From: Marsupella aquatica
Lineage: Eukaryota > Plantae > Marchantiophyta
NCBI GenBank assembly: GCA_973895155.1
Contig: OZ316892.1
Location: 13,022,238 to 13,086,237, forward strand
Reading direction: 5' to 3'
DNA: 64,000 nt
Part shown: in pieces, positions 1-64,000 of the stretch
Layout of the letters: every line of letters starts with the position of its first letter
How positions within the stretch are numbered: position 1 is the stretch's first letter
Notes under the pieces: generated by a model
Database searches by the model: none
What the model was told of the DNA's origin: nothing
What the model saw: only the letters and a program-made list of their open reading frames with translations
Program-made: the position numbers and the translations under genes

Positions 1-11
1 ACTTTCTCCCC

Positions 12-3000
12 TTGACCATCGAGGAGGAGAACTATCTCTCCTGGACACTAGACGTCAAAGCTAACCTAATAGCTAAAGACATATACGAAACGATCATAAC
101 CGATCAGGGCACAACAACCCAACAGAAGGCGAGAGCCTTGGTGTTCATAAGACACCACCTCGTAGAACCACTAAAGCTACAATACCTTAACGAGGAAAAT
201 CCCCAAAACCTTTGGGATTAACTCAAGGAAAGATATGACCACATTAAGACCATACACCTGCCTAGAGCCCGCCACGACTGGGCTAACCTTCGCGTCCAAG
301 ACCATACATCTATAGTTAACTATAACAATGAGCTATTCCGCATCACATCCCAGTTGGCCCTGTGCGGCCAACCAGTCACCGACGAAGAACAAATAGAAAA
401 GACAGTATCAACCTTCCACTTAGGGAACATCATACTCTCGGCACAATATAGAAACATGAAGTTCACAAAATACTCTAAACTTATAGCTCACATGTTACTA
501 GCCGAGAGGCATCAGGAGTTACTATTGAAGAACTCCAAGATGCGACCCCCGGGAACCGTGCCAACACCCTCAACCACCAAGACAAACTTTGGAATGCCTT
601 CCAGTAGCAGAGGAGGCCAACGGGGCGGGTTCAGCCGCAACGGTAGACGACAGTTCAGAGGCGGAAGATCAACCTACCTTAGGGGGAGGGGCAAAGGCCA
701 CGGAGCTGAAGAAAGCCGCGGATGAGGAAGATCAAGCTTCAACTACACCCGTGGAGGATCGGAAAGACCAGGAAGACCAGCCCAACGGAGTAGTTCATCC
801 CAAAAATACTCAGGAAGACCCATCGTGGAGTGCTTCCAATGCGGCACCAAGGGCCACCCACAGAAATTGTGCCGCACACCGGCACATCTAGCAGAATTAT
901 ACCAGCAGAGTAGAAATAATAGAACTCAGGAGGTACATCATGGCACTTTTCTAGAGCAAGACAAACACCTAGAAAACTACACCCATGACGGGACTATCCC
1001 TGAGACACATATGATTACACATTAGCAAGATCCCTTACCTTTAGACAACATTAGATAGCGGCACGGCCCACACTACATTAAAGTGCAGGGACTATTTCAC
1101 TCACGTTACTCCCTCCCACAAAAACATGACTACTATCATGGGGAGTAACCAAATAGAAGAAGGTAACGAACCCGTCACAATCACGTTACCTCAGGGCACT
1201 ACTATCTATATTAACTCCGCTATATACGCATCTAATGCCACGAGAAACTTGATTAGTTTCAAGGACATTAGAGATAATGGATTCCATATCCACACTAGCA
1301 CAGATAAAAACCATGAAGTAATTCATATCTTAAATAATACTTCCGATGGAAAGCAAATAAAAGAAACACTTTTTGCGTATCCGTTGGGTTTCTATGTCAC
1401 ACAATTGAATGTTTTTCATTCCACTACGCATGAGATGTCACTATATGACCTTTGGCATACCAGGCTTGACCACCCTGGCATGACCATGTTTCAAAAGATG
1501 AAAAGAGTAACCCAAGGAATACCACAAAACGCACGCCCAACGAACCATAATCAGTCCTGCATGGCATGTTCTCAAGGAAAGTTAATCGTTAGACCCTCTA
1601 TCCCCAAGACAATCCACGAAATGCCCAGATTCTTGGAACGAGTGCATGCATATGTACGTGGCCCTATTGAACCACCAAGCGGACCATCTCAATTTTTCCT
1701 AGTCATTATTGCCGCATCCTCAAAATGGTCGCAAGTTTTGTTGCTTTCCACGTGAAACATGGTTTTTCCACAACTTTTAGCACACGTCCTTAAGCTAAAA
1801 GCTCAATTCCCTGAAAACCCTATCAAGACAATTAGGGTTGATAATGCAGGTGAATTCACTTCGAAAACATTCGAAGACTTCTGCATGGCTACAGGGATAG
1901 ACACTCAATACCCTGTACCTCACGTCCATTTCCAAAATGACATCGCTGAATCTGTCATTAAGAGAATACAGATGATAGCAAGACCCATGCTTATACAGAC
2001 ACAGTTACCCACAAGTGCTTGGGGTCACGCTATACTACATGCAACAGCTTTACTTAAATATCGCCCATCGGCATATAACGACCAAACTCCACACCACCTA
2101 GCCTTTGGAGTAGATCCTGACTTATCACATGTCAGAACTTTTGGCTGCCAAGTACTAGTCCCTATAATGGGACCCAAACGTACTAAAATGGGACCTCAAA
2201 GACAAAGGCATATATGTTGGTTTTGAGTCACCATCCATAATTAGGTACTTAGAACCATCAACTGTCGATGTCTTTCAAGCGAGGTTCCCTCACTACCATT
2301 TTTATGAGAATGTTTTCCCCAAACTATTCAAAGGGAAACCACAATTTGAACGACCTTGTAACCTAAAATTATGATGGCGGACTCAGTCCACTATTTGGAA
2401 CGATCCACGCACACGACAATGCGAAGAAGAAATCCGTAGGATATTACAACTAACAAAGACGGTGGAGAAAACGCCAGACACATTCACAGATATTCGCAGG
2501 TGATGAGATCACATATCCCTGTTGCAAATGCTCTTGCACGTCTACAAGAATCCACACAACTGACCACGGACTAACCACCAAGAGCAAAACATGGACGTCC
2601 TTTGGGATCTAAAGATACTCAACCAAGACAAAGAAAACAACAACAACAATATCACCTGTGATACCAGAAGTGGTATCCACACCAAGTCCTGGGGAAATCC
2701 CAGAAAATGAAAAAATCTCAATTCACTACATGAATACTGGGACCATATGGAATAGAAATAATATCCCCATGGACGACAACTTTGCTTACCACATTTCCCA
2801 AAATATCACAAATACACAACCTGACCCTAAAACAATCAATGAGGCACAGAAAAGCCTGAATTGGTCAGAATGGGAAAAGGCAATTAACTCAGAATTGGAT
2901 TTACTAATTAAACGCCAACTGTTTGGACCTATTGTCCCAGCACCACAAGATACCCACTCAGCGGATTATAAGTGACATTCGTGAAAAAGAGAAACACACA

Positions 3001-4464
3001 AGGCCAAGTTGCAAGATATAAAGCACGCATTGTCATGAAAGAATACACACAAATACCTGGGCCTGACTTTGACTTGACATATGCACCAGTGATGGATGCA
3101 ATGACCTATCGATACCTAGTTGGATTTTCCCTAGGTCATCGACTAAAAATGCATCAAATGGATGTTGTAACAACATATTTATATGGATTATTGGATACTA
3201 CGATATACATGAAAGCACCCCAGAACTAATAAAGAGACAAACATACCATATTCAGGGGGATCATAAGACAAAGCAAAACCCATCCACATCCACATCTCTA
3301 CCTTATACCACAAAAAGACCCCAGGAAGGGAAAACGGGGCAAGGTGGACCTATAGTCCATCAAACACCATGGAGTGAACCTATTGTCCTTCCTAAGAGCG
3401 GACCTATTGTTCCTCCAATACATAAATCCATGCCTCTGGCCAATGATGGATATGGTGTCCAGATCATTAGATCTTTATATGGACTCAAGCAAAGCGAAAG
3501 AATATGGTATCAGAGATTTAGAGATGAAATGCTGAATATGGGTTTTACTAATGACAATATTGCTCCTTGTTTATTCATTAAAAAACATGATGAGGAATTT
3601 TTAATAATTGCCATCTATGTAGATGATATTAAACTATTTGGACACCTAAACTTATTACAACACACCATTGAAATACTAAATCGTGTATTTGAGATGAAAG
3701 ACTTAGGCCAAACCCACTACTGTTTGGGCCTACAGTTCGAACACCTACCTGATGGTATACTTTTACACCAAAGCACTTACACTACAAAAATCCTCAAACA
3801 ATTCAACATGGACAAGGCACATCCTCTAACTTCTCCTATGGAAGTACGATCTCTAGACAGAGACAAGGATGCATTCAGGAAGAGAAACAAAAACGAACCA
3901 CTACTCGGTCCTGAAAAACCATACATATCAGCAATAGGAGCACTCATGTTTCTAGCCAACCAGACACGACCAGACATTTCCTTTGCAGTAAACCTACTAG
4001 CCAGACATGTATAGTGCACAACCCACCATACGCCACTGGAATGGCATAAAAAGAATAATGCGTTACCTTCAAGGAACTATTGATATGGGACTATATTTCC
4101 CTAATAACACTAATAAGACCTTAACAGGCTACGCGGACGCTGGATATTTATCAGACCCAGTCGACGCTAAATCACAGACTGGTTATGTATTTCTATATGG
4201 TACTACAACCATTTCTTGGAAAAACACTAAACAAACACTAACATTCACTTCATCTAACCACGCCGAGATTATTGCATTATACGAAGCCAGCAGAGAGTGT
4301 ATTTGGCTAAGAAGAGTAACCGACCATATTAATACAAATTGCGGCTTACCAGCACTAACCGAACCTACCAGCACTAACCAAACCTTTTGAGCAGGTCTCG
4401 AAAGGATTCATCAAAGGAGACCGCATCAAGCATATCGCACCAAAATTCTTCTTCACCCACGAAC
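12..4464 (+). pseudogene. copia gag-pol polyprotein pseudogene (many stops and frameshifts)
   Basis: ORF fragments 12-221, 354-725, 825-1025, 1126-1755, 1759-2226, 2658-3229, 3430-4014 and 4007-4390 are collinear pieces of one polyprotein. Confidence 0.93.
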
Positions 4465-4520
4465 GGGCCCGACCTCTGTGACAGGAAATAGGAAACAGTA
4501 ATGATCATAACAGGAAAAAG
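4465..4520 (+). repeat. Left degenerate TIR with ACAGGAAA/ACAGTAA subrepeats
   Basis: Matches the reverse complement of 16040-16098 from about position 10 (CTC..TGACAGGAAA..CATAACAG.AAAA). Confidence 0.8.
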
Positions 4521-4744
4521 AGTGGAACAAAATAGGAGAATTGGTACTATCATCCACAAAACACGGCACAATTCTCTACAAAACCAATGAGGTCAATTTC
4601 AACATGAAGTCCAATATGATGGGAAAAACAACAATTGTCGGACGACACGTTTACTAGCGCCAAGCACTACCCAAACGTTTGTTACCGTTACAAAACATCA
4701 TTGACTAAATACCCGTTCAACGTCTACTAGAATGGTCAGAATTC

Positions 4745-7700
4745 CTAAAAACCATGTGTATTCTTCATTCCTAAGATGTACTGGAGTTCACCAATAGTAA
4801 GAATTGGTTGGCTTGGTAATACCGAATCCAATGGATCCAGCTTAAAGACCATTTTGTAAACCCAGTACAAATGCTTACAAGGCATGAAAGGTCTTCCTCG
4901 AGAATGCCGGCGAAAGAAATCCTCACAAGAGCAGCATGGGAATATGAAAATCTACACCCAGTAAGTGTTTGCCATCCTCAAATGAGCGTGTGTTTGGATG
5001 CGGAATCGTTTCCCATAAGAGTTCCCTGAGGAGACGTCCAATTCTGTGATGAGAGTCATCGTTTCCTTAGCAGCAGATTCAACCCTTCTATGATATTCCT
5101 GAGTAAGATTTGATCTGGGGTTCATTGGGGGGCCGTTCCTAGTTTGAGAATGGATGTTGATTTGTGCCATATTGATCTTCTCAGGAAAAACATCAACATT
5201 GATTCTCAAATCAAAAGGAGTAGGGCTGGAGGCCATGCTTTGGTCTCGTGAGAGGATTACAACACCCTGTTCTTCAAGGAAACTTATCTCCAAGTTTGAC
5301 AGATTTGTTCCTTTCAGTATCGGCAAGGACATTGGATAAGGAGGCAGGTTTGCTATACCTCGACGTGGGTGACTCTTCCAACAATTTCCGTTGGGGCAAA
5401 ACCACACAAACTTTGCATGAGGTTCTCCTCTGAATAGGCGCTCGGGGGGGGTCACTTCCACGGAAGTGACACATCACGTGCGACGAAGTATAGGCCCATT
5501 TAAATGGGTGTGGCGGAAGACTTCCAAAGTTTGGTGGAAGAACACATAGGGCATGTTTTATTGATTGGTCGACTTTAAAGAACACATGGGCCTATTTAAT
5601 TGCAAAAAATACTTTCTATAAAGTTTTTAGGGGTTTTTTAATAGAAAATGACAAAATTTTAAGAAAGAAAGGGCTTTGCAAAAAAAAAAATTTCACTTTA
5701 AAGTTAGGGGGGTCAAACCCTAAAACGTTGCACGCGATGTATGACCCTCCATATAGTGACCCCCCCGAGAATAGGCGATGTCCTTTGACAACAACTCCGA
5801 TGACACCAGCATTGGAAGGATATCCAACCTTCTTAATCCGATTTCAACACTCATCACGATCGCATCTCCCTGACAATGTCCCGTTACACTGTGGGCCGGG
5901 CCCAAGTCTTGAAATTCGACGAAGATGCCAAGAACCGGGATCAACGTCCATCTCCAAAAGCGACATGTCAGGGACGACTGGATTTTGGTTAAAAGAGACT
6001 TATGGTAATATTGAAGATGCTCCACCTCGACCAGAAGGAGGTGCATCCTGCATGTCACCCGGGTCTTCTTCACTCCCAGTCAAATCGATCGGTGTTTCAG
6101 GAGTACTAAGTGGAATATGAGAAAACTGAGTAGAGTTCAGATTTCTGCGTTTCAAACCCCGTGTATTTGGTGTTGTTATCAAAATTGTGTCATGACGATG
6201 GGAGTCTTGGGCCGAGACATTCCCTGTCGTTGGACCTTTTCTTTTGATAGATTTGGTTACAAAATCACCGTTCAATGGAGAACTCCTCTCCAAATCGAAT
6301 TCCGCCGCATTAGCTAGTAGAAAATTAGAAGCCTCTTCGAACAATCGAGGGGACCCAGCCTGATTTGCAGAACGGAAAGCTAGTTCAAAAACCGTAGGAC
6401 TTGTACCTCTATGTAACCCATCACGGTAGGCAATATAGGCGGCAATTTGGGAGATTGCTCGATTGTGCTCAGTTTTGCACCCCTCAAATAAACCTACAGT
6501 TTTCTTCCCTTGCCAAGCTTTCATGATACCATGAATTGCCTCAGATCCTGTGCAATTGGGAATCATCCCTCCTTCTTGTGCACTTTTGCTCTGCAGGACG
6601 GCGTGGGTTGGTCAAATCTCGAATATTACTTTGGAAGACGTGATGATATTATCCATCAATACTTACAAATTAAAAGTAGCGCCGGGCGCTGTCAAAAAGG
6701 ATAAGAGAATTAAGCAAAATAGAGTCTTAATAGTAGCGCTCGGCGCTAGTTTAGAAGTATATGAGATATTGAAAAATGAAAAGGCCATGTCAATGTCATA
6801 CTCACAAGTCTGATAAAATTTCCCCACTGTCGCCATCTTACAACCCACCAAGAGATCCATCCTTGCAGCATCCAAAGCTTTCCAGGAACGCAATTTCCGG
6901 ATCTCCACCATAAATCAATCTCTCTAGAGATTCTATAGGCTTCAACAAAAGTTGATGCATTTCTGAGCTTATCCCAGAGGGTTCGATGCTCTGCACGTTT
7001 GTCTTCCAACACTCCTTCGATGGAATGGCGATGCAAAGATTGGTAAAAATGAAAAGCGTCTGATCTCTCCTTCTCTAGATTTGGATGGCCCCCAAAGAAA
7101 ATTTCTCACCGCAAGCCATCCCGCATGAGCATTGTCAACCATGAATCCGTGAATTTGAACATCATGTAACCCATTTTATGAAGCGACCTCAATCATCAAT
7201 CTCCAAGCTTTCTCAAGAGATTCAGTGTCCTCCGCTTTCAGCTCGCACGTAAATATTGTACATAACGCTTGATAGTTGTGGTCATAGACATGGGCACTGA
7301 AAGTGCTCCATTCTTTAGACATTCGATGCATGACATCAAAACTCACCCATGCTCCTTCAAGTGGCCCACCTTTTTTCATTTGTCGAAGTAGATCGACTCC
7401 AGATCCATGACCTTTGATTGTCATTTTGAAAATATGAGCACGGTCCTCCTTACAGCCTTGCCTTTGAACAAATGGAAACCTCACATTCTTCTGCATTCGA
7501 ACCAGATATTTAAGATCTCCACGACCAGCCTGATCTTTCCGGACGCTCTTAAACAAGGCAGAGAATTTCTGTGGAGTGGAAACAAGCATAAGTGACTGCC
7601 AAATCTCAGTCTCTTCCATCTTCGAAATGTCATGAACAGATTCATCTAGTGCATCCTTCAAAGTTCCAGTGACTGCATTTTTTACAACACAAGGCGCGAA

Positions 7701-8843
7701 AGAAGGATTCTTCAAGTGCTCTTTTCGAATCTCCTCGACCGCTATTTTCTCTGAACTTCTAGACCAAATCTTTTGACATGGATGATTATGTACACCCATG
7801 TGGATTGCGAGGCTTGACATATGTTGCACTGTCACCGAATCAAGCATGACTTGCGGGTACATGTAGAACATTTTTGCATGGCAAGAGTCCAGACAAAATG
7901 GGAGCTGCAGACAATAACGACAAACAATCCCTCCTACATCAATCAACTTTCCTGGACAATGTTGACCTCCTAACTTAGGGGTCCCTTCCCAAGATGAACA
8001 ATTCCTACCATTGGTTATGATATAAAACTCGCATGAATTGTTCCGACATTCTAGTGACCCGCTACAACTAACCTTCCCAAACTCCCACATCTTCTTAGGT
8101 AAGACATTGGCTGAAGTGGGGAAAATTCTAGTCCATAGATAGCAATCCTTTGACCGGTCCATGTTAAGGAGACGCTTTCCTTTTGAACCAACACAATCAA
8201 CAGGTGGAAGCTCAAATATGACATTGCCATTATAACTTCTGGAAAGCAATTCCACTTGCTCGTGCATGAAAACCTCCGATTTAACAAAGCGAGAAATCTC
8301 ACTTTGTCCAGATGATTTCAAAAGTGCATCTAACGCGCTTCGCCTATAGACGATAGTAACAGGCGGAGCTAAAAGAAGTGTATCAGATCCACTAATTGTT
8401 TTGTTCAATCCTGGAAAAACAAGAGGAACCCGTTCCTTTGATGAGCTCCCCTGATGTATTGGAACTGATTCTTCTCTCTTAATGTTTCCAACATTCATCA
8501 AAAAAGGAGATCCAAGGAATGAGTCGTCGCCTTCAGATGTGAGATTGATGACTTCCCTCGGTGCAATTACCTTCTCTAATTTAACACGAACATCATCTTT
8601 TCCTTTGAGGTATAGAGAGTAATCAACACCAATATGCAACTCCCAAAATTTCTCTCCTTGACTGTAATGGAAATGAGCTGTACAACCAGCAAATGTTCCT
8701 AAATTATCAATATCTTTCCTTCGCACATCAAATCTTGCGAAAAGATAATTCTCACTAACGCATTGAGTACCTGGTTGATTGGTCACAGGTACGGTAATCA
8801 CCTCACCTATCGCCGGACAACTTACTCTAATTACATGCTGCAT
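4745..8843 (-). pseudogene. MULE-like transposase pseudogene: GCM/WRKY-like Zn domain, DDE core, Cys-rich region, SWIM finger
   Basis: N-terminal CSGSLEC..C..CRYC..HMGVHNHP. Putative catalytic residues in FDVMHR, FMVDNA (~7140) and NCTGSEAIH, with a CxxH-equivalent SDAFH. GT-AG intron 6805-6591 joins NFIRL|SKSAQ in frame. C-terminal CSCEDF..PCKHLYWV SWIM at ~4860-4935. Stops at 7176, 6000 and 4952, frameshifts, and a MITE insertion. Confidence 0.82.
5441..5769. mobile_element. 329-bp MITE inserted in the transposase exon
   Basis: TIR CTCGGGGGGG(G)TCACT...AGTGACCCCCCCGAG and 8-bp TSD AATAGGCG (5433-5440, 5770-5777). Excision restores GVVVKGHRLF|RGEPHAKFVWFCP. Confidence 0.92.
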
Positions 8844-9881
8844 TGCGGAATATCATCGACCACAATGGTAAAATGAGAGTGTCGTGATAGTTTTAGTTTC
8901 TTATTTCACCGCTTCTAAGAAACTTCAACAAAGAAACCACCATATGACAATTTGAATTCCAATTTCATTACCGTTGATGCAACGGAAAAGTGACCAAAGA
9001 ATGGCGGCGGATGACCATTGGAAGCAAAATGTTTCCATTAGTTTAACGGCATCTTCAGCAATGGATATTAGTAGCGCCAAGCGCTAGCAAAAATTTCTTT
9101 TTTCATGCCACACAATAGGTGGAGATGAACGCAAAAATACGACAAGATGAGAGATATATTTACCCACAACATTGATAGCACTTGGCGCTATTATTAATAA
9201 TACATATTCATGTGTCCAAAAAGTGAAGAACTTTACGACCATTGTTGTATTTAGGGAATGAAATGGCATTTCAGAAATGATTTAATAATAGCATCGGGCG
9301 CTATTATGTTCTGGGCTTATTTTTATGGTAAGGGACCTTAATATCTCCCAGCGTGATTATGGAAATGTATGAAACTTAATGGTGATTTAGGTGTAATTTC
9401 TATAATAGCGTCGGGCGCTATTATACAGACTTGTCCGCTGTTGTGACCCAACGGATATTTATAACGATAACTTCATATCTTAGTGACTGTTTTATCCCTA
9501 AAGTGGCAAAGATTTAGAGACATCATTTAGATAATTTTGGTTCTGTTAATCATGACCGTTTAGAACATGTGACATGTGTCTCTTTCTTGTTGGTGTTGTC
9601 GCTCTTTTTGCTGTTTCTTTTCAGATCATGAAAAGTAAATATTTAAGTTGATCGACAATCTTTGATGGAAAGATTGTCGATCTTACATGTGAAAGGCCAA
9701 TTCAATATGTCCGATCATGTTTTGAGATTTGCTGTCCTCTCTGTCTTCCGGGAAAGAACGTGCTCCATGTTGTCTGTTTGCGACATGGAGCTCATCTATC
9801 CGGTCGCAGGATAACGTTGCAGACCTCTACGATTGGCTGAGAACATTCCCAACCTTACCGCCTTCTACTCTTTATCTAGAG

Positions 9882-12800
9882 ATGGACAATACTTCTCCCG
9901 GTAATTTTGAGACATCCGAGACTTCATTCTTTGGTTCTGTATACACTCGGGGAGTTACACGCTCAACTGCATCGCAGTCGCTTCGACATATTGGGCAGAC
10001 AGTTCCAAAGCAGAAACAAGGAGCCATGGAGAATTTCAGCAATTTTGTGATGGAGGACGGAAGCGAAGGGGCTCTGTCGATGGGTGATGTGATCGCAAAA
10101 CATGCGATGTCGTTTGAGACTGATTTCAGAGGAGAGCCTAAGGATCCCCCCCGTATACCGCTTTGTCGCTTAGTCAACATGGAAGTTGTTCAGACTCTGT
10201 AGAAGGAGAGCGCTTCGATCGAGAAGCTCAGAGATTCATTTTGGAGTTCTGGTTACAACTCCTCCATAGGGATGTGGTTCTATGTGCAACCCGCTGATTT
10301 TGAAGGGGTTATCCAATTCTGCACACTCAAAATTCGTGAGAGTTGGGATGCTATATGGGTTTCCCAGAATGAGAAATTTGAAGCGGACTGCGAAATGGAT
10401 CCCGATTTTCTTGTCTTCAAAGACAAGATGTTTTGTGTATTTGACGGGAATCATTGTCTCTATTCCTGGTTACAGATCACGGACGAAAACCCCAAAAATA
10501 TCAAGTACCATCCTCGTGTGCTTTGCACTGTATTCAAGGGAGATCGAGGCTCTCTCATCGAGATTGAGGCTGCAATGCACACAGTCAATCAGTAAGTTCC
10601 ATCATTTTCTTTCATTGAATGTCAAAAAGAATGAATATTTTTTTCAATGTTTGGCTAGCGCCTGGCGCTGATGATTTCCGTTTGGTTTCAGATTGGGACA
10701 AGCCGTGGTAGAACCGTCATGGATCTTGGATGCAGATCAAATCAATCAAATTCTGTCCCATGACCTTGATTATTATAAGGCAATCATTGACACAGGAAGC
10801 TTCAAACGATTCAAGGCGATTCAAGCGAAGACAAGGAAAGGCTCTTGGTATACCAAGAAGATGCCTTTGGAGGCTCTTGTTTACATCTTGTGTGAGAACA
10901 AGATCAAGTCATATTCTCTCCAGTTCAAAATGGACATGGCAACTGCAAACTCTCAAGGAAGGCCATGGTCAAAGGAGGAGGTCGCTAAGCGTCACGCAGC
11001 GATGATGAAGGAGGCCACAAAGGAATGGAGCGTGAAGACCTCAAAGATTACTCCTCTCCTAAGTCCTGAATTCAATAATTTTCTGTCAACTTGTGCAGAA
11101 ATGTACACTCTGACAGAAAAGAACAAGCGGGAATGGAAAGCAGAGTCCGTTGTTTGTACAATGGATCGTGCTCGACTCTTCATTGCTTTCTCCGCTTTGG
11201 ATCCGAAGTTGCGTTCTACTCTTCTTGTGGCACATTGCACACCTGAACTTCGAAAACAATTTTTCCATCCACCTAGTGTGAATGACGAACCTGTGAAGCA
11301 ATGGTGTCATACATGGCACATGTGGAGTTGGATAGAAGGAATTGCAATAGGGATGTTGCAGACTGCTCTCAGGGAGATAAGTAATCTGATCAGTTATCAG
11401 TCACTTTCATCAGTGTACCTGATATCAGCTGCCACCTCATCTTAGAGAGGCCGCCAAGTTGCGATGCGAGAGGAAAAAATGAAGAACAAAAAATCTTGAA
11501 TTTTTCTTCAAAATTTGAAGGAAAACCTCTCTTTTTTTCAAATTTTTTTTCGCCATGAGACATCCCTACCGTACGGACACCTATCTCGGCGAGCCCAGCC
11601 GAGATGGGAAAAAAAAAAATTCAAATTTTTTTGGGGGAAAATTTTTGGTTTTTTTTTTCCCACATTTTTTTGGATCCGTACGCCCCATCTCGGCGAGGCC
11701 AGCTGAGATGGGGAAAAAATCTTCAAATTTTTTTTTTTTCAGAATTTTTTTGGATTTTTTTTCGGTCCGTACGCCCATCTTGGCGAGGTCAGCCAAGATT
11801 GAATCAACCTCGGCTGCCCAACTAAGATGAGCGGAAGTTCGAAGGCCCCATCTCAACTCCTCAACTGAGATTCTAAAATTTTTGAGATAACTGATGATGT
11901 TGTGTACCCCCTCTCAGGCAAGTTGAATCAATCATGCCTCCCGAACGACTCGTGACAAGAGGAGTAGATACTTTTGATGGTTTGGTCCAGAGCATTTGTA
12001 ATGATTTCAGAATTTACGGAGATATTGTGAAGGCCAAGTTCTTCAACACAATGTGGGCTTCAAAGTATGGGGAGAAAGAAGATTTCACTACACGAAACCA
12101 GAAGCGGGCAAAGAGATATGTTTATCGGTTCTTCATGTCCATGGAGAGCGTTTTGCCTGAATACTTCTGGGCTTACCCTCCTGCATTCCAGAAGTGGTCT
12201 GTCATGGATGGGGATGCATTCAGCGAGGTTTACAGTATGTATCCGACAGATGGAACCAACCCTCCGCGTGACCTTTCTGAGTGGGAGAGAGAAAACTGTC
12301 CATGGTACCTCGATACTGATAAGTGGGATACACCTTTTGATGAATTTGAGAAAGACTCCTTTCTGAAATTGTCCAAATCTCTAGTTCCTCGCAAATTGCT
12401 GTCAGAAATGAAGGAAGGTTTAGTGGGAGATGTTGAAGCTTCAGCGGTTGAGCTTCAAAAAATTTGCGAGACAGAGGTCACACGTGTTGACCGAAGCCGA
12501 AAGCCACGCGCGAAAGTAAAAATGGATACAGGATTGAATAGCCCGTCGACACGATCTGGAAGAAAACGTAAGATGTTCAACTTATTGTTCTTCTGGTTTT
12601 TTTCATAGTTTTGGTTAGCGCCAAGCACTACTTTGAAATGTTAGATAGATACTCATAATTCTGTTCCAATTTATGTATACATTGGATGGCTAGCGCCAGG
12701 TGCTGGTATAGTTTCCTTTATTAATTTCTATTCATACTTTTTATAGGGGGAAGAAAATCAGAGGGAGAAGAAACGCAAGATGCAAAGACGACCATCACCC

Positions 12801-14188
12801 CAGAGCTCCGAAGCAAACACGGAGGCTGCTAACGCCTTGGAAGAACAAACTCCTCCAACCAATGCCAACATATCTCGTCCTGTTGATGCCACGAGCACAA
12901 GGAAAAAGAAGAAGAAGAACCACGATCTTGGTTCGATTGCGTCCACCGAGGTCCAACGAGAAGTTGGTCGATTCAATTCAAAGGTTAGCCGTCATAAGTT
13001 TGTTGAGTCCAGTGTTATGGAATTTTTTGAATCTGTGTTTACAAATGAGACCAAACCCGCATGGGTGATGACTGTTGAAAAGTGGGGGAAAGACTTAGTG
13101 GCACTTGGTCTTCGCGAGAAAGGCGTTGTAAGGGGAGGGAAGTTAAGAGCGTTTGGGGTAGATGCGGGGTTTGTGTATTTACCAACGGGGCTAAGACCTT
13201 CTTTGCTTCACCGGAAGTCGCCAAAGTGGAATGTCCCGGATCACCGAATTGTAGGTTCCTTTTTTCGGGCCATGGACCCATTTCTAGCCGATGATGGATT
13301 GTTAGCAGTTTGCACCTGGGGAGTACGACCAGATTTCCCAAGTTATTTCCGCAAGCCAAGAGTCCCAGAAGTTCCAGTGCCTGAAAACACTCAACGTTGT
13401 AATGGGCGTCCCAATGTACATGGCCAGAAGCGATTGTCAGGTAATTATCCTCATCTTTGATTATCTTTTTGGCTAGCGCTTGGCGCTAGTCATATATTCA
13501 ATTTCACGGTATTGAGTTTAGGGTTAAAGTCTTTATTTTTCGTCTGGTTTTTTGGTAGCGCCAGGCGCTACCCATGTCCCTTGTTATATATCTCATTTTT
13601 CTTGCTTACTTCACAGGTTTTCACCTTAAGACTTGACATCTTCAGTCGGGTTACATCGAAAGTCAGGGTTCCAAAGGATGTAAAGTTTAAGCCTTTGTCT
13701 GTAACTGAAGACCCTTCAATCACGAATCTCATTGGATTGCAAAGTCTCAAGAATGATCCTTCTCCTGAAGGTGCATTTGCTGGGAATGCTCGTCTGCCTG
13801 TCGGCTTCATGCAGTCTGTCCTTGAGTTAATTACGCATCCGGGAGATATTGTTATGGATTGGACGGTTGGTTCTGGGAGCACATTTGTTGCGGGTGACTT
13901 CTGTGGCCGTTTCATTCTTGGGATTGAAAATCGCAAGGAATTTGTGTCCATTGCTGAAAAGACGTTCAATGATCTTCTTCTCCCCAAAGAAGTGAGTGAG
14001 GCTGGTCCGAGCAAAGACCAGGGGAAAAAGTTAAGGACAAAGTTTGTTCTGTTGTGAATTTTGATTCCGAAGAAGAAGAAGCCGATGTTGGTGATGTGGA
14101 TGGTGGTGAAGATGTAGATAATGTAGAAGAGAAGAAGGAAGAGGGGAATGCAGAAGGAGAAACGGATGATTCAGATTCCTCAGAGTAA
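9882..14188 (+). pseudogene. Spliced accessory gene of the transposon: ParB/Srx-like N-terminal domain, N4C/N6A (beta-class-like) DNA methyltransferase-like domain, acidic tail; decayed
   Basis: Exons ~9882-10591, 10692-12567 (split by insertion 11374-11910), 12747-13440 and 13617-~14188, possibly with a further exon ~14290-14584; all introns GT-AG. Motifs: IPLCRLV..KMFCVFDGNHCLYSW (ParB-like DGxHR) and RLPVGFMQSVLELITHPGDIVMDWTVGSGSTFVAGDFCGRFILGIE (like the C-terminal SAM-binding block of N6_N4_Mtase). Stop at 10200 and frameshifts near 12747, 13320 and 14050. Confidence 0.75.
11374..11910. mobile_element. 537-bp non-autonomous element inserted in exon 2 of the accessory gene
   Basis: 8-bp TSD CTCTCAGG (11366-11373, 11911-11918) and imperfect TIRs sharing ATCAGTTATC. 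Three internal hairpin repeats CCATCTCGGCGAGGCCAGCYGAGATGG are separated by A/T tracts. Excision restores LQTALR|QVESIMPPERL in frame. Confidence 0.9.
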
Positions 14189-14595
14189 TGCCCGTAAGCT
14201 CCTTCACATTACATTACTATTTGTTTTCTTTGTTTTGTTTCAAACACATCAATTAAAGCCACGTACTTAGTGTTCTAACCAACTCGCAGGTCCGAGTGGA
14301 ATCTTCGCGAGAGGTTTCACCTACGAAGGAAATTTTCAAGGAAGGTTCTCATTACCCCGGAGAAACCATTTGTATTGCCTTCCTACGCCGAGTATGCCGC
14401 TCGCAAAGAAGAGAGCAGGAGAACCCTGACTTGGGAGCATAAAGGCTTGCAATTGAGACGAGGTTCGGATCAGAAGTTTATCCATCATCCTTTTGTCGAC
14501 GACATGGCACGGAATGAATTTGTAGACGATGAAGCAGAGTCTACAGATAGATCGGAGAGTAGTGGGTCAGAGTGTGCAGATTAGATTTGATTAGC

Positions 14596-14645
14596 TTAGA
14601 TTAGATTAGATTAGATTAGATTAGATTAGATTAGATTAGATTAGA
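14596..14645 (+). repeat. (TTAGA)10 microsatellite
   Basis: Read directly; lies just after the stop at 14584. Confidence 0.95.
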
Positions 14646-15071
14646 GTTTCACCGTTTGGTCAATTCCCCCCTCCAAAATAGTAGCGCCCGATGCTACTTA
14701 TTATTCATATGACGTGAAGCTGGATTAAGACAAGGTGGGCAATGTATGATGTTCCGTATATCCTTTTAGGAGGACAAATGTACTGAAATACTTAATTCAA
14801 CAGAAGTACCCGTACAAGTGTTTGTTTCCCTTCCGTAATGTCATTGCCTGTGGTACTCATTGATCTCAATGGACTGGTGTTTTCTCTGTATGCGTGATTG
14901 AAACGGAAACTTTTTCCCTTGCTCGAAATTGCATTGTTAGTCATTTCATTTAGACTCTCCCCTTTCGTCCCTCTCCTTTTGACAATTTGTAGGAGCTCTT
15001 GGAGGCCTTTGCCATTTACGCTTTTCGGTGTCAAGTCCTTTGAGAGACAAAAAGTCATTCGTGTAGTGACC

Positions 15072-15542
15072 ATGGACAAAGGGAAGCAGGTGAAACAAGA
15101 GAGGACTTCCCGCCTCACAAAGTTTGAGGGCAAAGCATCTGATGGTGATCTGTTTCCGAACTTCCCAATCGAAGATACTACTCACTCTGAGACATCGACT
15201 GAGCGGAATCGACTGTGGCTAGCCTCCGATGAGGGGATAAGTTTCCGATCAAAATCTATTCCTTCTACTCATTTATCGCCTCCCCGGTCTTTTCGAGAGC
15301 GTTTCTCTATTCACGATCCGGACCCTTCTGATCACTATGGGGTTGGAGGGACGCAATTTTTTAGGGACATTCAACAGTGGACTGGGCGAGTTGGATTCTC
15401 TTATTCGAACATATCAAATTGCAAGCTTAGGAGTCGCCTTCCAGGGCCGCATTTTTTTGCTGAGCGGGAGGATGGATTTCATCAAGATGACGATCGGTTC
15501 AATGCAGGACTCGATGATGAGTGTGGATCGTTGACATCCTGA
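15072..15542 (+). other. Possible third small gene of the transposon (unknown function, possibly frameshifted)
   Basis: MDKGKQVKQ... ORF with an overlapping alternative frame 15337-15534, flanked by palindromes at 14682 and 15579. No recognisable motif. Confidence 0.3.
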
Positions 15543-16039
15543 TCTTTAGGAAGTCTTTTTGCACACTCTCGTGATAGATAGTGCCCGGCGCTATCGCTAT
15601 TAAGAACAAAGGAGATAGGATTTTGTTTGTTCGGGATGTTCAGTTTGTAGGATACAGCTTTTTAGTTGTTAAGTCGATTCACTGTTCGCAACATCTCTAC
15701 ATATTCTGGAGTTTAAAGTTGTAAGAGGTATTGTCACCTTGCATAGCTTTTATTCCACAATGACACTCACTAGTCGGATTTAGGGATTTAGTGGCAAAAT
15801 GACACTCACTAGTCGGATTGTATGTCAATGACAATGAGTGTCTTGGGGATTAGTTTGTTCTTACCCGACCTCCTAGATGTTTTGGATTCTGTGACACCTT
15901 TTTTTGGAGTAGCGCCAGGCGCTACTAATACATGGAGCCATTTTTCTCAGGCTTTACTTTTGAACTTCGTTTTATAACTGTTCTCTCAAACCCTATTTTT
16001 ATTGATGGATGGCGAATGTTCAGAGTATAACCCCGTCTT

Positions 16040-16098
16040 CTTTTACTGTTATGTTTTCCTGTTTCCTGTTACTGTTTCCTGTCATGGAGAAAACCTCC
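16040..16098 (-). repeat. Right degenerate TIR
   Basis: TTTCCTGT/TTACTGT subrepeats ending ...TTCCTGTCATGGAGAAAACCTCC immediately before the TSD. Confidence 0.8.
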
Positions 16099-16248
16099 CA
16101 CGAACACCAAGGAGACACCATTCAAGTGAAGACAATTGCGAGCAAAGACAACCATGCAGATTTATTCACAAAAGCCTTGACTCTAGCACTACATACTATT
16201 CATTGTCAAGGCATAGGCTTAGGCAAACTATCAAAACTCAAAGATTAA
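16099..16248 (+). pseudogene. C-terminal end of the copia RNase H, resuming after the insertion
   Basis: Reads HEHQGDTIQVKTIASKDNHADLFTKAL...KLKD*. Removing 4465-16105 joins ...KFFFTHE|HQGDT... in frame. Confidence 0.93.
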
Positions 16249-16452
16249 AAATAATACTTAACTCTAGATAGCCATAAACTTTCATACTCTTATTTGTAAA
16301 GGTGGTTGTACTCTTTCCCTCGCATGAGTATGAGAGGGTTTTAATGAGGCAACACCTCCATAAGAACAAAGTACAAAACATAAGACTTTTGTTGGAGGAC
16401 TTAACTAACATAGAGTTGCTTGCATTACTCCCCTGATTACTCCCATAATACA

Positions 16453-16681
16453 ATCAAGGGGGAGTGTTAGAATACCATAGTTAAGTCACTAGGGTTACTT
16501 ACCTAACCCTAGTTAGGAACCTTGTAACCCTTCATACCATATATATACATCCGAGGGAGAAGTTGGATTACAGTTGGAGATTATCACACAACCTATGAGA
16601 ATAGAAATAGAATTGAGTAATAAGTGTCCATCTACTTATCCATCCAAATCCACTTCTTTGTTTAAAGGGGTTACTAAAACA
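16453..16681 (+). repeat. Polypurine tract and probable short 3' LTR of the copia element
   Basis: ATCAAGGGGGAG is directly followed by TGTTAG (LTR start 16465), with a TATATATA box at ~16540. The end ...CTAAAACA at 16681 is a candidate only, because the 5' LTR is not in the window. Confidence 0.7.
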
Positions 16682-19600
16682 TCTTCAAACTCTAAAAAGA
16701 ATGATTAATTATTCCTATTGATAATCTTCACACTTTTAGTTATCTTAAAGAATATATTTTATTTTATTTACCTAAATGCAATAACCCTGGAAAACAATTA
16801 TCACCATTTTGGGGAGATTGTTTGAAGTTGAAGCAACCCTATGTAAGCAAGCACTAAAATTAAACACAAGTCCAAAATGACCCTCATGGTGGAGCAAAAG
16901 GTAAGAGCTCATGTCTAGAAATGATGAGTTCAGGACCTTAATTTTTTTCAGTATCCACTATGTCTGCCCAAACCCAAATATCTCCTCCCACATGTATTGC
17001 ACAACATAAATGCAAAAGCGTCAGTTCAATCTGCTCTAAACGGCCCATAACCTGCAGATGAAGATAATAATCTGAGTACTGGAAAGTCAACTCAATCCAG
17101 TATGCATGAATGAAGAAACCACAACATCAAAGTGCAACTTAAAAATGGAAAAACCTCTGTTCAATTGGATTATTTTGTCAAAATGTGCCATAACCTGCAG
17201 CTGAAAAAGTAAACCTGAATACTGCAAAATCAGCTCAATTACAAGCCACTGTGCATGAATAACCATAAAATCAAAGTGCAACTCAAAAAACTGTCATAAA
17301 AAATGCAAACAATTGCCTGAACTTAAATTGTACGAGCTGGACAAATATGTTGCAAAATGGGACAGAAAAATGGGATGGAAAAACCCAATATCAGGGGATC
17401 CACAGGACAACGAGTGGCAGCTGCGGGATGTGCATGTGAGCAAAAAGAAAGTAAAAGCTTGGGACCTCTTGCTCTTCTTGTGTAAACTGCCACCTGAAAT
17501 GCAAAGAAAAACACATGGGAAAGGATGAATATGGGCTCCCTCCCTCCTATCTTCATGCATGCAGATGCAGTGGGACTGTAAGAGGACAAAATAATAAGAA
17601 AAACAGGAGGAAAATATGTGTGCCCTGATTTTCTAGTGCAAAACATGGCCCAACACTGCACTTTCAAAAGTCAGAATGCCAGACGGAAAACATGTGTATG
17701 TGTGTGCTAGAGCAACCGTGGGCAAGAGGATGTCTTTTGCAGGAGGGTGGGGCTATATATTGTAAATCAGTTTGCTTTGCACCAGGTAGACATTGCTGCA
17801 GTTGTGGACAGATAATTGAGCCACCTCCCTAAAATAACGAGGAAAGGGTCTAGAGGATGCATTGACAGAAGGATGCCATGCTACGTTTGGGAAGCAGATC
17901 AACGTTGAGGGTGGAAAAGTGCATACACAACAACATCCTCTCAATTCAGTTTGGCTTCAGAGAAGTTGCGCCACCATCATATGAAATTGTTAGCACAGTT
18001 GCAAAAAACCTTCTTTGAGAAAAAATCCTTACCAAGAACTAGTTTTTCTTGAATCAAAGGTATAGTAGAAATTGACGTAGTGAAACGAACCAAAAACCGG
18101 TGGAATGCCAACGTTGGCTAGGAGCATTTAGTGAGTTGTTGTTTAACTTTGTGCTAGTAGGGAAAAATGAGCTATGTTTGAAGTGCTATAACTGCCCTGA
18201 CCATTATTCAAGAAAAAATGCAAGAACAAAGGGAACTTGCTTCTAGAACATCTAACCTGAAGTAAGAAATCATCACCCAAACTACATACCTAGTGGGGAT
18301 GTAGGGGAGATGCCATTGTCAAATGGAGAGATTCGGCCATGCTGGAAGCCATGTTGTTGCGGGACACTGCTCAGCCCTCCACCAATTGTCCAGCACTTAG
18401 CCAAGCACTTGCTTATCATTGTTGTGCACAGATCACCTAAACTCACAAGTAAGATTACCAAACTGAAGTTTGATACAAAGTTGTGACACATTATACAATC
18501 TAGAATTGGAAGAAGAAACTACACTTGACACTTGCATTTCTGGCGCACCAGTTACTGCAGTCTAATTCACCTGATTTTGCATGTTGTGGATAGTGTCCTT
18601 CCGGCCTTGGCAATTAATCTAGCAACGGAGGAGTGTCAAACCCCTAGCTATGGAAAATGACAATTCTTCCAAAAGTCAAAGTCCCTACCCCCTAGCCTAT
18701 CCCCTCTAATTCTAAACCCTCTAAAGTCCCCAAACAATGACCAGCAATCCATCCATGAAATCCCACATCCCATTCTATTTACATACTTAGTAATTCAAGT
18801 ACTATTCCGCAACTCACTAACCAGTCACTCCACGCCTCAGTCTTCGCTTCTTGCTTTGCCTCTAACCAATGAGTTATTCAATCTTGGATTATACTATAAA
18901 ATTGTTGAGAAAGCATTTGTAACGTGCAATCCAAATGACACCTAATGGTGGACCTAGCCACCCAACGCCCTCACCAAATGCAACAGTCTCTCCACAATAC
19001 TCTTCGGACCTAGGTGCCAACACGAAACTCCACGCAACTTGGTGCCGTCTATCACTTGCTCTATCACCGTTGGCAACAACTCACATACAAAACCGCAATT
19101 TCTCCTCAACACTACCATTGCTGATAGAGCCTCCTAGATCCACATGGCCCCACCATAAGCTGCAATTAAAGTTGACACCCATTGTTGTTCAAAAGAGCCT
19201 CTCAAGTGGGTGTTGTTCAAGCATCCCCACTTTCTATCCATCCTAGCTGATCGCCTTACTAGCTCAAACCTGACTATTGCAACAGTCTCCATGGATCCAA
19301 TGCAACTGGGAATCCGAGGGCATTATGCACTTGGACCTCAACACCCAGGCCTACTCTACAATGCCTCCCCAACGCAAGCTCCCGCAAAAATTGAACATGG
19401 ATTGGCTGCTATTTTGGTAGGATTGGCAAGCAAGCAAGATAGTTTGTGCAAACTGCAAGAACAAAAGGCACCCCAAGACCCAGATGAGATTAGGGGAGGT
19501 AAGTCTTCTTGAGAGATTTCCAACGCACACAAGAAGTCCTACAACGGACTTCCCATAGAAGAGATAAATTGTCAATTCGGTGTCTCCCCTTGGTAGCAGG

Positions 19601-20219
19601 ATTGCAACACTGCTTGACTTGGGCTCACCCTTGGACCATTGGAGACACCACTCCCCTCATATATGCTTTTGGTGATCTGTCACCCCTTGACCAACTTTTG
19701 TTCCTTATTTTTTGGCCCCCACTAGGACTCCAACCAAGCCCACTAGGGATGAAGCCAACTTGTTAGGCCCATAATCTTCTTGTTAGGCGTCCGTAGGCGA
19801 AGTGCTTTGGCCCGTTGTCATCGGACTGACGCGGTGCTCATACCCAGGCCTCAAGACTCAACCCCAAGTCTTCACCCAACTGCCACTGATTCTCATGCAT
19901 GATCCAAACTTTGTTACACTTAGGACCAGTGCTCTTACTCAAGCCCTAAGAACCCAGAGTCCACTCGGGGGTCCAGACTGTTTGCCTTGAGCTTGGCCTC
20001 TCTCGTGGTCCAACCAACTCATAACGCCAATCCAAGTACCTTGTGCGCAATCGGGGCTCTGTGCATCACCTTTGCTACAACACCGTTCCCTTGCTCTCAA
20101 GTCTCCGCAAACTTAGTCCCTTCTGAATGCCAATCCTGGCGCCTGGACTGTAGAGGAGCTCAACATTGGAGCAAGCGACGCCCGAGCTAAGTGGTAGAGT
20201 AGTCGGGTTCTGAAACTTA

Positions 20220-22300
20220 CCCCAACCTATATGGTAGCTTACTTTTCACAAAAGAGAGTGTGTTGAAGAACCTCTCATCTTCAACTTACCCATTCACTAT
20301 GACCACCACAATTTCTTGAAGTTTAATCATTCACCCATCCCAGCTCTTATGAAAGGATTTGTCCCTGACCTCCTCCACATATGTGTCACGGGTTATCTTT
20401 GGGTTGAACTCCTGCTCTACCATGACCTTACTTTCAATGCCCTCCATTCTGAGCTTGAAGTAGCTCTGCTCTTCAAGCTCGGGCTTCAAGCTGCATGTTG
20501 AAATCCAAAACTGGACGAGTCACCTTGGTTTTGTCTCCTGCAACACCTCCATTTGACATTGTACTGGCCGACAGAAACCATCATTGATTACCTCCATGTA
20601 GAGCGCAAAATTCTTCTCGGCATCCTCTCCATCCCAGTACTGTGGATGCACAATTCCTAAGGCATTCAAGTGGTCAACATTAGGAAAGCAAGTATCCAAA
20701 ACTTATTTAATGCAGGATTTAATGACCTTTTGAGCTGCTTCCTTCCAGCGGTTTGTCACCAGCAGACTATTTACAAAGTATCTCATCAAACCAATGAGTT
20801 GGATATGTATGATCTGCCTTTCAAAAACTCCACTCTAGTTTCCAAATCAGTTTGACTGATTAGTGTGTGACTTGTTGGATACAATCTCTAGACAAGGAGC
20901 TAGTATCCCTAGTGTGAACGAGGTTTGCAAATCCACATAAAATCAATGAAGCTTGGCTTGACAGACTTTCACCGCATTGACGTAGTCTTGGATCAATACA
21001 TTTGAAGACTGTATAAACCGGATGAGACTATCCATAGACTTCAACAAAGGCAACACACAAGGCAAAGATAACAAAGTCTCCAGGTCCAACAAGGCAGCAC
21101 TATTTAGACTTTGTTGTCATAAAAGGCAACATTAGACAACCCCTACTCCACCAGTTTCTTGTATTCATGAAAAGCACTTTGCAATGGTGGTAACATCGAG
21201 GCTCAATGGATTTTGTGGTGTCCGCTGAATCTTGAGGCCCTGTGCCTTCAAGTCCTTTGCTAGTCATTGGACCTTGAGTTGCCGTTTGGGACTATATGCA
21301 AAATAGGCATGTAAATTGGTGATGAGATTCTCAAAGAATCCAACTTCTCCACACAAATATTTAGTTCTATGAACGCAACAATGTACGCCAATCATAAAGG
21401 AGCATTAATTACCACAATGCCGTCGAGATGGCCTTGGAAGACCGCAACACTTTGGACTAACAAGCTTTCAGGCTAGCTCATTCCAGCTCAGATTCCCAAT
21501 CTTAAGTCAAAGTATCCTTCAGAACAACAATGATGGCTTCAACATTAGCTCCAAACGAGCTTTTCCAAGGAGAGAATGGAAGGAACCCTTTCCAAGTTCT
21601 CTGTGATGTGAAAATGGACACTAAGCCACTGTTGATATATTGTAATAGTAGGTACCTCATCAGCTGAGGTAGATAGAACCGCATAGAAAAATAGTCTCTC
21701 TGGTCTTCAACTCCACTATGTGATAAATTCTCTCTACTATGCCCCAACCCGCAGTAATGCTCCAATGCGTTGTTAGGGTATCAAAAACTTTCAGCTGGTG
21801 AAGAGCTTTGCCAGGACATAATTGTTTATTGGGTGACCCAATGTCAGCAGCATGAAAAGGAAAACTGCACGAGTTTTTCTTTGACTATGACTTGGATCTA
21901 TTGATGGAGAGGATTGCGGGGGCAATGCAACAAAAGCTTTCTCATGTTGGGTGGAGCCCAAGAAATAGAACTTGCCCTTTGCAAAGTACTGGCCTTGAAC
22001 CACTATAGCGCTGATCAAGTCTCCTCCCTGCATGCTTCCATAGGCCGTTGATCTTTGGAACATGCAATTTATCCCTTCAATCTTTGAACAAATTGTGCAA
22101 CACACTTGCGTAACCTCTCCCTCTATGTTAAGTATAACAGCCCAAGGATGGACAACTGCCTGTCCTGGCTGGAAGTGCCTCTTCATCTCAGAGCTTTTTT
22201 TCCTATTCTTCACCACCTCCTCGTGCCACTCTCTAATGATGGGAGGGTGGACACCAATGGGCTTGCCTACACAGGTGACAACTTTATCCTTGGCTGGTGA
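20220..22300 (-). pseudogene. Highly decayed hAT-like transposase (Zn-finger N-terminus, hATC dimerisation C-terminus)
   Basis: Fragments across frames: HPWAV..VCCTICSKIEG..SLWKHAGRR (~22020-22150), SADEV..WLSVH (~21620-21670), AVFQG..FMIGVHC (~21380-21445), VEDERFFNTLSFVKSKL..RL (~20225-20290). Confidence 0.7.
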
Positions 22301-23222
22301 AGCAGCACCATGCCAGCCAATGATCTAGAGCCAAGAATTGCAAGGCTTGGGTGGCTCAGAAAGAAAGTACTTCACCATGAGGGTATTTGGGAGGCTAGCA
22401 CTTGTCTTAGTCATCTTGTTGCACTACTTATGCCTCACTCTTTCAAACAGATTGCCCAAAATAATCTCAACTTGCATGGAGCAATGAGATGTTACTAGCA
22501 GCAAGTCCTGAAAGCAATAAATTCAATGAAAAATTGTGAGGAGAGAAGGAAAATCTCTTGATGAAATAGATTGCAGTTGCAGCTGCATGTGTGCTCCCGC
22601 ATCACTGAAATGAGATCTGACGCTCCTGCTCACCCCCTGAAATGAGATCTTAGGCTACGGCTCACCCCCTGTCAGCTGATCCCCTTCTATTCATAGAGCA
22701 CTCCATTATTATTGCCAACACTTTTCAAACTTGCGCCATATAAGAAAGAGACAAAAACCAACAAAAAACAAAACATTGGCTGCACATTTTCAGGACAACT
22801 ATGAAGAATGCATATTAAATTCAACATCCTCCTGGCCCGGATGGAAAGGTGGAAAGAATAAACCAAGAAGTTTTGGGAATATGCAGTTGCCCAACCCTAA
22901 ACCCTAATACTGACCAGTGGCTGGTTGCCCAATGCCGGCTAAACCCTAAGTGGGAATGGTGTCAAATTTTGGTGATTGCATTTGGTGATTGCAAGCCAGT
23001 GAACGGTGGAATGGTAATGGTAATGGTAATGTATTATAAGCTCCGGGACCATGAAAGTCAAAGGAGCTGCCACAAAAAGTAAAGTACAATGCAATCAAAG
23101 AAAAGAGCAACCAAAAGAGATTGCTCAGAAGAGGACAACTATGTCCTCAAAGAAACTATGGACCTAGAGAGCCCTGAAAGATTTTCCAAACCTATTCTCC
23201 TTTCCCTATCCACCGCAAAGAT

Positions 23223-25700
23223 TTATCTTCCAAGTTGCTGAGGGGGCAGACCAAACAATGCATACAAATCTTTCACCAAGATTTGAGATGCCATCCTAAC
23301 CCCCTCATAAAACTTGCAAGCAATGAATACATGATATTCATTCTCTATACTAGAGCTATCACATAGTTGACAAACCCTCTTTTTCCTGTCAATATCCTTC
23401 CATCTCCCTTGTTCTACTTCAAGGTGGTGTGAGCTTAGTCTATACTGAGCAATAAGTTGTCTAAGTTGTACTGAGATAGTGCTAGATAAGTATTCTTGTT
23501 CTCGATATTTCTTCATGGGGTTCACATCTCTCATGTAGTATTGCTGCCGTGGGCTAGGTTCATGCCAAAGTTTGTGCAAAGCCTTTTGCTCAAGTTTTGC
23601 TCTTAGCTTGGTTGGGTGTGTTGGCCATTCATGTTCAGGAAAATCCCAAGCATGGGCCCACCTGCACACATCTGCATACCACCCTTTAGCTGAAGATGAG
23701 CGCAAGGCATGAAAAGGAAATCTGTTTTCCTCCAACTCTCTTACATGCATGATGTATTTGAGTGTGTGGAAGAGTGCCTCCACCTCCAAGGAAACAAGCC
23801 TGCCTCTGCAAGTGTAAGTGCATATGGGGTTTGTGACTTGATCCCAAGCTCCATCTCAAGAAATAGCTTTTGCAGCCCCTCAATCTGTTGCCACCCAGAT
23901 TTAGACACACCTGCTCCCCAAATTGGTGCTCTATAAAGAATGACTGGTTTCACCAAAGCTCCAAAGAGATGTTTCCTTAACCTCCAAGTGTGTAGACCAG
24001 CTCTTTTGCATTTGTTCATGAATGCATAAAAAGCTCTGTACCCATTGGCAGCCCTAGATTTTACACATGAGGCCCAACTCAAGTTTTGAGAGAACTCCAC
24101 CCCAAGGTATTTGTAGGTCCTCACAAATTCCACCAGATTCCCTTGGAAGTAGAGCTCTGGATTTTGTCGTGTGCCAATGCCCAAACACTTGGTCTTCTTG
24201 AGGTTGACTACCATCCCTGTTGCTTGACAAAACTCCTCCAAGGCATTGAGATGTCTTTGCAAAGCTTCTTGAGCATGAGCAAGTAGGACCACATCATCTG
24301 CAAATATAAGAAGTTGGAGGACAAACCTACCCAATTGAGTGCCCACTCCACCATGCTCCTCCAAAATGTTGTGTAGCTGATCAATGAAGATGCCAAAGAG
24401 AGTTGGTGAGAGAGGACAACCTTGGATCATCCCAAGAGTGCTCCAGATTTCTTCAGAGGTTTCCTTTGAAAGTTTGATGCGCACTTCTTGGTACAATTTA
24501 GAAACAGCTAACCTGAGCTCTTCAGGCACTTCCAACTCCACCATCCTATCCCAAAGCTTGGATCGGGAAACTTTGTCAAAGGCCTTGGAGAAGTCCACAA
24601 ACAAGCAAAATAATGGTTTATGTGGAGATTTGGCCTTTTCACACAACACCCTCAAGTAGAGAATGTGATCCATAGTGCTTAATTCTCTCCTAAAACCTGC
24701 TTGTGAAGGTGCCCTTTTCATCTCACTCTCCAACCAAGAGCTTAATCTGGCTTCAAGTAGTCCTCCCAAAACTTTAGCAAAAGTATTGCCTACCATGATG
24801 GTTCTGTAGTTGTGCACATCGTCCTTGTTGCCTGCCTTGAAGATAGGCACCACTCTTCTAGTCATCCAAGCTTTAGGTAAACCTAAAGCCATTGCTTGAT
24901 TCAGCTCATGCACCAAGTTTGTTAGTAAAGAGGGTCCTCCCCACAAAAGAAGCTCCAAGTTCAGGCCCAACAGATCTTTAGCTTTCCCATGTTGCATGTG
25001 GGAAAGATGCACCTTCACCTCCCTCTCTATAAACTGAATGGTGTCCCCAAGGGGCAAAGGCATGCCACTAGCATCTGGAAAGAAATACAAGGATGTGACA
25101 TAGGTTACCAGGTAGAAATACAAGGATGTGACATAGGTTACCAGGTCCTGGTGATCCAAGGGGGGAGTAGTCTTGCCTGATTGCATTCTCTCCCAAAAAC
25201 GTTTTGGATGTTTGATGAACTCCTCACATAGTGATTGTTGATGACTCTTCAAGAAGCACCTCTTCTTGTGTTTGATGAAATTCTTGTACATAGTGAATGC
25301 CAAAAGTCTCTTTTCCCCTGAATGTGATCTTGCTTGCATCCTCGCTCTAGCACAATCCTCGTCAAACCAAGCCTTCATGTTTTGCTTTCTAGGGGGTTTG
25401 GTGGAGAAAATAGAGGCTGCTGCTTGTGCTATGACTTCTGAGAGCTCAATCTGATCATCCAGGGTATGGAGAAGATGTTCAAAGTTGGCTTTGAAGATGA
25501 TTTCTCTATCAGGGTCTAGAAACAGAGGTTTGAGTATTGACTTTCTATGCACTTTGTTTGGGATTGTGATCAGGTCAAGATGGAACAACAAAGGCAAATG
25601 TGAAGACTCTGGTTGTTGATCAAGTATTTGAAAATCAACCACTCTAGTGACAGAGGTAGGTGACCAATGCCTTCGCCTTACCACACATGTGCTGACGAAC
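23223..25700 (-). mobile_element. Non-LTR retrotransposon (LINE) ORF2: RT plus C-terminal Cys/His domain; 5'-truncated or degenerate, one frameshift
   Basis: ORF 23741-25684 has PIFKAG..NYRTI, QAGFR, FVDFSKAFD, QGCPLSPTLF, FADD and YKYLG. ORF 23223-23789 has RLSSHHLEVEQGRW..CQLC..ENEYHVFIAC. A 33-bp tandem duplication sits at 25081-25146. Confidence 0.93.
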
Positions 25701-27354
25701 CCTTGTGTGCCAGAAGTGGAAGAGTGGCAAATGTGGCAAAGGTGAGAATAGTAGGTGGAATTTTGGATACAAAAATACTCTGGTGCAAACGGCTTCCCTT
25801 TACAGTGGCAGAAGGTGCTGCATGATCGTTTGCGTTGTTAACATAAGTACAAGGCATCAAGACCTCCTTAAAAACAGTAACCGAGAGAGCAATTTCTGTC
25901 AACTCATTAAATGGACATCATGTATGTTTACATCAAAGTGAAGAGAGAATGTTGTCCAGTGCAAAACTGTGTTGGGAGTTTTCAGGACCAAAGAAAAAAC
26001 AGCAGACCTGTTTGCTCAAGTTATTACAGGTAGGTAGCAATGTATGCCATCTAAGAGGTATAACATCATCACACTTTCTTTTTGTTCGAAGTGTTTAAGG
26101 TGTTCCAATTCTAATTCAAGAATTGTAAGGTAGTCTCCCTAGTGTTACTATTGCGATATTTGCTGACCTGGGTAAGAATGGAAGCACCCTCTGAAATACA
26201 CCACGATCATTCGATATAGGAATCTAAATTTTTTAACCAAACCATTTCATGCAGGTATGTTCTAGCAAACTGGGCCTGTCGAGATTTGAGACCTATCGTC
26301 CAGCCCACTCAAGTGTCCGCTAGAGGATTTCGGTGCTTTAGTCATGGCTCTTTGCAGGACAGTATGGTGGCATAGGATTACTCAAGTCGTCTACCCAGTA
26401 GTCCGCAAGAACTTGGAGCATCGGTCCGGCCTAAATAAACCAATATGGAATGTTCGACAAAACTCAGATGGACTCGGCGATGAGCGCTGACGACTAATTA
26501 TATACGTAACGATATCTTTATTATCTTCTTGCACGAATGATAGTGCGAACAGTTGATCCGAAAGAGGGAGGGGGCATCTGAGCCTCGATTACTGCTTCCC
26601 ACAAAAAACTTCATGAACCAGTGGTACTTGGGAACATTAGTTGGGAACACACCACTAAATGGCCATATCATTCAACACAGCAATGATGGTCCCCAATATC
26701 CAACATGCAAATACTAAGACGACGAATTCACAGAAATAAACTCTTTGTTCAAGTGTGGAACTTTATATACATTCACTTGGTTTACAGTACACCACATCGG
26801 AACAATCCAATGGTAAGGAGTCATGAATTTTGTCCTCTACCACTAGAGCCTTAGAATGAAGTGAAAATGATAAAAGCTACAAAGTGGAATAATTTATTTT
26901 GCGCCAGGAGAAATCCATCCACTTGCATGATGGGAGCGCCCCCATCCAAGGCTACCAACAAGATAAGCATCCAGAAGATTCCATGCCCAGCCAAAATACT
27001 GATTCCAACTTTAAAGCCTAACAGTAAAGCAGCAGACCAAGCCAAAAATATTGATTCCAACTTAGAAGCCCTACCAGTCCTGAATCTGGACTTCAAATGG
27101 TTTCATGGCGAGCCCAACTCTAGTCAAAACCCAGAGTTCCCAGCCCCATCCGCCCCAACTAGAGGAGAGAGTGTCTAAAGGTTACGGAAAGAGAGCTTAC
27201 TGAAAGATTCAAGTATCCGACAGAACACACTTAGCTCTTCTAGTGAACCCCCACCACCAAAGCCCTATTCTTTCCCAAAATTTACAAAAGTAAATGTGCC
27301 TCCATCAAACTCGTGCGTTCCTTCATGGTACTAAAGGGAAAAAAACCTCCCCGA

Positions 27355-30300
27355 TCAGCAATAGAACATCACCTTCTTCACATTTTCCTTTAGGGCGGGA
27401 AGCGGCCGCACAGATCCCCCACCAGGGGCCCTAGTGCTCCTAGCACCGGAACTCCCAGTTGTGACAGTTCTACCTGTTGGTCCAATCCCGCTGGGCAATG
27501 ACCCACTGTCTGAAGCTTCCGGCTCCATGTAAAACCTTGCCCGGAAGGCAGCCAAATGCGCATAGTAGGCAGGTGGTACTGAGAGCAAAATATAGGGTCA
27601 GGACAACCGACAAGACTGGTGTGACATCTGTTAAACAGTAGTGAGTTTCGAAGACAAATATAAAAGGCAGATATAACTCATAAAATACAAAGAACATTGT
27701 TTACGATTGTTACTTACCAATAGAAACCGATCTGGTACATCGTGCATACCTGTGAAAGGGGAAAGTTGGTTAGGACTTAAAAGATACCCTACCCTAGTCC
27801 ACAATACGCAGTGCAACACTAAACGCTTTCCACAATACACATCTATATGCAATGCTCATATCCATAAAGAGGAGATTTGGCTACTGTACCCAATTTTCTT
27901 CAGAGGCAATGCAGCAAAGTTTTGGTTACTTACGTGTAACAAAGATTATTGGTTAAGGACTGCAACTCATCCGCCTTGAAATTATTTTCATCCCACAGCA
28001 CATGATAATGCGCTGGCCTGCTGGTTCCCTGCTCACAGCGAAAGAGAGTAAATTACCAGTGAACTAGATGGTAGTTCTAAGTTTGGAGCGAAAAAGACGT
28101 AAACAAGACAACCGAAGGACCAATAATCGTTCCACACACTTCCCTATGAACACGTAACGCTCACCTGTATACCAGCATGGCTGCAAAGGTAGAAATCGAA
28201 CTCGGTAGGATGGCAGATTTTTGAATCAACCACCGTACCTACAAAAATGCAGCCCCAGACTTAGGGTCAACTATATGGCCTAGAGCACTAGATCATCCAC
28301 GGACGTGCCCGAATCAGGTACACCATTGCTTCTCTATCCTTGTCTCTTCATCCAAGAACTAGTAGAAACAGAAGTGTGGAGTTTAGCGTAAATAAACTAA
28401 CCGGGTAAAATGTTGCCACTCTTATCGGTCATGTTGCGATCATTGTGGTTACTTGCAAAGAGGCGAGTGTGATGCCGTTTTTGCACCACAACAAAAGTCA
28501 CTGGGGGCTGATAATTTGCTTCGAGTGATGCACATGCCTGTTCAAGCATAAAATTCATTAGAAGTCCCCTCAGCTGTATATTTTGAATTCAGACATCCAC
28601 AAGACTATAAAGAGCATCTAACCTTCCGAATAGCATCTAGCTCGTGCAGTAACACTTGATAGAACTGCCCCTCGCTGACACCATCCCTGAAAAAACGACA
28701 ATATAGGCAAATGGGTCAATTGTCCAAGACTTCTTAAGAAAGTACTCAGTACGAGGGGTTAACCCTCACCCGGGGTACCTGACTGGGCACTTCTCTCATA
28801 ATAATGAAACCGCAGTCCACAAACGGCTCCATTCACTGCTTCTTTGTCATCCTCAGGAGGACTCAATGCTTCCACTACCTACACAAAAAGCTTCGATATT
28901 CACAAAGAGTACCGTACGTATCAGAGAACATTACCTGTAAAAGATAATCCTCTGGGGCTTCTGTGAGGTCGCTTTCTTAAATGACATGAGAAGCTCCCTG
29001 GACGTTAAACAGATGAACGCTATAAGCCGTAAAATTTGCGAACGATTTGCGAACGACTTACATCATGAATAAGGTAAAGTGCTCAACACAATTCAAACGA
29101 TCAATCAGAACAAGTTTAAATGAAAGTCAATAGAAAACTAAAAAGCTGAGGAAAGTAGAGGACGAACTTGATCATCCCCCCGGACTGAGGGCCACGCTGA
29201 GGATCAACCCAAGACTTGAATAAATCTTGGATCAATTCTTGCCGATGTGCTTGAGCGCACACCAGTCCAGCATACTTCGTCACTTCTGGCCAATCTTGCG
29301 AAGCAACGACCTGTTGTACGTGTCAGTATTCTCTTTTCGTTTCCTTCAACATGTATGCGGACAACGACAAATTGGTCAGAGCAGACGCTCAGGCGAGGAA
29401 ACAACACGGTTAACACTCTTGATGATCTCGGGTAAAATTTCACTTACTGCAGCAATCGATGGACTGCTATCTTCCCCAGGATGAGGATGTGTGACATCCG
29501 CGCCAAAAATGATGGTAGGCACATCGCTAACAAGAGGAATCTTTCTTGTTAGCGCGTCGACAAGTACTGTGTTCCTACCACCAACCTGAGGACAACACGA
29601 TTTGAAGCGGTAAGAGACCCCAACAACTTCATTATGACGAGGCAAACTATTATCTCAGCTAACCATCATCATCACTCCAAATCATTTAAAGGTCCAAACA
29701 AAACAAAACCCATGAAGTGTAGCGAAGAAAAAATCTGACTTACTTTCACATTGATTTTAAGTGCAACATTGGCAAGGTACTGCTTGCTCATTTTGTACAC
29801 GTGCTTCGTGAGGCAACACTGAGAAACCACACCCAAGTCCGTCTCACATATTCTTTTCAGATCACCTGGAACATGTATTTGCCAACATATGAGGAAGTAT
29901 GAATGCACGAGTCACCGGCCTGAGAGAAGGTCACGAGGAGGAAGAATGAGCCAAAATCTTTCCATAGACAATTTGTTTAGACGCACCGTATAGGGCACCG
30001 TTATTGTCAGGTAGTATAACAACAAGAAGCTCCAGATCCTTCCCCTTGGTTCGGATTTGTGCCTCTCTAAACACTTGCTTCAGGGCACGTTCAACTTGAT
30101 CTTGCCGGGCCATATGGATCGGCATAACGGGCTCTTGCGTGAAGTTCTGTTCAGAATAAACCAGAGATTTAACAATTGGTTCATCAACGAGAAGAAACAT
30201 AATTATTACTCACATGCCACCTTTCAGAAGTCAGAACCGAGCAAGAAACACATCAAGACGTTACAAGAAGACTGCTCGGGGAAAACATCTAGGACCGGTC

Positions 30301-33300
30301 GCAAAACACGAGAAGTCGTACACAAGGCAAGTCGTCGGGAGAAAATCCACGACATACCATGCCCGAAGTGAGACACATCTGTGCCAATTGAATACAAAAT
30401 TCTCGTGCGACGTTCTCCGGTACATTTCGGGAGAAATTGATGCAGGCCCAATAACTCACGTTCCCTCCATTGACCATTTTCTGCAACCGGAAAAGTGAAA
30501 CACTGCTCAGTCACCATGAGCGGCCGTATTAAATCCTTTGCTGTTTTGGTAAACAACCGCAGCTTCTCCACGCTAGAAGACGACCCTTGAGAAAAACTAA
30601 TTGTGCAAGGCATTTAACAATGAAATATCACCTTATTCATCATATTCCACTGGCCAACCTGAGGCAAGCAATCTTTTTCCCTGCCCGTGTCATGATATTT
30701 GAGCTGAAGGAAACGAACAATGTACATGTATGTCAGTGAAGGAAACGAACAATGCACATGTATGTCACTTAGGTCTGGTCAGCGACGGCTTTGGTCTACT
30801 GGAAAATCCTTGACGCAGGAATTGTCCAAACGCTGCACCAAAATGCTACTTTCAAGTAAATGAGAAAATAGTAGATCTTTCAATTCACTGTTTTGAAATT
30901 AGCACCAAAATGTTCTAACCGTAAGAAACCGGTACAGGCCAGATCAACACGAACTACTCATCCTGGACGTTCAACGTGCACAGACCGCATGTCAATGCTG
31001 TGCGAGGATAGAAAATAACACCACCAATTGAAAGTGCGTACCCTAGGAGCTGGTAAGATCCTGGCTTCGACTTGAGCCAGCTTGTTGCTGATTTTGATCC
31101 CGAATTCTTGGGCATACGGGTCCTGTGCATAGGCGTTGTGGTACACAGTCTGCGTGTAACACCGTCACACATTGAAACGTTACGAAGACTTGACATTTAA
31201 AGTCATCAGAAAACAACTGTGAACTCACTACGTGGATAACATACAATCTTAGAAATGACATCGTCACGAAGAGAAATGGAAAGGCTCACCTGAAGAATAT
31301 CGTTTTCCCGGTCTTTCGGGCGCTGGCAAGTAACTTTCAGCAAAGCTGTTATCTGCCGCTCATTCAACCTCTTGGAGTATCGCTGACCCTCCACAATCTT
31401 GCAAACCTGAAGAAATATGAGATGGAATCAGAGAGAAATAATTTACTTATAGCAAGATTCGGGAATAGAGAAAGCATCTGTTCCGGATTGTACCTCCATG
31501 GGCAGATAGTTTGGTCGATCACGATTCCCCACTTGCAAGCAAGGCAAATTTGGACTACGTATGTTGTATTGATAAGTCTCACGGAAGTATTCGGTTACAG
31601 TCTTCAAGGTACCCCTCTCATCGACCGGGAACCTGCAAAACGTTGCTCCGACTTATTCAGGTTACGCAGTACGTGACTAAAACGCAGGAAAGAGACTCTA
31701 CGAGAAAGAAACGACGACCAACAAACTCGGCTTAGGGACGTACGATAACTCGTTGGTAGGCTGCGATGTAAGCCCCGAAATTCGGTACTTTCTTCTCATA
31801 GTACCTCGATGTGTAACTTCAACTTTCACTCCCCTCAAAGCTTTCTTAATCTGTCAACCCAATTCAAAATACAGTCAGCATCGAGGCTAATTCAAGGGAA
31901 ACTCATCGGAAATAACCGTTGGAGTAAAGTCGCAACCAAACACAAAGGTACCTTAATTCGATCTGCATCAGAGAGCGCCCTGTTGATGTCCTTATTCAAC
32001 AGCTGAGACACAAAGTCGATCACTGGGAGCGGTTCAATAAATGCTGTAGAGGACATATCTGTGCAATGGCCACAGTAAAAGTCAATAATCAGACTAAAAC
32101 GATTGACGACAAAAGCGAAAGCAAGCGATCTTCCACTGGACTCTGGAGGAATCTCTGGAGTACAAACTGCGTCTCTGGAGTACAAACTGCGAAGTCGTAC
32201 CTATGTTCAGAGACAAGCCCATCTGAGTTGGCCTAATGCTTTGGTAAAAGCCTCGCCAACTTTCCAACCCATCACCCAAGGACTGTCTGTTTCCTAGGTC
32301 AGGAGAGTAAAAAGATCGTCCAACAGGACAATACCTGCAGACACAAAGCAAATAATTAAGACTTTGTTTCATTTCCACTCCCGAACTGTTGCAAAATTCC
32401 AGGAAAGTTGACAACATACTAGAATGAAGTAAACACATTGACTGCCACATCGCCACGTGTATAATAAACCAGACCTGTGTGTCGGCAGCTCCCGAAGCAC
32501 GATATCCAGCACTTGCAAAGCTTCTTGAGGTGCATCAGCTTGTCGTCCGGCCAGAAACTGACCAAGATGATGAAGATCTGCCCGAGCTGCGAACTTGATC
32601 ACAACTTTGAAAGATCTCTCCCTCCTAGGGAAAAAGCAATCAGTGAGCATGTACACAATCCGACGTATTTGATTATCACAGCGTCCTCGTAGAATCGAAG
32701 CTGGGTGGTCACATATACCTCCCTGTTAAGGGGAGTACGGCGAATCTGTGACCCAACATTTGGTACTCGCTACGGCATAAAGAGCAAACTATTTCAACCC
32801 TAGAGACCATTTGGGAGGCATTGAAGTCCGCGATACACAGGCACGATTGAGATAACTGGTACAGGACGCCAACCTGGGGGTGTTGCTACCGTCGTCTTCG
32901 TCCAACAAGTTAATCTGAAATTCCTTGGACTGAAAAGGCAAAGGCCCGGCTGTGTACAAACTCTTCCGACCGTCGTACGCAGGTAACCTGCGACCAAGCT
33001 CTTTCTCCCGATACTGCCTGACCAGATTTTCCATTACTGCCCTATTCACTCCTCGAGAGGTCACCTCTGGAGTGATGGCGACCTGGCCATAAGGAACACC
33101 CAAAAATCAGTCAAAAATACAAGATACTATACAAATTGAGTGAAATAATCCAAGAACGCTCAACGCTCAAGACTTGTTATGCAAAATACGAACTTGTGAC
33201 AAGTAACACCTTCACTGACAGACCATAAACCGGATACAGTGCCTGACCGTAATGGGCACATTTCCGTTCCTACTATCCGTAGAACGTTCATTAAATATAG

Positions 33301-34181
33301 ACGCCATGCAATCTGACTGGGACTTCCAAGCAAATTTCACACAGGCCGAATTTCGAAGGACAACGTTATCTTGGAAGCATCAAAATTTCAAGGAAGCTTA
33401 CATCGTACTGGTGAAGATCCTTATCAGGTAGTTCAGCGAAAAAGTGATTCGCCTTCACTATACACTTGGTGCCAGTCTGACCCTTGCCCGGACGAAGAGG
33501 AAACCTCAGAGCTCGGCTAGAGACCGGAGGGGTCTGTCTAACGGGAGACGATGGGCCCGGTTCTTCGACATGCAAGTCTTCCAGCGCCGTCGATATACTT
33601 AATTCTCCAACCTGAAGCGCTGCTATCGAAGATCCGCCAGCAGGAGAGAATCCAACATTGGCGGGTTGTGCACTAGCTGAAACTGGCTGTCTCGGAGAAA
33701 CATACGATGCTGCTTGCTGAGGTCCTCGTGATAAACTAGTATACACTTCACCAGAGCCGGACGGGGGATATGGCTGTGGTTGTCCAGTGGAAGAAAATCC
33801 AGACTGTGCAGGATGAACATGGGGACCTCTAGAACTTGAGCCATACGACCCTCCACCACCTCCCTGATAACCACCGCGACCTCCCTCCCGGCCCCTACCT
33901 CGACCGCCACCACCCTGCCGTCCCCTACCCCTGCCCTGTCCCCCACTTGGGACACCTTGCTGCGGTCCAGGCCCGAAACCTTGCTGAGTTCCGGGACCAG
34001 GATGAGGTCCACCTGGTGGACCTCGTCCTACACCACCAGCTTCATCTCTAACCTGTTGAACTGGTTCCTGAGTTGCGGATCGAGGAATAGGTGGTGCAGA
34101 CGAATCAGACGCAGACGCAGACGCAGACGCCTGTAAGGCAGCCTCCTCTATTTCCTTCGGAGTCCTCCGCTTCCGCGGCAT
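27355..34181 (-). CDS. AGO1: Argonaute 1-type protein, ~22 exons, apparently intact slicer
   Basis: Gly-rich first exon 34181-33402 ([23 protein letters not shown]), then N/PAZ/MID/PIWI exons with GT-AG introns ([66 protein letters not shown]). Last exon [22 protein letters not shown]. Catalytic D/D/H residues are present. Internal exon edges are approximate. Confidence 0.97.
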
Positions 34182-36394
34182 CTTGAGTGCAAGGAATTAA
34201 TGCTGAAAAATGGCCCACATGAAAATGTCAACCACACGACCGGAATATCGCACAACACATCCTCGCTCTAAACCACCGGAGACTGGTGGTATACGACTAC
34301 ACAGGAAAAAGTGGAGAAAACCAAGTGATACTCAAGATTGGCGAGGCTGGTGCCCGGAGGCTTAAAACAAAGTTACCTAGAGACTCCCACAAATTGCTAC
34401 AGTAATTGAACATGCTCATGAACTAGGAGAATAAAGAAATCCGGATCTCAGACGGAATGATAAGAGGGCAACAATCGACGCAGGCCAGTGCATAGCTGGG
34501 CACCTCAAGAGCAAACAGATGTGGATGAAAACTCAGTGATAGCGAAACCATTTCGGTTCAGCTTCCAGCAAAGGTGACAACTAACCTAGACTACTAAAGT
34601 GGCTGTAAGCGATAGCACACGCGGACTGTCTATACCAATAACCCGTCCACAACAAAAGAAACTTACGCTCAAGAAACGTCGTGAAATGCTAACAAATGTT
34701 AAGTTCTTAGTAAGGTCCACGTTCACGTAGACTACGCATGCAAACGAGACAAAAACTATGGCATGTAAGAACCTGACGCACCTCCTCTCGAGGAAAGCTA
34801 GACGCGGCGAGCCTGAACAGGTCCCTGGCCTCCACAAACTCTTCCAAACACTAAACGTAGCTTCCTCGCACACATTGTCCTCCAACTACACAAAGGTACC
34901 TGGATGTAGAGTAAATCAGTTGAAGAAGGCCTCAGCGTCACACGAACACTTCCAAGTCACTCATTACTGCCACCGTTGCGGTACAGTAGTCAGGAACCAT
35001 AGTGGCCCGAGGTACAAGTTTACACACGAAGCCACCACATAAACCTAATGTGCAAGAGTACCGACGGCCAAGGAACAGGGATTAGGTTCAGACACACGAC
35101 GGCAAACGACCAGCAAATGTAATCTCAACTCGGTCACTTTCCCTATCTCGAATGCATTGACCCCTTACACTCGGCGCATGGGAGCGTCTGGCCTTCTAAC
35201 GATCCCTGCAAATGAGACGACGAGCAAACGACAACAGATCTGCTCACGGAACCTAGAGTTCCAATCAAGTATAGGACAGGCTTTGGAGAGCCGCAGAGAA
35301 AGGGGCATAGACGAAAGCCGGTGGTCAAATGAACAACGATAACGGGAGTGAATGGATGATAGAAGCGGACCAGGAAACGAAGAAGGAATCAACTACTTCG
35401 TGAGGCGACGATGAGATGCGCAAAGAGCCGACAAGATGTGCGCAGAAGGAACAAGTCTTAGGGACCCCACCCTATCCGCACAGCTCATAAGCAACCACGG
35501 AACAGGCGGGCGAGAAGAGGAGATGTTCCTTGAAAAACCTAACGGAGCACGAGAAACCCAAGTAGCCTACCACGAAACGCTGCGCAAAACACCTTTCTAG
35601 TGGACACAACTAAACGGGTTGCTGCATGTCTGAGACGTACGAGAAAAGCCGTCTCTCGGCATCGAGCAAATGGCACACGCAATCATCGGAACAAACAAAA
35701 GAGCAGGGCCTGTTGAACAGCACAAACAGACATCCTCTACAGCACCAAAGAAGGTTACCTGTGTAAGAACCAAACTCAGGCACACCGGGAAAGCTAATAG
35801 ACCAGAGCGGGATACAGCCTCCCGACCTTTGACGATAGATAACAGGGACGACGGAGGACAACACACAAAAACCAGCACAAGCACCGCAACTGATCTCCAC
35901 CGAGGAGCTTACGCACAAACCATCGACCGAGCCTAAAGAACATTCCCGTCTGTGGTCATCATCGCCGCGGCAGCGCTTGAAGGGTTTTTTATTTGCACGG
36001 CTCCGCTTAGGAAGCGGAACGTTGATGGCGCAGATGCCATCCGATCGACGCGCGAGAAAGGCGGCGCAGCGCAGCGCGAGTCGCGACTACGATCGTCCCC
36101 TCGCCGTAGCCGTAACGATCATCATCATCAACACAAATTAATCATCATCATAACGGTAGTAGCGATACTGTACCTGAATCCTGTCACCTCCCCGAAGCTC
36201 GAGCGACCTACTACTGTAGTGAACGAAGCGGCACCCAGCCAGGTTAGCCCCACTACCATGAGGCAACCCCGCCCCAATTCATCATCCGGAAAAGCATATC
36301 TGCGCGATTGCGCGAATGAAACCTTTGCCCCCCCCCCCTCCCCCCGATGGCCCGATCTGCACCTCGAAGTGCACACGCCGGGCAAGCAGGCGAC

Positions 36395-36730
36395 GTCAAC
36401 CTCTCCTCCTCCTCCTCCTTCCACTCCCAACAACAACAACAACAACGTCGACGACCATTCCCATTCCCATCGCCCGCCGACTGCGCTACTCACTACTCCA
36501 GTCTCCAGTCCTCCTGCAGCACGCGTGGATAACAACTCGAGCCGTAACTACGGACATCCACCAAGCAACCGGTCCGTTTCACGCCACTTCCCATTTTGCA
36601 AAGGCGCCCATCCATCCAAGAACCACGGAGACCAAAGTCGGCCCGGCCCGCTCTCTCTGACGAATGCATCCATCTACTCCTACTACTCCTACTACTCTAC
36701 TACTCTACTCACTACTCACTCTACCACTCT
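36395..36730. repeat. Low-complexity microsatellite cluster (CCT, CAA, TAC) in the probable AGO1 promoter/5' leader
   Basis: Triplet runs read directly; located ~2.2-2.5 kb upstream of the AGO1 ATG. Confidence 0.6.
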
Positions 36731-39700
36731 GCGTCTCTGCCCCACTCCCCCTCCTGTACTCTCGCACTGTACCGTACTCGAGCACCCCCCCTTCATTTTC
36801 GCATTCGTTAGAACAATTGCTGCGATTCGCTCCGTTAATCACTATCACCCCAGTTCGTCGTACTCTCAGAGCGGCGCTGAACGTGATTCCAGCCGTCCGA
36901 TCGGTGAGGGTCCGCCTTGACGCCCAGGATAGGGCTGTCGGAACTTTAAGAGCACCGTAAACGATGGTATAATTGGTGCTGGGTGTTACCATTCGCACAG
37001 GAAGGTTAATTGTGCGTGTACAGTAGTACGATATGGATTGATGGTGACGACCATCGACCCCCCGGCGAAAACCCCTACGGGATTTCGGGTACACTACTAC
37101 TGTACCGCTCGCTAGTACACAGAAAATAAATAGATTAAACAAATCCATCTGTCGGACCCGAATTCCGTCCTCACGTTCGGTGGAAATGGTTTTCCCAGAT
37201 GGACCGCATTGTGTAACAACTGGCGGTGAAGATACTACTTGAGTTGAGAGAAAACAAGATGTGCGAATTGTGGTCTGTCCGAGTTTGCTTTTCCCTGCGT
37301 ATGCATAAGTGTCCGGGGTGAAAGAAATCGACACGGATAATCATCATAGGAATAGTCTGAGAATCTCGACGTCTGTGCTGTACATCTTTGCAACCGACGG
37401 CGGGAAGCCACCATCCAGTTTGTTTCCGCGATAAAAATATACATTTAATGAGACGCTCCACGGCCCTCTTTTCGGGTTGGCAACACCGTATGTCGTATCT
37501 GCTGAATTTTAACTGCTTTTGGAAAATGCTGGCTTTTATTGAGCATTTACCGTAGAAAAACGAACGGCGCAATGCACGGCTGGCACCAGCAAGCCCCAAT
37601 CAACTGCGGCAATGCCCTATCGACTGCTGTGCTTCAGATACAGTAGTAGAGAGGGGCGGAGACGGATGAACAATAGTCCAAGATGTAGATGCAGACCGAC
37701 TGTTGAGGGCCCAAATCATGTCGACACCAAAAGCACCAACGAGGTCAAAGAGAATGCTCAAAGGGAACCCACGTTGGACCATCATATACCCTAATTACCA
37801 TAACCAATCAAATATAGATGGCCGACAGGATTGGTCAGAAGGAGACCAGTGCCGCCAGTCCACCACCCAGTGCCCATGAGACACCCAAAATAGAATTGAA
37901 AGAGGCTGATTAGGAATTCTATATTGTTATCTTTTGAATTCTTTAATTTAATCATACAGGTTCTGGGACATTGTCAAGCTTAAGCTCAGATGGATTAAGA
38001 GAGTGCTTGTGAAACTGAGATGGACTTCTTCATCATGTCAAATGACTCCCATAACATCATTTACACTTGACTCAGATGCGACCTGTAATAAGCAATCTCT
38101 GCCTGACAGTTTGCAACCTGTTCAATTAATTTACCCCTCACTCTGTAACATAAGGTGCCAGTGCTCAAACTAGATTTTTTTACCTTATCTCAATCCCTAT
38201 GAGAACAAAACTAGTGTTGCTGCCATGGAGCAAACTTGGGACTTCCTTTGTTATAGAAGGTCTGCCGCAACAAAGAAGCATCCTTCATTGCTCAAGCCCA
38301 AACCACTCAAGGTGTTCATTGCAAAATTAAGGTGTATTTCTCAAAATTCCATCCAAAATGCAACCGGACCATTTTTCTTTTCAGTATAAACTGGACGTTG
38401 AGTTGACGCAGTCGAGGGGGTGGGTAAGGAGAACATCTTGTTCCATTGTAGCCTGTTCTCCACACAATAGTGTGACTTGATTACTAATCATTTGTAAAAG
38501 AAACCAACGAAGGGGAAGAGGCAACCCTGCCCAGGAGACCCTGGGTGTGCAACTGGCCAAGAAGATTGAACAAGGGATTTCAATTTCTTCTTTTCAGCAA
38601 TTTCTTCTGTGCATTATTGTATTACCAGTGGCAACTTCTGTGGTATTGACGACTCCAATACATCAGGTGGATGTCAAAGAACGACTGAGCTCCAGTTTTG
38701 TTACAAACACGGCCTTAGGCATATACTGTTGATGACAACTTTCTTTTCCTTGCAAAACATCACATTTCTTGATTAGGCCCTGTTGTAACTAATTGGAGCT
38801 CATTGCAAGTCATAATCAAGAAGTGTAATATTTCAACTTCTTGCTCAATTAAGCTTCAGAGCAAAAGAAGGACAAAAACTTTGAGACAAAATAACATATT
38901 TGAAAAACAACTATAATTGTGGTTTGGACATTCTTATATTGTTATTTGCAATTGGCCCCCTGATTTGGACACTGCAAATAAATTGAATAGCTTAGGATGA
39001 ATACATTTGAATAGGTTTCCTCTAGTTGCAACACATAGCCCCAAAACTAGTGATATGTAGATCTAGACATGGCAATTAGAATTTGGAGAGATGTAGAAGT
39101 GCATCAGCCTTGACCTTAATTTCCTGAATCGTTTTATTACTTCAAGACTTAAAGTGAAGCTCCTCTTGCTCTCTTGTACATCGTCTCTTCCCCGAGCCTG
39201 TAAATCTCTTGGATTCAGGTGCATCCTCATGGGAAAACTTTAATAGAATGATGATAATCGAGAGCCCAGAATGAGGGCACCATGCATCTGAAGTTGAATA
39301 AGGTTGATGGAAGACATTTCTTTTGCAATTAAGGAATTACGCAATTAGTAAAAAACAGACATTTCTTTGCAAAAAACATTACAGAAAGAAACTTTGGATT
39401 TCTCTTTGCAACTAACAGAACACCACAACACACCAAAGATGTGGCTTCTAGTCATTTGTGGAAAAAAATTCAAGTTGGGCTTAACCCTTGTTGTAGTAAC
39501 TTAATAGATTTTTGAGCAAGACGGTGTAATTGGATGAGAATGATATCCTAGTGTAGTGAGAAGTAATTTTGGCAAGAGAAAGCAATACTTGAGACCAATC
39601 TTCTAACTACGGTACTTAATCTTCCTCATGTGTGCATGACCATTGCAACTGAAATACACCAGCAAGTAGAGAGGTACATGTATGGCATAGCTACCAGAAA

Positions 39701-42700
39701 GTGCTACGTTCATAAATAGCATATGAACCTCACAAATTTGTATAGGTATCACCGTTACCTGATCTTCTGACTGCCTGTGAGGTTATTATGCCATTTTATG
39801 ACTAAATATTGTGAAGTCACATCCCTAAGCTTAAGCCCTATTCCACTTTCTTGTAGTAGATATTAAACATATATGCTTCATGGCTCTACCACACCTATTT
39901 GCCTGCCCCTCTGACCTGGACCAAGGAAAGGGAGATATGGCAGATAGGAGTGGATCTCTTGGGTTTTCTCCTTTACAAAAGTGAGGGCCACATACCTGTA
40001 GATGGGACATGTAAGTTAATATAGTTCCTTTGGCGCCCTTATTGAAGTTAGCATACAGTTTACATAAATTAAGGCAGATAGGATGGCCTGAGACCTTAGG
40101 AACTCCTGTGGCTACACAAAGGACAAGGAAATCTAGAGTGTCACGATATTGCCCAAGTTGATTGGACAAATAAATCATCATCAAGGAGTATTGGAGGCAC
40201 CATGCAAACTGCTGCAGCGATTTACTCTTTTCTTTGTTCAAGATAAAGTAGAAGTTTCTTGGGATCTTGAACTCTTTGGATAAGGATGGTCTGTCTGGAA
40301 TGATTGGGAGCAATTTATCAAGATTCAATATATTCAATAAGACAAAACAGGCATGTATTAGGATGAACATGCTATACTATATCAAGATTCATTCCTTTAG
40401 CACAATTGGCTTTTGCTTAGGGATTTTAATCTCAATTGACTTGAGCCCTAGTCTAAAAGAATCATCCACTAGAGAAGTAGTTTCAGGGGTAGTGTGCAGT
40501 ATAAATGGCTAAGATGATGGCAAACCCATCTCAAGTGGTTACAATAATCCTTGACTGTACTGTGTGCTTCTTTCATAGGAGTACATACAGTCACCATTTT
40601 CTCACTCCTAGCTCTAAGTCAAGTATTTTTATATTGCATTTATGAGAAGGTTTTGTTAGACTAATTTTCTGTCAAGGTAACATTTGTCTCATGAACTCAC
40701 TTGCCAGCCGGGCAGAAGAGTTCAGAGTTCAATATTTCAATTGTAAAAAGTAATTGCATGTATTGTCTAGTAGATCTGAAACCCTCCCAAGTGCGCCCAG
40801 CACTGGAACTAGAATTTAGAACTCACCTTGCAAGTGAACTCCATCAAACATGAAGTAATTCATATACAAGATTTCATGCACCAAGAATTTCCTAAGAGCC
40901 GACTTGCATGTGGCAGCCCTTCATTTTCCGGCCATCAACTTAACAGAGGACATTTAAACATTGACAGAGAATGTTTCCTTAAGCTTCCTGTCAGACAAGC
41001 CTGACGGCATACATAGTGGAGAACCAAGGGAAAGGGGCTGAAAACGGCCCAAACCTTCTGACCCTTGAGGTGCCATACTTTGAAATGACAACCCCCCAAA
41101 AAAATTCTCGTTTTGAGGTGTTGTGAAAAAGCTTTATATTGTGGAGGAACTGCTTTTTCCGACAGTTTGGGGAGTGCTAATGGCCAATGTCTTGAGGACT
41201 GCCCACATGCAAGTTGACTCTTAATCCTGATGAACTTAACAACAAGGTATGTCATGAAGAAAGTTGAATCCAACTTCTCAATGGTAGAATCTCTGGTTCC
41301 AGCCTGTTACATTTCTTGACCCTAACATTGTCTCTATCATATTCAGTCAGAACCATTTACACGCAAGTGCCAACTCGAGCAATATACCTATATTTTCAGT
41401 AGGGCAAACACGAAATTACAGGGCAATAGGTACTGCAATATAAAGTGCAGCTAAGTCATCTTGTGTTTCCCATAACGAATCCTGTTGGCAACAATCTGCT
41501 TTGTGTTTTAGAGTTCACAGTGAGCTCTCCAAACACCAGATTTGATTATCTTCTGAATGTATCTCAAAATCAGGTACTTTACTAAAAGCCTTCCATGGCT
41601 AGAAAGGAAAAAATGCTCCACTACGCCTTGTAGTGGAAGTCCATCAATACGAGAAGGAAAACTTCTCACGGTATGGACACTGGGGGTGGACCACATAATC
41701 TTTGATCCATTAACGTCTGGAGAATAGTATTCCAATCAGAGACCAGATGATGATAGATATGTTTCACAATATCAATCATGATGACCCTCACTGAGCTAGA
41801 ATTCATGAACATTTATCAACCCTTTTGACAACCATCTCACAAACTAATAAAGGTGGCGATGGGCTTGAGAGGATACTTGGTCACTAGGACCTATTAATGC
41901 AAGTTGGCCACTTAGTTGCCTTCTTCCCATCTAGCAGTAGGGTACTTTCCCAAATAGGTTTCTAAACAGGTCTGAAGACATGGGCAGCTTCTGAGATTGG
42001 ACATCGTAGTCTGCCACGTATCACCAACACAGGAAGTGCACTGTTTGTGAAAAGATTTTTGAATGATTCTCAAGGCCGATAAAACCCACCTTCTTAACAC
42101 CTGTTCCGAGATCGTTATGGAACAACCAACCCTTCAGAAACTCTATCCTACTCTTATGGTAGCTTACACAGAGGTTGATTACACATGGCGGCTTGTACAC
42201 AGAGCGGTTGTGTACACATTGGCTGCACGCACATGGGATTCATAACAGAGTCACTCGTCAGCGATCGCTCGCTCGAGAAGAAATGCAAAAATGCATCCCA
42301 TGTCACAGCTCCTAACCCTGCATAAACAACCGGACAGTAAAAATGGGCAGGATGTCTTTAAAATCAAAGATTGCACCTCTGTATAAATGTAATCTGAAGC
42401 TAATTCAAAGAGCAAGAATTTCGTTTTACATTATCGTCAACGGACAACGCTGGGCAGAGTTAACCAGATGGAAAGGCTAGTTGGAGCCTCGTTTCATTGC
42501 CCATTCATAAAATATGAATAAAATCTCGGAGTGATTGTGTTTTAAAAGCGGAAGTGTGGGTAGAGGAAAGTGGTAGATGACATTCTCACATACCTTCACT
42601 GTCAATCCTATTGAAAACTCCTTCAAAGGTTTCCCGCTTGCCATCCTTATTTTTTGCTCTTGACAACTGCATAAAAGCAGCAATCTGTGCATGACCACAA

Positions 42701-43011
42701 ACTAAATTATATCCTGTTGTCTTTCGGATGGAGCTCTTGATTATACGATTAGTCATAATTTGTAAAGCAATTCAATGTAGTTACATTGTTGTTGGCACTC
42801 TAGAGATAGTTCATGTTATCCTTGCACAAAGAGCGGGCCTCTACAACACAGACATTCAAGACACATAAGACACCTGTTCCCTCCAGACCAGGTTGAATTT
42901 CATAAATATCTGGAATATGACATTCTATGGATAGTAAAGGCTTTTGCAATAGCTAAGGAAAGGAGTCCACAATCTTGAAATTGTGCTGATCCCAGCTTCC
43001 GTATCACTCAC

Positions 43012-43398
43012 ATCTTTATCACGTTTCATGGCTTCCATTAGCTGCTTCTTGCTGATGGTTCTGCGAAAGAAATTGCAAGGAGCTTGAGTTGAGATGACAC
43101 AAGTTTGGGAGGTCTGTTACATTTACGCGGAACCATAGTAACATAAACATGGCGCTCCTTTATCAATTTGCGAAAAGTATTGCTTTCAAACCAAGCACTC
43201 TAAGCTCGTGAGGGTGGAAGCTTTCACGCTCACCCAACTTTCTCGATGTCAATTTTGTTGAACATCTCCAGCAACCGTTGGTACTCCTTCACTGTTAACC
43301 CTGCCGCTGCCGCCAATGAGTGTAGATAAGCCACATCTCGAGCTAATTTACTTGCCTTCCTCACGTGGCCGAATGCAGAGCTGAGCTGCTCCAAAGCC
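43012..43398 (-). CDS. Two exons of a probable multi-exon gene with an EF-hand-like motif (gene may span ~38-46.5 kb)
   Basis: Exons 43398-43234 and 43060-43012 have CAG/GTGAG borders and splice in frame to ..YQRLLEMFNKIDIEKVG|TISKKQLMEAMKRDKD. Other exon-like segments lie at 46461-46327 and 46138-45957. A full gene model could not be built. Confidence 0.5.
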
Positions 43399-46300
43399 CT
43401 GCGATAAGTTCACATATAGTGTTTAAGAACATGTCCATGCAAAAGAATACGTATGGATCGCGTAGATAAGAAGAAGTTCTCCACGAAGACAATTATGTTG
43501 TGGCATGGGCCAAATATAATCACTTTTCAAATTTGAGCATACCGTAAACTAGGAGAGGTTACTTGATCTAACCTGGCGTGAAAAGATACTGCACTGTGAA
43601 GGTACTGTTCAATCAATTGCTGTATGAATGAACAACATTTAGTCAGGCCTTCAGGACAGCAGGAAATTTCTTTGGGTTCATAGCAGAGATTTTATCGGTC
43701 AATCATCCACTAGATGAGCTTCTTAGGATGAGCATTTCATTGACCCTACCGTATGTGGAGCATCCTGAATTCCGGAGCATAAACCAAAATGCACTGTAAG
43801 ACTGCGTAGCTACAAGATTGTACTTACAAGGTAGGGTTCGAAGGGATCTCCCAAGTCACCAGGCCATCGAGGTTGCCAACCATCTGTCATTGGTTTCATG
43901 ATAGGTTTTGTCATCTCATTTCCTCTTCTGGGAATTTGGCATCCGGCACATACTTCTGGAAGCTGCCCACAAAAAGTGGTACACAATTTGGTATGGCCCT
44001 TGGTACTCCCAGAGCTTATTGAAAAAACCAAACCTTTCAAGCTAAATTGAAAGAAAATTGAGGAGTAGACTAGTAATAGCGACTACTATGAAGTTACTAC
44101 CCCTCTGTAGCATAACAGACAGAAGCACACAAACCATAACCAGGCACAGTGGGTGAAACAGGTTTTTGATACTGGGTTTTCTTGATTACCTTGATCACTC
44201 CTCGTGAACCAAATAAGAGATTAGATGCATCGAGTGCTGCCTTTGTCCTCTCCCCCTGTCAAACGCCAATGAGAATCACTCTTCAATCCTTAAGATCCTT
44301 CTGTAGTAAGGTCCTCTTGGTATCAATGGTAGGAACTACCTGTCGATGACTTCATCTACAGAGACTTCAGGAGGGTCTCTGTAGATGAATTGCCATAGGC
44401 AGGTGCTGAAACTCCCAATTATCGGGCAAATTAGGAAACATATTTTCATCTATCATACAGAATCATAATCTATGGTCCAAGAAGCCCATTGATTTAGAGT
44501 TTTGGGTCATTGTGGACCAGGATTGGGCAGAAGCACCGTTAAATCTTCACAGGGACAGATATATGTGTCTTTAATTGGTTTCGTCCATAGCAAGTGAACT
44601 TCGTCTCGAGTTCTGGATCGCCGTTTCTTCATTATGAGAGTACTAAGCCACTTTTGGAAGAGTTGAAATGTTCAAAATGAGATCCATCACTAGGGATTCT
44701 TGTCATAGTACGATATGTTTTGAGTTCTCTGTGAATCTGGCTTGAAGTTTCAGTTCAATATTTTAGCCCAATGGACCCCTCGGGCTAAACGAACAGGAAG
44801 TACGTTCACTCACTTAAAAATGCGACGGTTGACATACATTCAATGACGTTAGTCAGGGGTAGATGGAATTCAATTCAATTTAACCTTGAGGTACAAAATC
44901 AAATACCATGAAGCAATGCATTTCTTCTACGGCCATGATTGATTCTGCTGCCCCAAGCAGGCTGGCTACTTGGTCCTCTGCTCAAATCAATATTTCAGCT
45001 AGATCAGTATCTCTTATGAATAGGACGGTATGCAATGACGTAGGGAAACCAGAAAAATGGAATGCTGTTGTGAACTTCCCGTAGAGTGAGTGACGAGGAT
45101 ATCCAATAGACCTCGGACGAAGCACAAGAGAAAGAGGTTACAGTATGCACTTTGGGACCAAAAATCCTGTTGCGTAAATTACAAGCTTGAGTTTACCACA
45201 AAATAAGATAAAACACTGATGCAGTAGAGCTTTCAAAACCTTGAATGAATGTAAACTGCCCTTGTCACCAATGTACAAGGGCTTACAAACAGCCAAAAAG
45301 CCAAGGAACAAGAGTACATGGACAGCAAACGTATGTCACTCCATAGAGAACAAATCGGGTTATCCCATCGCAACTTCCAACCAACCAACCAACCAACCTC
45401 CGACTACTGAAATATTGAGAGTGGGCGGTGAAGGGGTCGGGCTTAACGATTGCTTTGGTATATATCAACGTCAATGTTGTGTATGAGACTCTGCTCCAGT
45501 CGAGCGCAATTCTGCACCGCGGTCGAGAGTTCCACGTTCACTTTCCTGACGCCTGCAGGCTTGACGAGTGAATACTCGGCGTCAACGTGAAATTTTCTGA
45601 TACATTTAAGGTGGTGACAGATGATTGCGCAAAAAACTTAGAAGTCTATTCAATTCGGATTGCTGACATACATAAACTTTTTTGTTATCTAGCCGGAACA
45701 AATTCGCTCCAGTCAAGATACCTATGAAAAGATTTGTGGATCTAAATTAATGATGGACTCTCGTATTAATTGCATGTGTCAATGAAACTTAGGAAGCTAG
45801 CAGGGGTAGTGCGATATCAGAGTCGATTAAAGATCGGCCCAAAGCTGCTCGACGACGAAGAAGTTATCTAAATCTTTCAGTGGGAGGAATACTTTCTTAA
45901 ACATCCTAACGGCTTCCATACGAGGCTTCCTTTTGCTATTTACGCTTCAAGCTTACCTCTCTTCCCAAACTTGACTCAGATCTTTGGTATCGGTTATGAT
46001 CCACAGACAATCTTGCAAAAGACAGACTCTGTTGGAGTTGAATAACAGACTCGCCTATTGAACGACATCCTGGAAGTTCAGAGTTTCTTCTCGAATTCCT
46101 AAGTTTCTGACATGACAAAGCTAGTGACCGTATCAAAGCTTAGAGGTTCATTCTGTGAGTTTTCAGTATTGGAAGAGTCTTTCATAGAAAAAAATAACTC
46201 CATCTTGCCGGTCTCGCACAGAGTCAATTAAAATTGATCAAACAAAATACATGCCTTAGCACCATTCTGTTGCAAGCTAAAGAAGGTTCTCCGCTGTGAG

Positions 46301-47399
46301 AGCTCTGACCACATGCATGTACACTCACGTTTAATTTCATTTGCCCATTGGCGGAGCGCGAGACGCAAAGCCCGCACGCAATTGCTGCGCATATGAATTG
46401 GGTCTTTCCAGAACGGCCCGCACTCCGCGATCGTCAGCCCCAAGGCCTCCATAGTTCCCATTCTTCGATCCCAAACTGTTCGGTGAAGAATTCACCAATA
46501 GGCACTTCTTTGCAACAAATGTGAACTACTGTAGCTAGTCCACCGAACGCAGTCCTCTCATGGACAGCGCAACCTCCTTTTCTCTATGTTGAGAATGATG
46601 TCTATGAACAACACGAAGAATTTGTTGTAGAATCTACGGTAATTCCGCCAGCTTTCATAGCACTTACGGCCCGGTGCAGCAATTTCTTTCCTCAATCTTC
46701 ATCTTTCACATTCGTCCTGCTCCGCGATGTTTGAGATAGTGCTCTGTGCACCTTGCAGGGAACATTGACACCGAATTTCAAAAACACGCAGTACTCGTTG
46801 ACATTCGTCCTGGTCGGTAGTGCTCGACTGGAGTAGAGGGCAGGACACCCTTCAAATATGGACAAATCACAATTCTGTTGGGATTGTTAGTGACCTTGCA
46901 TTCTAACAGAAATCTTGTTACTTCCAACTAAAGAGTTATTAGTATAGCTGGCAAATCCCAATCCATCACTATTCTGAATTATTAGCCTTTAAGCACGTGC
47001 CCAGTGTCTCTTCACAATCTTTTACTGCCTAGATCATGTCCCATATGTTTATAGATTTGAGGCTGAGATTCGGGGTCTTATTGGAGATTTGCTCTTTAGT
47101 TGCGACTTTGCCACAACGTTTTTCTTCCTTGGTGCGGAGATGTATTTTTTCTGGTTTGTATTCAATTGCATTTCTTCCTTCTCTGTCCGCAAAACATAAA
47201 TGGCATCATATTTGTTTGTAAGCCCACTCATACTCTTGAAAATGGGTTTGTTCGCTTCCCCGGAATTGTTGTAGTGTACTTTTAACATCCTCCTTCACCT
47301 CCGCAGTTAAAATTCATTTTCTTAGCTCCTTTTCTCAGAAGACGAAGCCTTGGCTTTCTAAATTTTGCATTTTGCACGGAAATCCGTATTAGTCTTGAC

Positions 47400-47460
47400 G
47401 ACCTCTAGTGGGATTCGAACCCACTCGCCTGCCGACCAGGCTGGAGGTGAAAGAGAAGTC
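47400..47460 (-). other. tRNA-like fragment (T-arm/B-box); not a complete tRNA
   Basis: Minus strand GACTTCT..GCCTG-GTCGG-CAGGC-GAGTGGG-TTCGAAT-CCCACT-AGAGGTC. No D arm or anticodon arm is discernible. Confidence 0.4.
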
Positions 47461-48801
47461 AGTCATTCGTGAATGGAGCTAATTATCCTAGGGCTCAAAC
47501 TCACACCGAGCATGAAAAAAATGGACTGAACACCGCCTTGCGCGCCTACACATATAAGGTCACCCTTCATAGAAGATTGGACTAGTTTAGGAGTCAATGC
47601 TTGGCCGAATCATCAAACCACTTTACTGAAAAAGAAACGATTTCTTCTCTTCAGTCAAGGTAAGACGATTCCAACCTTCACAATGGGACACCAACCTGAA
47701 AACCGAACATCACGTCGATATTATGTCAGCTGCATATAATTCAAGGTAGTTCGAAATAGGACGGGCAGTGCAAGACAAAGAAGAGAAAGATTCTTTCCTA
47801 TCGTTTCTCTGGTATTTTTCTGCGCAGCTTCTGTGAACTCGAGTCCAAGTGAATCCAGCATTGTAACTAACCCGAAAACTTTCCATGACACTTAGGGAGT
47901 CAATCCTCACTCAAACGCCAGTCCTCAGTATTCCTTTGCTGCTCCTACTGTAGATTCGATTATGATCGTCTCAATTGTTATCATTGTTGAATTGCGTGAG
48001 GTATAGAAAATCAAAGGACTGTGTGAACTGCTGGTTCTAGATGGACTGGGCATTTCAGACAGCAACAAATGTAATATCGAACTTTGCAGCTACAACAAGA
48101 TATTACAATTGCACCCGCTCGAGCTGCACTTGTTCACTGATTACTACAAAAATCCGAAGACTTTTTACTTCACATGTCATTGTTATTCTAATGATTTGAA
48201 TTCTACCATATTGAACGGAAGTTTCCAATGAACAGAAGATTTTACATGCATGTGTCTTGCTGCAACTAACATTAACATGAGTCTCAACAGCGACCATCGT
48301 GTGCTGCTGCTACAGCTATATTCACTTCCTACACTGCGACTACCAATGACGTAGTGTCCTGGAGGTTTCAGGAAGCACCTTTCAAAGCGTTTGCAATTAC
48401 CTGCAGACAGTCGTGCAGGGTTGTGGCAAAGGCATTTTGATCGAGCGGCTCTGCAGCGAAGAGTATTTCTTTGAAGGCTTGGTCAAATGCTGAGACTTGC
48501 GATCCCTGCAAAACGAAAAGTAGCGTCGGAGATAGCAGCAGTCTTTACATCTGCCGGGCTCACAAACCCCTTTGCCTGGTACCTCTACTTCCTTGAATGT
48601 CTCGTCTTCACCACCACAGCTGCCGATACCAGCAAGCCATCCAAGGCATTTTTCTGTAAGCGATTGTTGGGTTATTCCAAACGGAGTGCGCCTAGAATCA
48701 TATCATATGCTTGCATGTCAGATCTGAATCGAGAACCTTTTTCTCATACGTGATGTGACCTTGATGGAATATAACTTGCAAGCATAAAAAAACCTTCCAC
48801 G

Positions 48802-48805
<4 letters not shown>

Positions 48806-48842
<37 letters not shown>
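48806..48842 (+). repeat. (CT)n microsatellite
   Basis: Read directly. Confidence 0.95.
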
Positions 48843-48845
<3 letters not shown>

Positions 48846-49299
48846 CAAATGGAGAGGATGTAATATATTACCACACCAACTCCAGCATTTAGTTACACTG
48901 TGGGTTAACATTGTGCTTGCAATTTTCGTGTGAATGCAGGGGGCCGGCCCCACAAATATAATCTACCTCTTTTTATTACATGATCCTGACATTGACCAAG
49001 GGATAGGATCTAAATTAAATCACCAACTACCTTGGACTATAGCCTGCCGAATCTGTTTTTTGAAAAGGTGAACAGTCTTATTTGAGAGGCCACTGCAGCT
49101 AAGACCAGTGGGGCACAACAAAGTAAAACAAATCCAGGGCCCGAGCACACACTGACCAAGGCTGTACTTAGCGCCAAAAGTTCCCTAACAGACCGTAAGG
49201 TCATCTATTAAAAAGAGTTGGGCTGGGAATATATCATACTCAGCCAACTAGGAACAAATGTGTCATGGGTCCACTAACTAATCTTAGGCACAGCTCAAT

Positions 49300-49770
49300 A
49301 CCTGAGTGTTGCACAAGAGATGTTGTGCAGAAGCTGTTGGTGCGGAAAACATTGGGGAAAACATGATGTTGCACAACAAATGTTGTTTGGGGAAAAGATA
49401 TCAGAGCACAAAAGACGTTGCAATATGTATGTCATTTGTGGGAAGATAATATTATACAAAACATGTCATTGTGGAAAAGATGTCACGCAAAAGATGTCAT
49501 TTACAAAAAAGATGACATCGTGCAAAACATGTTGTTGTAAAAAAGATGCCCTTGTGTAAAATATATCATTGTTTGTGGAAACGATGTCAATGTGCAAAAG
49601 ATGTAGATGCCGAAGCAATGTTGTCCCAAAAAAGATGACGGTGCAAAGAATATGTTATGTAAATAATAAGGTTGCAAAAAATATGTTGTTTGTACAGTAG
49701 TTGCACAAAGATAATATTGTGTAAAGGATATCATTTGTGGAATAATGACCTTGCGCATTTGCGTAAAAGA
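49300..49770. repeat. Degenerate short-unit array (ATGTYRTGYRMAAAAG-like units), probably TE-derived
   Basis: Recurrent GATGTTGTGCAAAA/ATGTCATTGTGGAAAA variants. Confidence 0.55.
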
Positions 49771-51841
49771 TGCTCCTCGATCCTCACCCCTCCCTGTCCC
49801 ATCCAACAAGAGTCACTATTAGAACTTGATTTTGTCTTTTTATTTGAAAATATTTTTTCGTAGTTTTCTATTAGTAATTAAGATTTTGTTTCTATTAGTC
49901 ACTAACTTTCAATACGTGGGGTCCTAGGCTCCTAGCCCTCTCCCTCCCCTCCTCTCCTGCCCATGGGAGGATCCTCCTTGGTACTTGTGCATAGGTGCAT
50001 GGACCTCCCCATTTTCCTGTGCCTTATGCACCAGACACTCAAAAGCAAAAAGTGTCAAACTGGGAGACAAGATCCCAATGGCAAGAGATCCAATAAAGGA
50101 GAGACCCAATATGGGGAGAAAACAAGAGAATGGCCCAAGAAGACCAAAGAGCCTGACCGTCTTAAAGGAACTAAACCCCTACTCAGGAGTGAACTGGAAA
50201 GGCTGGAAAAGATTAGGATTAGGATTTGCAGGAGGGTCATGAAGAGAAACACCCTCAGCATTCCGCACATTAATAAGGAATTCATGAGCCGTCTACAGTG
50301 CAACATACACCTGTTGTCTGAAGAAGGCATTGAGGATACAAACTGGGTGAGAACGCCCCTCTACAAAAACAATTGCAAACATCACAAAAAATGGTCAAAG
50401 ATAGGGAGTTGAGTCCCAAACACTTCAAAGCAAGGTAGTTAAGGCTAACAATCTACACAAAAAATCACACATATTTATCACCAAAAATAGTCAAAGATAC
50501 ATGTAGAGTCACAAAAAGGATAATGTCACACTCCACAAGAGATCATTCATATCAACCAAACAACTCTTAACTACTTTGTCATTAAAGATATTCTAATTGA
50601 CAATATTGTCATATATTTTGTTGTATTTAGAAACATGCCATGGTTTTATATATGGATGACAACTTCTCTAACATAATCAGGGTAATCTACAACTATAGTA
50701 AAGGATCCCACCATTTTTTGTCCTTAGTCTCAATACAAAAAAGCTCCTGGGCGGGAAAGATCCACAGTCGTTAGATTCAATTAGCTGTTTGCCCTGACCA
50801 TTGATGGAAAAAATGTGCACCTTTGGCACATATGTGCTTCCCGTTGCCCCATAAATGTACTGGCCTGACTCCCTATGGGCCGGCCCTCCTTGCTCAGTGC
50901 AACGCACTGGCATAGAGCTCGTCTTACTAATAAATAATGATGAGAAATTAGAGTGAAACCTCTAGACCATGGAACCCTACTCTAGGGTTCCCCCAAAGAT
51001 TTGTGTCGATGGAAAGAACCTTGAGATATTATCTATGTCAAAATGATGATCATACATTATAATTTTTGTTATCTAATTAATTGAATGTGAGTTTAGGTCA
51101 TATGCCAAACCATGGCATATTTATAAATACAATAAAAATAGGGATAGGGGCCATATTGTAAATGTTAACATTTTTACTGGCAATGTAGATAATCCAAAGT
51201 AAGATTTTATCTGCGGAAACTATACTTTTCTACTTTTCCAAGAGCGACATACAATTTCCATTCTTTTATTACTACTTTAAATAAGATTTGTTTGATTTGG
51301 AGAGATTGCCGATTGGATAGCTCATCAACCAAATTGCGCAAACTGGTAAAAAAGATTGAAAGATACGGTGGAGAGTTTGAAAACTTCCAAACAAAACTTG
51401 TTAAACCAAATCTGGAGGACAACGCGAGGAGCACGAACTGACAGTAACACAAACACACTTCTGGAGCGACACGACATTGTTGTGGGGCATGGCGGGACAG
51501 TGGCGGTCGAAGGAGACTATGGGAGTGACCGTATCGGTGAAGCTTGACTGATCATGAACGCTCTCCTTCACGTCTGATGTTGAATGTGCAGAGAAATCGT
51601 GTGGTGTTGCTCTCAAGTTCCTGAGAAATCAACGAATGTGATGTGAGAAATCAAAGAATAACCGTGCTCTTCTTTCACTGTCGTGGTGACATTTGCTCCT
51701 TTAATGGACCTACGATTGAATTCAATCCTTTCGTAGGATCTGCGCCCCACCGTAGTCTTGGCCATTTTCTTCTCGTCCTCACGAAATTTCGAGGTGATGC
51801 CTGAAGCTTAGACTGTCACTACAGATCCTCAGAGCGTGGAT

Positions 51842-53104
51842 ATGGCTTCCTTAGCAGCTGCGCAACCCAGTTCCTTCCTCTCACGGCAGCCCTCAATCGT
51901 GCCTCTGCTGCAATCGTCGTCGTTTTCCCCTCCAGCAAGGAATTCTTCACTTGTATGCTGCGCTGCTGCAAGTAGCGGCAGTGTGCAGCGCGATGGAGGT
52001 TCGACCGATCCTCTGCTGCTGCGCGTGGCCAGAGGAGAAGATGCTGAGAGAACACCTGTGTGGCTGATGCGGCAAGCGGGACGGTACATGGCGGAGTTCC
52101 GCAAATTTTCTCAGAAGTACCCGTTCAGGCAAAGGTCCGAAACGCCAGACATTGCCATAGAGCTGTCGCTGCAGCCGTGGCGGTCGTTTCAGCCGGATGG
52201 GGTCATCATGTTCTCGGACATTCTGACTCCTCTACCGGCTCTGGGAATTGACTTCGATATGGTCAAGGGTAAGGGGCCTCAAATTGCAAATCCCGTCCGG
52301 ACTCTTGCTGAAGTTGGTGCTCTAAGGCCGCTGGATGATCCGGACAAATCACTCCCATTCATTCGGGAAATCCTCTCCTCGCTGAGAAGGGAAGTGGATG
52401 GCAAGTCCACTCTTATAGGGTTTGTTGGCACGCCTTGGACATTGGCAGCTTATGCCATGGAGGGTGGAGCTGACAAAAGTCTGGTTGTCACAAAGAGCAT
52501 TATGCTTCGTGAGCCGGAGGTTCTAATGGCCTTTCTTGAGCGTTTGACGGAGGCTCTCGTGACTTACGTTGGTTATCAGATTGATTCCGGGGCCCAAGTG
52601 ATCCAGCTTTTTGATTCGTGGGCACACCATTTGTCACCAGACCAATTTAGCAAGTTCAGTTTGCCGTTTGCTGAGAAACTGACCCGAAGAGTGAAGGAAT
52701 CGTATCCGGACACACCCATCATCTTCCATGCAAACGGGGGAACAGGGAAATTGCACCTGTTGAAGGAGGGTTGCAGTGCTGATGTCATTGGCCTCGATTG
52801 GAGCAATGAGATTGAAAGAGCTCGGTCTATTTTGGGTGATGAGGCAGTTATTCAGGGTAATGTAGATCCAATGATTTTGTTTGGCCCGGAGGAAGCAATC
52901 CGTGAGGCCGTTGAACAATGCATAGCTGGAGCAGGACGGAGACGCCATATACTCAATGTTGGCCATGGTGTCATTCAGGGAACGCCAGAGGAGGCAGTAG
53001 GATTATTCTGCCAACTAGCAAGAGAAAGTTCCCGTAGCCAGACGTCGCCCACAGAAAAAAATTCTGCACAATTTGGTAGACCAGTCGAGCTTTCAAGTGT
53101 ATAG
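51842..53104 (+). CDS. hemE: Uroporphyrinogen decarboxylase, plastid-targeted, single exon
   Basis: Ser/Ala-rich transit peptide, then PVWLMRQAGRY, FSDILTPL, GFVGTPWTLAAY, QLFDSW, QGNVDP and HILNVGHG in one uninterrupted ORF from ATG 51842. Confidence 0.97.
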   Translation: MASLAAAQPSSFLSRQPSIVPLLQSSSFSPPARNSSLVCCAAASSGSVQRDGGSTDPLLLRVARGEDAERTPVWLMRQAGRYMAEFRKFSQKYPFRQRSETPDIAIELSLQPWRSFQPDGVIMFSDILTPLPALGIDFDMVKGKGPQIANPVRTLAEVGALRPLDDPDKSLPFIREILSSLRREVDGKSTLIGFVGTPWTLAAYAMEGGADKSLVVTKSIMLREPEVLMAFLERLTEALVTYVGYQIDSGAQVIQLFDSWAHHLSPDQFSKFSLPFAEKLTRRVKESYPDTPIIFHANGGTGKLHLLKEGCSADVIGLDWSNEIERARSILGDEAVIQGNVDPMILFGPEEAIREAVEQCIAGAGRRRHILNVGHGVIQGTPEEAVGLFCQLARESSRSQTSPTEKNSAQFGRPVELSSV

Positions 53105-53345
53105 AAATCCGATTTTCTCAGCTCTGGAAACAATTTGATATTGCACATCTATTTGAGATTGAGGGTAACGTAGTTTTCAAACTTGCATTGGCTTGCTGCG
53201 AAAAGTAGTTCACGGACGTGGTCCAACGGTGGGAGTGTCTATCGCCATTGAGCTCATAGGTGAAGATGCTGAAAGTGAGGAGCTTTTATCACTATCACTC
53301 TTACGTGTAGAGCACTCGTTTTGAAAACAAAATTGGAAATCATTC

Positions 53346-53408
53346 TGGACAGTCTTGCAAAGCAACTGGACTGTCTTGCAAAGCAATTGGACAGTTCTTT
53401 CAAAGCAG
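53346..53408 (+). repeat. 21-bp tandem repeat x3 (CTGGACAGTCTTGCAAAGCAA)
   Basis: Read directly, 3' of hemE. Confidence 0.85.
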
Positions 53409-54350
53409 TGCAAGCAGCTCCGCGAGGAGTGGGCTATTGAAACCAAAAACAAATTGCCTCAACATAAAAGTACTGTTACCTCACTGGTCTGTTACCTCGT
53501 GAGTCTAAGCCTATGAACTCTCTGCTATTCCTGGTCCGTCACATCGCGAGTCTAATCTGACACGATGGTTTTTCTTTTTCAACTCGATTCATTTTTGTGG
53601 GCAACCTATGAAGTACAAGGTCCAAGTTAAGAGTGAATCTGTATGCTGTCCTACCTCTCAGTTGTGATAAAGTTCACTTCACGAATTTGGCTACGACCCT
53701 CCTTCTCTTGCAGTTCGCCCAGTTGCACTTCGTAAACTAGCACCTTTTGTGACTGTGGTCGAGCATATGATCCAACCTTTGTTAGTGTAATGCCACTTCA
53801 GTAGGTAAGTAGCGTAATCGGTTGTGTTGCTTGTTGCAAGCACTAAAGGTGTAGTACGAGAAATTATGTTAGTTATACGAAAATGCGAGTGGACCACTCT
53901 TGACCAGGCTACGCATATAGTCTTCAATACACAGCGTAGAGCTGAAACTCTTGGTAGTAGTCCGTAACCTCACTCACACAAGTCACAATGAGTCTTCCAA
54001 TGATTTATGCCGTAAGCTGCAAACTTTATTTTGGGATGGAAAATGAGTCTGCCACAGATAAATGTCGTAAGCTGCAAACTCGTGTGATGGCTGCAAACTT
54101 TTGGGATGGACAATGAGTCTGCGACAGATGTGTCGTAAGCTGTAACTCGTGGGATGGCCACAACTTGGAAACGCACTGGCATGATTGAAGATTGCTGGCG
54201 ACCTTTACCTATGGCACGTGCTGTACAGTTGGACTGACATGATGAAGGTTGTAGGTAGAATAAACTGCTATTCATAATTCATCTCTCAGTCTCAGACTCT
54301 CAGCATTGAGCATTCCCCTTCACCACAAGGCCTGTCGTGCTACTACCGCA

Positions 54351-54466
54351 TAATTGCAGCATGGGTGGGCAAGTTAGTTAATTTGGGAGTGCTATAAATT
54401 GTAGCATGGGTAGGCAAGTTAGTTGTTGTGGGAGTGCGTATAATTGCAGCATGGGTAGGCAAGTTA
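54351..54466 (+). repeat. ~45-bp tandem repeat x~3 (AATTGCAGCATGGGTAGGCAAGTTAGTT..GGGAGTGC)
   Basis: Read directly; a second degenerate array lies at ~54010-54160. Confidence 0.8.
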
Positions 54467-56495
54467 CAGTAGTAACGTGTGGGAGTGTGGATCTCGACGT
54501 TGATATCGAACTACTTAACGGTGGCTTTTTGGAATGACTGTGAAGCACACTACTAAGAAGATGAAAATATTTTTTTATGGAGGTCGATAGTAATTCAATA
54601 GTACTGCCATATGACTGACGTACCATTGAGCCGAAATAAGTTAAGAGGAAAATGAGAGAATAGGAGGTGGTCAATTTCACGGAAGGTCGATGATACATGA
54701 AGGGTCACCGCGATTCGTCCACCGACCGAAGTTGGAAAATGATATTCTTCACCCAAACAGGCACTAAAGCAGTCAAGGGTACCGTAGGAGAACAATTAAT
54801 GTTACAATCGTGGGAGCAACGCCAATTCGATATGATTGCCAGCAACGTCCACAAACGACGTACACAGCTGGATCCCCTGCCCCGTCCAGGGCTAGGCTAC
54901 TGTGTAGGCCTGCAAAAAGGTACCGAGTCCCAAGGCTGCCGTAAGCAAGTGGATGTGGGGAGTGGGTACGTCCGGGGCCACAAAAAAAGTGCATTCCTCC
55001 TACATGGAGATTTACCAATCGCAAGCCTTCAATTTTTAAAAGCAATCCTGCTACTGTAGTTTTGTCCTAGCCAGAAATTCTGCAACCGTCTTAAAACTTG
55101 GCCTCCTACTGAAATCACTTCAGTTTACGTACTGCATTTTTGGAGTACTGAAACTGGATTCGAGAGGCACTAGACCGCATTCAGGATTTACCGGATTCAT
55201 AACTGAGTTTTCCAAGAACTATCCAATAGTGCACCAATAGGGCCTCCTTGCTAACCAACTTCGACCTCGAATGAAAGGGATAAATTACAGCGGCCTACCC
55301 AACAGCTTGAATCGGTCCAGCTTTGTGTAGAGCCTTCTGATTGCAAGTAATTTGCAGAGATCCAAAGACTGTGCAGAGTGCATGGATATTAGGCACAGAT
55401 CTCTGGGAACAACCCGAGATAGTAGAACCTAACTCACAATGCCGATGAATTCTTGTGGTGACTTGTTTCATGTGATGGCAATGAGATTTCGCGTTTCTCT
55501 GGACATAAGGACTTCCTACTCCACTCGAACAACCGTGGTTTGACAGCCTACCGGATTCATCCACTCTTGGTCTTCTTCACTTATGGAGCTTCGGCTACTG
55601 TAGCGATTTATGGTCGGGTACACACTGGCAGACAACGACCGTGACACATGGGTTGAGCGTCTATCGGTCACGCGCAGGACAGATCACAGCCCTATAATCA
55701 CCTCACGCCGTCTCGTGGGAACGCTGTGTCATGTTTCCTGATCCCATCCAAACGTCATCCTCGGCTCACAGCTCAACTCAAGGACATACACTGCCGATGA
55801 CTGAAATGTCAGTTACGTCACAAAACTGTCTCCTTGTTCTTGCGGGTCTCGAAGGAACTGAAGCACAGAAATCTCACCTGTAAATTCTTTCACTCCTCCC
55901 TCGCACCAAAGTCATATCTCACACTATCTTCAGCAAGAACAGTAGAATGGCACACAGAAAATTAAGCTGGAGAGGCAAAGCCCGTGCGACCTTCATTAAC
56001 AATGCTAAGAACTTTTGAGGCACCTGAAGATCAACCCTCCGTAAAGAAGTTCTCATGAAGTCAATCGCAAGGACATTTGTAACTTTACCAGTGCCCGTAA
56101 TAAAACAATGGCATAACAACAGATCACCTGTGACATTGATTGCGCCCAGGACTTTCACACTTGCGGGTGGTGGACCACAGTTCGCTGTCCACAATTTGCT
56201 GTTAGCGGTAGTAATGCTGCACCTCTTACTACAGCATTTTCCGTGATTCTCTGAGGTGGGCAAAAATAAGCCGCAGTTCGTAACCTAATTAAACAATTGC
56301 TTCCTTTCTACCGAGAACCAGTAATCATCAACAAAAACGGGACACCTATCTGGCCAAAATCAATACAATCGAGCTTTATAGAGTTTAAGACCCCGCTTTC
56401 TAAACAGTACTCTCCGCCACAATCTCGAACTAAGCTCATGGTCAATAAACCAAAGAATCTAACACCGCAATCAGTGTTCTCTAGTTTTGGCAGTC

Positions 56496-59400
56496 TTACG
56501 AAGAGTACGGGGCAAAAACTATACAAGAGTTGTGGCCACCAAATCCAAATGAGTTGGAGATACCTGCGATACCCAGACGATCAATGAAAATGAAACGTCA
56601 AGCATCAGTGACCTGGTCATCAGGGTGAAAAGGAAAGAGAACAAGGTGCCGAAAGAAACAACAGAAGCGCAATTCAAGAGAGGAAGACTCCATAAAAAGA
56701 TAACGGTTTAAATCAGGCTTGAACGAGGATAGAATTACAGAATAACCTAGGTGACCGGCCGGCGGCAAGTTTCATAAACACATAAAATACGTCCTGAAAT
56801 CAGAAGTTTACTGACAAGATTGGGACATACCAACGTTAATCTCATGCTGCTTCTTCACATTTGGCACAGTATCGAAGGTCATGGCCGGCTCAAGGTTCTG
56901 CATCGCCACAACCCCAAAGGTCAATTGGATTAGCGACCAAAACTACCGATGCGATACGAATACGATAAGAAATATGATCATATGTAATCATCACGGCCAG
57001 GTGAGCTACTCACAAATTGATTAATGGTAGGATGTAGCCAGCCTGTCGTGATTGCCTTGATGGTGGCAATAGCCTCAAGACCTCCAGCAGCACCGAGACA
57101 ATGCCCAATCATGGACTGCATCGGCATAAAACATATCAGTAAGGTTTTCTGTCAAAAAGGCGTGCTGGATAAACACCAAGGGGAAATCCAACCTTGCGTC
57201 ATCACTCACTAGTTCCTATGCACATGATATAACAGTTTAACACCTATTCGGCATGGCTATCCGGACTATATCAGTGGTCTACTGCACTGGCCGTAACCTA
57301 ATTCAAACCGATAAAGTACTCTCCACTATTCAACATTGAAGAGGGTAGCACCGAGTCTGGGTAGAGGCACAGTACAGAGAATAAAGGCAATGCCTTCCTT
57401 TCCACAAGAATTCCCCAGCCCCGATTTCTTTGTTCATTTCATTTCAAGATTCTCTCGAAAATGTAAGGGCGCAAATGTTGCAGCTGTAAACAATCACCTT
57501 AGTTGCGTTAATCTTGATATCTTGATCCTCCTTGAAAACTTTCTTGACCGCATTGACCTCCGCCAGGTCTCCCACTATAGTTGAGGTAGCATGAGCATTG
57601 ATATAATTCACCTACACACAATCGTCATTGGATCACAACTGAACACCCATCTTCTCATTGGTACCAAGTAAATAGAACCTTTCCCATTTCAAATGTACTC
57701 CTGCCCAATTTCAAATTTGCGCAGGGCCGCCAAAGTTAACGACATCAATAACTATGACATAAGACAAGATCCATTCAAAACACAGATAATACTGTTCTCG
57801 TGGTGAGGCAACCAATACAACGAATATTTGCTACGAGATAAAACATTCCTAAGACTCCACCTTGGAACAAGCACTTTCGGAACTAAAGCAGCGTAATCCT
57901 TGGAGCAGTCCCTACCTCCTCGGGAGCTACTCCGGCATCTACGAGACTTCTTTGGATACAGGATGAGACTCCAAGTCCATCTGCCCGAGGATCTGTCATG
58001 TGATAAGCATCACAGTTCACAGCACCACCCAGATACTCAGCAATAATTTTTGCTCCCCGCTTCGTCGCATGTTCAAGGCTCTCCAAAACCTGCTCCATCA
58101 GGACGAGTTAGGACCAAAACCCTAGCTAAATCTCAGTCAAGGGACAATCTAAGTTCAAAATCTTGATGTTAGAACGGTCCCCTCCGTTGCTTGGAAAGGT
58201 GGTCACTCAAAGAGATCTTACCAGTACACCTGCACCCTCACCCATGACAAAACCTTCACGCTCCTTGTCCCATGGCCTAGATGCAGTTTCAGGACTGTCA
58301 TTCCTGGTAGAGAGAGCTCTGCAAGCCACAAAACCTCCCAAACCAACAGGTATGATTGCTGCCTCCGTCCCGCCAGCGACCATGATGTCTGCTTCACCCC
58401 TTCTAATATGATTGGCAGCAGCATAGAAACAATAGTTGGACGTTGCACAAGCTGTCGATATGGAGTAATTTGGACCCATCAACCCCAACTCAATTGCCAA
58501 CAGAGCAGAAGCCATGTTGGTGATGGCGTAAGGAATGAAGAAGGGCGTAATTCTCTTGTGGCCTTTCTCGATAAGAGCTTGCACACCGTCCGAGAAAACA
58601 GAGAGCCCACCCATGCCAGTACCTACCAACACACCCGCTCGCTGCTTATCTATCTGCGACATTTCAGACTCAAAACCACAGGAACCACGAATTCAACAAA
58701 TTAGTCCCAAAGAATTAAGAGTCTCAGTCGAAGAAAAAGAATAAAACAAAACACATAAGAGGACGAGAGAATGCAGCTGCCATTTGAAGTAGGGAACAGA
58801 TATCCCGTCGCTTGGACTAATCCCATCTGAATTAAAGATTGAGCTATCAATAAAAGACTGGTATCTGTCCGGTGTAATCTAAGTTTTTAGCGAGTAAAAT
58901 TGTGGGGAGCAGCTTATTAATGTCACCGCTTTGTGGGAAGTGACTGGGACATGACCTACAGGACGGGAAAAAATAAGTAACCTTCGGATCATTAATTACA
59001 CTTGGCGAGTAGAACAAGGACTTTAGGGACTGTGACAGTCAACATAGGGACCTTCGACTCTGGCTCCAAGTTGCTCATCTTGTCCCTCAAGACAGCAATT
59101 CCTCTCGGGGACTGCCCACAATTCTTTCATCACTGGTATATGTAAACATTCTATGTCCCGTCTCTGCGTCTCTTCTTCCAGTTCTGGAAATCAGATCACA
59201 CTACAGGATGATCAACATACTATCCAATATGCAAGAATTGACTTTGACTGAGTCTCAACAACTTTGCAGCTGTTAGGCTTTGCAGCTGTCAGGCGTACTT
59301 CGAAGTGCTTGCCACTTGCACAAACTGTTTTAACTAGGTTGTGCTTGCCCAGCTTACTGATGGGCAGCTACTGAGGTAATGGTGTGCATACGAGGAACAT

Positions 59401-60422
59401 GGTCAACATGACCAGAGGAGAACATAATACCGTATTTAGGAGGTCTCCTCCCAAGCCCGCATCTTCCAAAGCTTTCTGTCCGCTGACCAGACAATACCTA
59501 AGGCAGTCGTCAAGGCGACGATCGTTTTTCCCATCAATGTAACCCTTCGACTCGAATCCCCGAATTTGACCCCCAAATTTAGTCGGGAATGTCGATGCAT
59601 CAAAACGATCAATCAGAGAGATCCCGCTCGTTCCTTCGAGGAGTTTTTCGTAAAATGTGTCAACGTCGTTCCCGAACACGGAAACGACGCCCATTCCTGT
59701 AACCACCACTCTTTTCTTGGGGTCCATCTCTCTCTTTGGGGCACTGACTGCTGAGGCCATCGCTCTTGCCCCGGCTTTCCTCGTACCTGTCAATATCAGC
59801 ATTTCAGTAACTTGTTCACTCGGATAGAGTCCCACCTCACCCACAAGAAGATGTTAACGATTCTTGAGACCTCGTCCCTAGTACTATTTCTTCGAGTTGC
59901 ACGAACTCATAGAGTTCCATGGTACAAGACTAGCTTAAGAGCAAAAGAGTAGCCGTTAAGCAATTCACGACGCCCACCAAGAAGCCACATCCAAACTATC
60001 GCGTCAATCAAGATGACCGAACAGGGTATAACGCAGATTGACCCTAAAAATACGTAAACCCATCATATCCACCCTTCCAGATACATCATCGCAATTCGTG
60101 ACTTACAGATAAACATATAAAGCCAATATGCCATGCAATAAGTTGCCAATATATGGTAAACACTCAAGAACGGAAAGACGGCAACTGATTAACTGACGAC
60201 GGCCAAACTAGGGCTTTGCAAGCTTTTTAAATTTGCAGGAAATACAAGGGGACGGCTCTGCATTGCAAGGGACACGAGGGTGGGAGAAAACGTACGAAGT
60301 CGGAGTTGAGAAGCTGAGGAAGAGACATTTGGAGATCGCAGAAGAGCAACGTCGGAAGCTGGTGAATCTACTTTTCTGAGCCCTTGAAACCCGGCTCCGA
60401 CCACGGCGCTTACGGCTTCCAT
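56496..60422 (-). CDS. KASI: 3-oxoacyl-[ACP] synthase I (KAS I), plastid, 8 exons
   Basis: Exons ~60422-60198, 59787-59432, 58652-58222, 58089-57916, 57612-57499, 57115-57014, 56897-56831 and 56563-56496. Motifs: DPKKRVVVTGMG, STACATSN (catalytic Cys), NAHATST and IGHCLG (catalytic His), final GISNSFGFGGHNSCIVFAPYSS*. Confidence 0.96.
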
Positions 60423-61709
60423 GATTCCTCTCGCTCCAATCTCCCCTCAAATAGCAGGCGATCGAAAGGCTTCACGGGAGGTGATGCACATGTAAGTTAG
60501 CTCAGAGGTGTCACTGAAAGTCTAGAAAAAGAAGACGTAACTTACGAAGTATTCCCCTTCGAAATCCCAATCAAAAAACCGAGTAATTAACAGTTCACAC
60601 GCAGTACACCCGAAAGCGGAATGGTCACATTTCAAAAACACCAAAGAAGTGCGAGTCTCCTCCTCAGAGAACCGATCATTCTCTCCAAAACCTCACAGCT
60701 CACTTCCCATGCCTGCCTCGTGAGTTGCTCTCGACCTACGTCTACACCATTCAAGAAAATTTCACGCACACAATGCAACAAGAGCTCTCATGACACGCCC
60801 AAATTGCACCCAAGCTGAAAAGAACTACACTGCAATCGATCCGCCCGTCGTTTCCAACAAGCAGCAGCGTCCTGGGCCGAGCACTTACCAACGTCGGAGG
60901 GAGCCCACTCAGCAAAAAACGAAGAATGAATGCATCTGCGACTCACCGGAGTCGAAACCAAAGGATTCACAGCTGCTCTTCCTGCTGCTCCAGCTCCTGC
61001 TGCCTCGCTCCACAACGAGAAACACCGAGCGAATAAGGGAACGACGAGCTCGGAGGAGATCACGAGGACAGAAGGGACGGAGGAGTGTACCACGGCGTTC
61101 CCTCCAGCCGAGGTGGGTCCGCTCCGCCGCACCAAACCAATGTACAAACCAAGGCTCTGCTCGTCTCATCCATAATCACGAGGCGTCGGGGCGAAACTTG
61201 CAAGGCGGGCGGACCTCGCTCCTTCCGTTCTGACCCACACGTGTCCGTCCACAGTTCCCCACCTCCCAACCCGTACCGGACCTCCCGGTACCCGTACCTG
61301 TCTTCCTTGACCCGAGACGATGAATCCAACCAAGCATCTCTGCTCCAAACCGAGCACATCCGTCTCTTCTTGAAACCAAAGAGGGACTGACCTGTTTGTG
61401 TATTTCATCGTGGTTAAAGAAGTGCACGGGGACAACCGGTGGTGACAGCTTCGACCGGTGGCGTTTTGTACGCCTAGGAAACTTATATGACGAGGACTGA
61501 CTACTACTCTACTGCACTGCAACGCACCGCAATTGAGTGATGGCGAGTTTCATTGGCTCGTCGTTGTCCGCACTCGCTGTGCAATATCTTCCTCTCATTG
61601 GCATTGGCCTGGACGACGACGAAGGTTCCGTTTGTCCCCGATGTTCGCTCGGGTATCTACTGTACTGTGCCCGGTAATTCGAGGGTGGGGCTGTTGTGCT
61701 TGAGCTCCT

Positions 61710-62340
61710 CCAATTCCGCCCCACCTGGGCGATGGAAGAACAACCACTACTAGAGCTTCCCCTAGCAGTAATACACAGCAGTGAATGAATAATGGCTTCC
61801 AATTCTGCACAGCTTGGCGATGGAAGAACCACCAGAGCATCCACTGGTAGTAATATACAGCAGCGAATAATGGCTTCCAATTCTGCACAGCTTGGCGATG
61901 GGAGAACCACCAGAGCATCCACTGGTAGTAATATACAGCAGCGAATAATGGCTTCCAATTCTGCACAGCTTGGCGATGGGAGAACCACCAGAGCATCCAC
62001 TAGTAGTAATATACAGCAGTAAAATAATGTCTTCCAATTCTGCACAGCTTGGCGATGCATGAACCACCGGAGCAGAGAGCATCCACTATTAGTAATATAC
62101 AGCACTGAATAATGTATTCCAATTCTGCACAGCTTGGCGATGCATGAACCACCGGAGCATCTACTAGTAGTAGAATAGAGCAGTGAGTAATGGGTTTCAA
62201 TTCTGCATAGCTTGGCCATGGAAGGACCACTAGAGCATCCGTCTACTAGTAGAGCAATGACCGGCTTCACACTCTGCACCAGGCATGGGAGAGCCACAAG
62301 AGCATCTACAGGTAGAGCAATGACTGGCTTCCAAATTCCA
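61710..62340. repeat. 78-bp minisatellite, ~7-8 units, upstream of KASI
   Basis: AATTCTGCA recurs at 61801, 61879, 61957, 62036, 62121 and 62199; units degrade toward both edges. Confidence 0.93.
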
Positions 62341-64000
62341 ATCCTGCAAATGCATGCATGAACAGGAGTCCATTGAGTCACGCACAATGGAGAGTCTCGA
62401 CAGACTAGTCTTCCTTCTTGGGAGGATGCAGTATATGCTTTTTGGCTGGCGAGGATACAAACAATCGGGAAGGGGAGGCTCGACCAGTTTCGAGAGAATA
62501 GTATATACGGCGTGGGTTTCGGGGGTGATGCCCAGTGCAATAGAGTGCTTTTATTAAAACATAAATTTAAACTCAGAAGGTGATATGAAAGGAAATTGGA
62601 ATTTTATAATTGAAGGGTTGGGGTTTTGGGCCCTATAAGCTTGGACTAAATCTTACATCCCAAACCTTTTGCTCATATTTGATTCCTACGCTTCCGTGAG
62701 ATCTATTCAAATGTGTACTCTATTCAAACGTGTACTTTCACCAGGATCAGAGATTTTGCATGAGATCTATTAAACCTTGGATTTTCACTAGCTAGGATAG
62801 GCCTGATTAAGAGTAAAAAAAGTGGATGTCTATACAAGTAGAATTTTGGGATCTCATTCGAGCTCAACGGTTTGGATGCAGATCTCATATGAGCTTATGG
62901 CTCTGATGTTTGGCTTATCGTTTCTCTTGTGTCCCCTTTTGTGTCCTTGGGCAAGGAAAATGCGCCTCCAGTAGCCAACATGTAATAGGTTCAGAGCATA
63001 TTAGAACTGCCTAGGATTTGCACCTTGCCACCCGCTACCAAAAAGGGAAACATACAGAAAAGGTGGGGAAGAGCACAAGGTGTGCATGGGGTTAGGGAGT
63101 GTGGATGGGGGATGGAGGAAAGCATCAAACGAAACATATTACCGTGCTTGATCCCCTAGTTTTTGGTAACGCTGCACAACAACAATTCAGAAAGGATTTT
63201 GCAGAGTAAAACATCAATGTGAATCATCAATCATCTTTTGCAGAGTAGCATCTTACTCTGTGAATCATCTTACAAAAGAAAGAGGTGTGAACTTTAATGC
63301 AATTGACTGTTTGGTTTGAAAATTTTGGGGATTGGTTCAACTATTTAGAAAACCTCTTGAGAATTCATTAGCGCATGTTTACAGGCATAGTGTCAACAAG
63401 CACTATGGTACAATGACCAGCCAAATGACAAGGAAGTACAAAACTGACTGCAATGTAGTCCTATGATAATTGAGCAAGCTCTTCATGTGATAAAACGGGT
63501 GAGGGGTTCTGAGGGATCTTTGGATATGGCAGTCCAGCCTGGCAGTCAAGGAGCCATGTGCCACAACTGTGCGATTGGCTGATATTTACACGTGCACTGC
63601 TCAGGCGTTGACTAGTTCTCGTTTCATTCTTCATCAAAATTCTCAAAACAAAGACATGCCAACATTGAGTGTATCAAACAACAGCTGATTACCATAGACC
63701 TACTTCAGGACACATTGAGTCACCATCAAGTCAACGACATCACTAATAGTCCAAGCTAAAGCTCACTTCATTGGACATTGAAAAAAGTTAGATTATTTGC
63801 TACAGTATATGTCAATGGTTACTGAACAAGCAAGAGGGGGAGCAAGAGTCCTTTTGTACTTGTTAGCAACTGGTTATTGTGGGACCAATTGGAGAGACTT
63901 GAAAACCTGTAAAATCCGAGAAAATCCAGGTCACCCCCTAACTGTCAGTCAATTGATAATATCAATCAATGGTGCATGTGTTGTGCTGTATTTAAAGCTT

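Follow-up and report, generated by a model that had tools for sequence, protein, structure and literature searches.

Here we show that the window, a 64-kb stretch of the Marsupella aquatica genome, holds one copy, now decayed, of a DNA transposon, likely of the Mutator type, that exists in multiple copies; in it a transposase gene stands head-to-head with a spliced accessory gene, and it carries 15 TAGCGCC-N-GGCGCTA palindromes, all of them non-coding (Table 1). Structural modelling predicts that the accessory protein opens with a ParB nucleotide-binding and DNA-binding fold; its last domain is a methylase domain. It is probable that this protein binds the palindromes, and our tentative proposal is that it loads on them as a ParB-type clamp, coats the element and counters silencing.

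The original prediction of one unit combining these three components and bounded by a target site duplication (TSD) is confirmed by the 9-bp direct repeat CCCACGAAC on either side, which delimits the element and moves its right end 2 bp inwards from the 16098 first given. Empty-site contigs that skip exactly the element (4455 to 16097, the 9 letters fitting either side) were present in two of four runs, and a third run gave a near-identical joint. The ends are degenerate inverted repeats over ~190 bp, with an alignment score of 63 against a best of 43 among 200 random pairs; blastn alone of the ends returned the palindrome pair as the sole match. Both the duplication, within the 9-11 bp of Mutator-like elements (MULEs), and the terminal inverted repeats, degenerate as in VANDAL-type elements rather than long, are in keeping with the Mutator assignment. 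Decay, also foreseen, is evident in stops, frameshifts and two nested insertions, and the transposase changes frame because the nested miniature element adds its length.

Table 1. Features of the transposon and its insertion site, in window positions
Feature	Position	Strand	Remarks
Left TSD copy, 9-bp CCCACGAAC	4456..4464	.	direct repeat and empty-site joint
Whole element, 11,632 bp	4465..16096	.	inserted in RT/RNase H end of a Copia element
Left degenerate inverted end, short ACAGGAAA repeats	4474..4661	+	end alignment; palindrome 1 closes inner side
Palindrome 1	4655..4669	.	3' of transposase, inner edge of left end
Mutator-type transposase gene	4748..8843	-	start uncertain; Cys/His zinc-binding region, D..D..DxxH..E, C-terminal SWIM-like motif
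Nested high-copy miniature element	5441..5768	.	inside transposase gene; 9-bp duplication GAATAGGCG (5432-5440, 5769-5777)
Transposase intron	about 6591-6805	-	holds palindromes 2 and 3
Palindromes 2 and 3 (6677, 6734)	6677..6748	.	transposase intron
Palindromes 4-7 (9072, 9176, 9289, 9406)	9072..9420	.	between divergent genes
Accessory exon, ParB/Srx-fold domain	9993..10591	+	ATG at 10026; in-frame stop 10200-10202
GT-AG intron	10592..10691	+	position common to relatives; holds palindrome 8
Palindrome 8	10656..10670	.	
Accessory exon, helical middle region	10692..12567	+	homology to relatives
Nested insertion	11374..11910	.	splits accessory exon 10692-12567; 8-bp duplication CTCTCAGG (11366-11373, 11911-11918)
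Predicted GT-AG intron	12568..12746	+	palindromes 9 and 10
Palindromes 9 and 10 (12616, 12691)	12616..12705	.	
Exon, linker and first half of methylase domain	12747..13440	+	motif IV Y-L-P-T at 13176-13187
GT-AG intron	13441..13616	+	palindromes 11 and 12
Palindromes 11 and 12 (13474, 13556)	13474..13570	.	
Exon, second half of methylase domain	13617..14057	+	motif I D-W-T-V-G-S-G
Possible last exon or small ORF (LPSY ... FVDDEAE)	14290..14584	+	weakly like Riccia gene-model end, E 0.036
Palindrome 13	14682..14696	.	
Open frame, 214 codons	14898..15542	+	no Pfam match
Palindrome 14	15579..15593	.	
Palindrome 15	15910..15924	.	inner edge of right end
Right degenerate inverted end	15918..16089	-	end alignment
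Right TSD copy, 9-bp CCCACGAAC	16097..16105	.	direct repeat

A search of the whole window for sites with up to 2 mismatches from TAGCGC-N3-GCGCTA returned 15 palindromes inside the element and none in the other 52 kb, so that the general abundance raised as a possible objection was not seen within the window; an order-3 Markov model gives an expectation of 0.18, with a maximum of 2 in 100 simulations. None overlaps the homology-assigned coding segments, which make up ~70% of the element (chance 2e-8), and the sites occur in four of the five introns predicted, between the two divergent genes and at the inner margin of each end. Of 19 departures from a perfect dyad, 16 are C>T or G>A changes, the pattern that decay through methylation would leave in sites that were once perfect, and at position 12627 in palindrome 9 other copies carry the palindromic letter. 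Among the 11 rows listed for intron 13441-13616, no variant falls in a palindrome, a count that is not significant.

No Pfam or PDB entry matched the transposase, which in this copy is interrupted by stops at 7176-7178, 6000-6002, 5844-5846 and 4952-4954 and by a frameshift near 7101. Its DDE, DxxH and SWIM-like motifs (FDVMH, MVD, DAFH, SEAIH) were read by eye and are partly conserved in relatives. In the translations, Cys/His patterns without a Pfam match lie before and after the DDE region in WRKY-then-SWIM order; Mutator transposases are described as having a WRKY-type zinc domain before the DDE region and SWIM after it, and the AtMu1 transposase as activating its own copies (10.64898/2026.08.24.746577). 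These precedents, together with the two sites adjoining the ends, lend something to the idea that the transposase zinc-binding domain binds the palindromes and activates cognate copies while the ParB-methylase protein does another job. We nonetheless judge this quite unlikely: the tips carry their own short direct repeats (ACAGGAAA), the likelier transposase sites, and at one related locus (L011) 17 sites surround the accessory gene, and the 4.2 kb upstream yielded no transposase. Long dyads, moreover, suit a symmetric helix-turn-helix dimer.

The ParB-like domain had no match by sequence in Pfam or PDB, and the evidence for its fold is an AlphaFold2 model of the Riccia relative P0159, ~30% identical to the Marsupella protein and confident over most of residues 10-520. 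In a structure search of 48,161 chains, all five with Z>=5 were ParB/Srx-fold proteins, KorB being the best (Z 7.4, rmsd 6.6, 195 residues aligned). Against ParB and Noc, 179-199 residues aligned at Z 8.3-8.7 and rmsd 5.1-5.8; scores of Z 7-8.7 are moderate, the tool's middling range being Z<8, or <13 for helical proteins. These alignments span nearly the whole N-terminal and DNA-binding construct and reach model residue about 390, whereas Srx and SbnI align only up to residue about 184. The ParB-like proposal thus emerges firmer than first put forward, because the alignment takes in the DNA-binding domain, whose counterpart in the Riccia model corresponds to the first part of exon 10692-12567; that segment follows a long insertion, and a generic helical fit may account for it. 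Foldseek on the model gave nothing at E<=0.001, and no C-terminal dimerisation domain was identified, helical region 391-520 being left without an assigned match. GxxR is the ParB P motif, and a survey of the fold holds that the nucleotide preference of its members cannot be told from sequence (PMC12704722, in the text available). The nucleotide-site motif is conserved in the family: the G-N-H-R arginine is kept in 46 of 53 aligned relatives and the upstream V-R arginine in 48 of 53; the Marsupella copy has C and Q, respectively, in their place.

At the other end of the protein, Pfam N6_N4_Mtase matched the methylase domain above its curated cut-off (E 1.9e-9) and was the sole relevant match in scans of the window exons and 63 relatives. 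The best PDB matches were DpnA, CcrM and MboIIA, with N4-methylase entries matching weakly (E 0.13-0.8), and the language-model neighbours were N6_N4 methylases. The domain is Rossmann-type, shows the beta-class order in which motif IV precedes motif I, and retains the SAM-binding motif I region. The Marsupella copy carries a 1-bp frameshift near 13308-13315 and, after the last methylase exon, an acidic tail in another frame to about 14188; ORF 14290-14584 gave no significance in a profile test.

The predicted methyltransferase therefore stands as a fold, but its catalytic motif is degenerate. In place of (D/N/S)-P-P-(Y/F/W) the element has Y-L-P-T, as does a 76%-identical relative, and the differences listed for other copies at this motif are silent only. 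Eighteen Riccia proteins have D-L/M-P-S/T and one Adiantum protein D-V-P-F, the aromatic fourth residue being present in 1 of 20 relatives and missing in 19; metagenome relatives read DYPE, DIPE, DVPR and NIPR by eye. In the rotifer enzyme N4CMT, replacing S and Y of SPPY is reported to abolish activity (PMC8885841). Judged from its sequence, the domain is likely an inactive, non-catalytic module. Because of the degenerate motif, the earlier suggestion that an active methylase deposits 4mC or 6mA on or near the palindromes and so marks family copies is weakened to the point of being improbable, even with the Pfam match, the motif order, the language-model neighbours, a D-x-P kept in most relatives, the D-V-P-F of Adiantum, the retained motif I region and purifying selection on the domain in its favour.

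Multiple copies of the element exist, and purifying selection acts on the family, the methylase domain included: of the exonic differences listed in other copies, 25 of 28 lie at third codon positions (P 1e-9). Full-length or partial relatives of the accessory gene occur in Riccia and Adiantum (liverwort, ferns), with 174 relatives at the 50% cluster level and 26 methylase-domain clusters spread over several Riccia contigs. An opposite-strand transposase homolog lies upstream in six of nine non-redundant metagenome loci with at least 8 kb upstream, and also at L052; orientation is head-to-head in 7/7 linked loci. The transposase profile was iterated on the same loci, with three groups matching before any iteration; the other three of the nine lacked the homolog. 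Multiple copies, selection, relatives and this linkage show that the gene is no one-off capture, a doubt raised at the outset, and is family-wide and old.

Some relatives have dyads of their own, GGTGCC-N6-GGCACC at L011 (17 copies) and (A/T)ACTTT-N8-AAAGT(T/A) at L035, L036 and L052 (7, 4 and 11 copies), placed in similar positions to those of the Marsupella element. Palindromes exceeded all six shuffles by at least 2 in only 7 of 23 related loci, and three of these (L031, L064, L079) are tandem repeats, which raise the count of any motif. No TSD-bounded unit was found among the relatives. An inert captured passenger, with palindromes left over from repeats or serving as RNA hairpins, for which a stem of 6 bp and a loop of 3 nt are possible, would suit a dead Marsupella copy and the 16/23 loci without a clear array. 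This reading is already disfavoured and hardly credible: besides the third-position bias, the many relatives and the conserved layout, the dyad is kept while the flanks of the 15 sites are mutually unrelated, and the sites are found outside genes as well as in introns on either strand.

Two known systems bear on function. VANC proteins of VANDAL elements bind motifs in intronic, intergenic and terminal non-coding DNA, and their effect spreads (PMC5735166, PMC10398659). Here, too, a Mutator-type element with an accessory gene has short motifs piled up in non-coding DNA, which vary by subfamily and may sit in tandem repeats (L011, L052). VANC motifs, however, are described as 8-9-bp non-palindromic words, against dyads of 15-22 bp here; the accessory protein matched no VANC-type Pfam family and is set apart by its predicted ParB fold and its methylase fold; its relatives are in liverwort and ferns; and anti-silencing, demonstrated for VANC (PMC5735166, PMC10398659), is inferred here. 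With the bacterial ParB-family clamps (VirB, KorB, BisD, ParB, Noc) it shares the predicted nucleotide-binding and DNA-binding fold, GxxR, and location on a mobile element that itself bears several palindromic sites, with no ParA partner seen, but it is eukaryotic, spliced and ~1,200 aa long, with large insertions and a methylase tail. Nucleosomes may block clamp sliding. Shigella VirB is reported to be a ParB-type clamp that acts as an anti-silencer (10.1101/2023.06.01.543266).

By analogy, the best reading is a VANC-like logic with a VirB-like build. The accessory protein, as a dimer, would load on the palindromes of its own element, whose 15 dyads are about as long as parS, then close and, as bacterial ParB clamps do, spread over the element; this coating would keep the element accessible despite host silencing, the methylase domain acting as a non-catalytic module. 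Nucleotide-gated sliding is possible, and anti-silencing as the outcome is likewise held tentatively. Binding could instead serve transposition or self-restraint, the protein coating, condensing or bridging the element, or repressing the divergent promoters as KorB does. The palindromes lie symmetrically, ~190 bp in from one end and 173 bp in from the other, and the ends are degenerate, so bridging could bring weak ends together; four sites separate the divergent genes, and the best wide-search structural match is described as a clamp-type repressor (PMC11790492). We consider this alternative unlikely, because most sites lie in introns across the whole element, the VANC pattern (PMC5735166), and subfamily-specific sites would be better explained by an arms race against host silencing than by mechanics.

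Related fusions are known elsewhere. Phage ParB-N6_N4 methyltransferase fusions have both domain types in one chain, ParB first (PMC12704722, PMC4738411), but the Marsupella protein has a long helical middle and a degenerate catalytic motif; a search with its methylase half gave 259 phage records at E<=0.01, and its ParB part matched no phage by tblastn. N4CMT of bdelloids and MpDN4MT1 of Marchantia are likewise prokaryotic-type beta-class amino-methylase folds in eukaryotes, but are host genes with SPPY and demonstrated activity, and their texts, as available, lack the word 'ParB' (PMC8885841; 10.1101/2021.02.12.428880). The DIRS1 retrotransposon also retains a likely inactive amino-methylase domain, and ParB-type parts, such as the HTH of a chlorophyte Dam, are fused to methylases in algae and chytrids; these involve another methylase group and element class, with no self-site array described in the text available (PMC4738411). 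Bacteria and their mobile elements are the known sources of site-loaded ParB clamps. The fold survey gives sulfiredoxin as the common eukaryotic form, its available text containing neither 'plant' nor 'transpos' (PMC12704722). Our literature search found no description of a plant transposon with a ParB-like/methylase gene and its own palindromes.

A plant transposon lineage has thus kept a protein of predicted ParB, DNA-binding and methylase fold with family-specific palindromes across liverwort, ferns and Marsupella, a second route for prokaryotic amino-methylase domains into land plants. The proposal would offer an answer to the open VANC question of how a short motif alters the chromatin of a whole element, brings it within reach of a test that needs a single purified protein and a 15-bp site, and may yield naturally matched proteins and sites for epigenome editing that is targeted and spreads. 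That a widespread land-plant lineage runs a nucleotide-gated ParB sliding clamp on its own parS-like sites, coating kilobases of its own element on eukaryotic chromatin, with a methylase fold that shields, reads or re-marks cytosines and with clamp and site co-evolving by family, is a more speculative extension that we regard as rather doubtful. Within the ParB family, ICEclc BisD is an activator and RK2 KorB, the best structural match in the wide search, is a repressor.

The anatomy of the element is confirmed and extends to other land plants. The element is flanked by the direct repeat CCCACGAAC, and the public sequencing runs X1 and X2 include contigs carrying the empty site, in which window positions 4456-16096 are skipped; a third run (X4) has a near-identical joint. 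This bears out the original observation of a transposon unit bounded by a target-site duplication. Its ends are degenerate inverted repeats of ~190 bp that include short ACAGGAAA repeats; their alignment scores 63, whereas 200 random pairs reached at most 43. Bacterial contamination was ruled out, as the element's genes are spliced and sit inside a Copia element, recognizable in the flanks by gag_pre-integrase and RVT_2 domains.

Fifteen sites within two mismatches of TAGCGC-N3-GCGCTA were all located within the element (simulated expectation 0.18), with none in the remaining 52 kb of the window, and a de novo palindrome scan returned 12 for the element and at most two in each of four control stretches of the window. 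In full, the dyad reads TAGCGCC-N-GGCGCTA. Sixteen of the 19 deviations are C>T or G>A, suggesting originally perfect sites that were eroded under host 5mC. Their predicted confinement to non-coding parts holds, given that none of the 15 overlaps the coding segments, which occupy ~70% of the element and were defined by homology and GT-AG ends. With its high CG and CHG content, the dyad offers positions at which host 5mC could be read or could act as a block. Its core is CC-N-GG, and CCWGG is present in 4/15 sites (window 4655-15924). That the palindromes are bound by the transposase appears improbable to us.

In each of four runs (two organisms and two studies by label), between 1,917 and 5,161 contigs were at least 80% alike to the element; such contigs cover 30/30 bins of it and most are <95% alike. 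Both genes are therefore diverged within the transposon family, which is multi-copy; contig depth over the element is not equivalent to copy number. The window copy has several lesions of its own, other copies reading otherwise: stops (7176-7178 and 6000-6002), frameshifts (near 7101 and near 13308-13315), a palindrome mismatch at 12627 and Q at codon 10191. Two nested insertions, a miniature element and a second element with their own duplications of 9 bp and 8 bp, respectively, break the element's genes, and their lengths explain frame changes there. Judged by its duplication length, we take the second to be hAT-like; its interpretation as an intron was rejected because a duplication of its own marks it as a nested insertion. 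For one stretch of the methylase-like exon, 28 exonic differences of other copies are listed, and 25 of these are at third codon positions (P 1e-9; one difference at the frameshift was excluded and 47 weaker ones lie outside this count), so purifying selection acted on this exon. We consider it highly improbable that the accessory gene is an inert passenger.

Features of the window and their positions
Feature	Window position	Remarks
Element	4465-16096	Transposase gene (-) head-to-head with accessory gene (+)
Flanking direct repeat	4456-4464 and 16097-16105	
Miniature element	5441-5768	In transposase gene; GC-rich inverted tips; very high-copy; summed contig depth by far the highest within the element
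ParB exon, stretch compared by language model	10203-10592	
Nested element	11374-11910	Internal dyads of type CCCATCTCGGCGAG..CCGAGATGGG, three to four repeats
Methylase-like exon, stretch compared among copies	13150-13440	
Small frame	14290-14584	F-x-L-P-S-Y near start, F-V/I-D-D-E-A near end
(TTAGA)n microsatellite	14578-14647	Directly after last accessory exon
Third open frame of element	14898-15542	214 codons; no family match
Another reverse transcriptase frame	23741-25837	
Argonaute N-terminal match	33366-37340	Weak (E 0.002)
Uroporphyrinogen decarboxylase frame	51812-53104	430 codons, uninterrupted

An exhaustive protein search with the ParB exon identified 174 relatives among 50%-identity representatives; a word-indexed search confined to longer proteins gave zero matches. 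The organisms named among the 30 relatives looked up were Riccia sorocarpa, Adiantum nelumboides and A. capillus-veneris. The window itself probably comes from a non-seed land plant. Riccia R1sor_027256 (1,207 aa) and the window's gene run colinear through their ParB, middle and methylase regions with ~30% identity, and 26 methylase-domain clusters are spread over several long Riccia contigs. One listed relative, P0135, is a spurious trefoil repeat. In the gene model of another related protein, P0131, a Ty3 gag is joined to the ParB domain of the accessory family, probably because a retroelement landed in a copy. Among the language-model neighbours of the ParB exon are clusters of fungal DUF3723 (score 0.95). 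As DUF3723 is an accessory gene of Starships, fungal mobile elements may likewise carry a ParB-like protein; a literature search for a link between DUF3723 and ParB found no paper connecting them.

Folded as a single sequence, the window's ParB exon gave an unusable model (pLDDT 31), and a profile of 54 ParB-domain sequences had a sole, unrelated match among PDB sequences (E 0.11). An AlphaFold2 model of the Riccia relative P0159, based on a 119-sequence alignment, was confident across most of residues 10-520. Compared with 48,161 chains, it reached Z of at least 5 for five: KorB, PadC, pNOB8 ParB-N, sulfiredoxin and SerK. Foldseek with the 906-aa model returned no match at E<=0.001; ParB, Noc, Srx and SbnI entries nevertheless recur among its top rows, and upon re-alignment of these candidates ParB and Noc gave a moderate Z of 8.3-8.7 over 179-199 residues (model range ~20-392), which would span both the nucleotide-binding and the putative DNA-binding domain. 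Nucleotide-bound ParB/Noc forms fit the model at rmsd 5-6 and DNA-bound open forms at 10-12. Of 53 aligned relatives, 46 keep the arginine of a G-N-H-R motif and 48 another arginine upstream; the window copy has lost both. Despite the moderate Z, the agreement of the top matches and the retention of the motif argue for a ParB fold, so that the predicted ParB-like domain gains support from the model. The helical region 391-520 and the incomplete methylase half of the P0159 model had no structural match listed, which is no evidence for a new fold in either. That the accessory protein is a scaffold or a KorB-like self-repressor is, in our judgement, unlikely.

The original prediction of an N4C/N6A-methyltransferase-like gene stands with respect to fold: the methylase domain of the window's gene exceeds the Pfam N6_N4_Mtase cut-off, has DpnA, CcrM and MboIIA as PDB matches, and matches 259 phage records; most of the 20 that are listed carry a methylase annotation. 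The Riccia domain found nothing under E 1 among PDB sequences. Motif IV precedes motif I, which is fairly well kept. The catalytic part of the claim fares worse. Motif IV reads Y-L-P-T in the window's gene and in a 76%-identical relative, and its listed changes in other copies are all silent; it was visible in 20/34 scanned proteins (18 Riccia D-L/M-P-S/T, one Y-L-P-T and one Adiantum D-V-P-F), and metagenome relatives, read by eye, have DYPE, DIPE, DVPR, NIPR, NVPG or NVPS. To judge from these variants, the aromatic residue needed by amino-methylases is almost always missing. Changing SPPY to APPA abolishes the activity of rotifer N4CMT (PMC8885841). The domain thus shares the fold of amino-methylases but lacks their catalytic motif, and is conserved yet likely non-catalytic in most lineages, perhaps with a SAM-binding or base-binding role; an active self-marking methylase seems about as improbable as transposase binding of the palindromes.

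The transposase had no match in Pfam or PDB. Its motifs follow the order Cys/His zinc region, FDVMH, MVD, DAFH, SEAIH and a late CxC...CKH motif, an order that we take to fit a Mutator transposase. Together with the 9-bp duplication and the degenerate ends, it makes the transposase likely to be Mutator-type, of a divergent lineage; the Mutator architecture named in 10.64898/2026.08.24.746577 agrees with this order.

Linkage was examined in the best 80 of 128 confirmed metagenome loci, which form 54 non-redundant groups, contain introns and are mostly decayed. Nine groups include 8 kb or more of DNA on the upstream side of the ParB exon; six of these (L031, L035, L048, L049, L054 and L079) have a homolog of the window's transposase on the opposite strand at 0.8-8 kb, and in L052 a homolog lies at 0.3 kb. 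Three groups matched without iteration. L029, L039 and L040 had no homolog of the window's transposase in the profile search (decoy maximum ~4 bits). In 68/80 loci the ParB exon is succeeded by the middle region, and methylase exons come next in those read by eye. A first methylase profile gave 0 matches in these loci; half-domain profiles gave weak ones, the top 12 all downstream on the gene's strand, confirmed by eye and, in L001, by Pfam (E 0.005). By eye, L001, L027, L039, L048, L049, L055 and L063 have an apparent intron within methylase motif I, missing from the window's gene.

The de novo palindrome scan placed 7/23 loci above all six shuffles by at least 2, with nothing clear in the other 16. 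In L011, 17 GGTGCC-N6-GGCACC sites lie upstream and within an intron; L035, L036 and L052 have a common 20-bp dyad that occurs upstream and also ahead of the methylase exon, and that can be seen below threshold in L039. Tandem arrays in L031, L064 and L079 are of uncertain relevance. The window's palindrome had one two-mismatch site in the 54 non-redundant loci. The motif thus differs between subfamilies, although arrays may not be universal. Inverted ends sought around 11 related loci were not convincing in any. In L011, palindromes at 2000-3950 lie within ~140-bp tandem units; the units of L052 are 51 bp.

As a mechanism, we propose that a dimer of the accessory protein would probably recognise the dyad by means of a predicted ParB-type DNA-binding domain. 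It might then, at slightly less than an even chance, close on nucleotide binding and spread over the element from 15 entry points; with comparable reserve, the coated element would have its divergent promoters and introns kept free of silencing. A load-and-slide clamp system in eukaryotic chromatin is a more tentative proposition still. By its predicted fold the accessory protein would be built like ParB clamps and share part of what defines them. The bacterial anti-silencer VirB, of ParB type, is similar in build to the predicted protein (10.1101/2023.06.01.543266). In Arabidopsis VANDAL elements, the target-site layout of the anti-silencing protein VANC matches that of the element's palindromes (PMC5735166), and the spreading effect of VANC is left unexplained in PMC10398659. 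In both systems the motif varies between subfamilies, and the L011 tandem units recall VANC motif expansion; the element would work alike but is not a member, because its accessory protein is, by predicted fold and Pfam matches, unrelated to VANC. Searches of the open literature gave no description of the element or the accessory protein; subscription journals (among them the 2025 journal version of a Marchantia paper) and supplements (notably those of PMC4738411 and PMC12704722, with many fusions) may mention the family.

A profile of the last small frame of the element did not rise above decoys. By eye, L039, L055 and L063 seem to have a similar frame downstream of their methylase exons, and the window's frame is weakly like the end of a Riccia gene model (E 0.036). 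The acidic motif is reminiscent of chromatin-factor binding motifs.

Follow-up and report, generated by a model that had tools for sequence, protein, structure and literature searches.

A palindromic motif dispersed through the non-coding DNA of a Mutator-like transposon of Marsupella aquatica, with a ParB-like accessory protein as its putative binder

Introduction

Detailed knowledge of how large transposons escape methylation by their hosts exists for a few Arabidopsis systems only. VANDAL21 is a Mutator-like element of Arabidopsis whose accessory protein, VANC21, is described as binding short, family-specific motifs in intronic, intergenic and terminal non-coding DNA, and as demethylating the entire element (PMC5735166). 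These motifs are 9 bp long, non-palindromic and multiplied by tandem repeats. Transposases can themselves bind clustered motifs and so activate their own elements, as reported for the cognate copies of Arabidopsis AtMu1 and of Spm TnpA (bioRxiv 10.64898/2026.08.24.746577).

Genes combining ParB and methyltransferase domains, or ParB domains and inverted repeats, are already published for algal transposons (PMC12477816; bioRxiv 10.1101/2025.02.11.637652). The published description of Sola1-1_Ec32, from the brown alga Ectocarpus, is of a large DNA transposon with a Sola transposase and, on the opposite strand, an accessory gene for a 1104 aa protein with ParB-like and N4C/N6A (N4/N6) methyltransferase domains; its authors propose self-binding and self-modification by this protein (PMC12477816). 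In Bostrychia and other red algae, the PAG3 accessory gene of Plavaka elements is described as fusing ParB to a 2OG oxygenase, with adjacent inverted repeats, in gene-adjacent tandem arrays, proposed as its own sites; accessory genes of this type are said to move between transposon superfamilies (bioRxiv 10.1101/2025.02.11.637652). Amongst bacterial proteins, VirB is a ParB-like CTP clamp with an anti-silencing action (PMC10770331), whilst KorB, also a ParB clamp, exerts silencing from palindromic operators some distance away (PMC11790492).

The element described here lies in a 64,000 nt window of the M. aquatica genome. It is likened to Sola1-1_Ec32 by its domain architecture, having an accessory gene of about 1,200 codons on the strand opposite the transposase, but it is a Mutator-like element of a land plant; furthermore, the Sola1-1_Ec32 enzyme is treated as active, with no binding site named in the description available to us, whereas the present gene has lost the catalytic motif family-wide and the element has 15 candidate sites. 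Relative to PAG3, the sites are single and spread across introns and both arms. The element shares with VANDAL21 its superfamily, an accessory protein and short, family-specific motifs placed in intronic, intergenic and terminal non-coding regions; however, its sites are not tandem, and the passages on VANC21 mention neither a ParB nor a methyltransferase domain, unlike the accessory protein here (PMC5735166). VirB with virS, and KorB with OB, resemble the element in pairing an element-encoded ParB-type protein with palindromic loading sites, there with long-range effects on transcription (PMC10770331, PMC11790492). The KorB operator even shares its TAGC...GCTA arms with the palindrome, although these are separated by 1 bp rather than the 7 bp found here, and both bacterial proteins differ in having a GERRxR-type motif, against DGNHR here, and in being described with no methyltransferase domain. 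As in ParB-parS clamp systems, there is a palindromic cis site of about 13-16 bp; unlike them, the element is without a ParA partner, no ATPase match being found amongst the element frames scanned. The back of the accessory gene (exons 3-4) has the beta-class fold and SAM-binding half of CcrM, M.MboIIA and Marchantia MpDN4MT1, but catalytic motif IV is absent from it, whilst MpDN4MT1 is reported to retain TSPPY (10.1101/2021.02.12.428880). Hence the land-plant Mutator-like setting, the pseudo-enzyme, the intron-dispersed sites and a sister variant suitable for a swap test are what is new.

Structure of the element

The transposon (4465-16096, no strand assigned; 11,632 bp) is a dead copy, inserted within what we take, from a motif read by eye, to be a Copia-type retroelement. 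It is bounded by a 9-bp target-site duplication with the same letters on each side, CCCACGAAC (4456-4464 and 16097-16105, both on the + strand), and the corresponding empty-site joint from 4455 to 16097, with nine shared letters, was found in runs X1 and X2, in other copies of the Copia element. Long terminal inverted repeats are absent. Instead, there are only short subterminal repeats of the ACAGGAAA type, which are distinct from the palindrome: three copies of ACAG(G/T)AA at 4481-4517 (+ strand) and five, inverted with respect to the left set, at 16042-16082 (- strand), such that eight of the nine copies are within 60 bp of an element end. These are likely candidates for transposase sites.

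The transposase is encoded on the - strand by a first exon (6806-8843) with a Cys/His-rich region, one stop and one frameshift, a GT-AG intron (6591-6805) and a 3' coding part (4745-6590) broken by frameshifts and a nested MITE. Compared by eye with the transposase signature, exon 1 presumably contains the first two acidic residues and a DxxH motif, and the 3' part the third acidic residue, E. A Pfam search of the transposase gave no MULE domain match and a SWIM match near the 3' end that was weak (E 0.77, under the cut-off), whilst scores of 0.80-0.88 against MULE and ZSWIM RNase H-like families of the Atlas are leads only. Both the 9-bp duplication, which falls within the 8-11 bp range of MULEs, and the lack of long terminal inverted repeats, which is compatible with the non-TIR kind, fit the Mutator-like assignment (PMC6446971).

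Two nested insertions were not assigned a strand: the MITE (5441-5768; 9-bp duplication; joint from 5431 to 5769 in three of four runs) and a 537-bp insertion (11374-11910; 8-bp duplication; joint from 11365 to 11911, again in three of four). Neither contains the palindrome, the latter instead having three copies of a different one of its own. Towards the right end is a third open frame (15072-15542, + strand) of 156 aa, without a Pfam match.

The accessory gene

Five exons on the + strand make up the accessory gene: exon 1 (9882-10591), the start of which is uncertain and which has one in-frame stop; exon 2 (10692-12567), split by the 537-bp insertion and without a family match; exon 3 (12747-13440), frameshifted; exon 4 (13617-14193), ending in an acidic tail; and a probable exon 5 (14290-14584), called from GT-AG ends and an open frame only. 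Exon 1 appears ParB-like on the basis of a motif, DGNH(C) in the present copy and, as read at position 10455, DGNHR in most others, and of language-model matches in the ESM Atlas to DUF3723 (score 0.95, 175 shared features) and to a cluster in which 11% is ParB_N (score 0.92). Searches of Pfam, PHROGs, NCBIfam, PADLOC and PDB sequences gave no ParB match, nor a fold match, and no helix-turn-helix was identified in the family and profile searches.

The back of the protein is more readily assigned. A beta-class methyltransferase domain is divided between exon 3, with its first half, and exon 4, whose SAM-binding half was the gene's only Pfam match (N6_N4_Mtase, E 1e-9); a profile match across 147 columns (E 4e-5) linked the two exons to five phage-collection enzymes, and the best Foldseek match was CcrM (E 3.5e-4). 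Motif IV, DLPY in the phage-collection enzymes, is replaced by YLPT in exon 3 and reads Y/A/F/C/S-L/F-P-T/N/L/S/C in all 25 rows covering it, with the first or last residue type of the active form (D/N/S-P/L-P-Y/F) kept in none. This is evidence that the domain is a pseudo-enzyme, its catalytic motif having been lost family-wide.

Distribution and sequence of the palindromic sites

The initial annotation had listed fifteen TAGCGCC-N-GGCGCTA palindromes, and all fifteen coordinates are correct when up to two mismatches are allowed: two sites are exact, seven have one mismatch and six have two. None is assigned a strand. Site 4655-4669, 3' of the transposase, has two mismatches, with G at 4666 in other copies; 6677-6691 and 6734-6748 lie in the transposase intron; 9072-9086, 9176-9190, 9289-9303 and 9406-9420 are between the divergent genes, in their promoter region. 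Within the accessory gene, 10656-10670 is in intron 1 (10592-10691), 12616-12630 (G at 12627 in other copies) and 12691-12705 are in intron 2 (12568-12746), and 13474-13488 and 13556-13570, the latter exact, are in intron 3 (13441-13616), whilst the fourth GT-AG intron (14194-14289) has no site. The remainder are 14682-14696, past the accessory gene and ahead of the third frame, 15579-15593, directly after that frame, and the exact 15910-15924 in the right arm. Introns were called from GT-AG ends and frame continuity, with additional homology for introns 2 and 3 of the accessory gene.

As claimed at the outset, exons are free of the motif: all fifteen sites fall outside the exon model (p about 9e-9, taking the non-coding share as 29% of the element minus nested insertions). 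They are evenly spread, with at most 2.3 kb between neighbours, and the outermost are 190 and 186 bp from their respective ends. Nor does the palindrome occur in the other 52 kb or so of the window, whether in host genes, introns or other repeats, even at up to three mismatches; there are no three-mismatch sites anywhere in the 64 kb, the six with four mismatches are all outside the element, and 100 dinucleotide shuffles gave no match at up to two.

The central base is indeed free (A6 G3 C3 T3). The flanks, though thought to be unrelated, are so only in part: just one of 105 site pairs (12616/13556) exceeds the 99% null level of flank similarity, but the second base outside the arm is a purine on the 5' side and a pyrimidine on the 3' side in 30/30 half-sites; purines make up a fraction of 0.48 of the non-coding DNA. 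Hence the motif is better written as 19 bp, RN-TAGCGCC-N-GGCGCTA-NY, and the fixed 1-bp centre and conserved outer purine are as expected of a site read by a protein. The exclusion of a tandem-duplication origin was supported, the sites having neither flanking duplications nor a tandem array over them.

Each site has six or seven methylatable cytosines. All 16 C>T or G>A deviations are in CG or CHG contexts, with 16/102 such positions mutated compared to 0/51 in CHH contexts (p 0.001); hence the mismatches are likely to be methylation scars. Across family copies of intron 3, 2/30 positions vary within sites and 27/146 elsewhere, a weak and non-significant difference (p 0.09). In one diverged copy, site 13474 is interrupted by a duplication of 4 bases and site 13556 has a C>G substitution.

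The suggestion that sister families have different palindromes found partial support in a single 1.2-kb sister contig, L002, 39% identical and including neither transposase nor ParB exon. Directly upstream of the splice acceptor of the same accessory exon, it has two copies of a palindrome that differs in spacer and flanks but retains the core AGCG-N5-CGCT and is thus a related variant. This core occurs twice in L002 (0/1000 shuffles) and eight times in the window, always at palindrome sites.

Discussion

Non-coding placement, fixed spacing, a ParB-like gene, a related sister palindrome and separate end repeats all fit an element-encoded binder. The original proposal of a selected site for a dimeric protein of the element, parS-like or VANC-motif-like, is thus partly supported, and the accessory protein is probably that binder. 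If so, an anti-silencing effect like that of VANC21 would be a reasonably good expectation. The combined reading, that these are dispersed, family-specific loading sites for an accessory-protein dimer which spreads and keeps the element unsilenced, has close to an even chance of being right. The dimer would bind the palindromes as double-stranded DNA and spread along the element, blocking host silencing, with the dead methyltransferase fold perhaps serving not as an enzyme but as a module that dimerises the protein or covers DNA. By analogy with VirB and KorB, we infer that loading and sliding may be ParB-clamp-like. Given the methylatable cytosines of each site, binding and host methylation would compete, and this competition could form an on/off switch for the entire element. 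A bolder version, speculative and on balance doubtful, is that a CTP-loaded ParB clamp slides from the intronic palindromes whilst the dead fold excludes CG/CHG methylation, site and protein co-diverging, as a portable anti-silencing module of Mutator, hAT, Sola, Plavaka and other superfamilies in plants, algae and fungi.

It is rather unlikely that the accessory protein binds these sites for another purpose, either transposition mechanics, with clamps compacting the element and joining its ends, or self-limitation through KorB/RK2-like repression of the divergent promoter. The even spread of sites almost to both ends of an 11-kb element without long terminal inverted repeats, the four in the promoter region and the action of KorB at a distance would all suit this; however, the sites are methylatable and methylation-scarred, their intronic and intergenic placement is like that reported for VANC21 targets, and the domains described as fused to algal ParB accessory genes are of DNA- or chromatin-modifying types.

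Binding by the Cys/His-rich N-terminal region of the transposase, with the accessory gene as unrelated cargo, has the precedent of AtMu1 and TnpA but is improbable: the element ends have their own non-palindromic repeat, the AtMu1, TnpA and VANC motifs quoted in the sources are non-palindromic, L002 has its related palindrome beside a homologous accessory exon, and ParB-domain genes are reported to accompany inverted repeats across unrelated transposase superfamilies (bioRxiv 10.1101/2025.02.11.637652). Poorer still are the prospects of a host transcription factor, or of neutral relics such as footprints of tiny insertions or an old tandem duplication; the alike flanks of 12616 and 13556 and the non-significant conservation could be so read, but not the confinement to the element within the window, the lack of duplications or the sister family's own version.

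Least probable is a hairpin or cruciform role in single-stranded DNA or pre-mRNA, also raised initially and weak at best: the folding energy of intact sites is -8 to -9 kcal/mol, a long hairpin makes up the first L002 site (17-bp arms, -16.6 kcal/mol) and the first flank base pairs in 9/15 sites (permutation p 0.014), but the claimed self-complementarity does not extend to 2, 3, 5 or 8 bases (p 0.10-0.44), no site has changed on both sides of a pair, wobble-tolerated changes number 11 on the + strand and 8 on the - strand irrespective of gene direction, sequence read-out is indicated by the single-base centre and by an R..Y rule of the unpaired type, and 8/15 sites lie outside introns.

Under the preferred reading, of loading sites for the accessory protein, the element offers a precise 19-bp candidate site for a class of genes whose function and site are putative in algae, and L002 a sister site that diverged naturally while retaining the core, suited to a swap test. 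As the fused methyltransferase appears to be a pseudo-enzyme, it argues against the published self-methylation idea in this lineage. Were the CTP clamp version true, this would be a ParB clamp acting on eukaryotic chromatin, and possibly a tool for region-wide, sequence-directed epigenetic control.

Palindromic sites in the element

A motif scan of the 64-kb window recovered all 15 of the TAGCGCC-N-GGCGCTA palindromes reported in the initial annotation at up to two mismatches, two of them as exact matches, and 100 dinucleotide shuffles of the sequence gave no match. No site with three mismatches is present in the window, and the six with four mismatches all lie outside the element; hence the set is sharply bounded, and the palindromes are a real, sharply defined feature. 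In all 30 half-sites, the second base beyond the arm is a purine (5' arm) or a pyrimidine (3' arm), against a background purine fraction of 0.48, such that the site is better written as RN-TAGCGCC-N-GGCGCTA-NY. The proposal that the flanks are themselves self-complementary holds for the first base (9 of 15 sites, p 0.014), but not for longer flanks, which show no excess of pairing.

All 15 sites fall outside the exons of our own gene model, in which non-coding sequence makes up 29% of the element (p about 9e-9), as would be anticipated from their proposed restriction to introns and other non-coding DNA. One follows the transposase stop codon, two are in the transposase intron, four lie between the divergent genes and three are in the right arm; a further five are found in introns 1–3 of the accessory gene, the fourth intron of which has none. 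Homology supports introns 2 and 3 of this gene, the remaining introns being defined by GT-AG ends and frame continuity alone. Once nested insertions are taken out, neighbouring sites are separated by 57 to 2,338 bp, and the outermost are 190 and 186 bp from the element ends.

No tandem array covers any site in the window, in agreement with the non-tandem origin originally suggested, and tandem duplication was dropped as an explanation. A function as splice branch points was also rejected, as only site 10656 has a CTGAT close to an acceptor and eight of the 15 sites are not intronic, as was the CCNGG centre as a methylase target, given the loss of the enzyme motif and the TTTTT spacer of the sister palindromes. 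Identity with the KorB operator is ruled out by the differing spacing (as described in excerpts of PMC11790492). No tRNA or Rfam match was detected in the window. Exact matches to the motif were found in 85 stretches of viral contigs, 79 with one site, six with two and none with more; two such loci (L065 and L071), showed no ParB-like gene when inspected by eye, and in one of them an ordinary phage methyltransferase gene lies at a distance of 1.1 kb. These viral matches were treated as chance.

The surrounding host DNA includes a LINE reverse transcriptase (23744-25837), a probable Argonaute gene with a weak ArgoN match (27400-34200), an intronless uroporphyrinogen decarboxylase frame (51812-53101) and a ketoacyl synthase gene (58153-59853), none of which contains a site. 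A 78-bp tandem repeat lies at 61722-62315, and a degenerate AT-rich repeat cluster at 49345-49747.

Structure and decay of the element

The element spans 4465-16096 and is bordered on each side by CCCACGAAC. Contigs from two of the four sequencing runs (X1 and X2) represent the empty site, linking 4455 to 16097 with nine letters shared, and the sequence hosting the element is, by eye, a Copia-type retroelement. Instead of a long inverted repeat, the ends carry ACAG(G/T)AA repeats, three on the left and five on the right in mutually inverted orientation, with one further copy inside the element. The minus strand gene probably encodes a Mutator-type transposase, judging from the length of the target duplication, the acidic residues and DxxH found by eye, a weak SWIM match and leads from the Atlas; this label is only probable because Pfam MULE did not match the gene.

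The family is multi-copy and diverged: between 1,755 and 4,682 contigs were matched per run at 85-100% likeness, figures that include nested repeats and hence do not give a copy number. The copy in the window is dead, having acquired stops and frameshifts, and carries two later insertions of 337 and 545 bp, including duplications, which are missing from other copies. Within the transposase gene is a very abundant MITE (5441-5768), the inverted ends of which are G-rich and which has produced a 9-bp duplication. The insertion at 11374-11910 in the accessory gene, flanked by an 8-bp duplication, is a more abundant repeat, with greater summed depth in all four runs; it has its own palindrome, TCTYGGC-N7-GCYRAGA, in three spaced copies at 11584, 11688 and 11778, and might represent a different, non-autonomous family equipped with its own site array. 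An (AGATT)13.6 microsatellite (14578-14645) lies at the very end of the accessory gene. Two sites bracket a third open frame (15072-15542; 156 aa), for which Pfam gave no match.

The 19 mismatches in the sites are all transitions, 16 being C>T or G>A and three A>G at the last base. The former affect 7 of 66 CG, 9 of 36 CHG and 0 of 51 CHH positions (p 0.001), the pattern that deamination of plant-type 5-methylcytosine would leave; at positions 4666 and 12627, the consensus base is retained in other copies. Hence the ancestral site was a near-perfect palindrome with many methylatable cytosines. In intron 3, the matched contigs vary at 2 of the 30 positions within sites, compared with 27 of the 146 outside them (p 0.09). 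A diverged copy carries a 4-base duplication inside one of the two intron 3 sites, and its second site is altered by a transversion. Both observations speak against strong selection on the sites.

A sister locus with a different palindrome

One of 25 candidate stretches yielded a sister-family locus (the metagenome locus L002; 39% identity over 104 residues). It has no match to the window motif at up to four mismatches; instead, it has two TAGCAGCG-TTTTT-CGCTGCTA-like palindromes (at 127 and 369). These precede a splice acceptor, ag/GGGGAAGAA, identical to that of the window, where sites 12616 and 12691 hold the corresponding place. The palindromes of both share the core AGCG-N5-CGCT. L002 contains two copies of this core, against none in 1000 shuffles, and the window eight, each of which coincides with a mapped site. 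The initial annotation had proposed checking whether sister families have different palindromes that co-vary with the accessory protein: the different palindrome, with a related core, was found, whilst a single short locus lacking a transposase does not tell which protein reads it. At the sequence level, this one locus shows site and gene travelling together and diverging. The first sister site (118-156) has 17-bp arms with one mismatch, which may reflect the birth or refreshing of palindromes by fold-back copying.

The accessory protein

Exon 4 of the accessory gene matches Pfam N6_N4_Mtase above the cut-off (E 1e-9), and a search of 1.84 billion representative sequences with exon 3 recovered 26 relatives, which share 30-63% identity with it; four short matches are excluded from the alignments (A1 and A4), and one repetitive sequence (P0018) was removed as spurious. 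Of 20 proteins looked up, the named relatives are five from the liverwort Calypogeia fissa (CAM6082147.1, CAM6096077.1, CAM6096687.1, CAM6123651.1 and CAM6128600.1). The genes of the window mark the host as a land plant, and with these relatives a bryophyte, or another plant outside the flowering plants, is the likely source. Aligning the relatives' profile with five phage-collection enzymes (147 columns, probability 71%, E 4e-5) sets the family's xLP(T/N) against motif IV, DLPY, of the enzymes. All 25 rows covering this motif have Y, A, F, C or S as the first residue and T, N, L, S or C as the last, the 26th row being exon 4, outside the region. The DWxxGxG-type SAM motif is retained. CcrM was the best Foldseek match to the modelled half-domain (E 3.5e-4); a wide search with the aligned fold of protein P0016, reliable for residues 1-155 only, returned a mixture of methyltransferases and unrelated folds, with Z scores no better than a moderate 8.8, and the single-sequence fold of protein P0009 (pLDDT 34) was uninformative. 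Hence the domain is a methyltransferase of the beta class in which the catalytic residues have been lost throughout the family; from established motif chemistry, it is predicted to be inactive.

The nearest matches to exon 1 in the ESM Atlas were DUF3723 and a cluster with some ParB_N members, a ParB-like assignment that HMM and PDB-sequence searches did not confirm. Exon 1 encodes DGNHC in the window. In each of the four runs, however, the majority of the other copies carry a C at 10455, giving DGNHR, which we take to be an arginine motif of ParB/Srx type. Exon 2 matched no family. No relatives were found in GTDB genomes, and viral contigs gave only a weak 29-aa match (L001), taken as chance; word-based searches found none among longer proteins and one new short match, which is weak evidence of absence. 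A beta methyltransferase akin to the accessory domain, with a DLPY-type-like motif, is encoded at 1027-1851 of a 620-kb record (L007, Mollyvirus Mo1-1), the taxonomy line of which reads tailed phages, odd for a record of this size.

Possible function of the sites

That the sites are symmetric, have a fixed centre, obey the outer R..Y rule and are absent from exons suggests that they are read by sequence, as duplex DNA. The leading interpretation, which we hold tentatively at a little under even odds, is that the accessory protein would load at these sites as a dimer and act in anti-silencing. A ParB-like domain beside palindromes suggests that the protein might load and then slide along the DNA, which would account for 15 sites covering 11 kb. 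Load-and-slide is described in excerpts of the relevant reports both for VirB, which anti-silences (PMC10770331), and for KorB, which silences (PMC11790492); anti-silencing is favoured by the VirB clamp precedent and by the non-coding distribution that the sites share with VANC21 targets, as excerpted from PMC5735166.

Less probable, at around one chance in five by our estimate, is that the sites serve end synapsis or self-repression. Binding by the transposase itself is more doubtful still, as the ACAG(G/T)AA repeats at the element ends provide separate candidates for this protein. It is improbable that the sites are host-factor targets or relics, and slightly more so that they act as hairpins, as no site has a compensatory change and the wobble-type changes are unrelated to gene direction.

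ParB-linked adenine methylases of Dam type are described from chlorophytes and chytrids in excerpts of PMC4738411; PMC12730594 does not mention ParB. The literature searched, in which subscription journals are mostly uncovered, contained no land-plant element of this kind, no pseudo-methyltransferase version and no intron-dispersed palindromes. The element belongs with the recently described transposon accessory systems, and the general idea is already known; what it contributes is a defined candidate site, a naturally diverged counterpart with which sites could be swapped, and grounds for questioning self-methylation.

Follow-up and report, generated by a model that had tools for sequence, protein, structure and literature searches.

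In the Mutator-like VANDAL transposons of Arabidopsis, the accessory protein VANC binds short family-specific motifs, crowded in upstream and intronic non-coding DNA, and removes silencing (PMC5735166; this and the other papers are cited for the passages drawn on). The locus described here lies in a 64,000-nucleotide stretch of the genome of the liverwort Marsupella aquatica (hereafter the window). It has a comparable layout, with an accessory gene and short family-specific motifs concentrated in its upstream and intronic DNA. However, the motifs are palindromes of 14–22 bp, and the protein has predicted ParB-fold and methylase-like domains, the two systems being compared here by motif layout; Pfam gave no family common to both.

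The motif II of ParB reads GERR, and ParB, Noc and KorB are CTP-binding clamps with parS palindromes. The domain that we study shares with these clamps the predicted fold, three motifs and repeated palindromes in cis. Yet, it has an insertion of about 45 residues between motifs I and II, shows DGNHR in place of GERR, and belongs to a eukaryotic gene with introns and a fused methylase-like tail, for which neither a helix-turn-helix nor a ParA was shown. Phage loci in ParB-terminase neighbourhoods also combine a ParB-type domain with an N6/N4 amino-methylase of group 1, or beta (PMC4738411). Here, in contrast, the two domains are some 600 residues apart and the catalytic aromatic residue is mostly lost, and the ParB part had no close relative among phages or prokaryotes in searches that see near relatives only. 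The same source catalogues the amino-methylases of eukaryotes, traces some of them to phage ParB loci and states that land plants have few; the passages drawn on name no transposon-borne plant ParB-methylase, and its supplements may list the family.

Beta-class amino-methylases of bacterial origin are known in eukaryotes. Two of them, DN4MT1 of Marchantia and N4CMT of bdelloids, are genes of the host that have an SPPY-type motif and for which 4mC activity was shown (10.1101/2021.02.12.428880; PMC8885841), whereas the region described here is transposon cargo, has a D-[ILMV]-P-x motif and stands behind a predicted N-terminal ParB-fold domain. Finally, DUF3723 is a conserved accessory gene of fungal Starships, of unexplained function (10.1101/2021.12.13.472469; 10.1101/2025.02.28.640899). 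It is the nearest look-alike of our domain in a protein language-model comparison (score 0.96, 189 of 256 features), but none of 100 family members matched its Pfam model (PF12520) at E 0.1, and Starships use a tyrosine recombinase. Since this comparison is of features, without an alignment, we take it as a lead only. A full-text literature search, with most subscription papers outside its reach, returned no paper on the family and none in which DUF3723 and ParB occur together.

Our results show that the M. aquatica element is a Mutator-like variant with unusual conserved cargo. Transposons with an accessory gene that joins a predicted ParB-fold domain to a DNA-methylase-like one of bacterial type form a family that is widespread in liverworts and ferns, of which the M. 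aquatica copy is a broken member.

The transposon and its accessory gene

The element spans positions 4465–16096 of the window (11,632 bp) and interrupts a Copia element in its RNase H region. It is flanked by a 9-bp target-site duplication, CCCACGAAC, at 4456–4464 and 16097–16105, and its inverted ends, each some 200 bp long, are imperfect. The length of the duplication and the long inverted ends fit the Mutator-like elements (duplications of 8–11 bp and long inverted ends; PMC6446971). Copia domains precede the transposon and the Copia RNase H frame picks up again to its right. The decayed retrotransposon, cut in two by the DNA transposon, covers 222–4464 and 16106–16230.

The transposase gene (4748–8852, reverse strand), delimited from relatives, alignment and frames, is broken by stops and a frameshift. 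It encodes a Cys/His-rich N-terminal part, an acidic core (FD...GFMVDNA...DAFH), a later GSEAIH and a SWIM-like finger, for which the Pfam match is weak (E 0.79). Fourteen relatives were found at E 0.001; the acidic core and the DAFH motif are conserved in their alignment, and D, D and DxxH are conserved in the window and the relatives. The Pfam MULE domain matched neither the window transposase nor any of these 14 relatives, and the catalytic motifs of the former are presumably of the MULE type. The right part of the element also includes a 214-codon open frame with no Pfam match (14898–15542, forward strand), possibly a third gene or a further exon.

The accessory gene (9882 to about 14590, forward strand) is divergent from the transposase gene and collinear with proteins of Riccia, the longest of which has 1244 residues. 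Its protein comprises, in order, a disordered N-terminus, the ParB-like domain, a helical region, a charged linker, the methylase-like domain and an acidic tail. Exon 1 (9882–10591) includes the predicted ParB/Srx-fold domain, which starts around 10143. The first-pass annotation had carried this piece on to 10760, which has to be corrected: a GTAAGT donor follows 10591, the acceptor of intron 1 (10592–10691) precedes 10692, and exon 2 begins in a different frame. Exon 2 (10692–12567), collinear with the Riccia proteins, encodes the all-helical region and is interrupted by a 545-bp non-coding insertion (11374–11918) with an 8-bp duplication, CTCTCAGG, across which the reading frame is unbroken. 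Exon 3 (12747–13440) encodes the charged linker and then the methylase-like strand 4 motif, YLPT at 13176–13187 where Riccia has DLPT or DMPS. Exon 4 (13617–14057) covers the region of the methylase SAM-binding motif I, with DWTVGSGST near 13851–13883. A probable last coding piece (14290–14590) has a weak resemblance to the Riccia acidic tail (best tblastn E 0.006). An (AGATT)n microsatellite lies right behind the gene (14578–14650).

This copy of the gene is dead, a pseudogene, because it has a premature stop, Gln and Cys in place of two ParB arginines, the 545-bp insertion, two frameshifts and a Tyr in place of the methylase Asp. The frame from 9882 reads RIPLCRLVNMEVVQTL*KESASIEKLRDSFWSSGY...KMFCVFDGNHCLYSW...AAMHTVNQ, exactly as the first-pass annotation had claimed, with a TAG at 10200–10202. 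That this stop is a decayed CAG was borne out by the many related copies, which we compared in contigs of four sequencing runs over 9700–14300. Among the differences listed (40 of 980), most of their depth reads C at 10200 in all four runs: 157/175.5, 842.9/917.7, 206.5/206.5 and 1109.5/1538.5. Motif I has Gln (CAG, 10191–10193) where relatives have Arg, motif II (10443–10457) reads DGNHC instead of the DGNHR of the family, with its Cys encoded by TGT at 10455, and the Asn of motif III (10587–10589) is kept. The frameshifts in exon 3 are near 12805 and 13315, and other copies have extra letters at both sites. An intron at 11381–11917 was ruled out by the phases and by the other copies, which place an insertion inside the exon; two runs have contigs that lack it, and the depth over it is up to tenfold higher. 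The insertion is a high-copy, non-coding sequence with its own repeated palindrome of the CCATCTCGGC...GCCGAGATGG type.

The ParB/Srx-like domain and its family

A full scan identified 182 related protein clusters at E 0.001, of which 150 are listed, and motifs were counted over 148 of the latter after removal of two simple repeats (P0096 and P0140). Organism names were attached to 11 of the 28 relatives checked, seven being Riccia sorocarpa and four Adiantum. The family consensus retains three ParB/sulfiredoxin motifs (V-R, DGNH-R and N). These have the residues given for ParB-superfamily domains, namely an Arg in motif I, GxxR in motif II and an Asn in motif III (PMC12065111). Among relatives covering each site, the motif I Arg is found in 92 of 110, the Gly and the Arg of motif II in 128 of 137 and 110 of 135, and the Asn of motif III in 92 of 96. 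The exceptions are mostly Gln, Cys, His or Trp, as would be expected from CpG decay. The consensus of motif II is [DE]GNHR (82 DGNHR and 15 EGNHR among 151 sequences), which agrees with the earlier proposal that the DGNHC of the window derives from DGNHR and that the family keeps DGxHR. The idea of a ParB-like accessory gene stood as well; the methylase-like 3' end, the conserved pairing with a transposase and further lesions, including the lost motif I Arg, go beyond it.

The fold searches used models of two intact relatives, P0002 (mean pLDDT 87.5) and P0019, rather than the window's own protein. The first-pass annotation had predicted a ParB/Srx-like structure, and structures of this fold were indeed the first matches of both models. 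In a structure search against 48,161 chains they took the top eight places (Z from 7.5 to 4.6; 3.5 in the next row): KorB (Z 7.5, rmsd 2.6, 92 aligned), PadC (7.0), two sulfiredoxins (6.1 for Srx), ParB-N (5.7), SerK (5.3), Atu1540 and SbnI. The best of these Z values falls below the level that the tool deems safe by itself. In the Foldseek search of the PDB, the top nine rows were ParB, KorB, Noc and PadC, led by ParB-CDP (probability 0.97, E 0.048). Among viral models phage ParB proteins came first (E 1.3e-3), with a phage ParB-methylase at rank 8. None of the three Foldseek searches gave a match at E 0.001, and the second model of the pair gave the same ParB/Srx-fold matches. No single score is decisive, but the agreement of the scores with the motifs makes the predicted ParB/Srx fold highly probable.

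Sequence searches returned little for this domain. Pfam ParB_N matched none of 100 family members at E 0.1, Pfam and PHROGs gave no ParB match, and a profile search of PDB sequences produced one chance row. Searches that detect near relatives only gave 48 pattern matches in viral contigs and 43 in prokaryote genomes, none of them confirmed, and one row, at E 3, in annotated phages. A word-based search for longer relatives of the ParB part found none, but it is a weak method and is contradicted by the 182 clusters of the full scan. The atlas look-alikes of the P0002 domain in language-model comparisons were clusters of fungal DUF3723 (0.96), cnidarian clusters (0.95) and a ParB_N cluster (0.92). 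The cnidarian clusters might represent an animal branch of the family. A FastTree analysis of 46 rows of the ParB core groups the window, at moderate support, with Riccia sequences and unnamed proteins. Over this tree, palindrome types are scattered or follow kin, and are thus uninformative on co-evolution. The ParB-fold and the methylase-like domains are each probably of prokaryotic or phage origin.

Palindromes and conserved arrangement

The element contains 15 copies of the palindrome TAGCGCC-N-GGCGCTA between 4655 and 15924, all outside the coding pieces (starts at 4655, 6677, 6734, 9072, 9176, 9289, 9406, 10656, 12616, 12691, 13474, 13556, 14682, 15579 and 15910). The remaining 52 kb of the window have none, and 30 simulations gave 0–1. 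The mismatches to the palindrome are C>T or G>A in 16 of 19 cases, the trace expected from host 5mC. Two palindromes, about 190 bp from each end, lie within both inverted ends, and two others are in the transposase intron, positions that would suit a transposase site and count against binding by the accessory protein.

Relatives carry other palindromes, and the motif varies between families. A metagenome scan retained 80 of 134 loci, corresponding to 48 distinct places; the palindrome of the window is absent from these 80 loci at two mismatches. Copies of the locus-specific palindromes number 17 in L008 (two of them in an intron), 6 in L010, 10 in L023, 7 in L031 and 6 in L055. Of 24 distinct loci, 15 have at least three copies of a repeated palindrome in the 2 kb upstream of the ParB match. 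Such clusters occur in 3 of 43 far windows taken from these loci, and in 0 of 25 blocks of the M. aquatica window that lie outside the element. The corresponding Fisher p of 1.8e-6 (15/24 vs 3/43) is overstated, because the loci are kin and not independent. Nine of the 24 loci lack such a cluster, including the intact L006 in a whole-locus scan. In L008 the copies form a tandem array upstream of the gene, about 138 bp apart (2046–3943 of that locus). A 25-bp tandem array with a palindromic core, in 27 copies, lies about 2.2–3.4 kb downstream of the ParB match in L017.

The gene arrangement of the window recurs in these loci. A divergent relative of the transposase lies upstream in 8 of the 16 distinct loci with at least 5 kb of upstream sequence and was not found in the other eight, a downstream match in L053 being left out of the count. 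The methylase strand-4 exon follows on the same strand in 16 of the 21 loci with at least 3.5 kb downstream, although five of these 16 seeded the profile (best E of 1.1 in the reversed-sequence control). Methylase motif I was detected in the window and, among the metagenome loci, only in L006. Most of the metagenome loci are decayed. The intact relatives are nevertheless shown by their substitution ratios to be under purifying selection (dN/dS of 0.03–0.11 in six pairs among L008, L009, L011 and L012); the ratio is 0.32 in the close pair L015/L019.

The methylase-like domain and candidate functions

The layout of the locus parallels that of VANDAL/VANC. We tentatively suggest that the intact accessory protein is a VANC-like self-regulator, which would bind the palindromes of its own element, with the ParB-fold domain as a switch that responds to a bound nucleotide. 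Its binding to the repeated palindromes would keep the element transcribed or accessible despite host silencing. The ParB-fold domain may bind a nucleoside triphosphate through the two arginines and the Asn, and this could act as the switch for loading on, or release from, the DNA. The palindrome might be read by the helical region or by the methylase-like domain, probably as a dimer. The helical region is entirely so in the model, and Foldseek alignments of the ParB domain extend into it with high rmsd; no helix-turn-helix was demonstrated there, and this middle region had no match in the atlas. A two-copy complex prediction of residues 95–445 of P0019, made with the alignment unused, scored 0.00 with an uncertain fold. 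The methylase-like domain would be mostly a DNA- or SAM-binding scaffold rather than a standard writer, because the base-stacking aromatic is usually missing. It counts against the self-regulator that the transposase of a Mutator element is able, by itself, to bind the element's ends and reduce methylation (10.64898/2026.08.24.746577).

The accessory protein might instead work as an amino-methylase and mark the element with 4mC or 6mA. The ParB-fold domain would then serve as its loader or sensor, on the model of the phage ParB-methylase loci. Exon 4 matches Pfam PF01555 above the cut-off (E 1.9e-9), with Riccia relatives just below it, as well as solved beta-class enzymes (DpnA-type, CcrM and MboIIA structures) and phage methylases (323 phage records), and the methylase-like region is common to 13 Riccia proteins. 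The strand-4 motif precedes the SAM-binding motif I, which is the order of beta-class N6A/N4C DNA methyltransferases, and the first three positions of D-[ILMV]-P-x align with the DIPY of a Gordonia phage methylase. There is also precedent in the liverwort 4mC writers of bacterial origin (10.1101/2021.02.12.428880; see also PMC8885841), and one of the fold matches is a phage ParB-methylase. Yet, the catalytic (D/N/S)-P-P-(Y/F/W), with its aromatic fourth residue, is not the rule in this family. In 29 homologous motifs (13 loci and 16 proteins, several near-identical), the fourth residue is aromatic three times (DIPW twice, DVPF once) and S, T, R, E, G or K in the other 26, the window having YLPT, and the Phe that is usual in motif I is missing from both the window and L006. 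Catalysis by this domain is doubtful because the aromatic is kept in so few motifs. Moreover, the mismatches of the palindromes bear the trace expected of host 5mC. We therefore regard an active writer as unlikely.

The position of palindromes in both inverted ends, where they are symmetric, raises the alternative that they are transposase sites. The accessory protein would then aid transposition as an NTP-dependent clamp or bridge, by pairing ends over 11 kb or by capturing the target. This would fit the best structural matches, the CTP-binding clamps ParB, KorB and Noc, and the description of maize mudrB as required for integration (PMC6446971). But the palindromes of relatives cluster beside the accessory gene or within its introns, which puts several kb between them and the transposase, and the fold is common to sulfiredoxin and kinases, so that a match to it does not point to clamps in particular. 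On balance, such a helper seems improbable.

The ParB/Srx domain might also have a catalytic role, as an NTPase, kinase or nuclease, in base modification or counter-defence and on a substrate unrelated to the palindromes. Sulfiredoxin, SerK and SbnI are among its structural matches, Pfam has weak matches to DndB and DUF1015 (2 of 100 members each), and DUF262-type ParB domains serve as modification sensors (PMC12065111). However, this would leave the family-specific palindromes beside the gene unexplained, and we think it quite unlikely.

In an equally speculative extension, which we would call a long shot, a ParB-parS-like device of prokaryotic origin would be at work in the transposons of seed-free plants. 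Its clamp, gated by a nucleotide, would load at the palindromes of its own element and spread along that element, and the methylase domain would overcome 5mC silencing by writing or reading a mark foreign to the host. The ParB-type domain would also head DUF3723, uniting plant, Starship and animal elements through one unrecognised accessory module of ParB type. Finally, a coincidental ParB resemblance, the domain being a new alpha/beta fold with a DGNHR motif, would agree with the lack of Pfam ParB_N, PDB sequence and low-E Foldseek matches, but it is highly improbable given that three structure searches and the language-model search agree and that the three motifs follow the ParB order.

ParB-fold nucleotide switches are a hallmark of prokaryotes, and here a large family under selection, predicted to have this fold, sits on nuclear DNA transposons of plants together with family-specific palindromes. 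If the accessory protein is the palindrome-binding self-regulator that we favor, it would be a second way for transposons to counter silencing, unrelated to the first, and programmable epigenome tools with sequence specificity might be derived from it. It would also offer a direct test for the function of the Starship DUF3723, and it flags liverworts and ferns as places to seek transposon-borne 4mC or 6mA.

The rest of the window has features of its own. Remnants of a LINE-type reverse transcriptase lie at 21794–25837 on the reverse strand (RVT_1 E 4e-31, zf-RVT weak) and are strongly CpG-depleted. On the same strand, 33369–34196 has a weak match to the Argonaute N-terminal domain (E 0.0018) and is possibly an exon of an Argonaute gene. 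An uninterrupted 430-codon frame for uroporphyrinogen decarboxylase is found at 51812–53104 on the forward strand (URO-D E 2e-117); since it has no intron in the matched part, it is perhaps a retrocopy or a foreign gene.

Follow-up and report, generated by a model that had tools for sequence, protein, structure and literature searches.

Beta-class N6A/N4C methyltransferases (MTases; PF01555), represented by CcrM (6pbd), M1.HpyAVI (5hek/5hfj), M.MboIIA (1g60), M.RsrI and M.PvuII, are DNA-binding dimers (PMC10406627). In N4CMT and CcrM, the first residue of motif IV and its Pro hold the target amino group, and the aromatic residue stacks the base; His253 of N4CMT contacts the cofactor (PMC10406627).

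Among eukaryotes, N4CMT of bdelloid rotifers has been described as a 4mC writer (PMC8885841), and in the liverwort protein MpDN4MT1, which carries no extra domains (PMC8885841), motif IV reads TSPPY (10.1101/2021.02.12.428880); both proteins are mentioned in PMC12344493. For plants, 4mC has been described from a single liverwort host enzyme. DAM domains are carried by DIRS and LTR retrotransposons (10.64898/2026.05.21.726589; PMC4738411), those of DIRS elements having been judged inactive (PMC4738411), and DNMTs of retrotransposons have also been reported (PMC5890265).

Mutator-like elements (MULEs) have target-site duplications of 8–11 bp, and MULEs with accessory genes are known (PMC6446971). 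In the VANDAL21 element, the protein VANC21 binds a short motif found in introns, intergenic and terminal DNA, and removes methylation (PMC5735166). Neither 'methyltransferase' nor 'ParB' occurs in the available text of PMC6446971, and Mutator/MULE does not occur in that of 10.64898/2026.05.21.726589 on DAM elements. In the literature covered, to which the phylogeny and supplements of the Marchantia Cell paper did not belong, neither a Mutator element with a PF01555 domain nor the liverwort family described below was found. A transposon with a captured prokaryotic methylase domain is already known; what is new here is the class of element, the class of fold and the host group.

The window analysed here, a stretch of 64,000 nucleotides from the liverwort Marsupella aquatica, contains a complete MULE with the following limits:

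4465..16096, no strand: complete Mutator-like (MULE) DNA transposon with two divergent genes, 11,632 bp, with a 9-bp duplication
4456..4464, plus strand: left target-site duplication CCCACGAAC, 9 bp
16097..16105, plus strand: right target-site duplication CCCACGAAC, 9 bp
4474..4525, plus strand: left putative terminal inverted repeat, degenerate, about 50 bp, from local alignment of the ends
16031..16089, minus strand: right putative terminal inverted repeat, degenerate, from local alignment of the ends
4770..8843, minus strand: probable Mutator-type transposase gene, broken, assigned by motifs and Atlas neighbours, with approximate 3' exon limits

The 9-bp duplication fits the MULE criterion of 8–11 bp. 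Local alignment of the two 300-bp ends yielded an inverted-repeat score of 83, compared with a mean of 41.6 and a maximum of 76 in 200 shuffles. The element makes up 18% of the window, with a coding share of 62% in the gene model, and was inserted into the RNase H region of a Copia element. Remnants of this split host element (gag, integrase, RT and RNase H) were observed at 1–4464 and 16097–16600. At the right end of the MULE, an ORF of about 155 aa (15072–15539, plus strand), for which no Pfam match was obtained, is possibly a third gene or exon.

The minus-strand gene encodes a Cys/His-rich N-terminal finger, the motifs FDVMHR, MVDNAHAG, DAFH and GSEAIH, and a C-terminal SWIM-like finger, a set of motifs that we take to be of Mutator type. 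Its nearest Atlas neighbours were unnamed eukaryotic clusters (0.96 and 0.94), followed by ZSWIM RNaseH-like (0.91) and MULE entries (0.88 and 0.86), while the Pfam profile search of the transposase yielded no MULE match, and SWIM at E = 0.28. An intron was placed at about 6591–6805, and the gene is interrupted by a stop at 7176 and by frameshifts.

The second gene, on the plus strand, comprises about six exons and would encode about 1,150–1,200 aa:

9873..10591, plus strand: exon 1, N-terminal domain with DGNH(C), start codon uncertain
10692..11380, plus strand: exon 2, 3' limit approximate, no family match
11919..12567, plus strand: exon 3, its 3' part corresponding to residues 1–109 of Calypogeia protein P0160 (tblastn E = 1.6e-11)
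12747..13440, plus strand: exon 4, encoding a linker and then the first half of the MTase-like domain (region of motifs IV–VIII)
13617..14190, plus strand: exon 5, encoding the second half of that domain (motifs X, I and II) and an acidic tail
14291..14584, plus strand: last exon, corresponding to residues 520–617 of P0160 (tblastn E = 1.1e-16)

What the first-pass annotation numbered as exons 3 and 4 corresponds to exons 4 and 5 in this model of about six exons. Intron 13441–13616 (GT..AG) precedes the exon starting at 13617. P0160 aligned collinearly to four window segments, from 12273 to 14581, and the MTase domain is therefore one part of a long conserved gene. Within intron 2, a T/A-rich segment (11480–11880) contains three to four imperfect hairpin-like repeats of the CCCATCTCGGCG...GCTGAGATGGG type without the palindromes of the element; this segment is possibly a small nested insertion. 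A (GATTA)n microsatellite (14580–14646) lies immediately 3' of the stop of the second gene.

Related copies were compared in contigs from four sequencing runs of two organisms, which contained 49–69% of the sampled window words. In diverged copies, matching ended at exon edges near 12737, 13444 and 13614, the exons being kept and the introns lost. The frameshift suspected earlier near 13320 was confirmed and placed at about 13308–13315 in exon 4 by extra bases in related copies in all four runs. A second frameshift near 14024, upstream of the acidic tail, is probable, with extra bases found there in three of the four runs at a low share. In exon 1, the present copy carries a stop at 10200–10202. 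The MULE copy is thus broken, and since stops and frameshifts hit both genes it can be regarded as dead.

The earlier claim of a bacterial-type amino-MTase domain in a plant transposon was borne out by a PF01555 match, by fold comparison and by the bounded element at 4465–16096. The peptides on which it rested were found where they had been reported: DAGFVYLPTG at 13161–13190, PKWN, PFLADDGLLAV, and RLPVGFMQ...IGIENRKEFVSIA in the exon from 13617. A profile search with the exon at 13617–14054 gave PF01555 at E = 1.1e-9 (39 bits; cut-off 26.7), in agreement with the proposed beta-class C-terminal block, and the match spanned profile positions 163–221 of 221. When the same exon was searched against PDB sequences, 12 of the 13 matches at E ≤ 1 were beta-class amino-MTases, led by M1.HpyAVI, CcrM and MboIIA; N4CMT appeared at E = 0.73.

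Exon 4 alone yielded no match in the Pfam search. It aligned, however, to a Calypogeia relative (32% over 114 residues) and also to a Riccia relative, in which PF01555 profile positions 2–212 of 221 are covered. The longer relatives scored 18.9–24.7 bits on PF01555, under the cut-off of 26.7. The order of motifs predicted by the first reading, with motif IV upstream as in the beta class, was confirmed on the relatives P0043 (Riccia) and P0003 (Calypogeia), which are 32–45% identical to the window exons.

For fold comparison, a structure model was made of P0003 from a six-row alignment (pLDDT 55, pTM 0.57). The model matched CcrM at E = 1.3e-9, and structural alignment yielded Z scores of 15.8, 15.6, 15.2, 14.4 and 13.5 for M1.HpyAVI, MboIIA, CcrM, N4CMT (8s9m) and PvuII, respectively. 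On these structural scores of P0003, the beta-class fold is present in its entirety. Membership in MT-A70 or another RNA or protein MTase family was rejected: the MT-A70 proteins reached Z values of at most 11.5, and 19 bacterial-type DNA amino-MTase entries (beta-class, type III Mod and N4CMT) stood above the first of them.

The domain therefore shares with PF01555 enzymes the whole-domain fold (Z 13–16), motif IV placed before motifs X, I and II, and the SAM-loop residues. Its structural identity to them is 13–19%, and it differs from them by the absence of (D/S/N)PP(Y/F/W) and by Gly in place of His; moreover, its gene, which is spliced and encodes further domains, sits on a plant transposon. 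The residues in question lie as follows:

13176..13187, plus strand: motif IV equivalent YLPT (canonical (D/S/N)PP(Y/F/W)), aligned to DPPT of Riccia and prokaryotic DPPY
13782..13799, plus strand: motif X equivalent GNARLP (canonical HPTQKP or HPAxFP), with His replaced by Gly and Lys by Leu
13857..13877, plus strand: motif I equivalent DWTVGSG (SAM loop)
13926..13928, plus strand: motif II Glu, E in 43 of 48 family rows

The location of motif IV proposed earlier was upheld, as the Tyr of DAGFVYLPTG falls in the column of the catalytic Asp in alignments to the Riccia DPPT and prokaryotic DPPY; the Riccia PF01555 match, which begins at profile position 2, supports this placement. The motif IV consensus was examined in the nine sequences that cover it, six of them from one species. 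The full (D/S/N)PP(Y/F/W) motif was present in none, D being absent in eight and the Riccia protein reading DPPT. Position 1 was F in four rows, C in two, and Y, A and D in one each; position 4 was N in five, T in three and S in one, and thus aromatic in none. In contrast, the second Pro was invariant (9/9), as was the downstream W-N pair (10/10).

The suggestion that TAT in the present copy is a one-base decay of GAT, which would restore DLPTG, was not supported. Relatives carry F (4), C (2) or A (1), with D in Riccia only, as judged on the proteins and not on the nearest DNA copies. Since position 1 is F, C or A in relatives and the fourth residue is never aromatic, a one-base route to Asp is not the family state; the unusual motif is a trait of the family.

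Motifs X, I and II were counted in 57 family rows, from which the prokaryotic P0061 and P0132 had been dropped and some of which are near-copies. The His column of motif X was G in 43 of 47 family rows, compared with H in 23 of 25 prokaryotic rows. In the Lys column, L, V, M or I was found in 46 of 49 family rows and R in Riccia, while 24 of the 25 prokaryotic rows had K or F; a hydrophobic residue there is also normal for S-type enzymes (F in 6/25). Because the 25 prokaryotic rows had been selected for having motif IV, their motif IV counts are not a test. The SAM loop was largely kept (D 51/54, G 45/52 and 47/52), with W in place of the usual P/F pair, and its S/T was likewise conserved among about 50 family rows.

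The amino-group-holding Asp/Ser/Asn and the base-stacking aromatic are both absent, so family members probably transfer no methyl group, judging by their residues. Of the two earlier alternatives, a divergent enzyme or a SAM-binding pseudo-enzyme, the pseudo-enzyme is supported. Its SAM binding finds support in part only, given that another residue stands at the position of the cofactor-contacting His of N4CMT. The most enzyme-like member is P0043 of Riccia sorocarpa (KAL3696265.1), which combines DPPT, Arg in the Lys column and the full PF01555 span; it is the best candidate for residual activity.

Selection was evaluated on 40 listed differences out of 386 between copies, 30 of the 40 being coding. 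In the MTase core, 12 of the 15 listed differences were synonymous, compared with 23% expected (p = 5.5e-6), while in the upstream linker this applied to 1 of 11. The proportion in the core indicates that the MTase fold is under selection, and the domain thus appears, from these substitutions, to be kept among element copies despite its non-canonical active site.

A search of 1.84 billion cluster representatives yielded 273 matches at E ≤ 0.001 and 30 at E ≤ 1e-10, of which 28 were family clusters (50% identity) and two were prokaryotic multi-MTase proteins. Seven relatives carried species names, six being from Calypogeia fissa, where the paralogues are spread over at least five contigs, and one from Riccia sorocarpa. 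A word-seeded homologue search for the MTase exon among longer proteins retained none of 343 candidates. Locus scans for relatives in metagenomes and prokaryotic genomes, and for the N-terminal domain in viral contigs, found none, and the scan of viral contigs with the MTase returned generic phage MTases only (26–41%). Linkage to a transposase is seen in the present copy alone, the only one viewed in its genomic context. Among prokaryotic proteins, P0023, P0030, P0035 and P0048–P0052 each carry beta-class MTase domains in tandem, two or three per protein.

In a 32-row tree with long branches and a midpoint root, the seven family rows grouped together (100/99), and within this group Riccia was placed as sister to the remaining six (96/88). 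MpDN4MT1, N4CMT, P0046, four loci without a clean motif cut and half-domain rows were left out of this tree. Nine IMG/VR ParB-linked proteins were included for comparison with phage ParB-MTases, and the family did not join them; descent from phage ParB-MTase fusions was not supported in this tree of long branches and midpoint root. On balance, we favour descent from a D-type enzyme of prokaryotes by way of an intermediate with DPPT and Arg, as in the Riccia protein, followed by joint loss of Asp and Lys.

A relation to liverwort 4mC writers, raised in the first-pass annotation, found no support: MpDN4MT1 has TSPPY, the most enzyme-like member of the present family is D-type, and N4CMT stands below M1.HpyAVI, MboIIA and CcrM by fold. 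Like MpDN4MT1a/b and N4CMT, the family is a eukaryotic case of a beta-class fold that stems from prokaryotes. Compared by motif and fold, those proteins differ in having SPPY and in being active host genes, whereas the family is D-type at its base, has no canonical motif IV and is transposon-borne here; the second gene is also multi-domain, unlike MpDN4MT1. The retrotransposon-borne methylases likewise combine a prokaryotic-type methylase domain with a transposon, but they are of Dam type or C5, lie in retroelement polyproteins and mostly carry NPP. The domain described here is of beta class and lies in a separate spliced gene of a DNA transposon, and its host is a land plant, a group reported to lack DAM-LTRs. 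The existence of a diverse beta-class family carried by a Mutator element suggests that land plants acquired such a domain on a further occasion, probably independently of DN4MT1, and a PF01555 annotation in a liverwort genome need not denote a 4mC writer.

Throughout the non-coding part of the element, a palindrome recurs:

4655..15924, no strand: 15 dispersed palindromes TAGCGC-N3-GCGCTA in introns, intergenic and subterminal DNA of the element, at 4655, 6677, 6734, 9072, 9176, 9289, 9406, 10656, 12616, 12691, 13474, 13556, 14682, 15579 and 15910

Allowing up to two mismatches, 15 were found compared with 0.72 expected, a number reached in none of 100 shuffles. All 15 lie inside the MULE and none elsewhere in the window; all are non-coding, for which the probability is about 5e-7 given the coding share of 62%. 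The outermost palindromes are near-symmetric, about 190 bp inside one end of the element and about 172 bp inside the other, while 13 of the 15 are far from the ends and five lie in introns of the second gene. Seven of their 30 CpGs read TG or CA, so the present copy was likely methylated.

The observed/expected ratio of CpG was 0.75 in the element, compared with 0.34 in neighbouring repeat DNA and 0.65–0.84 in host genes; the Copia flanks yielded 0.61 on the left and 0.15 on the short right side. The high value of the element fits escape from silencing, but its youth may explain it too. A LINE-type reverse transcriptase remnant at 23223–25837 (minus strand), the family name of which we assume from its motifs, had a ratio of 0.12.

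In the N-terminal domain of the second protein, the motif DGNHR, which we take to be a ParB/Srx signature, was kept in both Logan relatives (76% and 52%) and reads DGNH(C) in the window. Tests for ParB/Srx yielded no Pfam match, and hhalign to phage ParB gave a probability of 0.47%, below 6 of 60 shuffles. The structure prediction reached pLDDT 32, the PDB profile search returned galectin noise alone (E ≥ 1.3), and the best PHROGs match was at E = 0.057. Because profile, hhalign and fold tests gave no support, ParB membership is not claimed, and the motif-level resemblance is treated as a lead only. The nine phage ParB-MTase fusions are similar in placing an N-terminal domain with a GxxR-type motif before a beta-class MTase; they differ in that no N-terminal profile match was obtained here, in their separate position in the tree, and in the approximately 850 aa between the two domains here. 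The Atlas neighbour of the N-terminal domain was DUF3723 (0.95; 179/256 features; 47% of members), with recognition under the threshold of the tool. DUF3723 is described as conserved cargo of fungal Starship elements, and kinship with it is likewise only a lead.

When the whole element is compared with VANDAL/VANC, the likeness is that both are large MULEs whose ends are short and degenerate, that both carry an accessory gene, and that each has a motif of its own, concentrated in introns and in intergenic and terminal DNA (PMC5735166, PMC6446971). In contrast, the accessory protein here has an MTase fold, and its palindromes are dispersed 15-mers, whereas the VANC motifs are tandem, asymmetric 8–9-mers; no VANC-type match was obtained in the Pfam search of the window. 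By analogy with VANC, an anti-silencing role is conceivable, with the palindromes as candidate sites.

Our tentative reading is that the protein encoded by the second gene acts in trans on its own element, a dead MTase fold binding the two-fold palindromes. Given that the relatives examined carry other residues at the catalytic positions, the beta-class domain has likely ceased to methylate DNA; it would instead regulate its own MULE by binding DNA. The protein of about 1,150–1,200 aa might bind the palindromes as a dimer and, so bound, might keep the element expressed or unmethylated or help its transposition, as VANC does for VANDAL. Since a 15-bp palindrome is available as a candidate target, together with a natural series from DPPT to FLPN, both the shift from enzyme to pseudo-enzyme and the anti-silencing route are directly testable.

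The same loss of catalytic residues would suit a MURB-like transposition helper in which the dead fold provides a scaffold, mediates dimerisation or senses the cofactor, the palindromes being bound by the transposase. Their near-symmetric position inside both ends is suitable for transposase sites, the transposase carries its own Cys/His finger, the AtMu1 transposase alone can activate cognate copies, and mudrB is required for integration (PMC6446971). With 13 of 15 palindromes far from the ends, five of them in introns of the second gene, and with beta-class enzymes acting as DNA-binding dimers (PMC10406627), this explanation is rather unlikely.

Going beyond our tentative reading of a DNA-binding regulator, a liverwort Mutator lineage might have turned a prokaryotic amino-MTase into a sequence-specific anti-silencing factor. 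Such a protein would either flip or read methylated bases at its own GCGC palindromes through a rebuilt pocket (aromatic for Asp, invariant Trp), or write an amino-methyl mark through a non-canonical site. We consider this speculative and unlikely; if true, it would, given a ParB-like N-terminal domain, amount to a parS-like self-recognition system in a plant transposon.

An active amino-MTase with a rebuilt active site, writing 4mC or 6mA (or methylating RNA) on its own element, for example at GCGC half-sites, and blocking or mimicking host marks, appears quite improbable. The full motif IV is found in none of nine members, its first position shifts among F, C, Y and A, unlike a catalytic residue, and Gly stands in place of the His that contacts the cofactor in 43 of 47 rows. 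These substitutions have to be set against the conserved SAM-loop D, G, G and S/T and motif II E over about 50 rows, purifying selection in the core, the invariant second Pro (9/9) and W-N (10/10) of motif IV, and the DPP with a basic residue retained in Riccia; bacterial-origin 4mC writers are, moreover, active in a liverwort and in rotifers (10.1101/2021.02.12.428880, PMC8885841). MULEs are known to capture host genes (PMC6446971), but that the gene was picked up passively, in the manner of a Pack-MULE, and does nothing for the element is very improbable given that core differences between copies are mostly synonymous, that in diverged copies the exons persist and the introns are gone, that 28 family clusters (50% identity) were found at E ≤ 1e-10 with six dispersed paralogues in one species, and that the introns contain the element's own palindromes.

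Outside the MULE and its Copia host, the window contains genes that we presume to encode an Argonaute 1-like protein (30000–34200, minus strand), an intronless uroporphyrinogen decarboxylase (51812–53104, plus strand) and a KASII-like ketoacyl synthase (58200–59850, minus strand). A tandem repeat with a period of 78 bp was observed at 61756–62240, with two minus-strand frames open.
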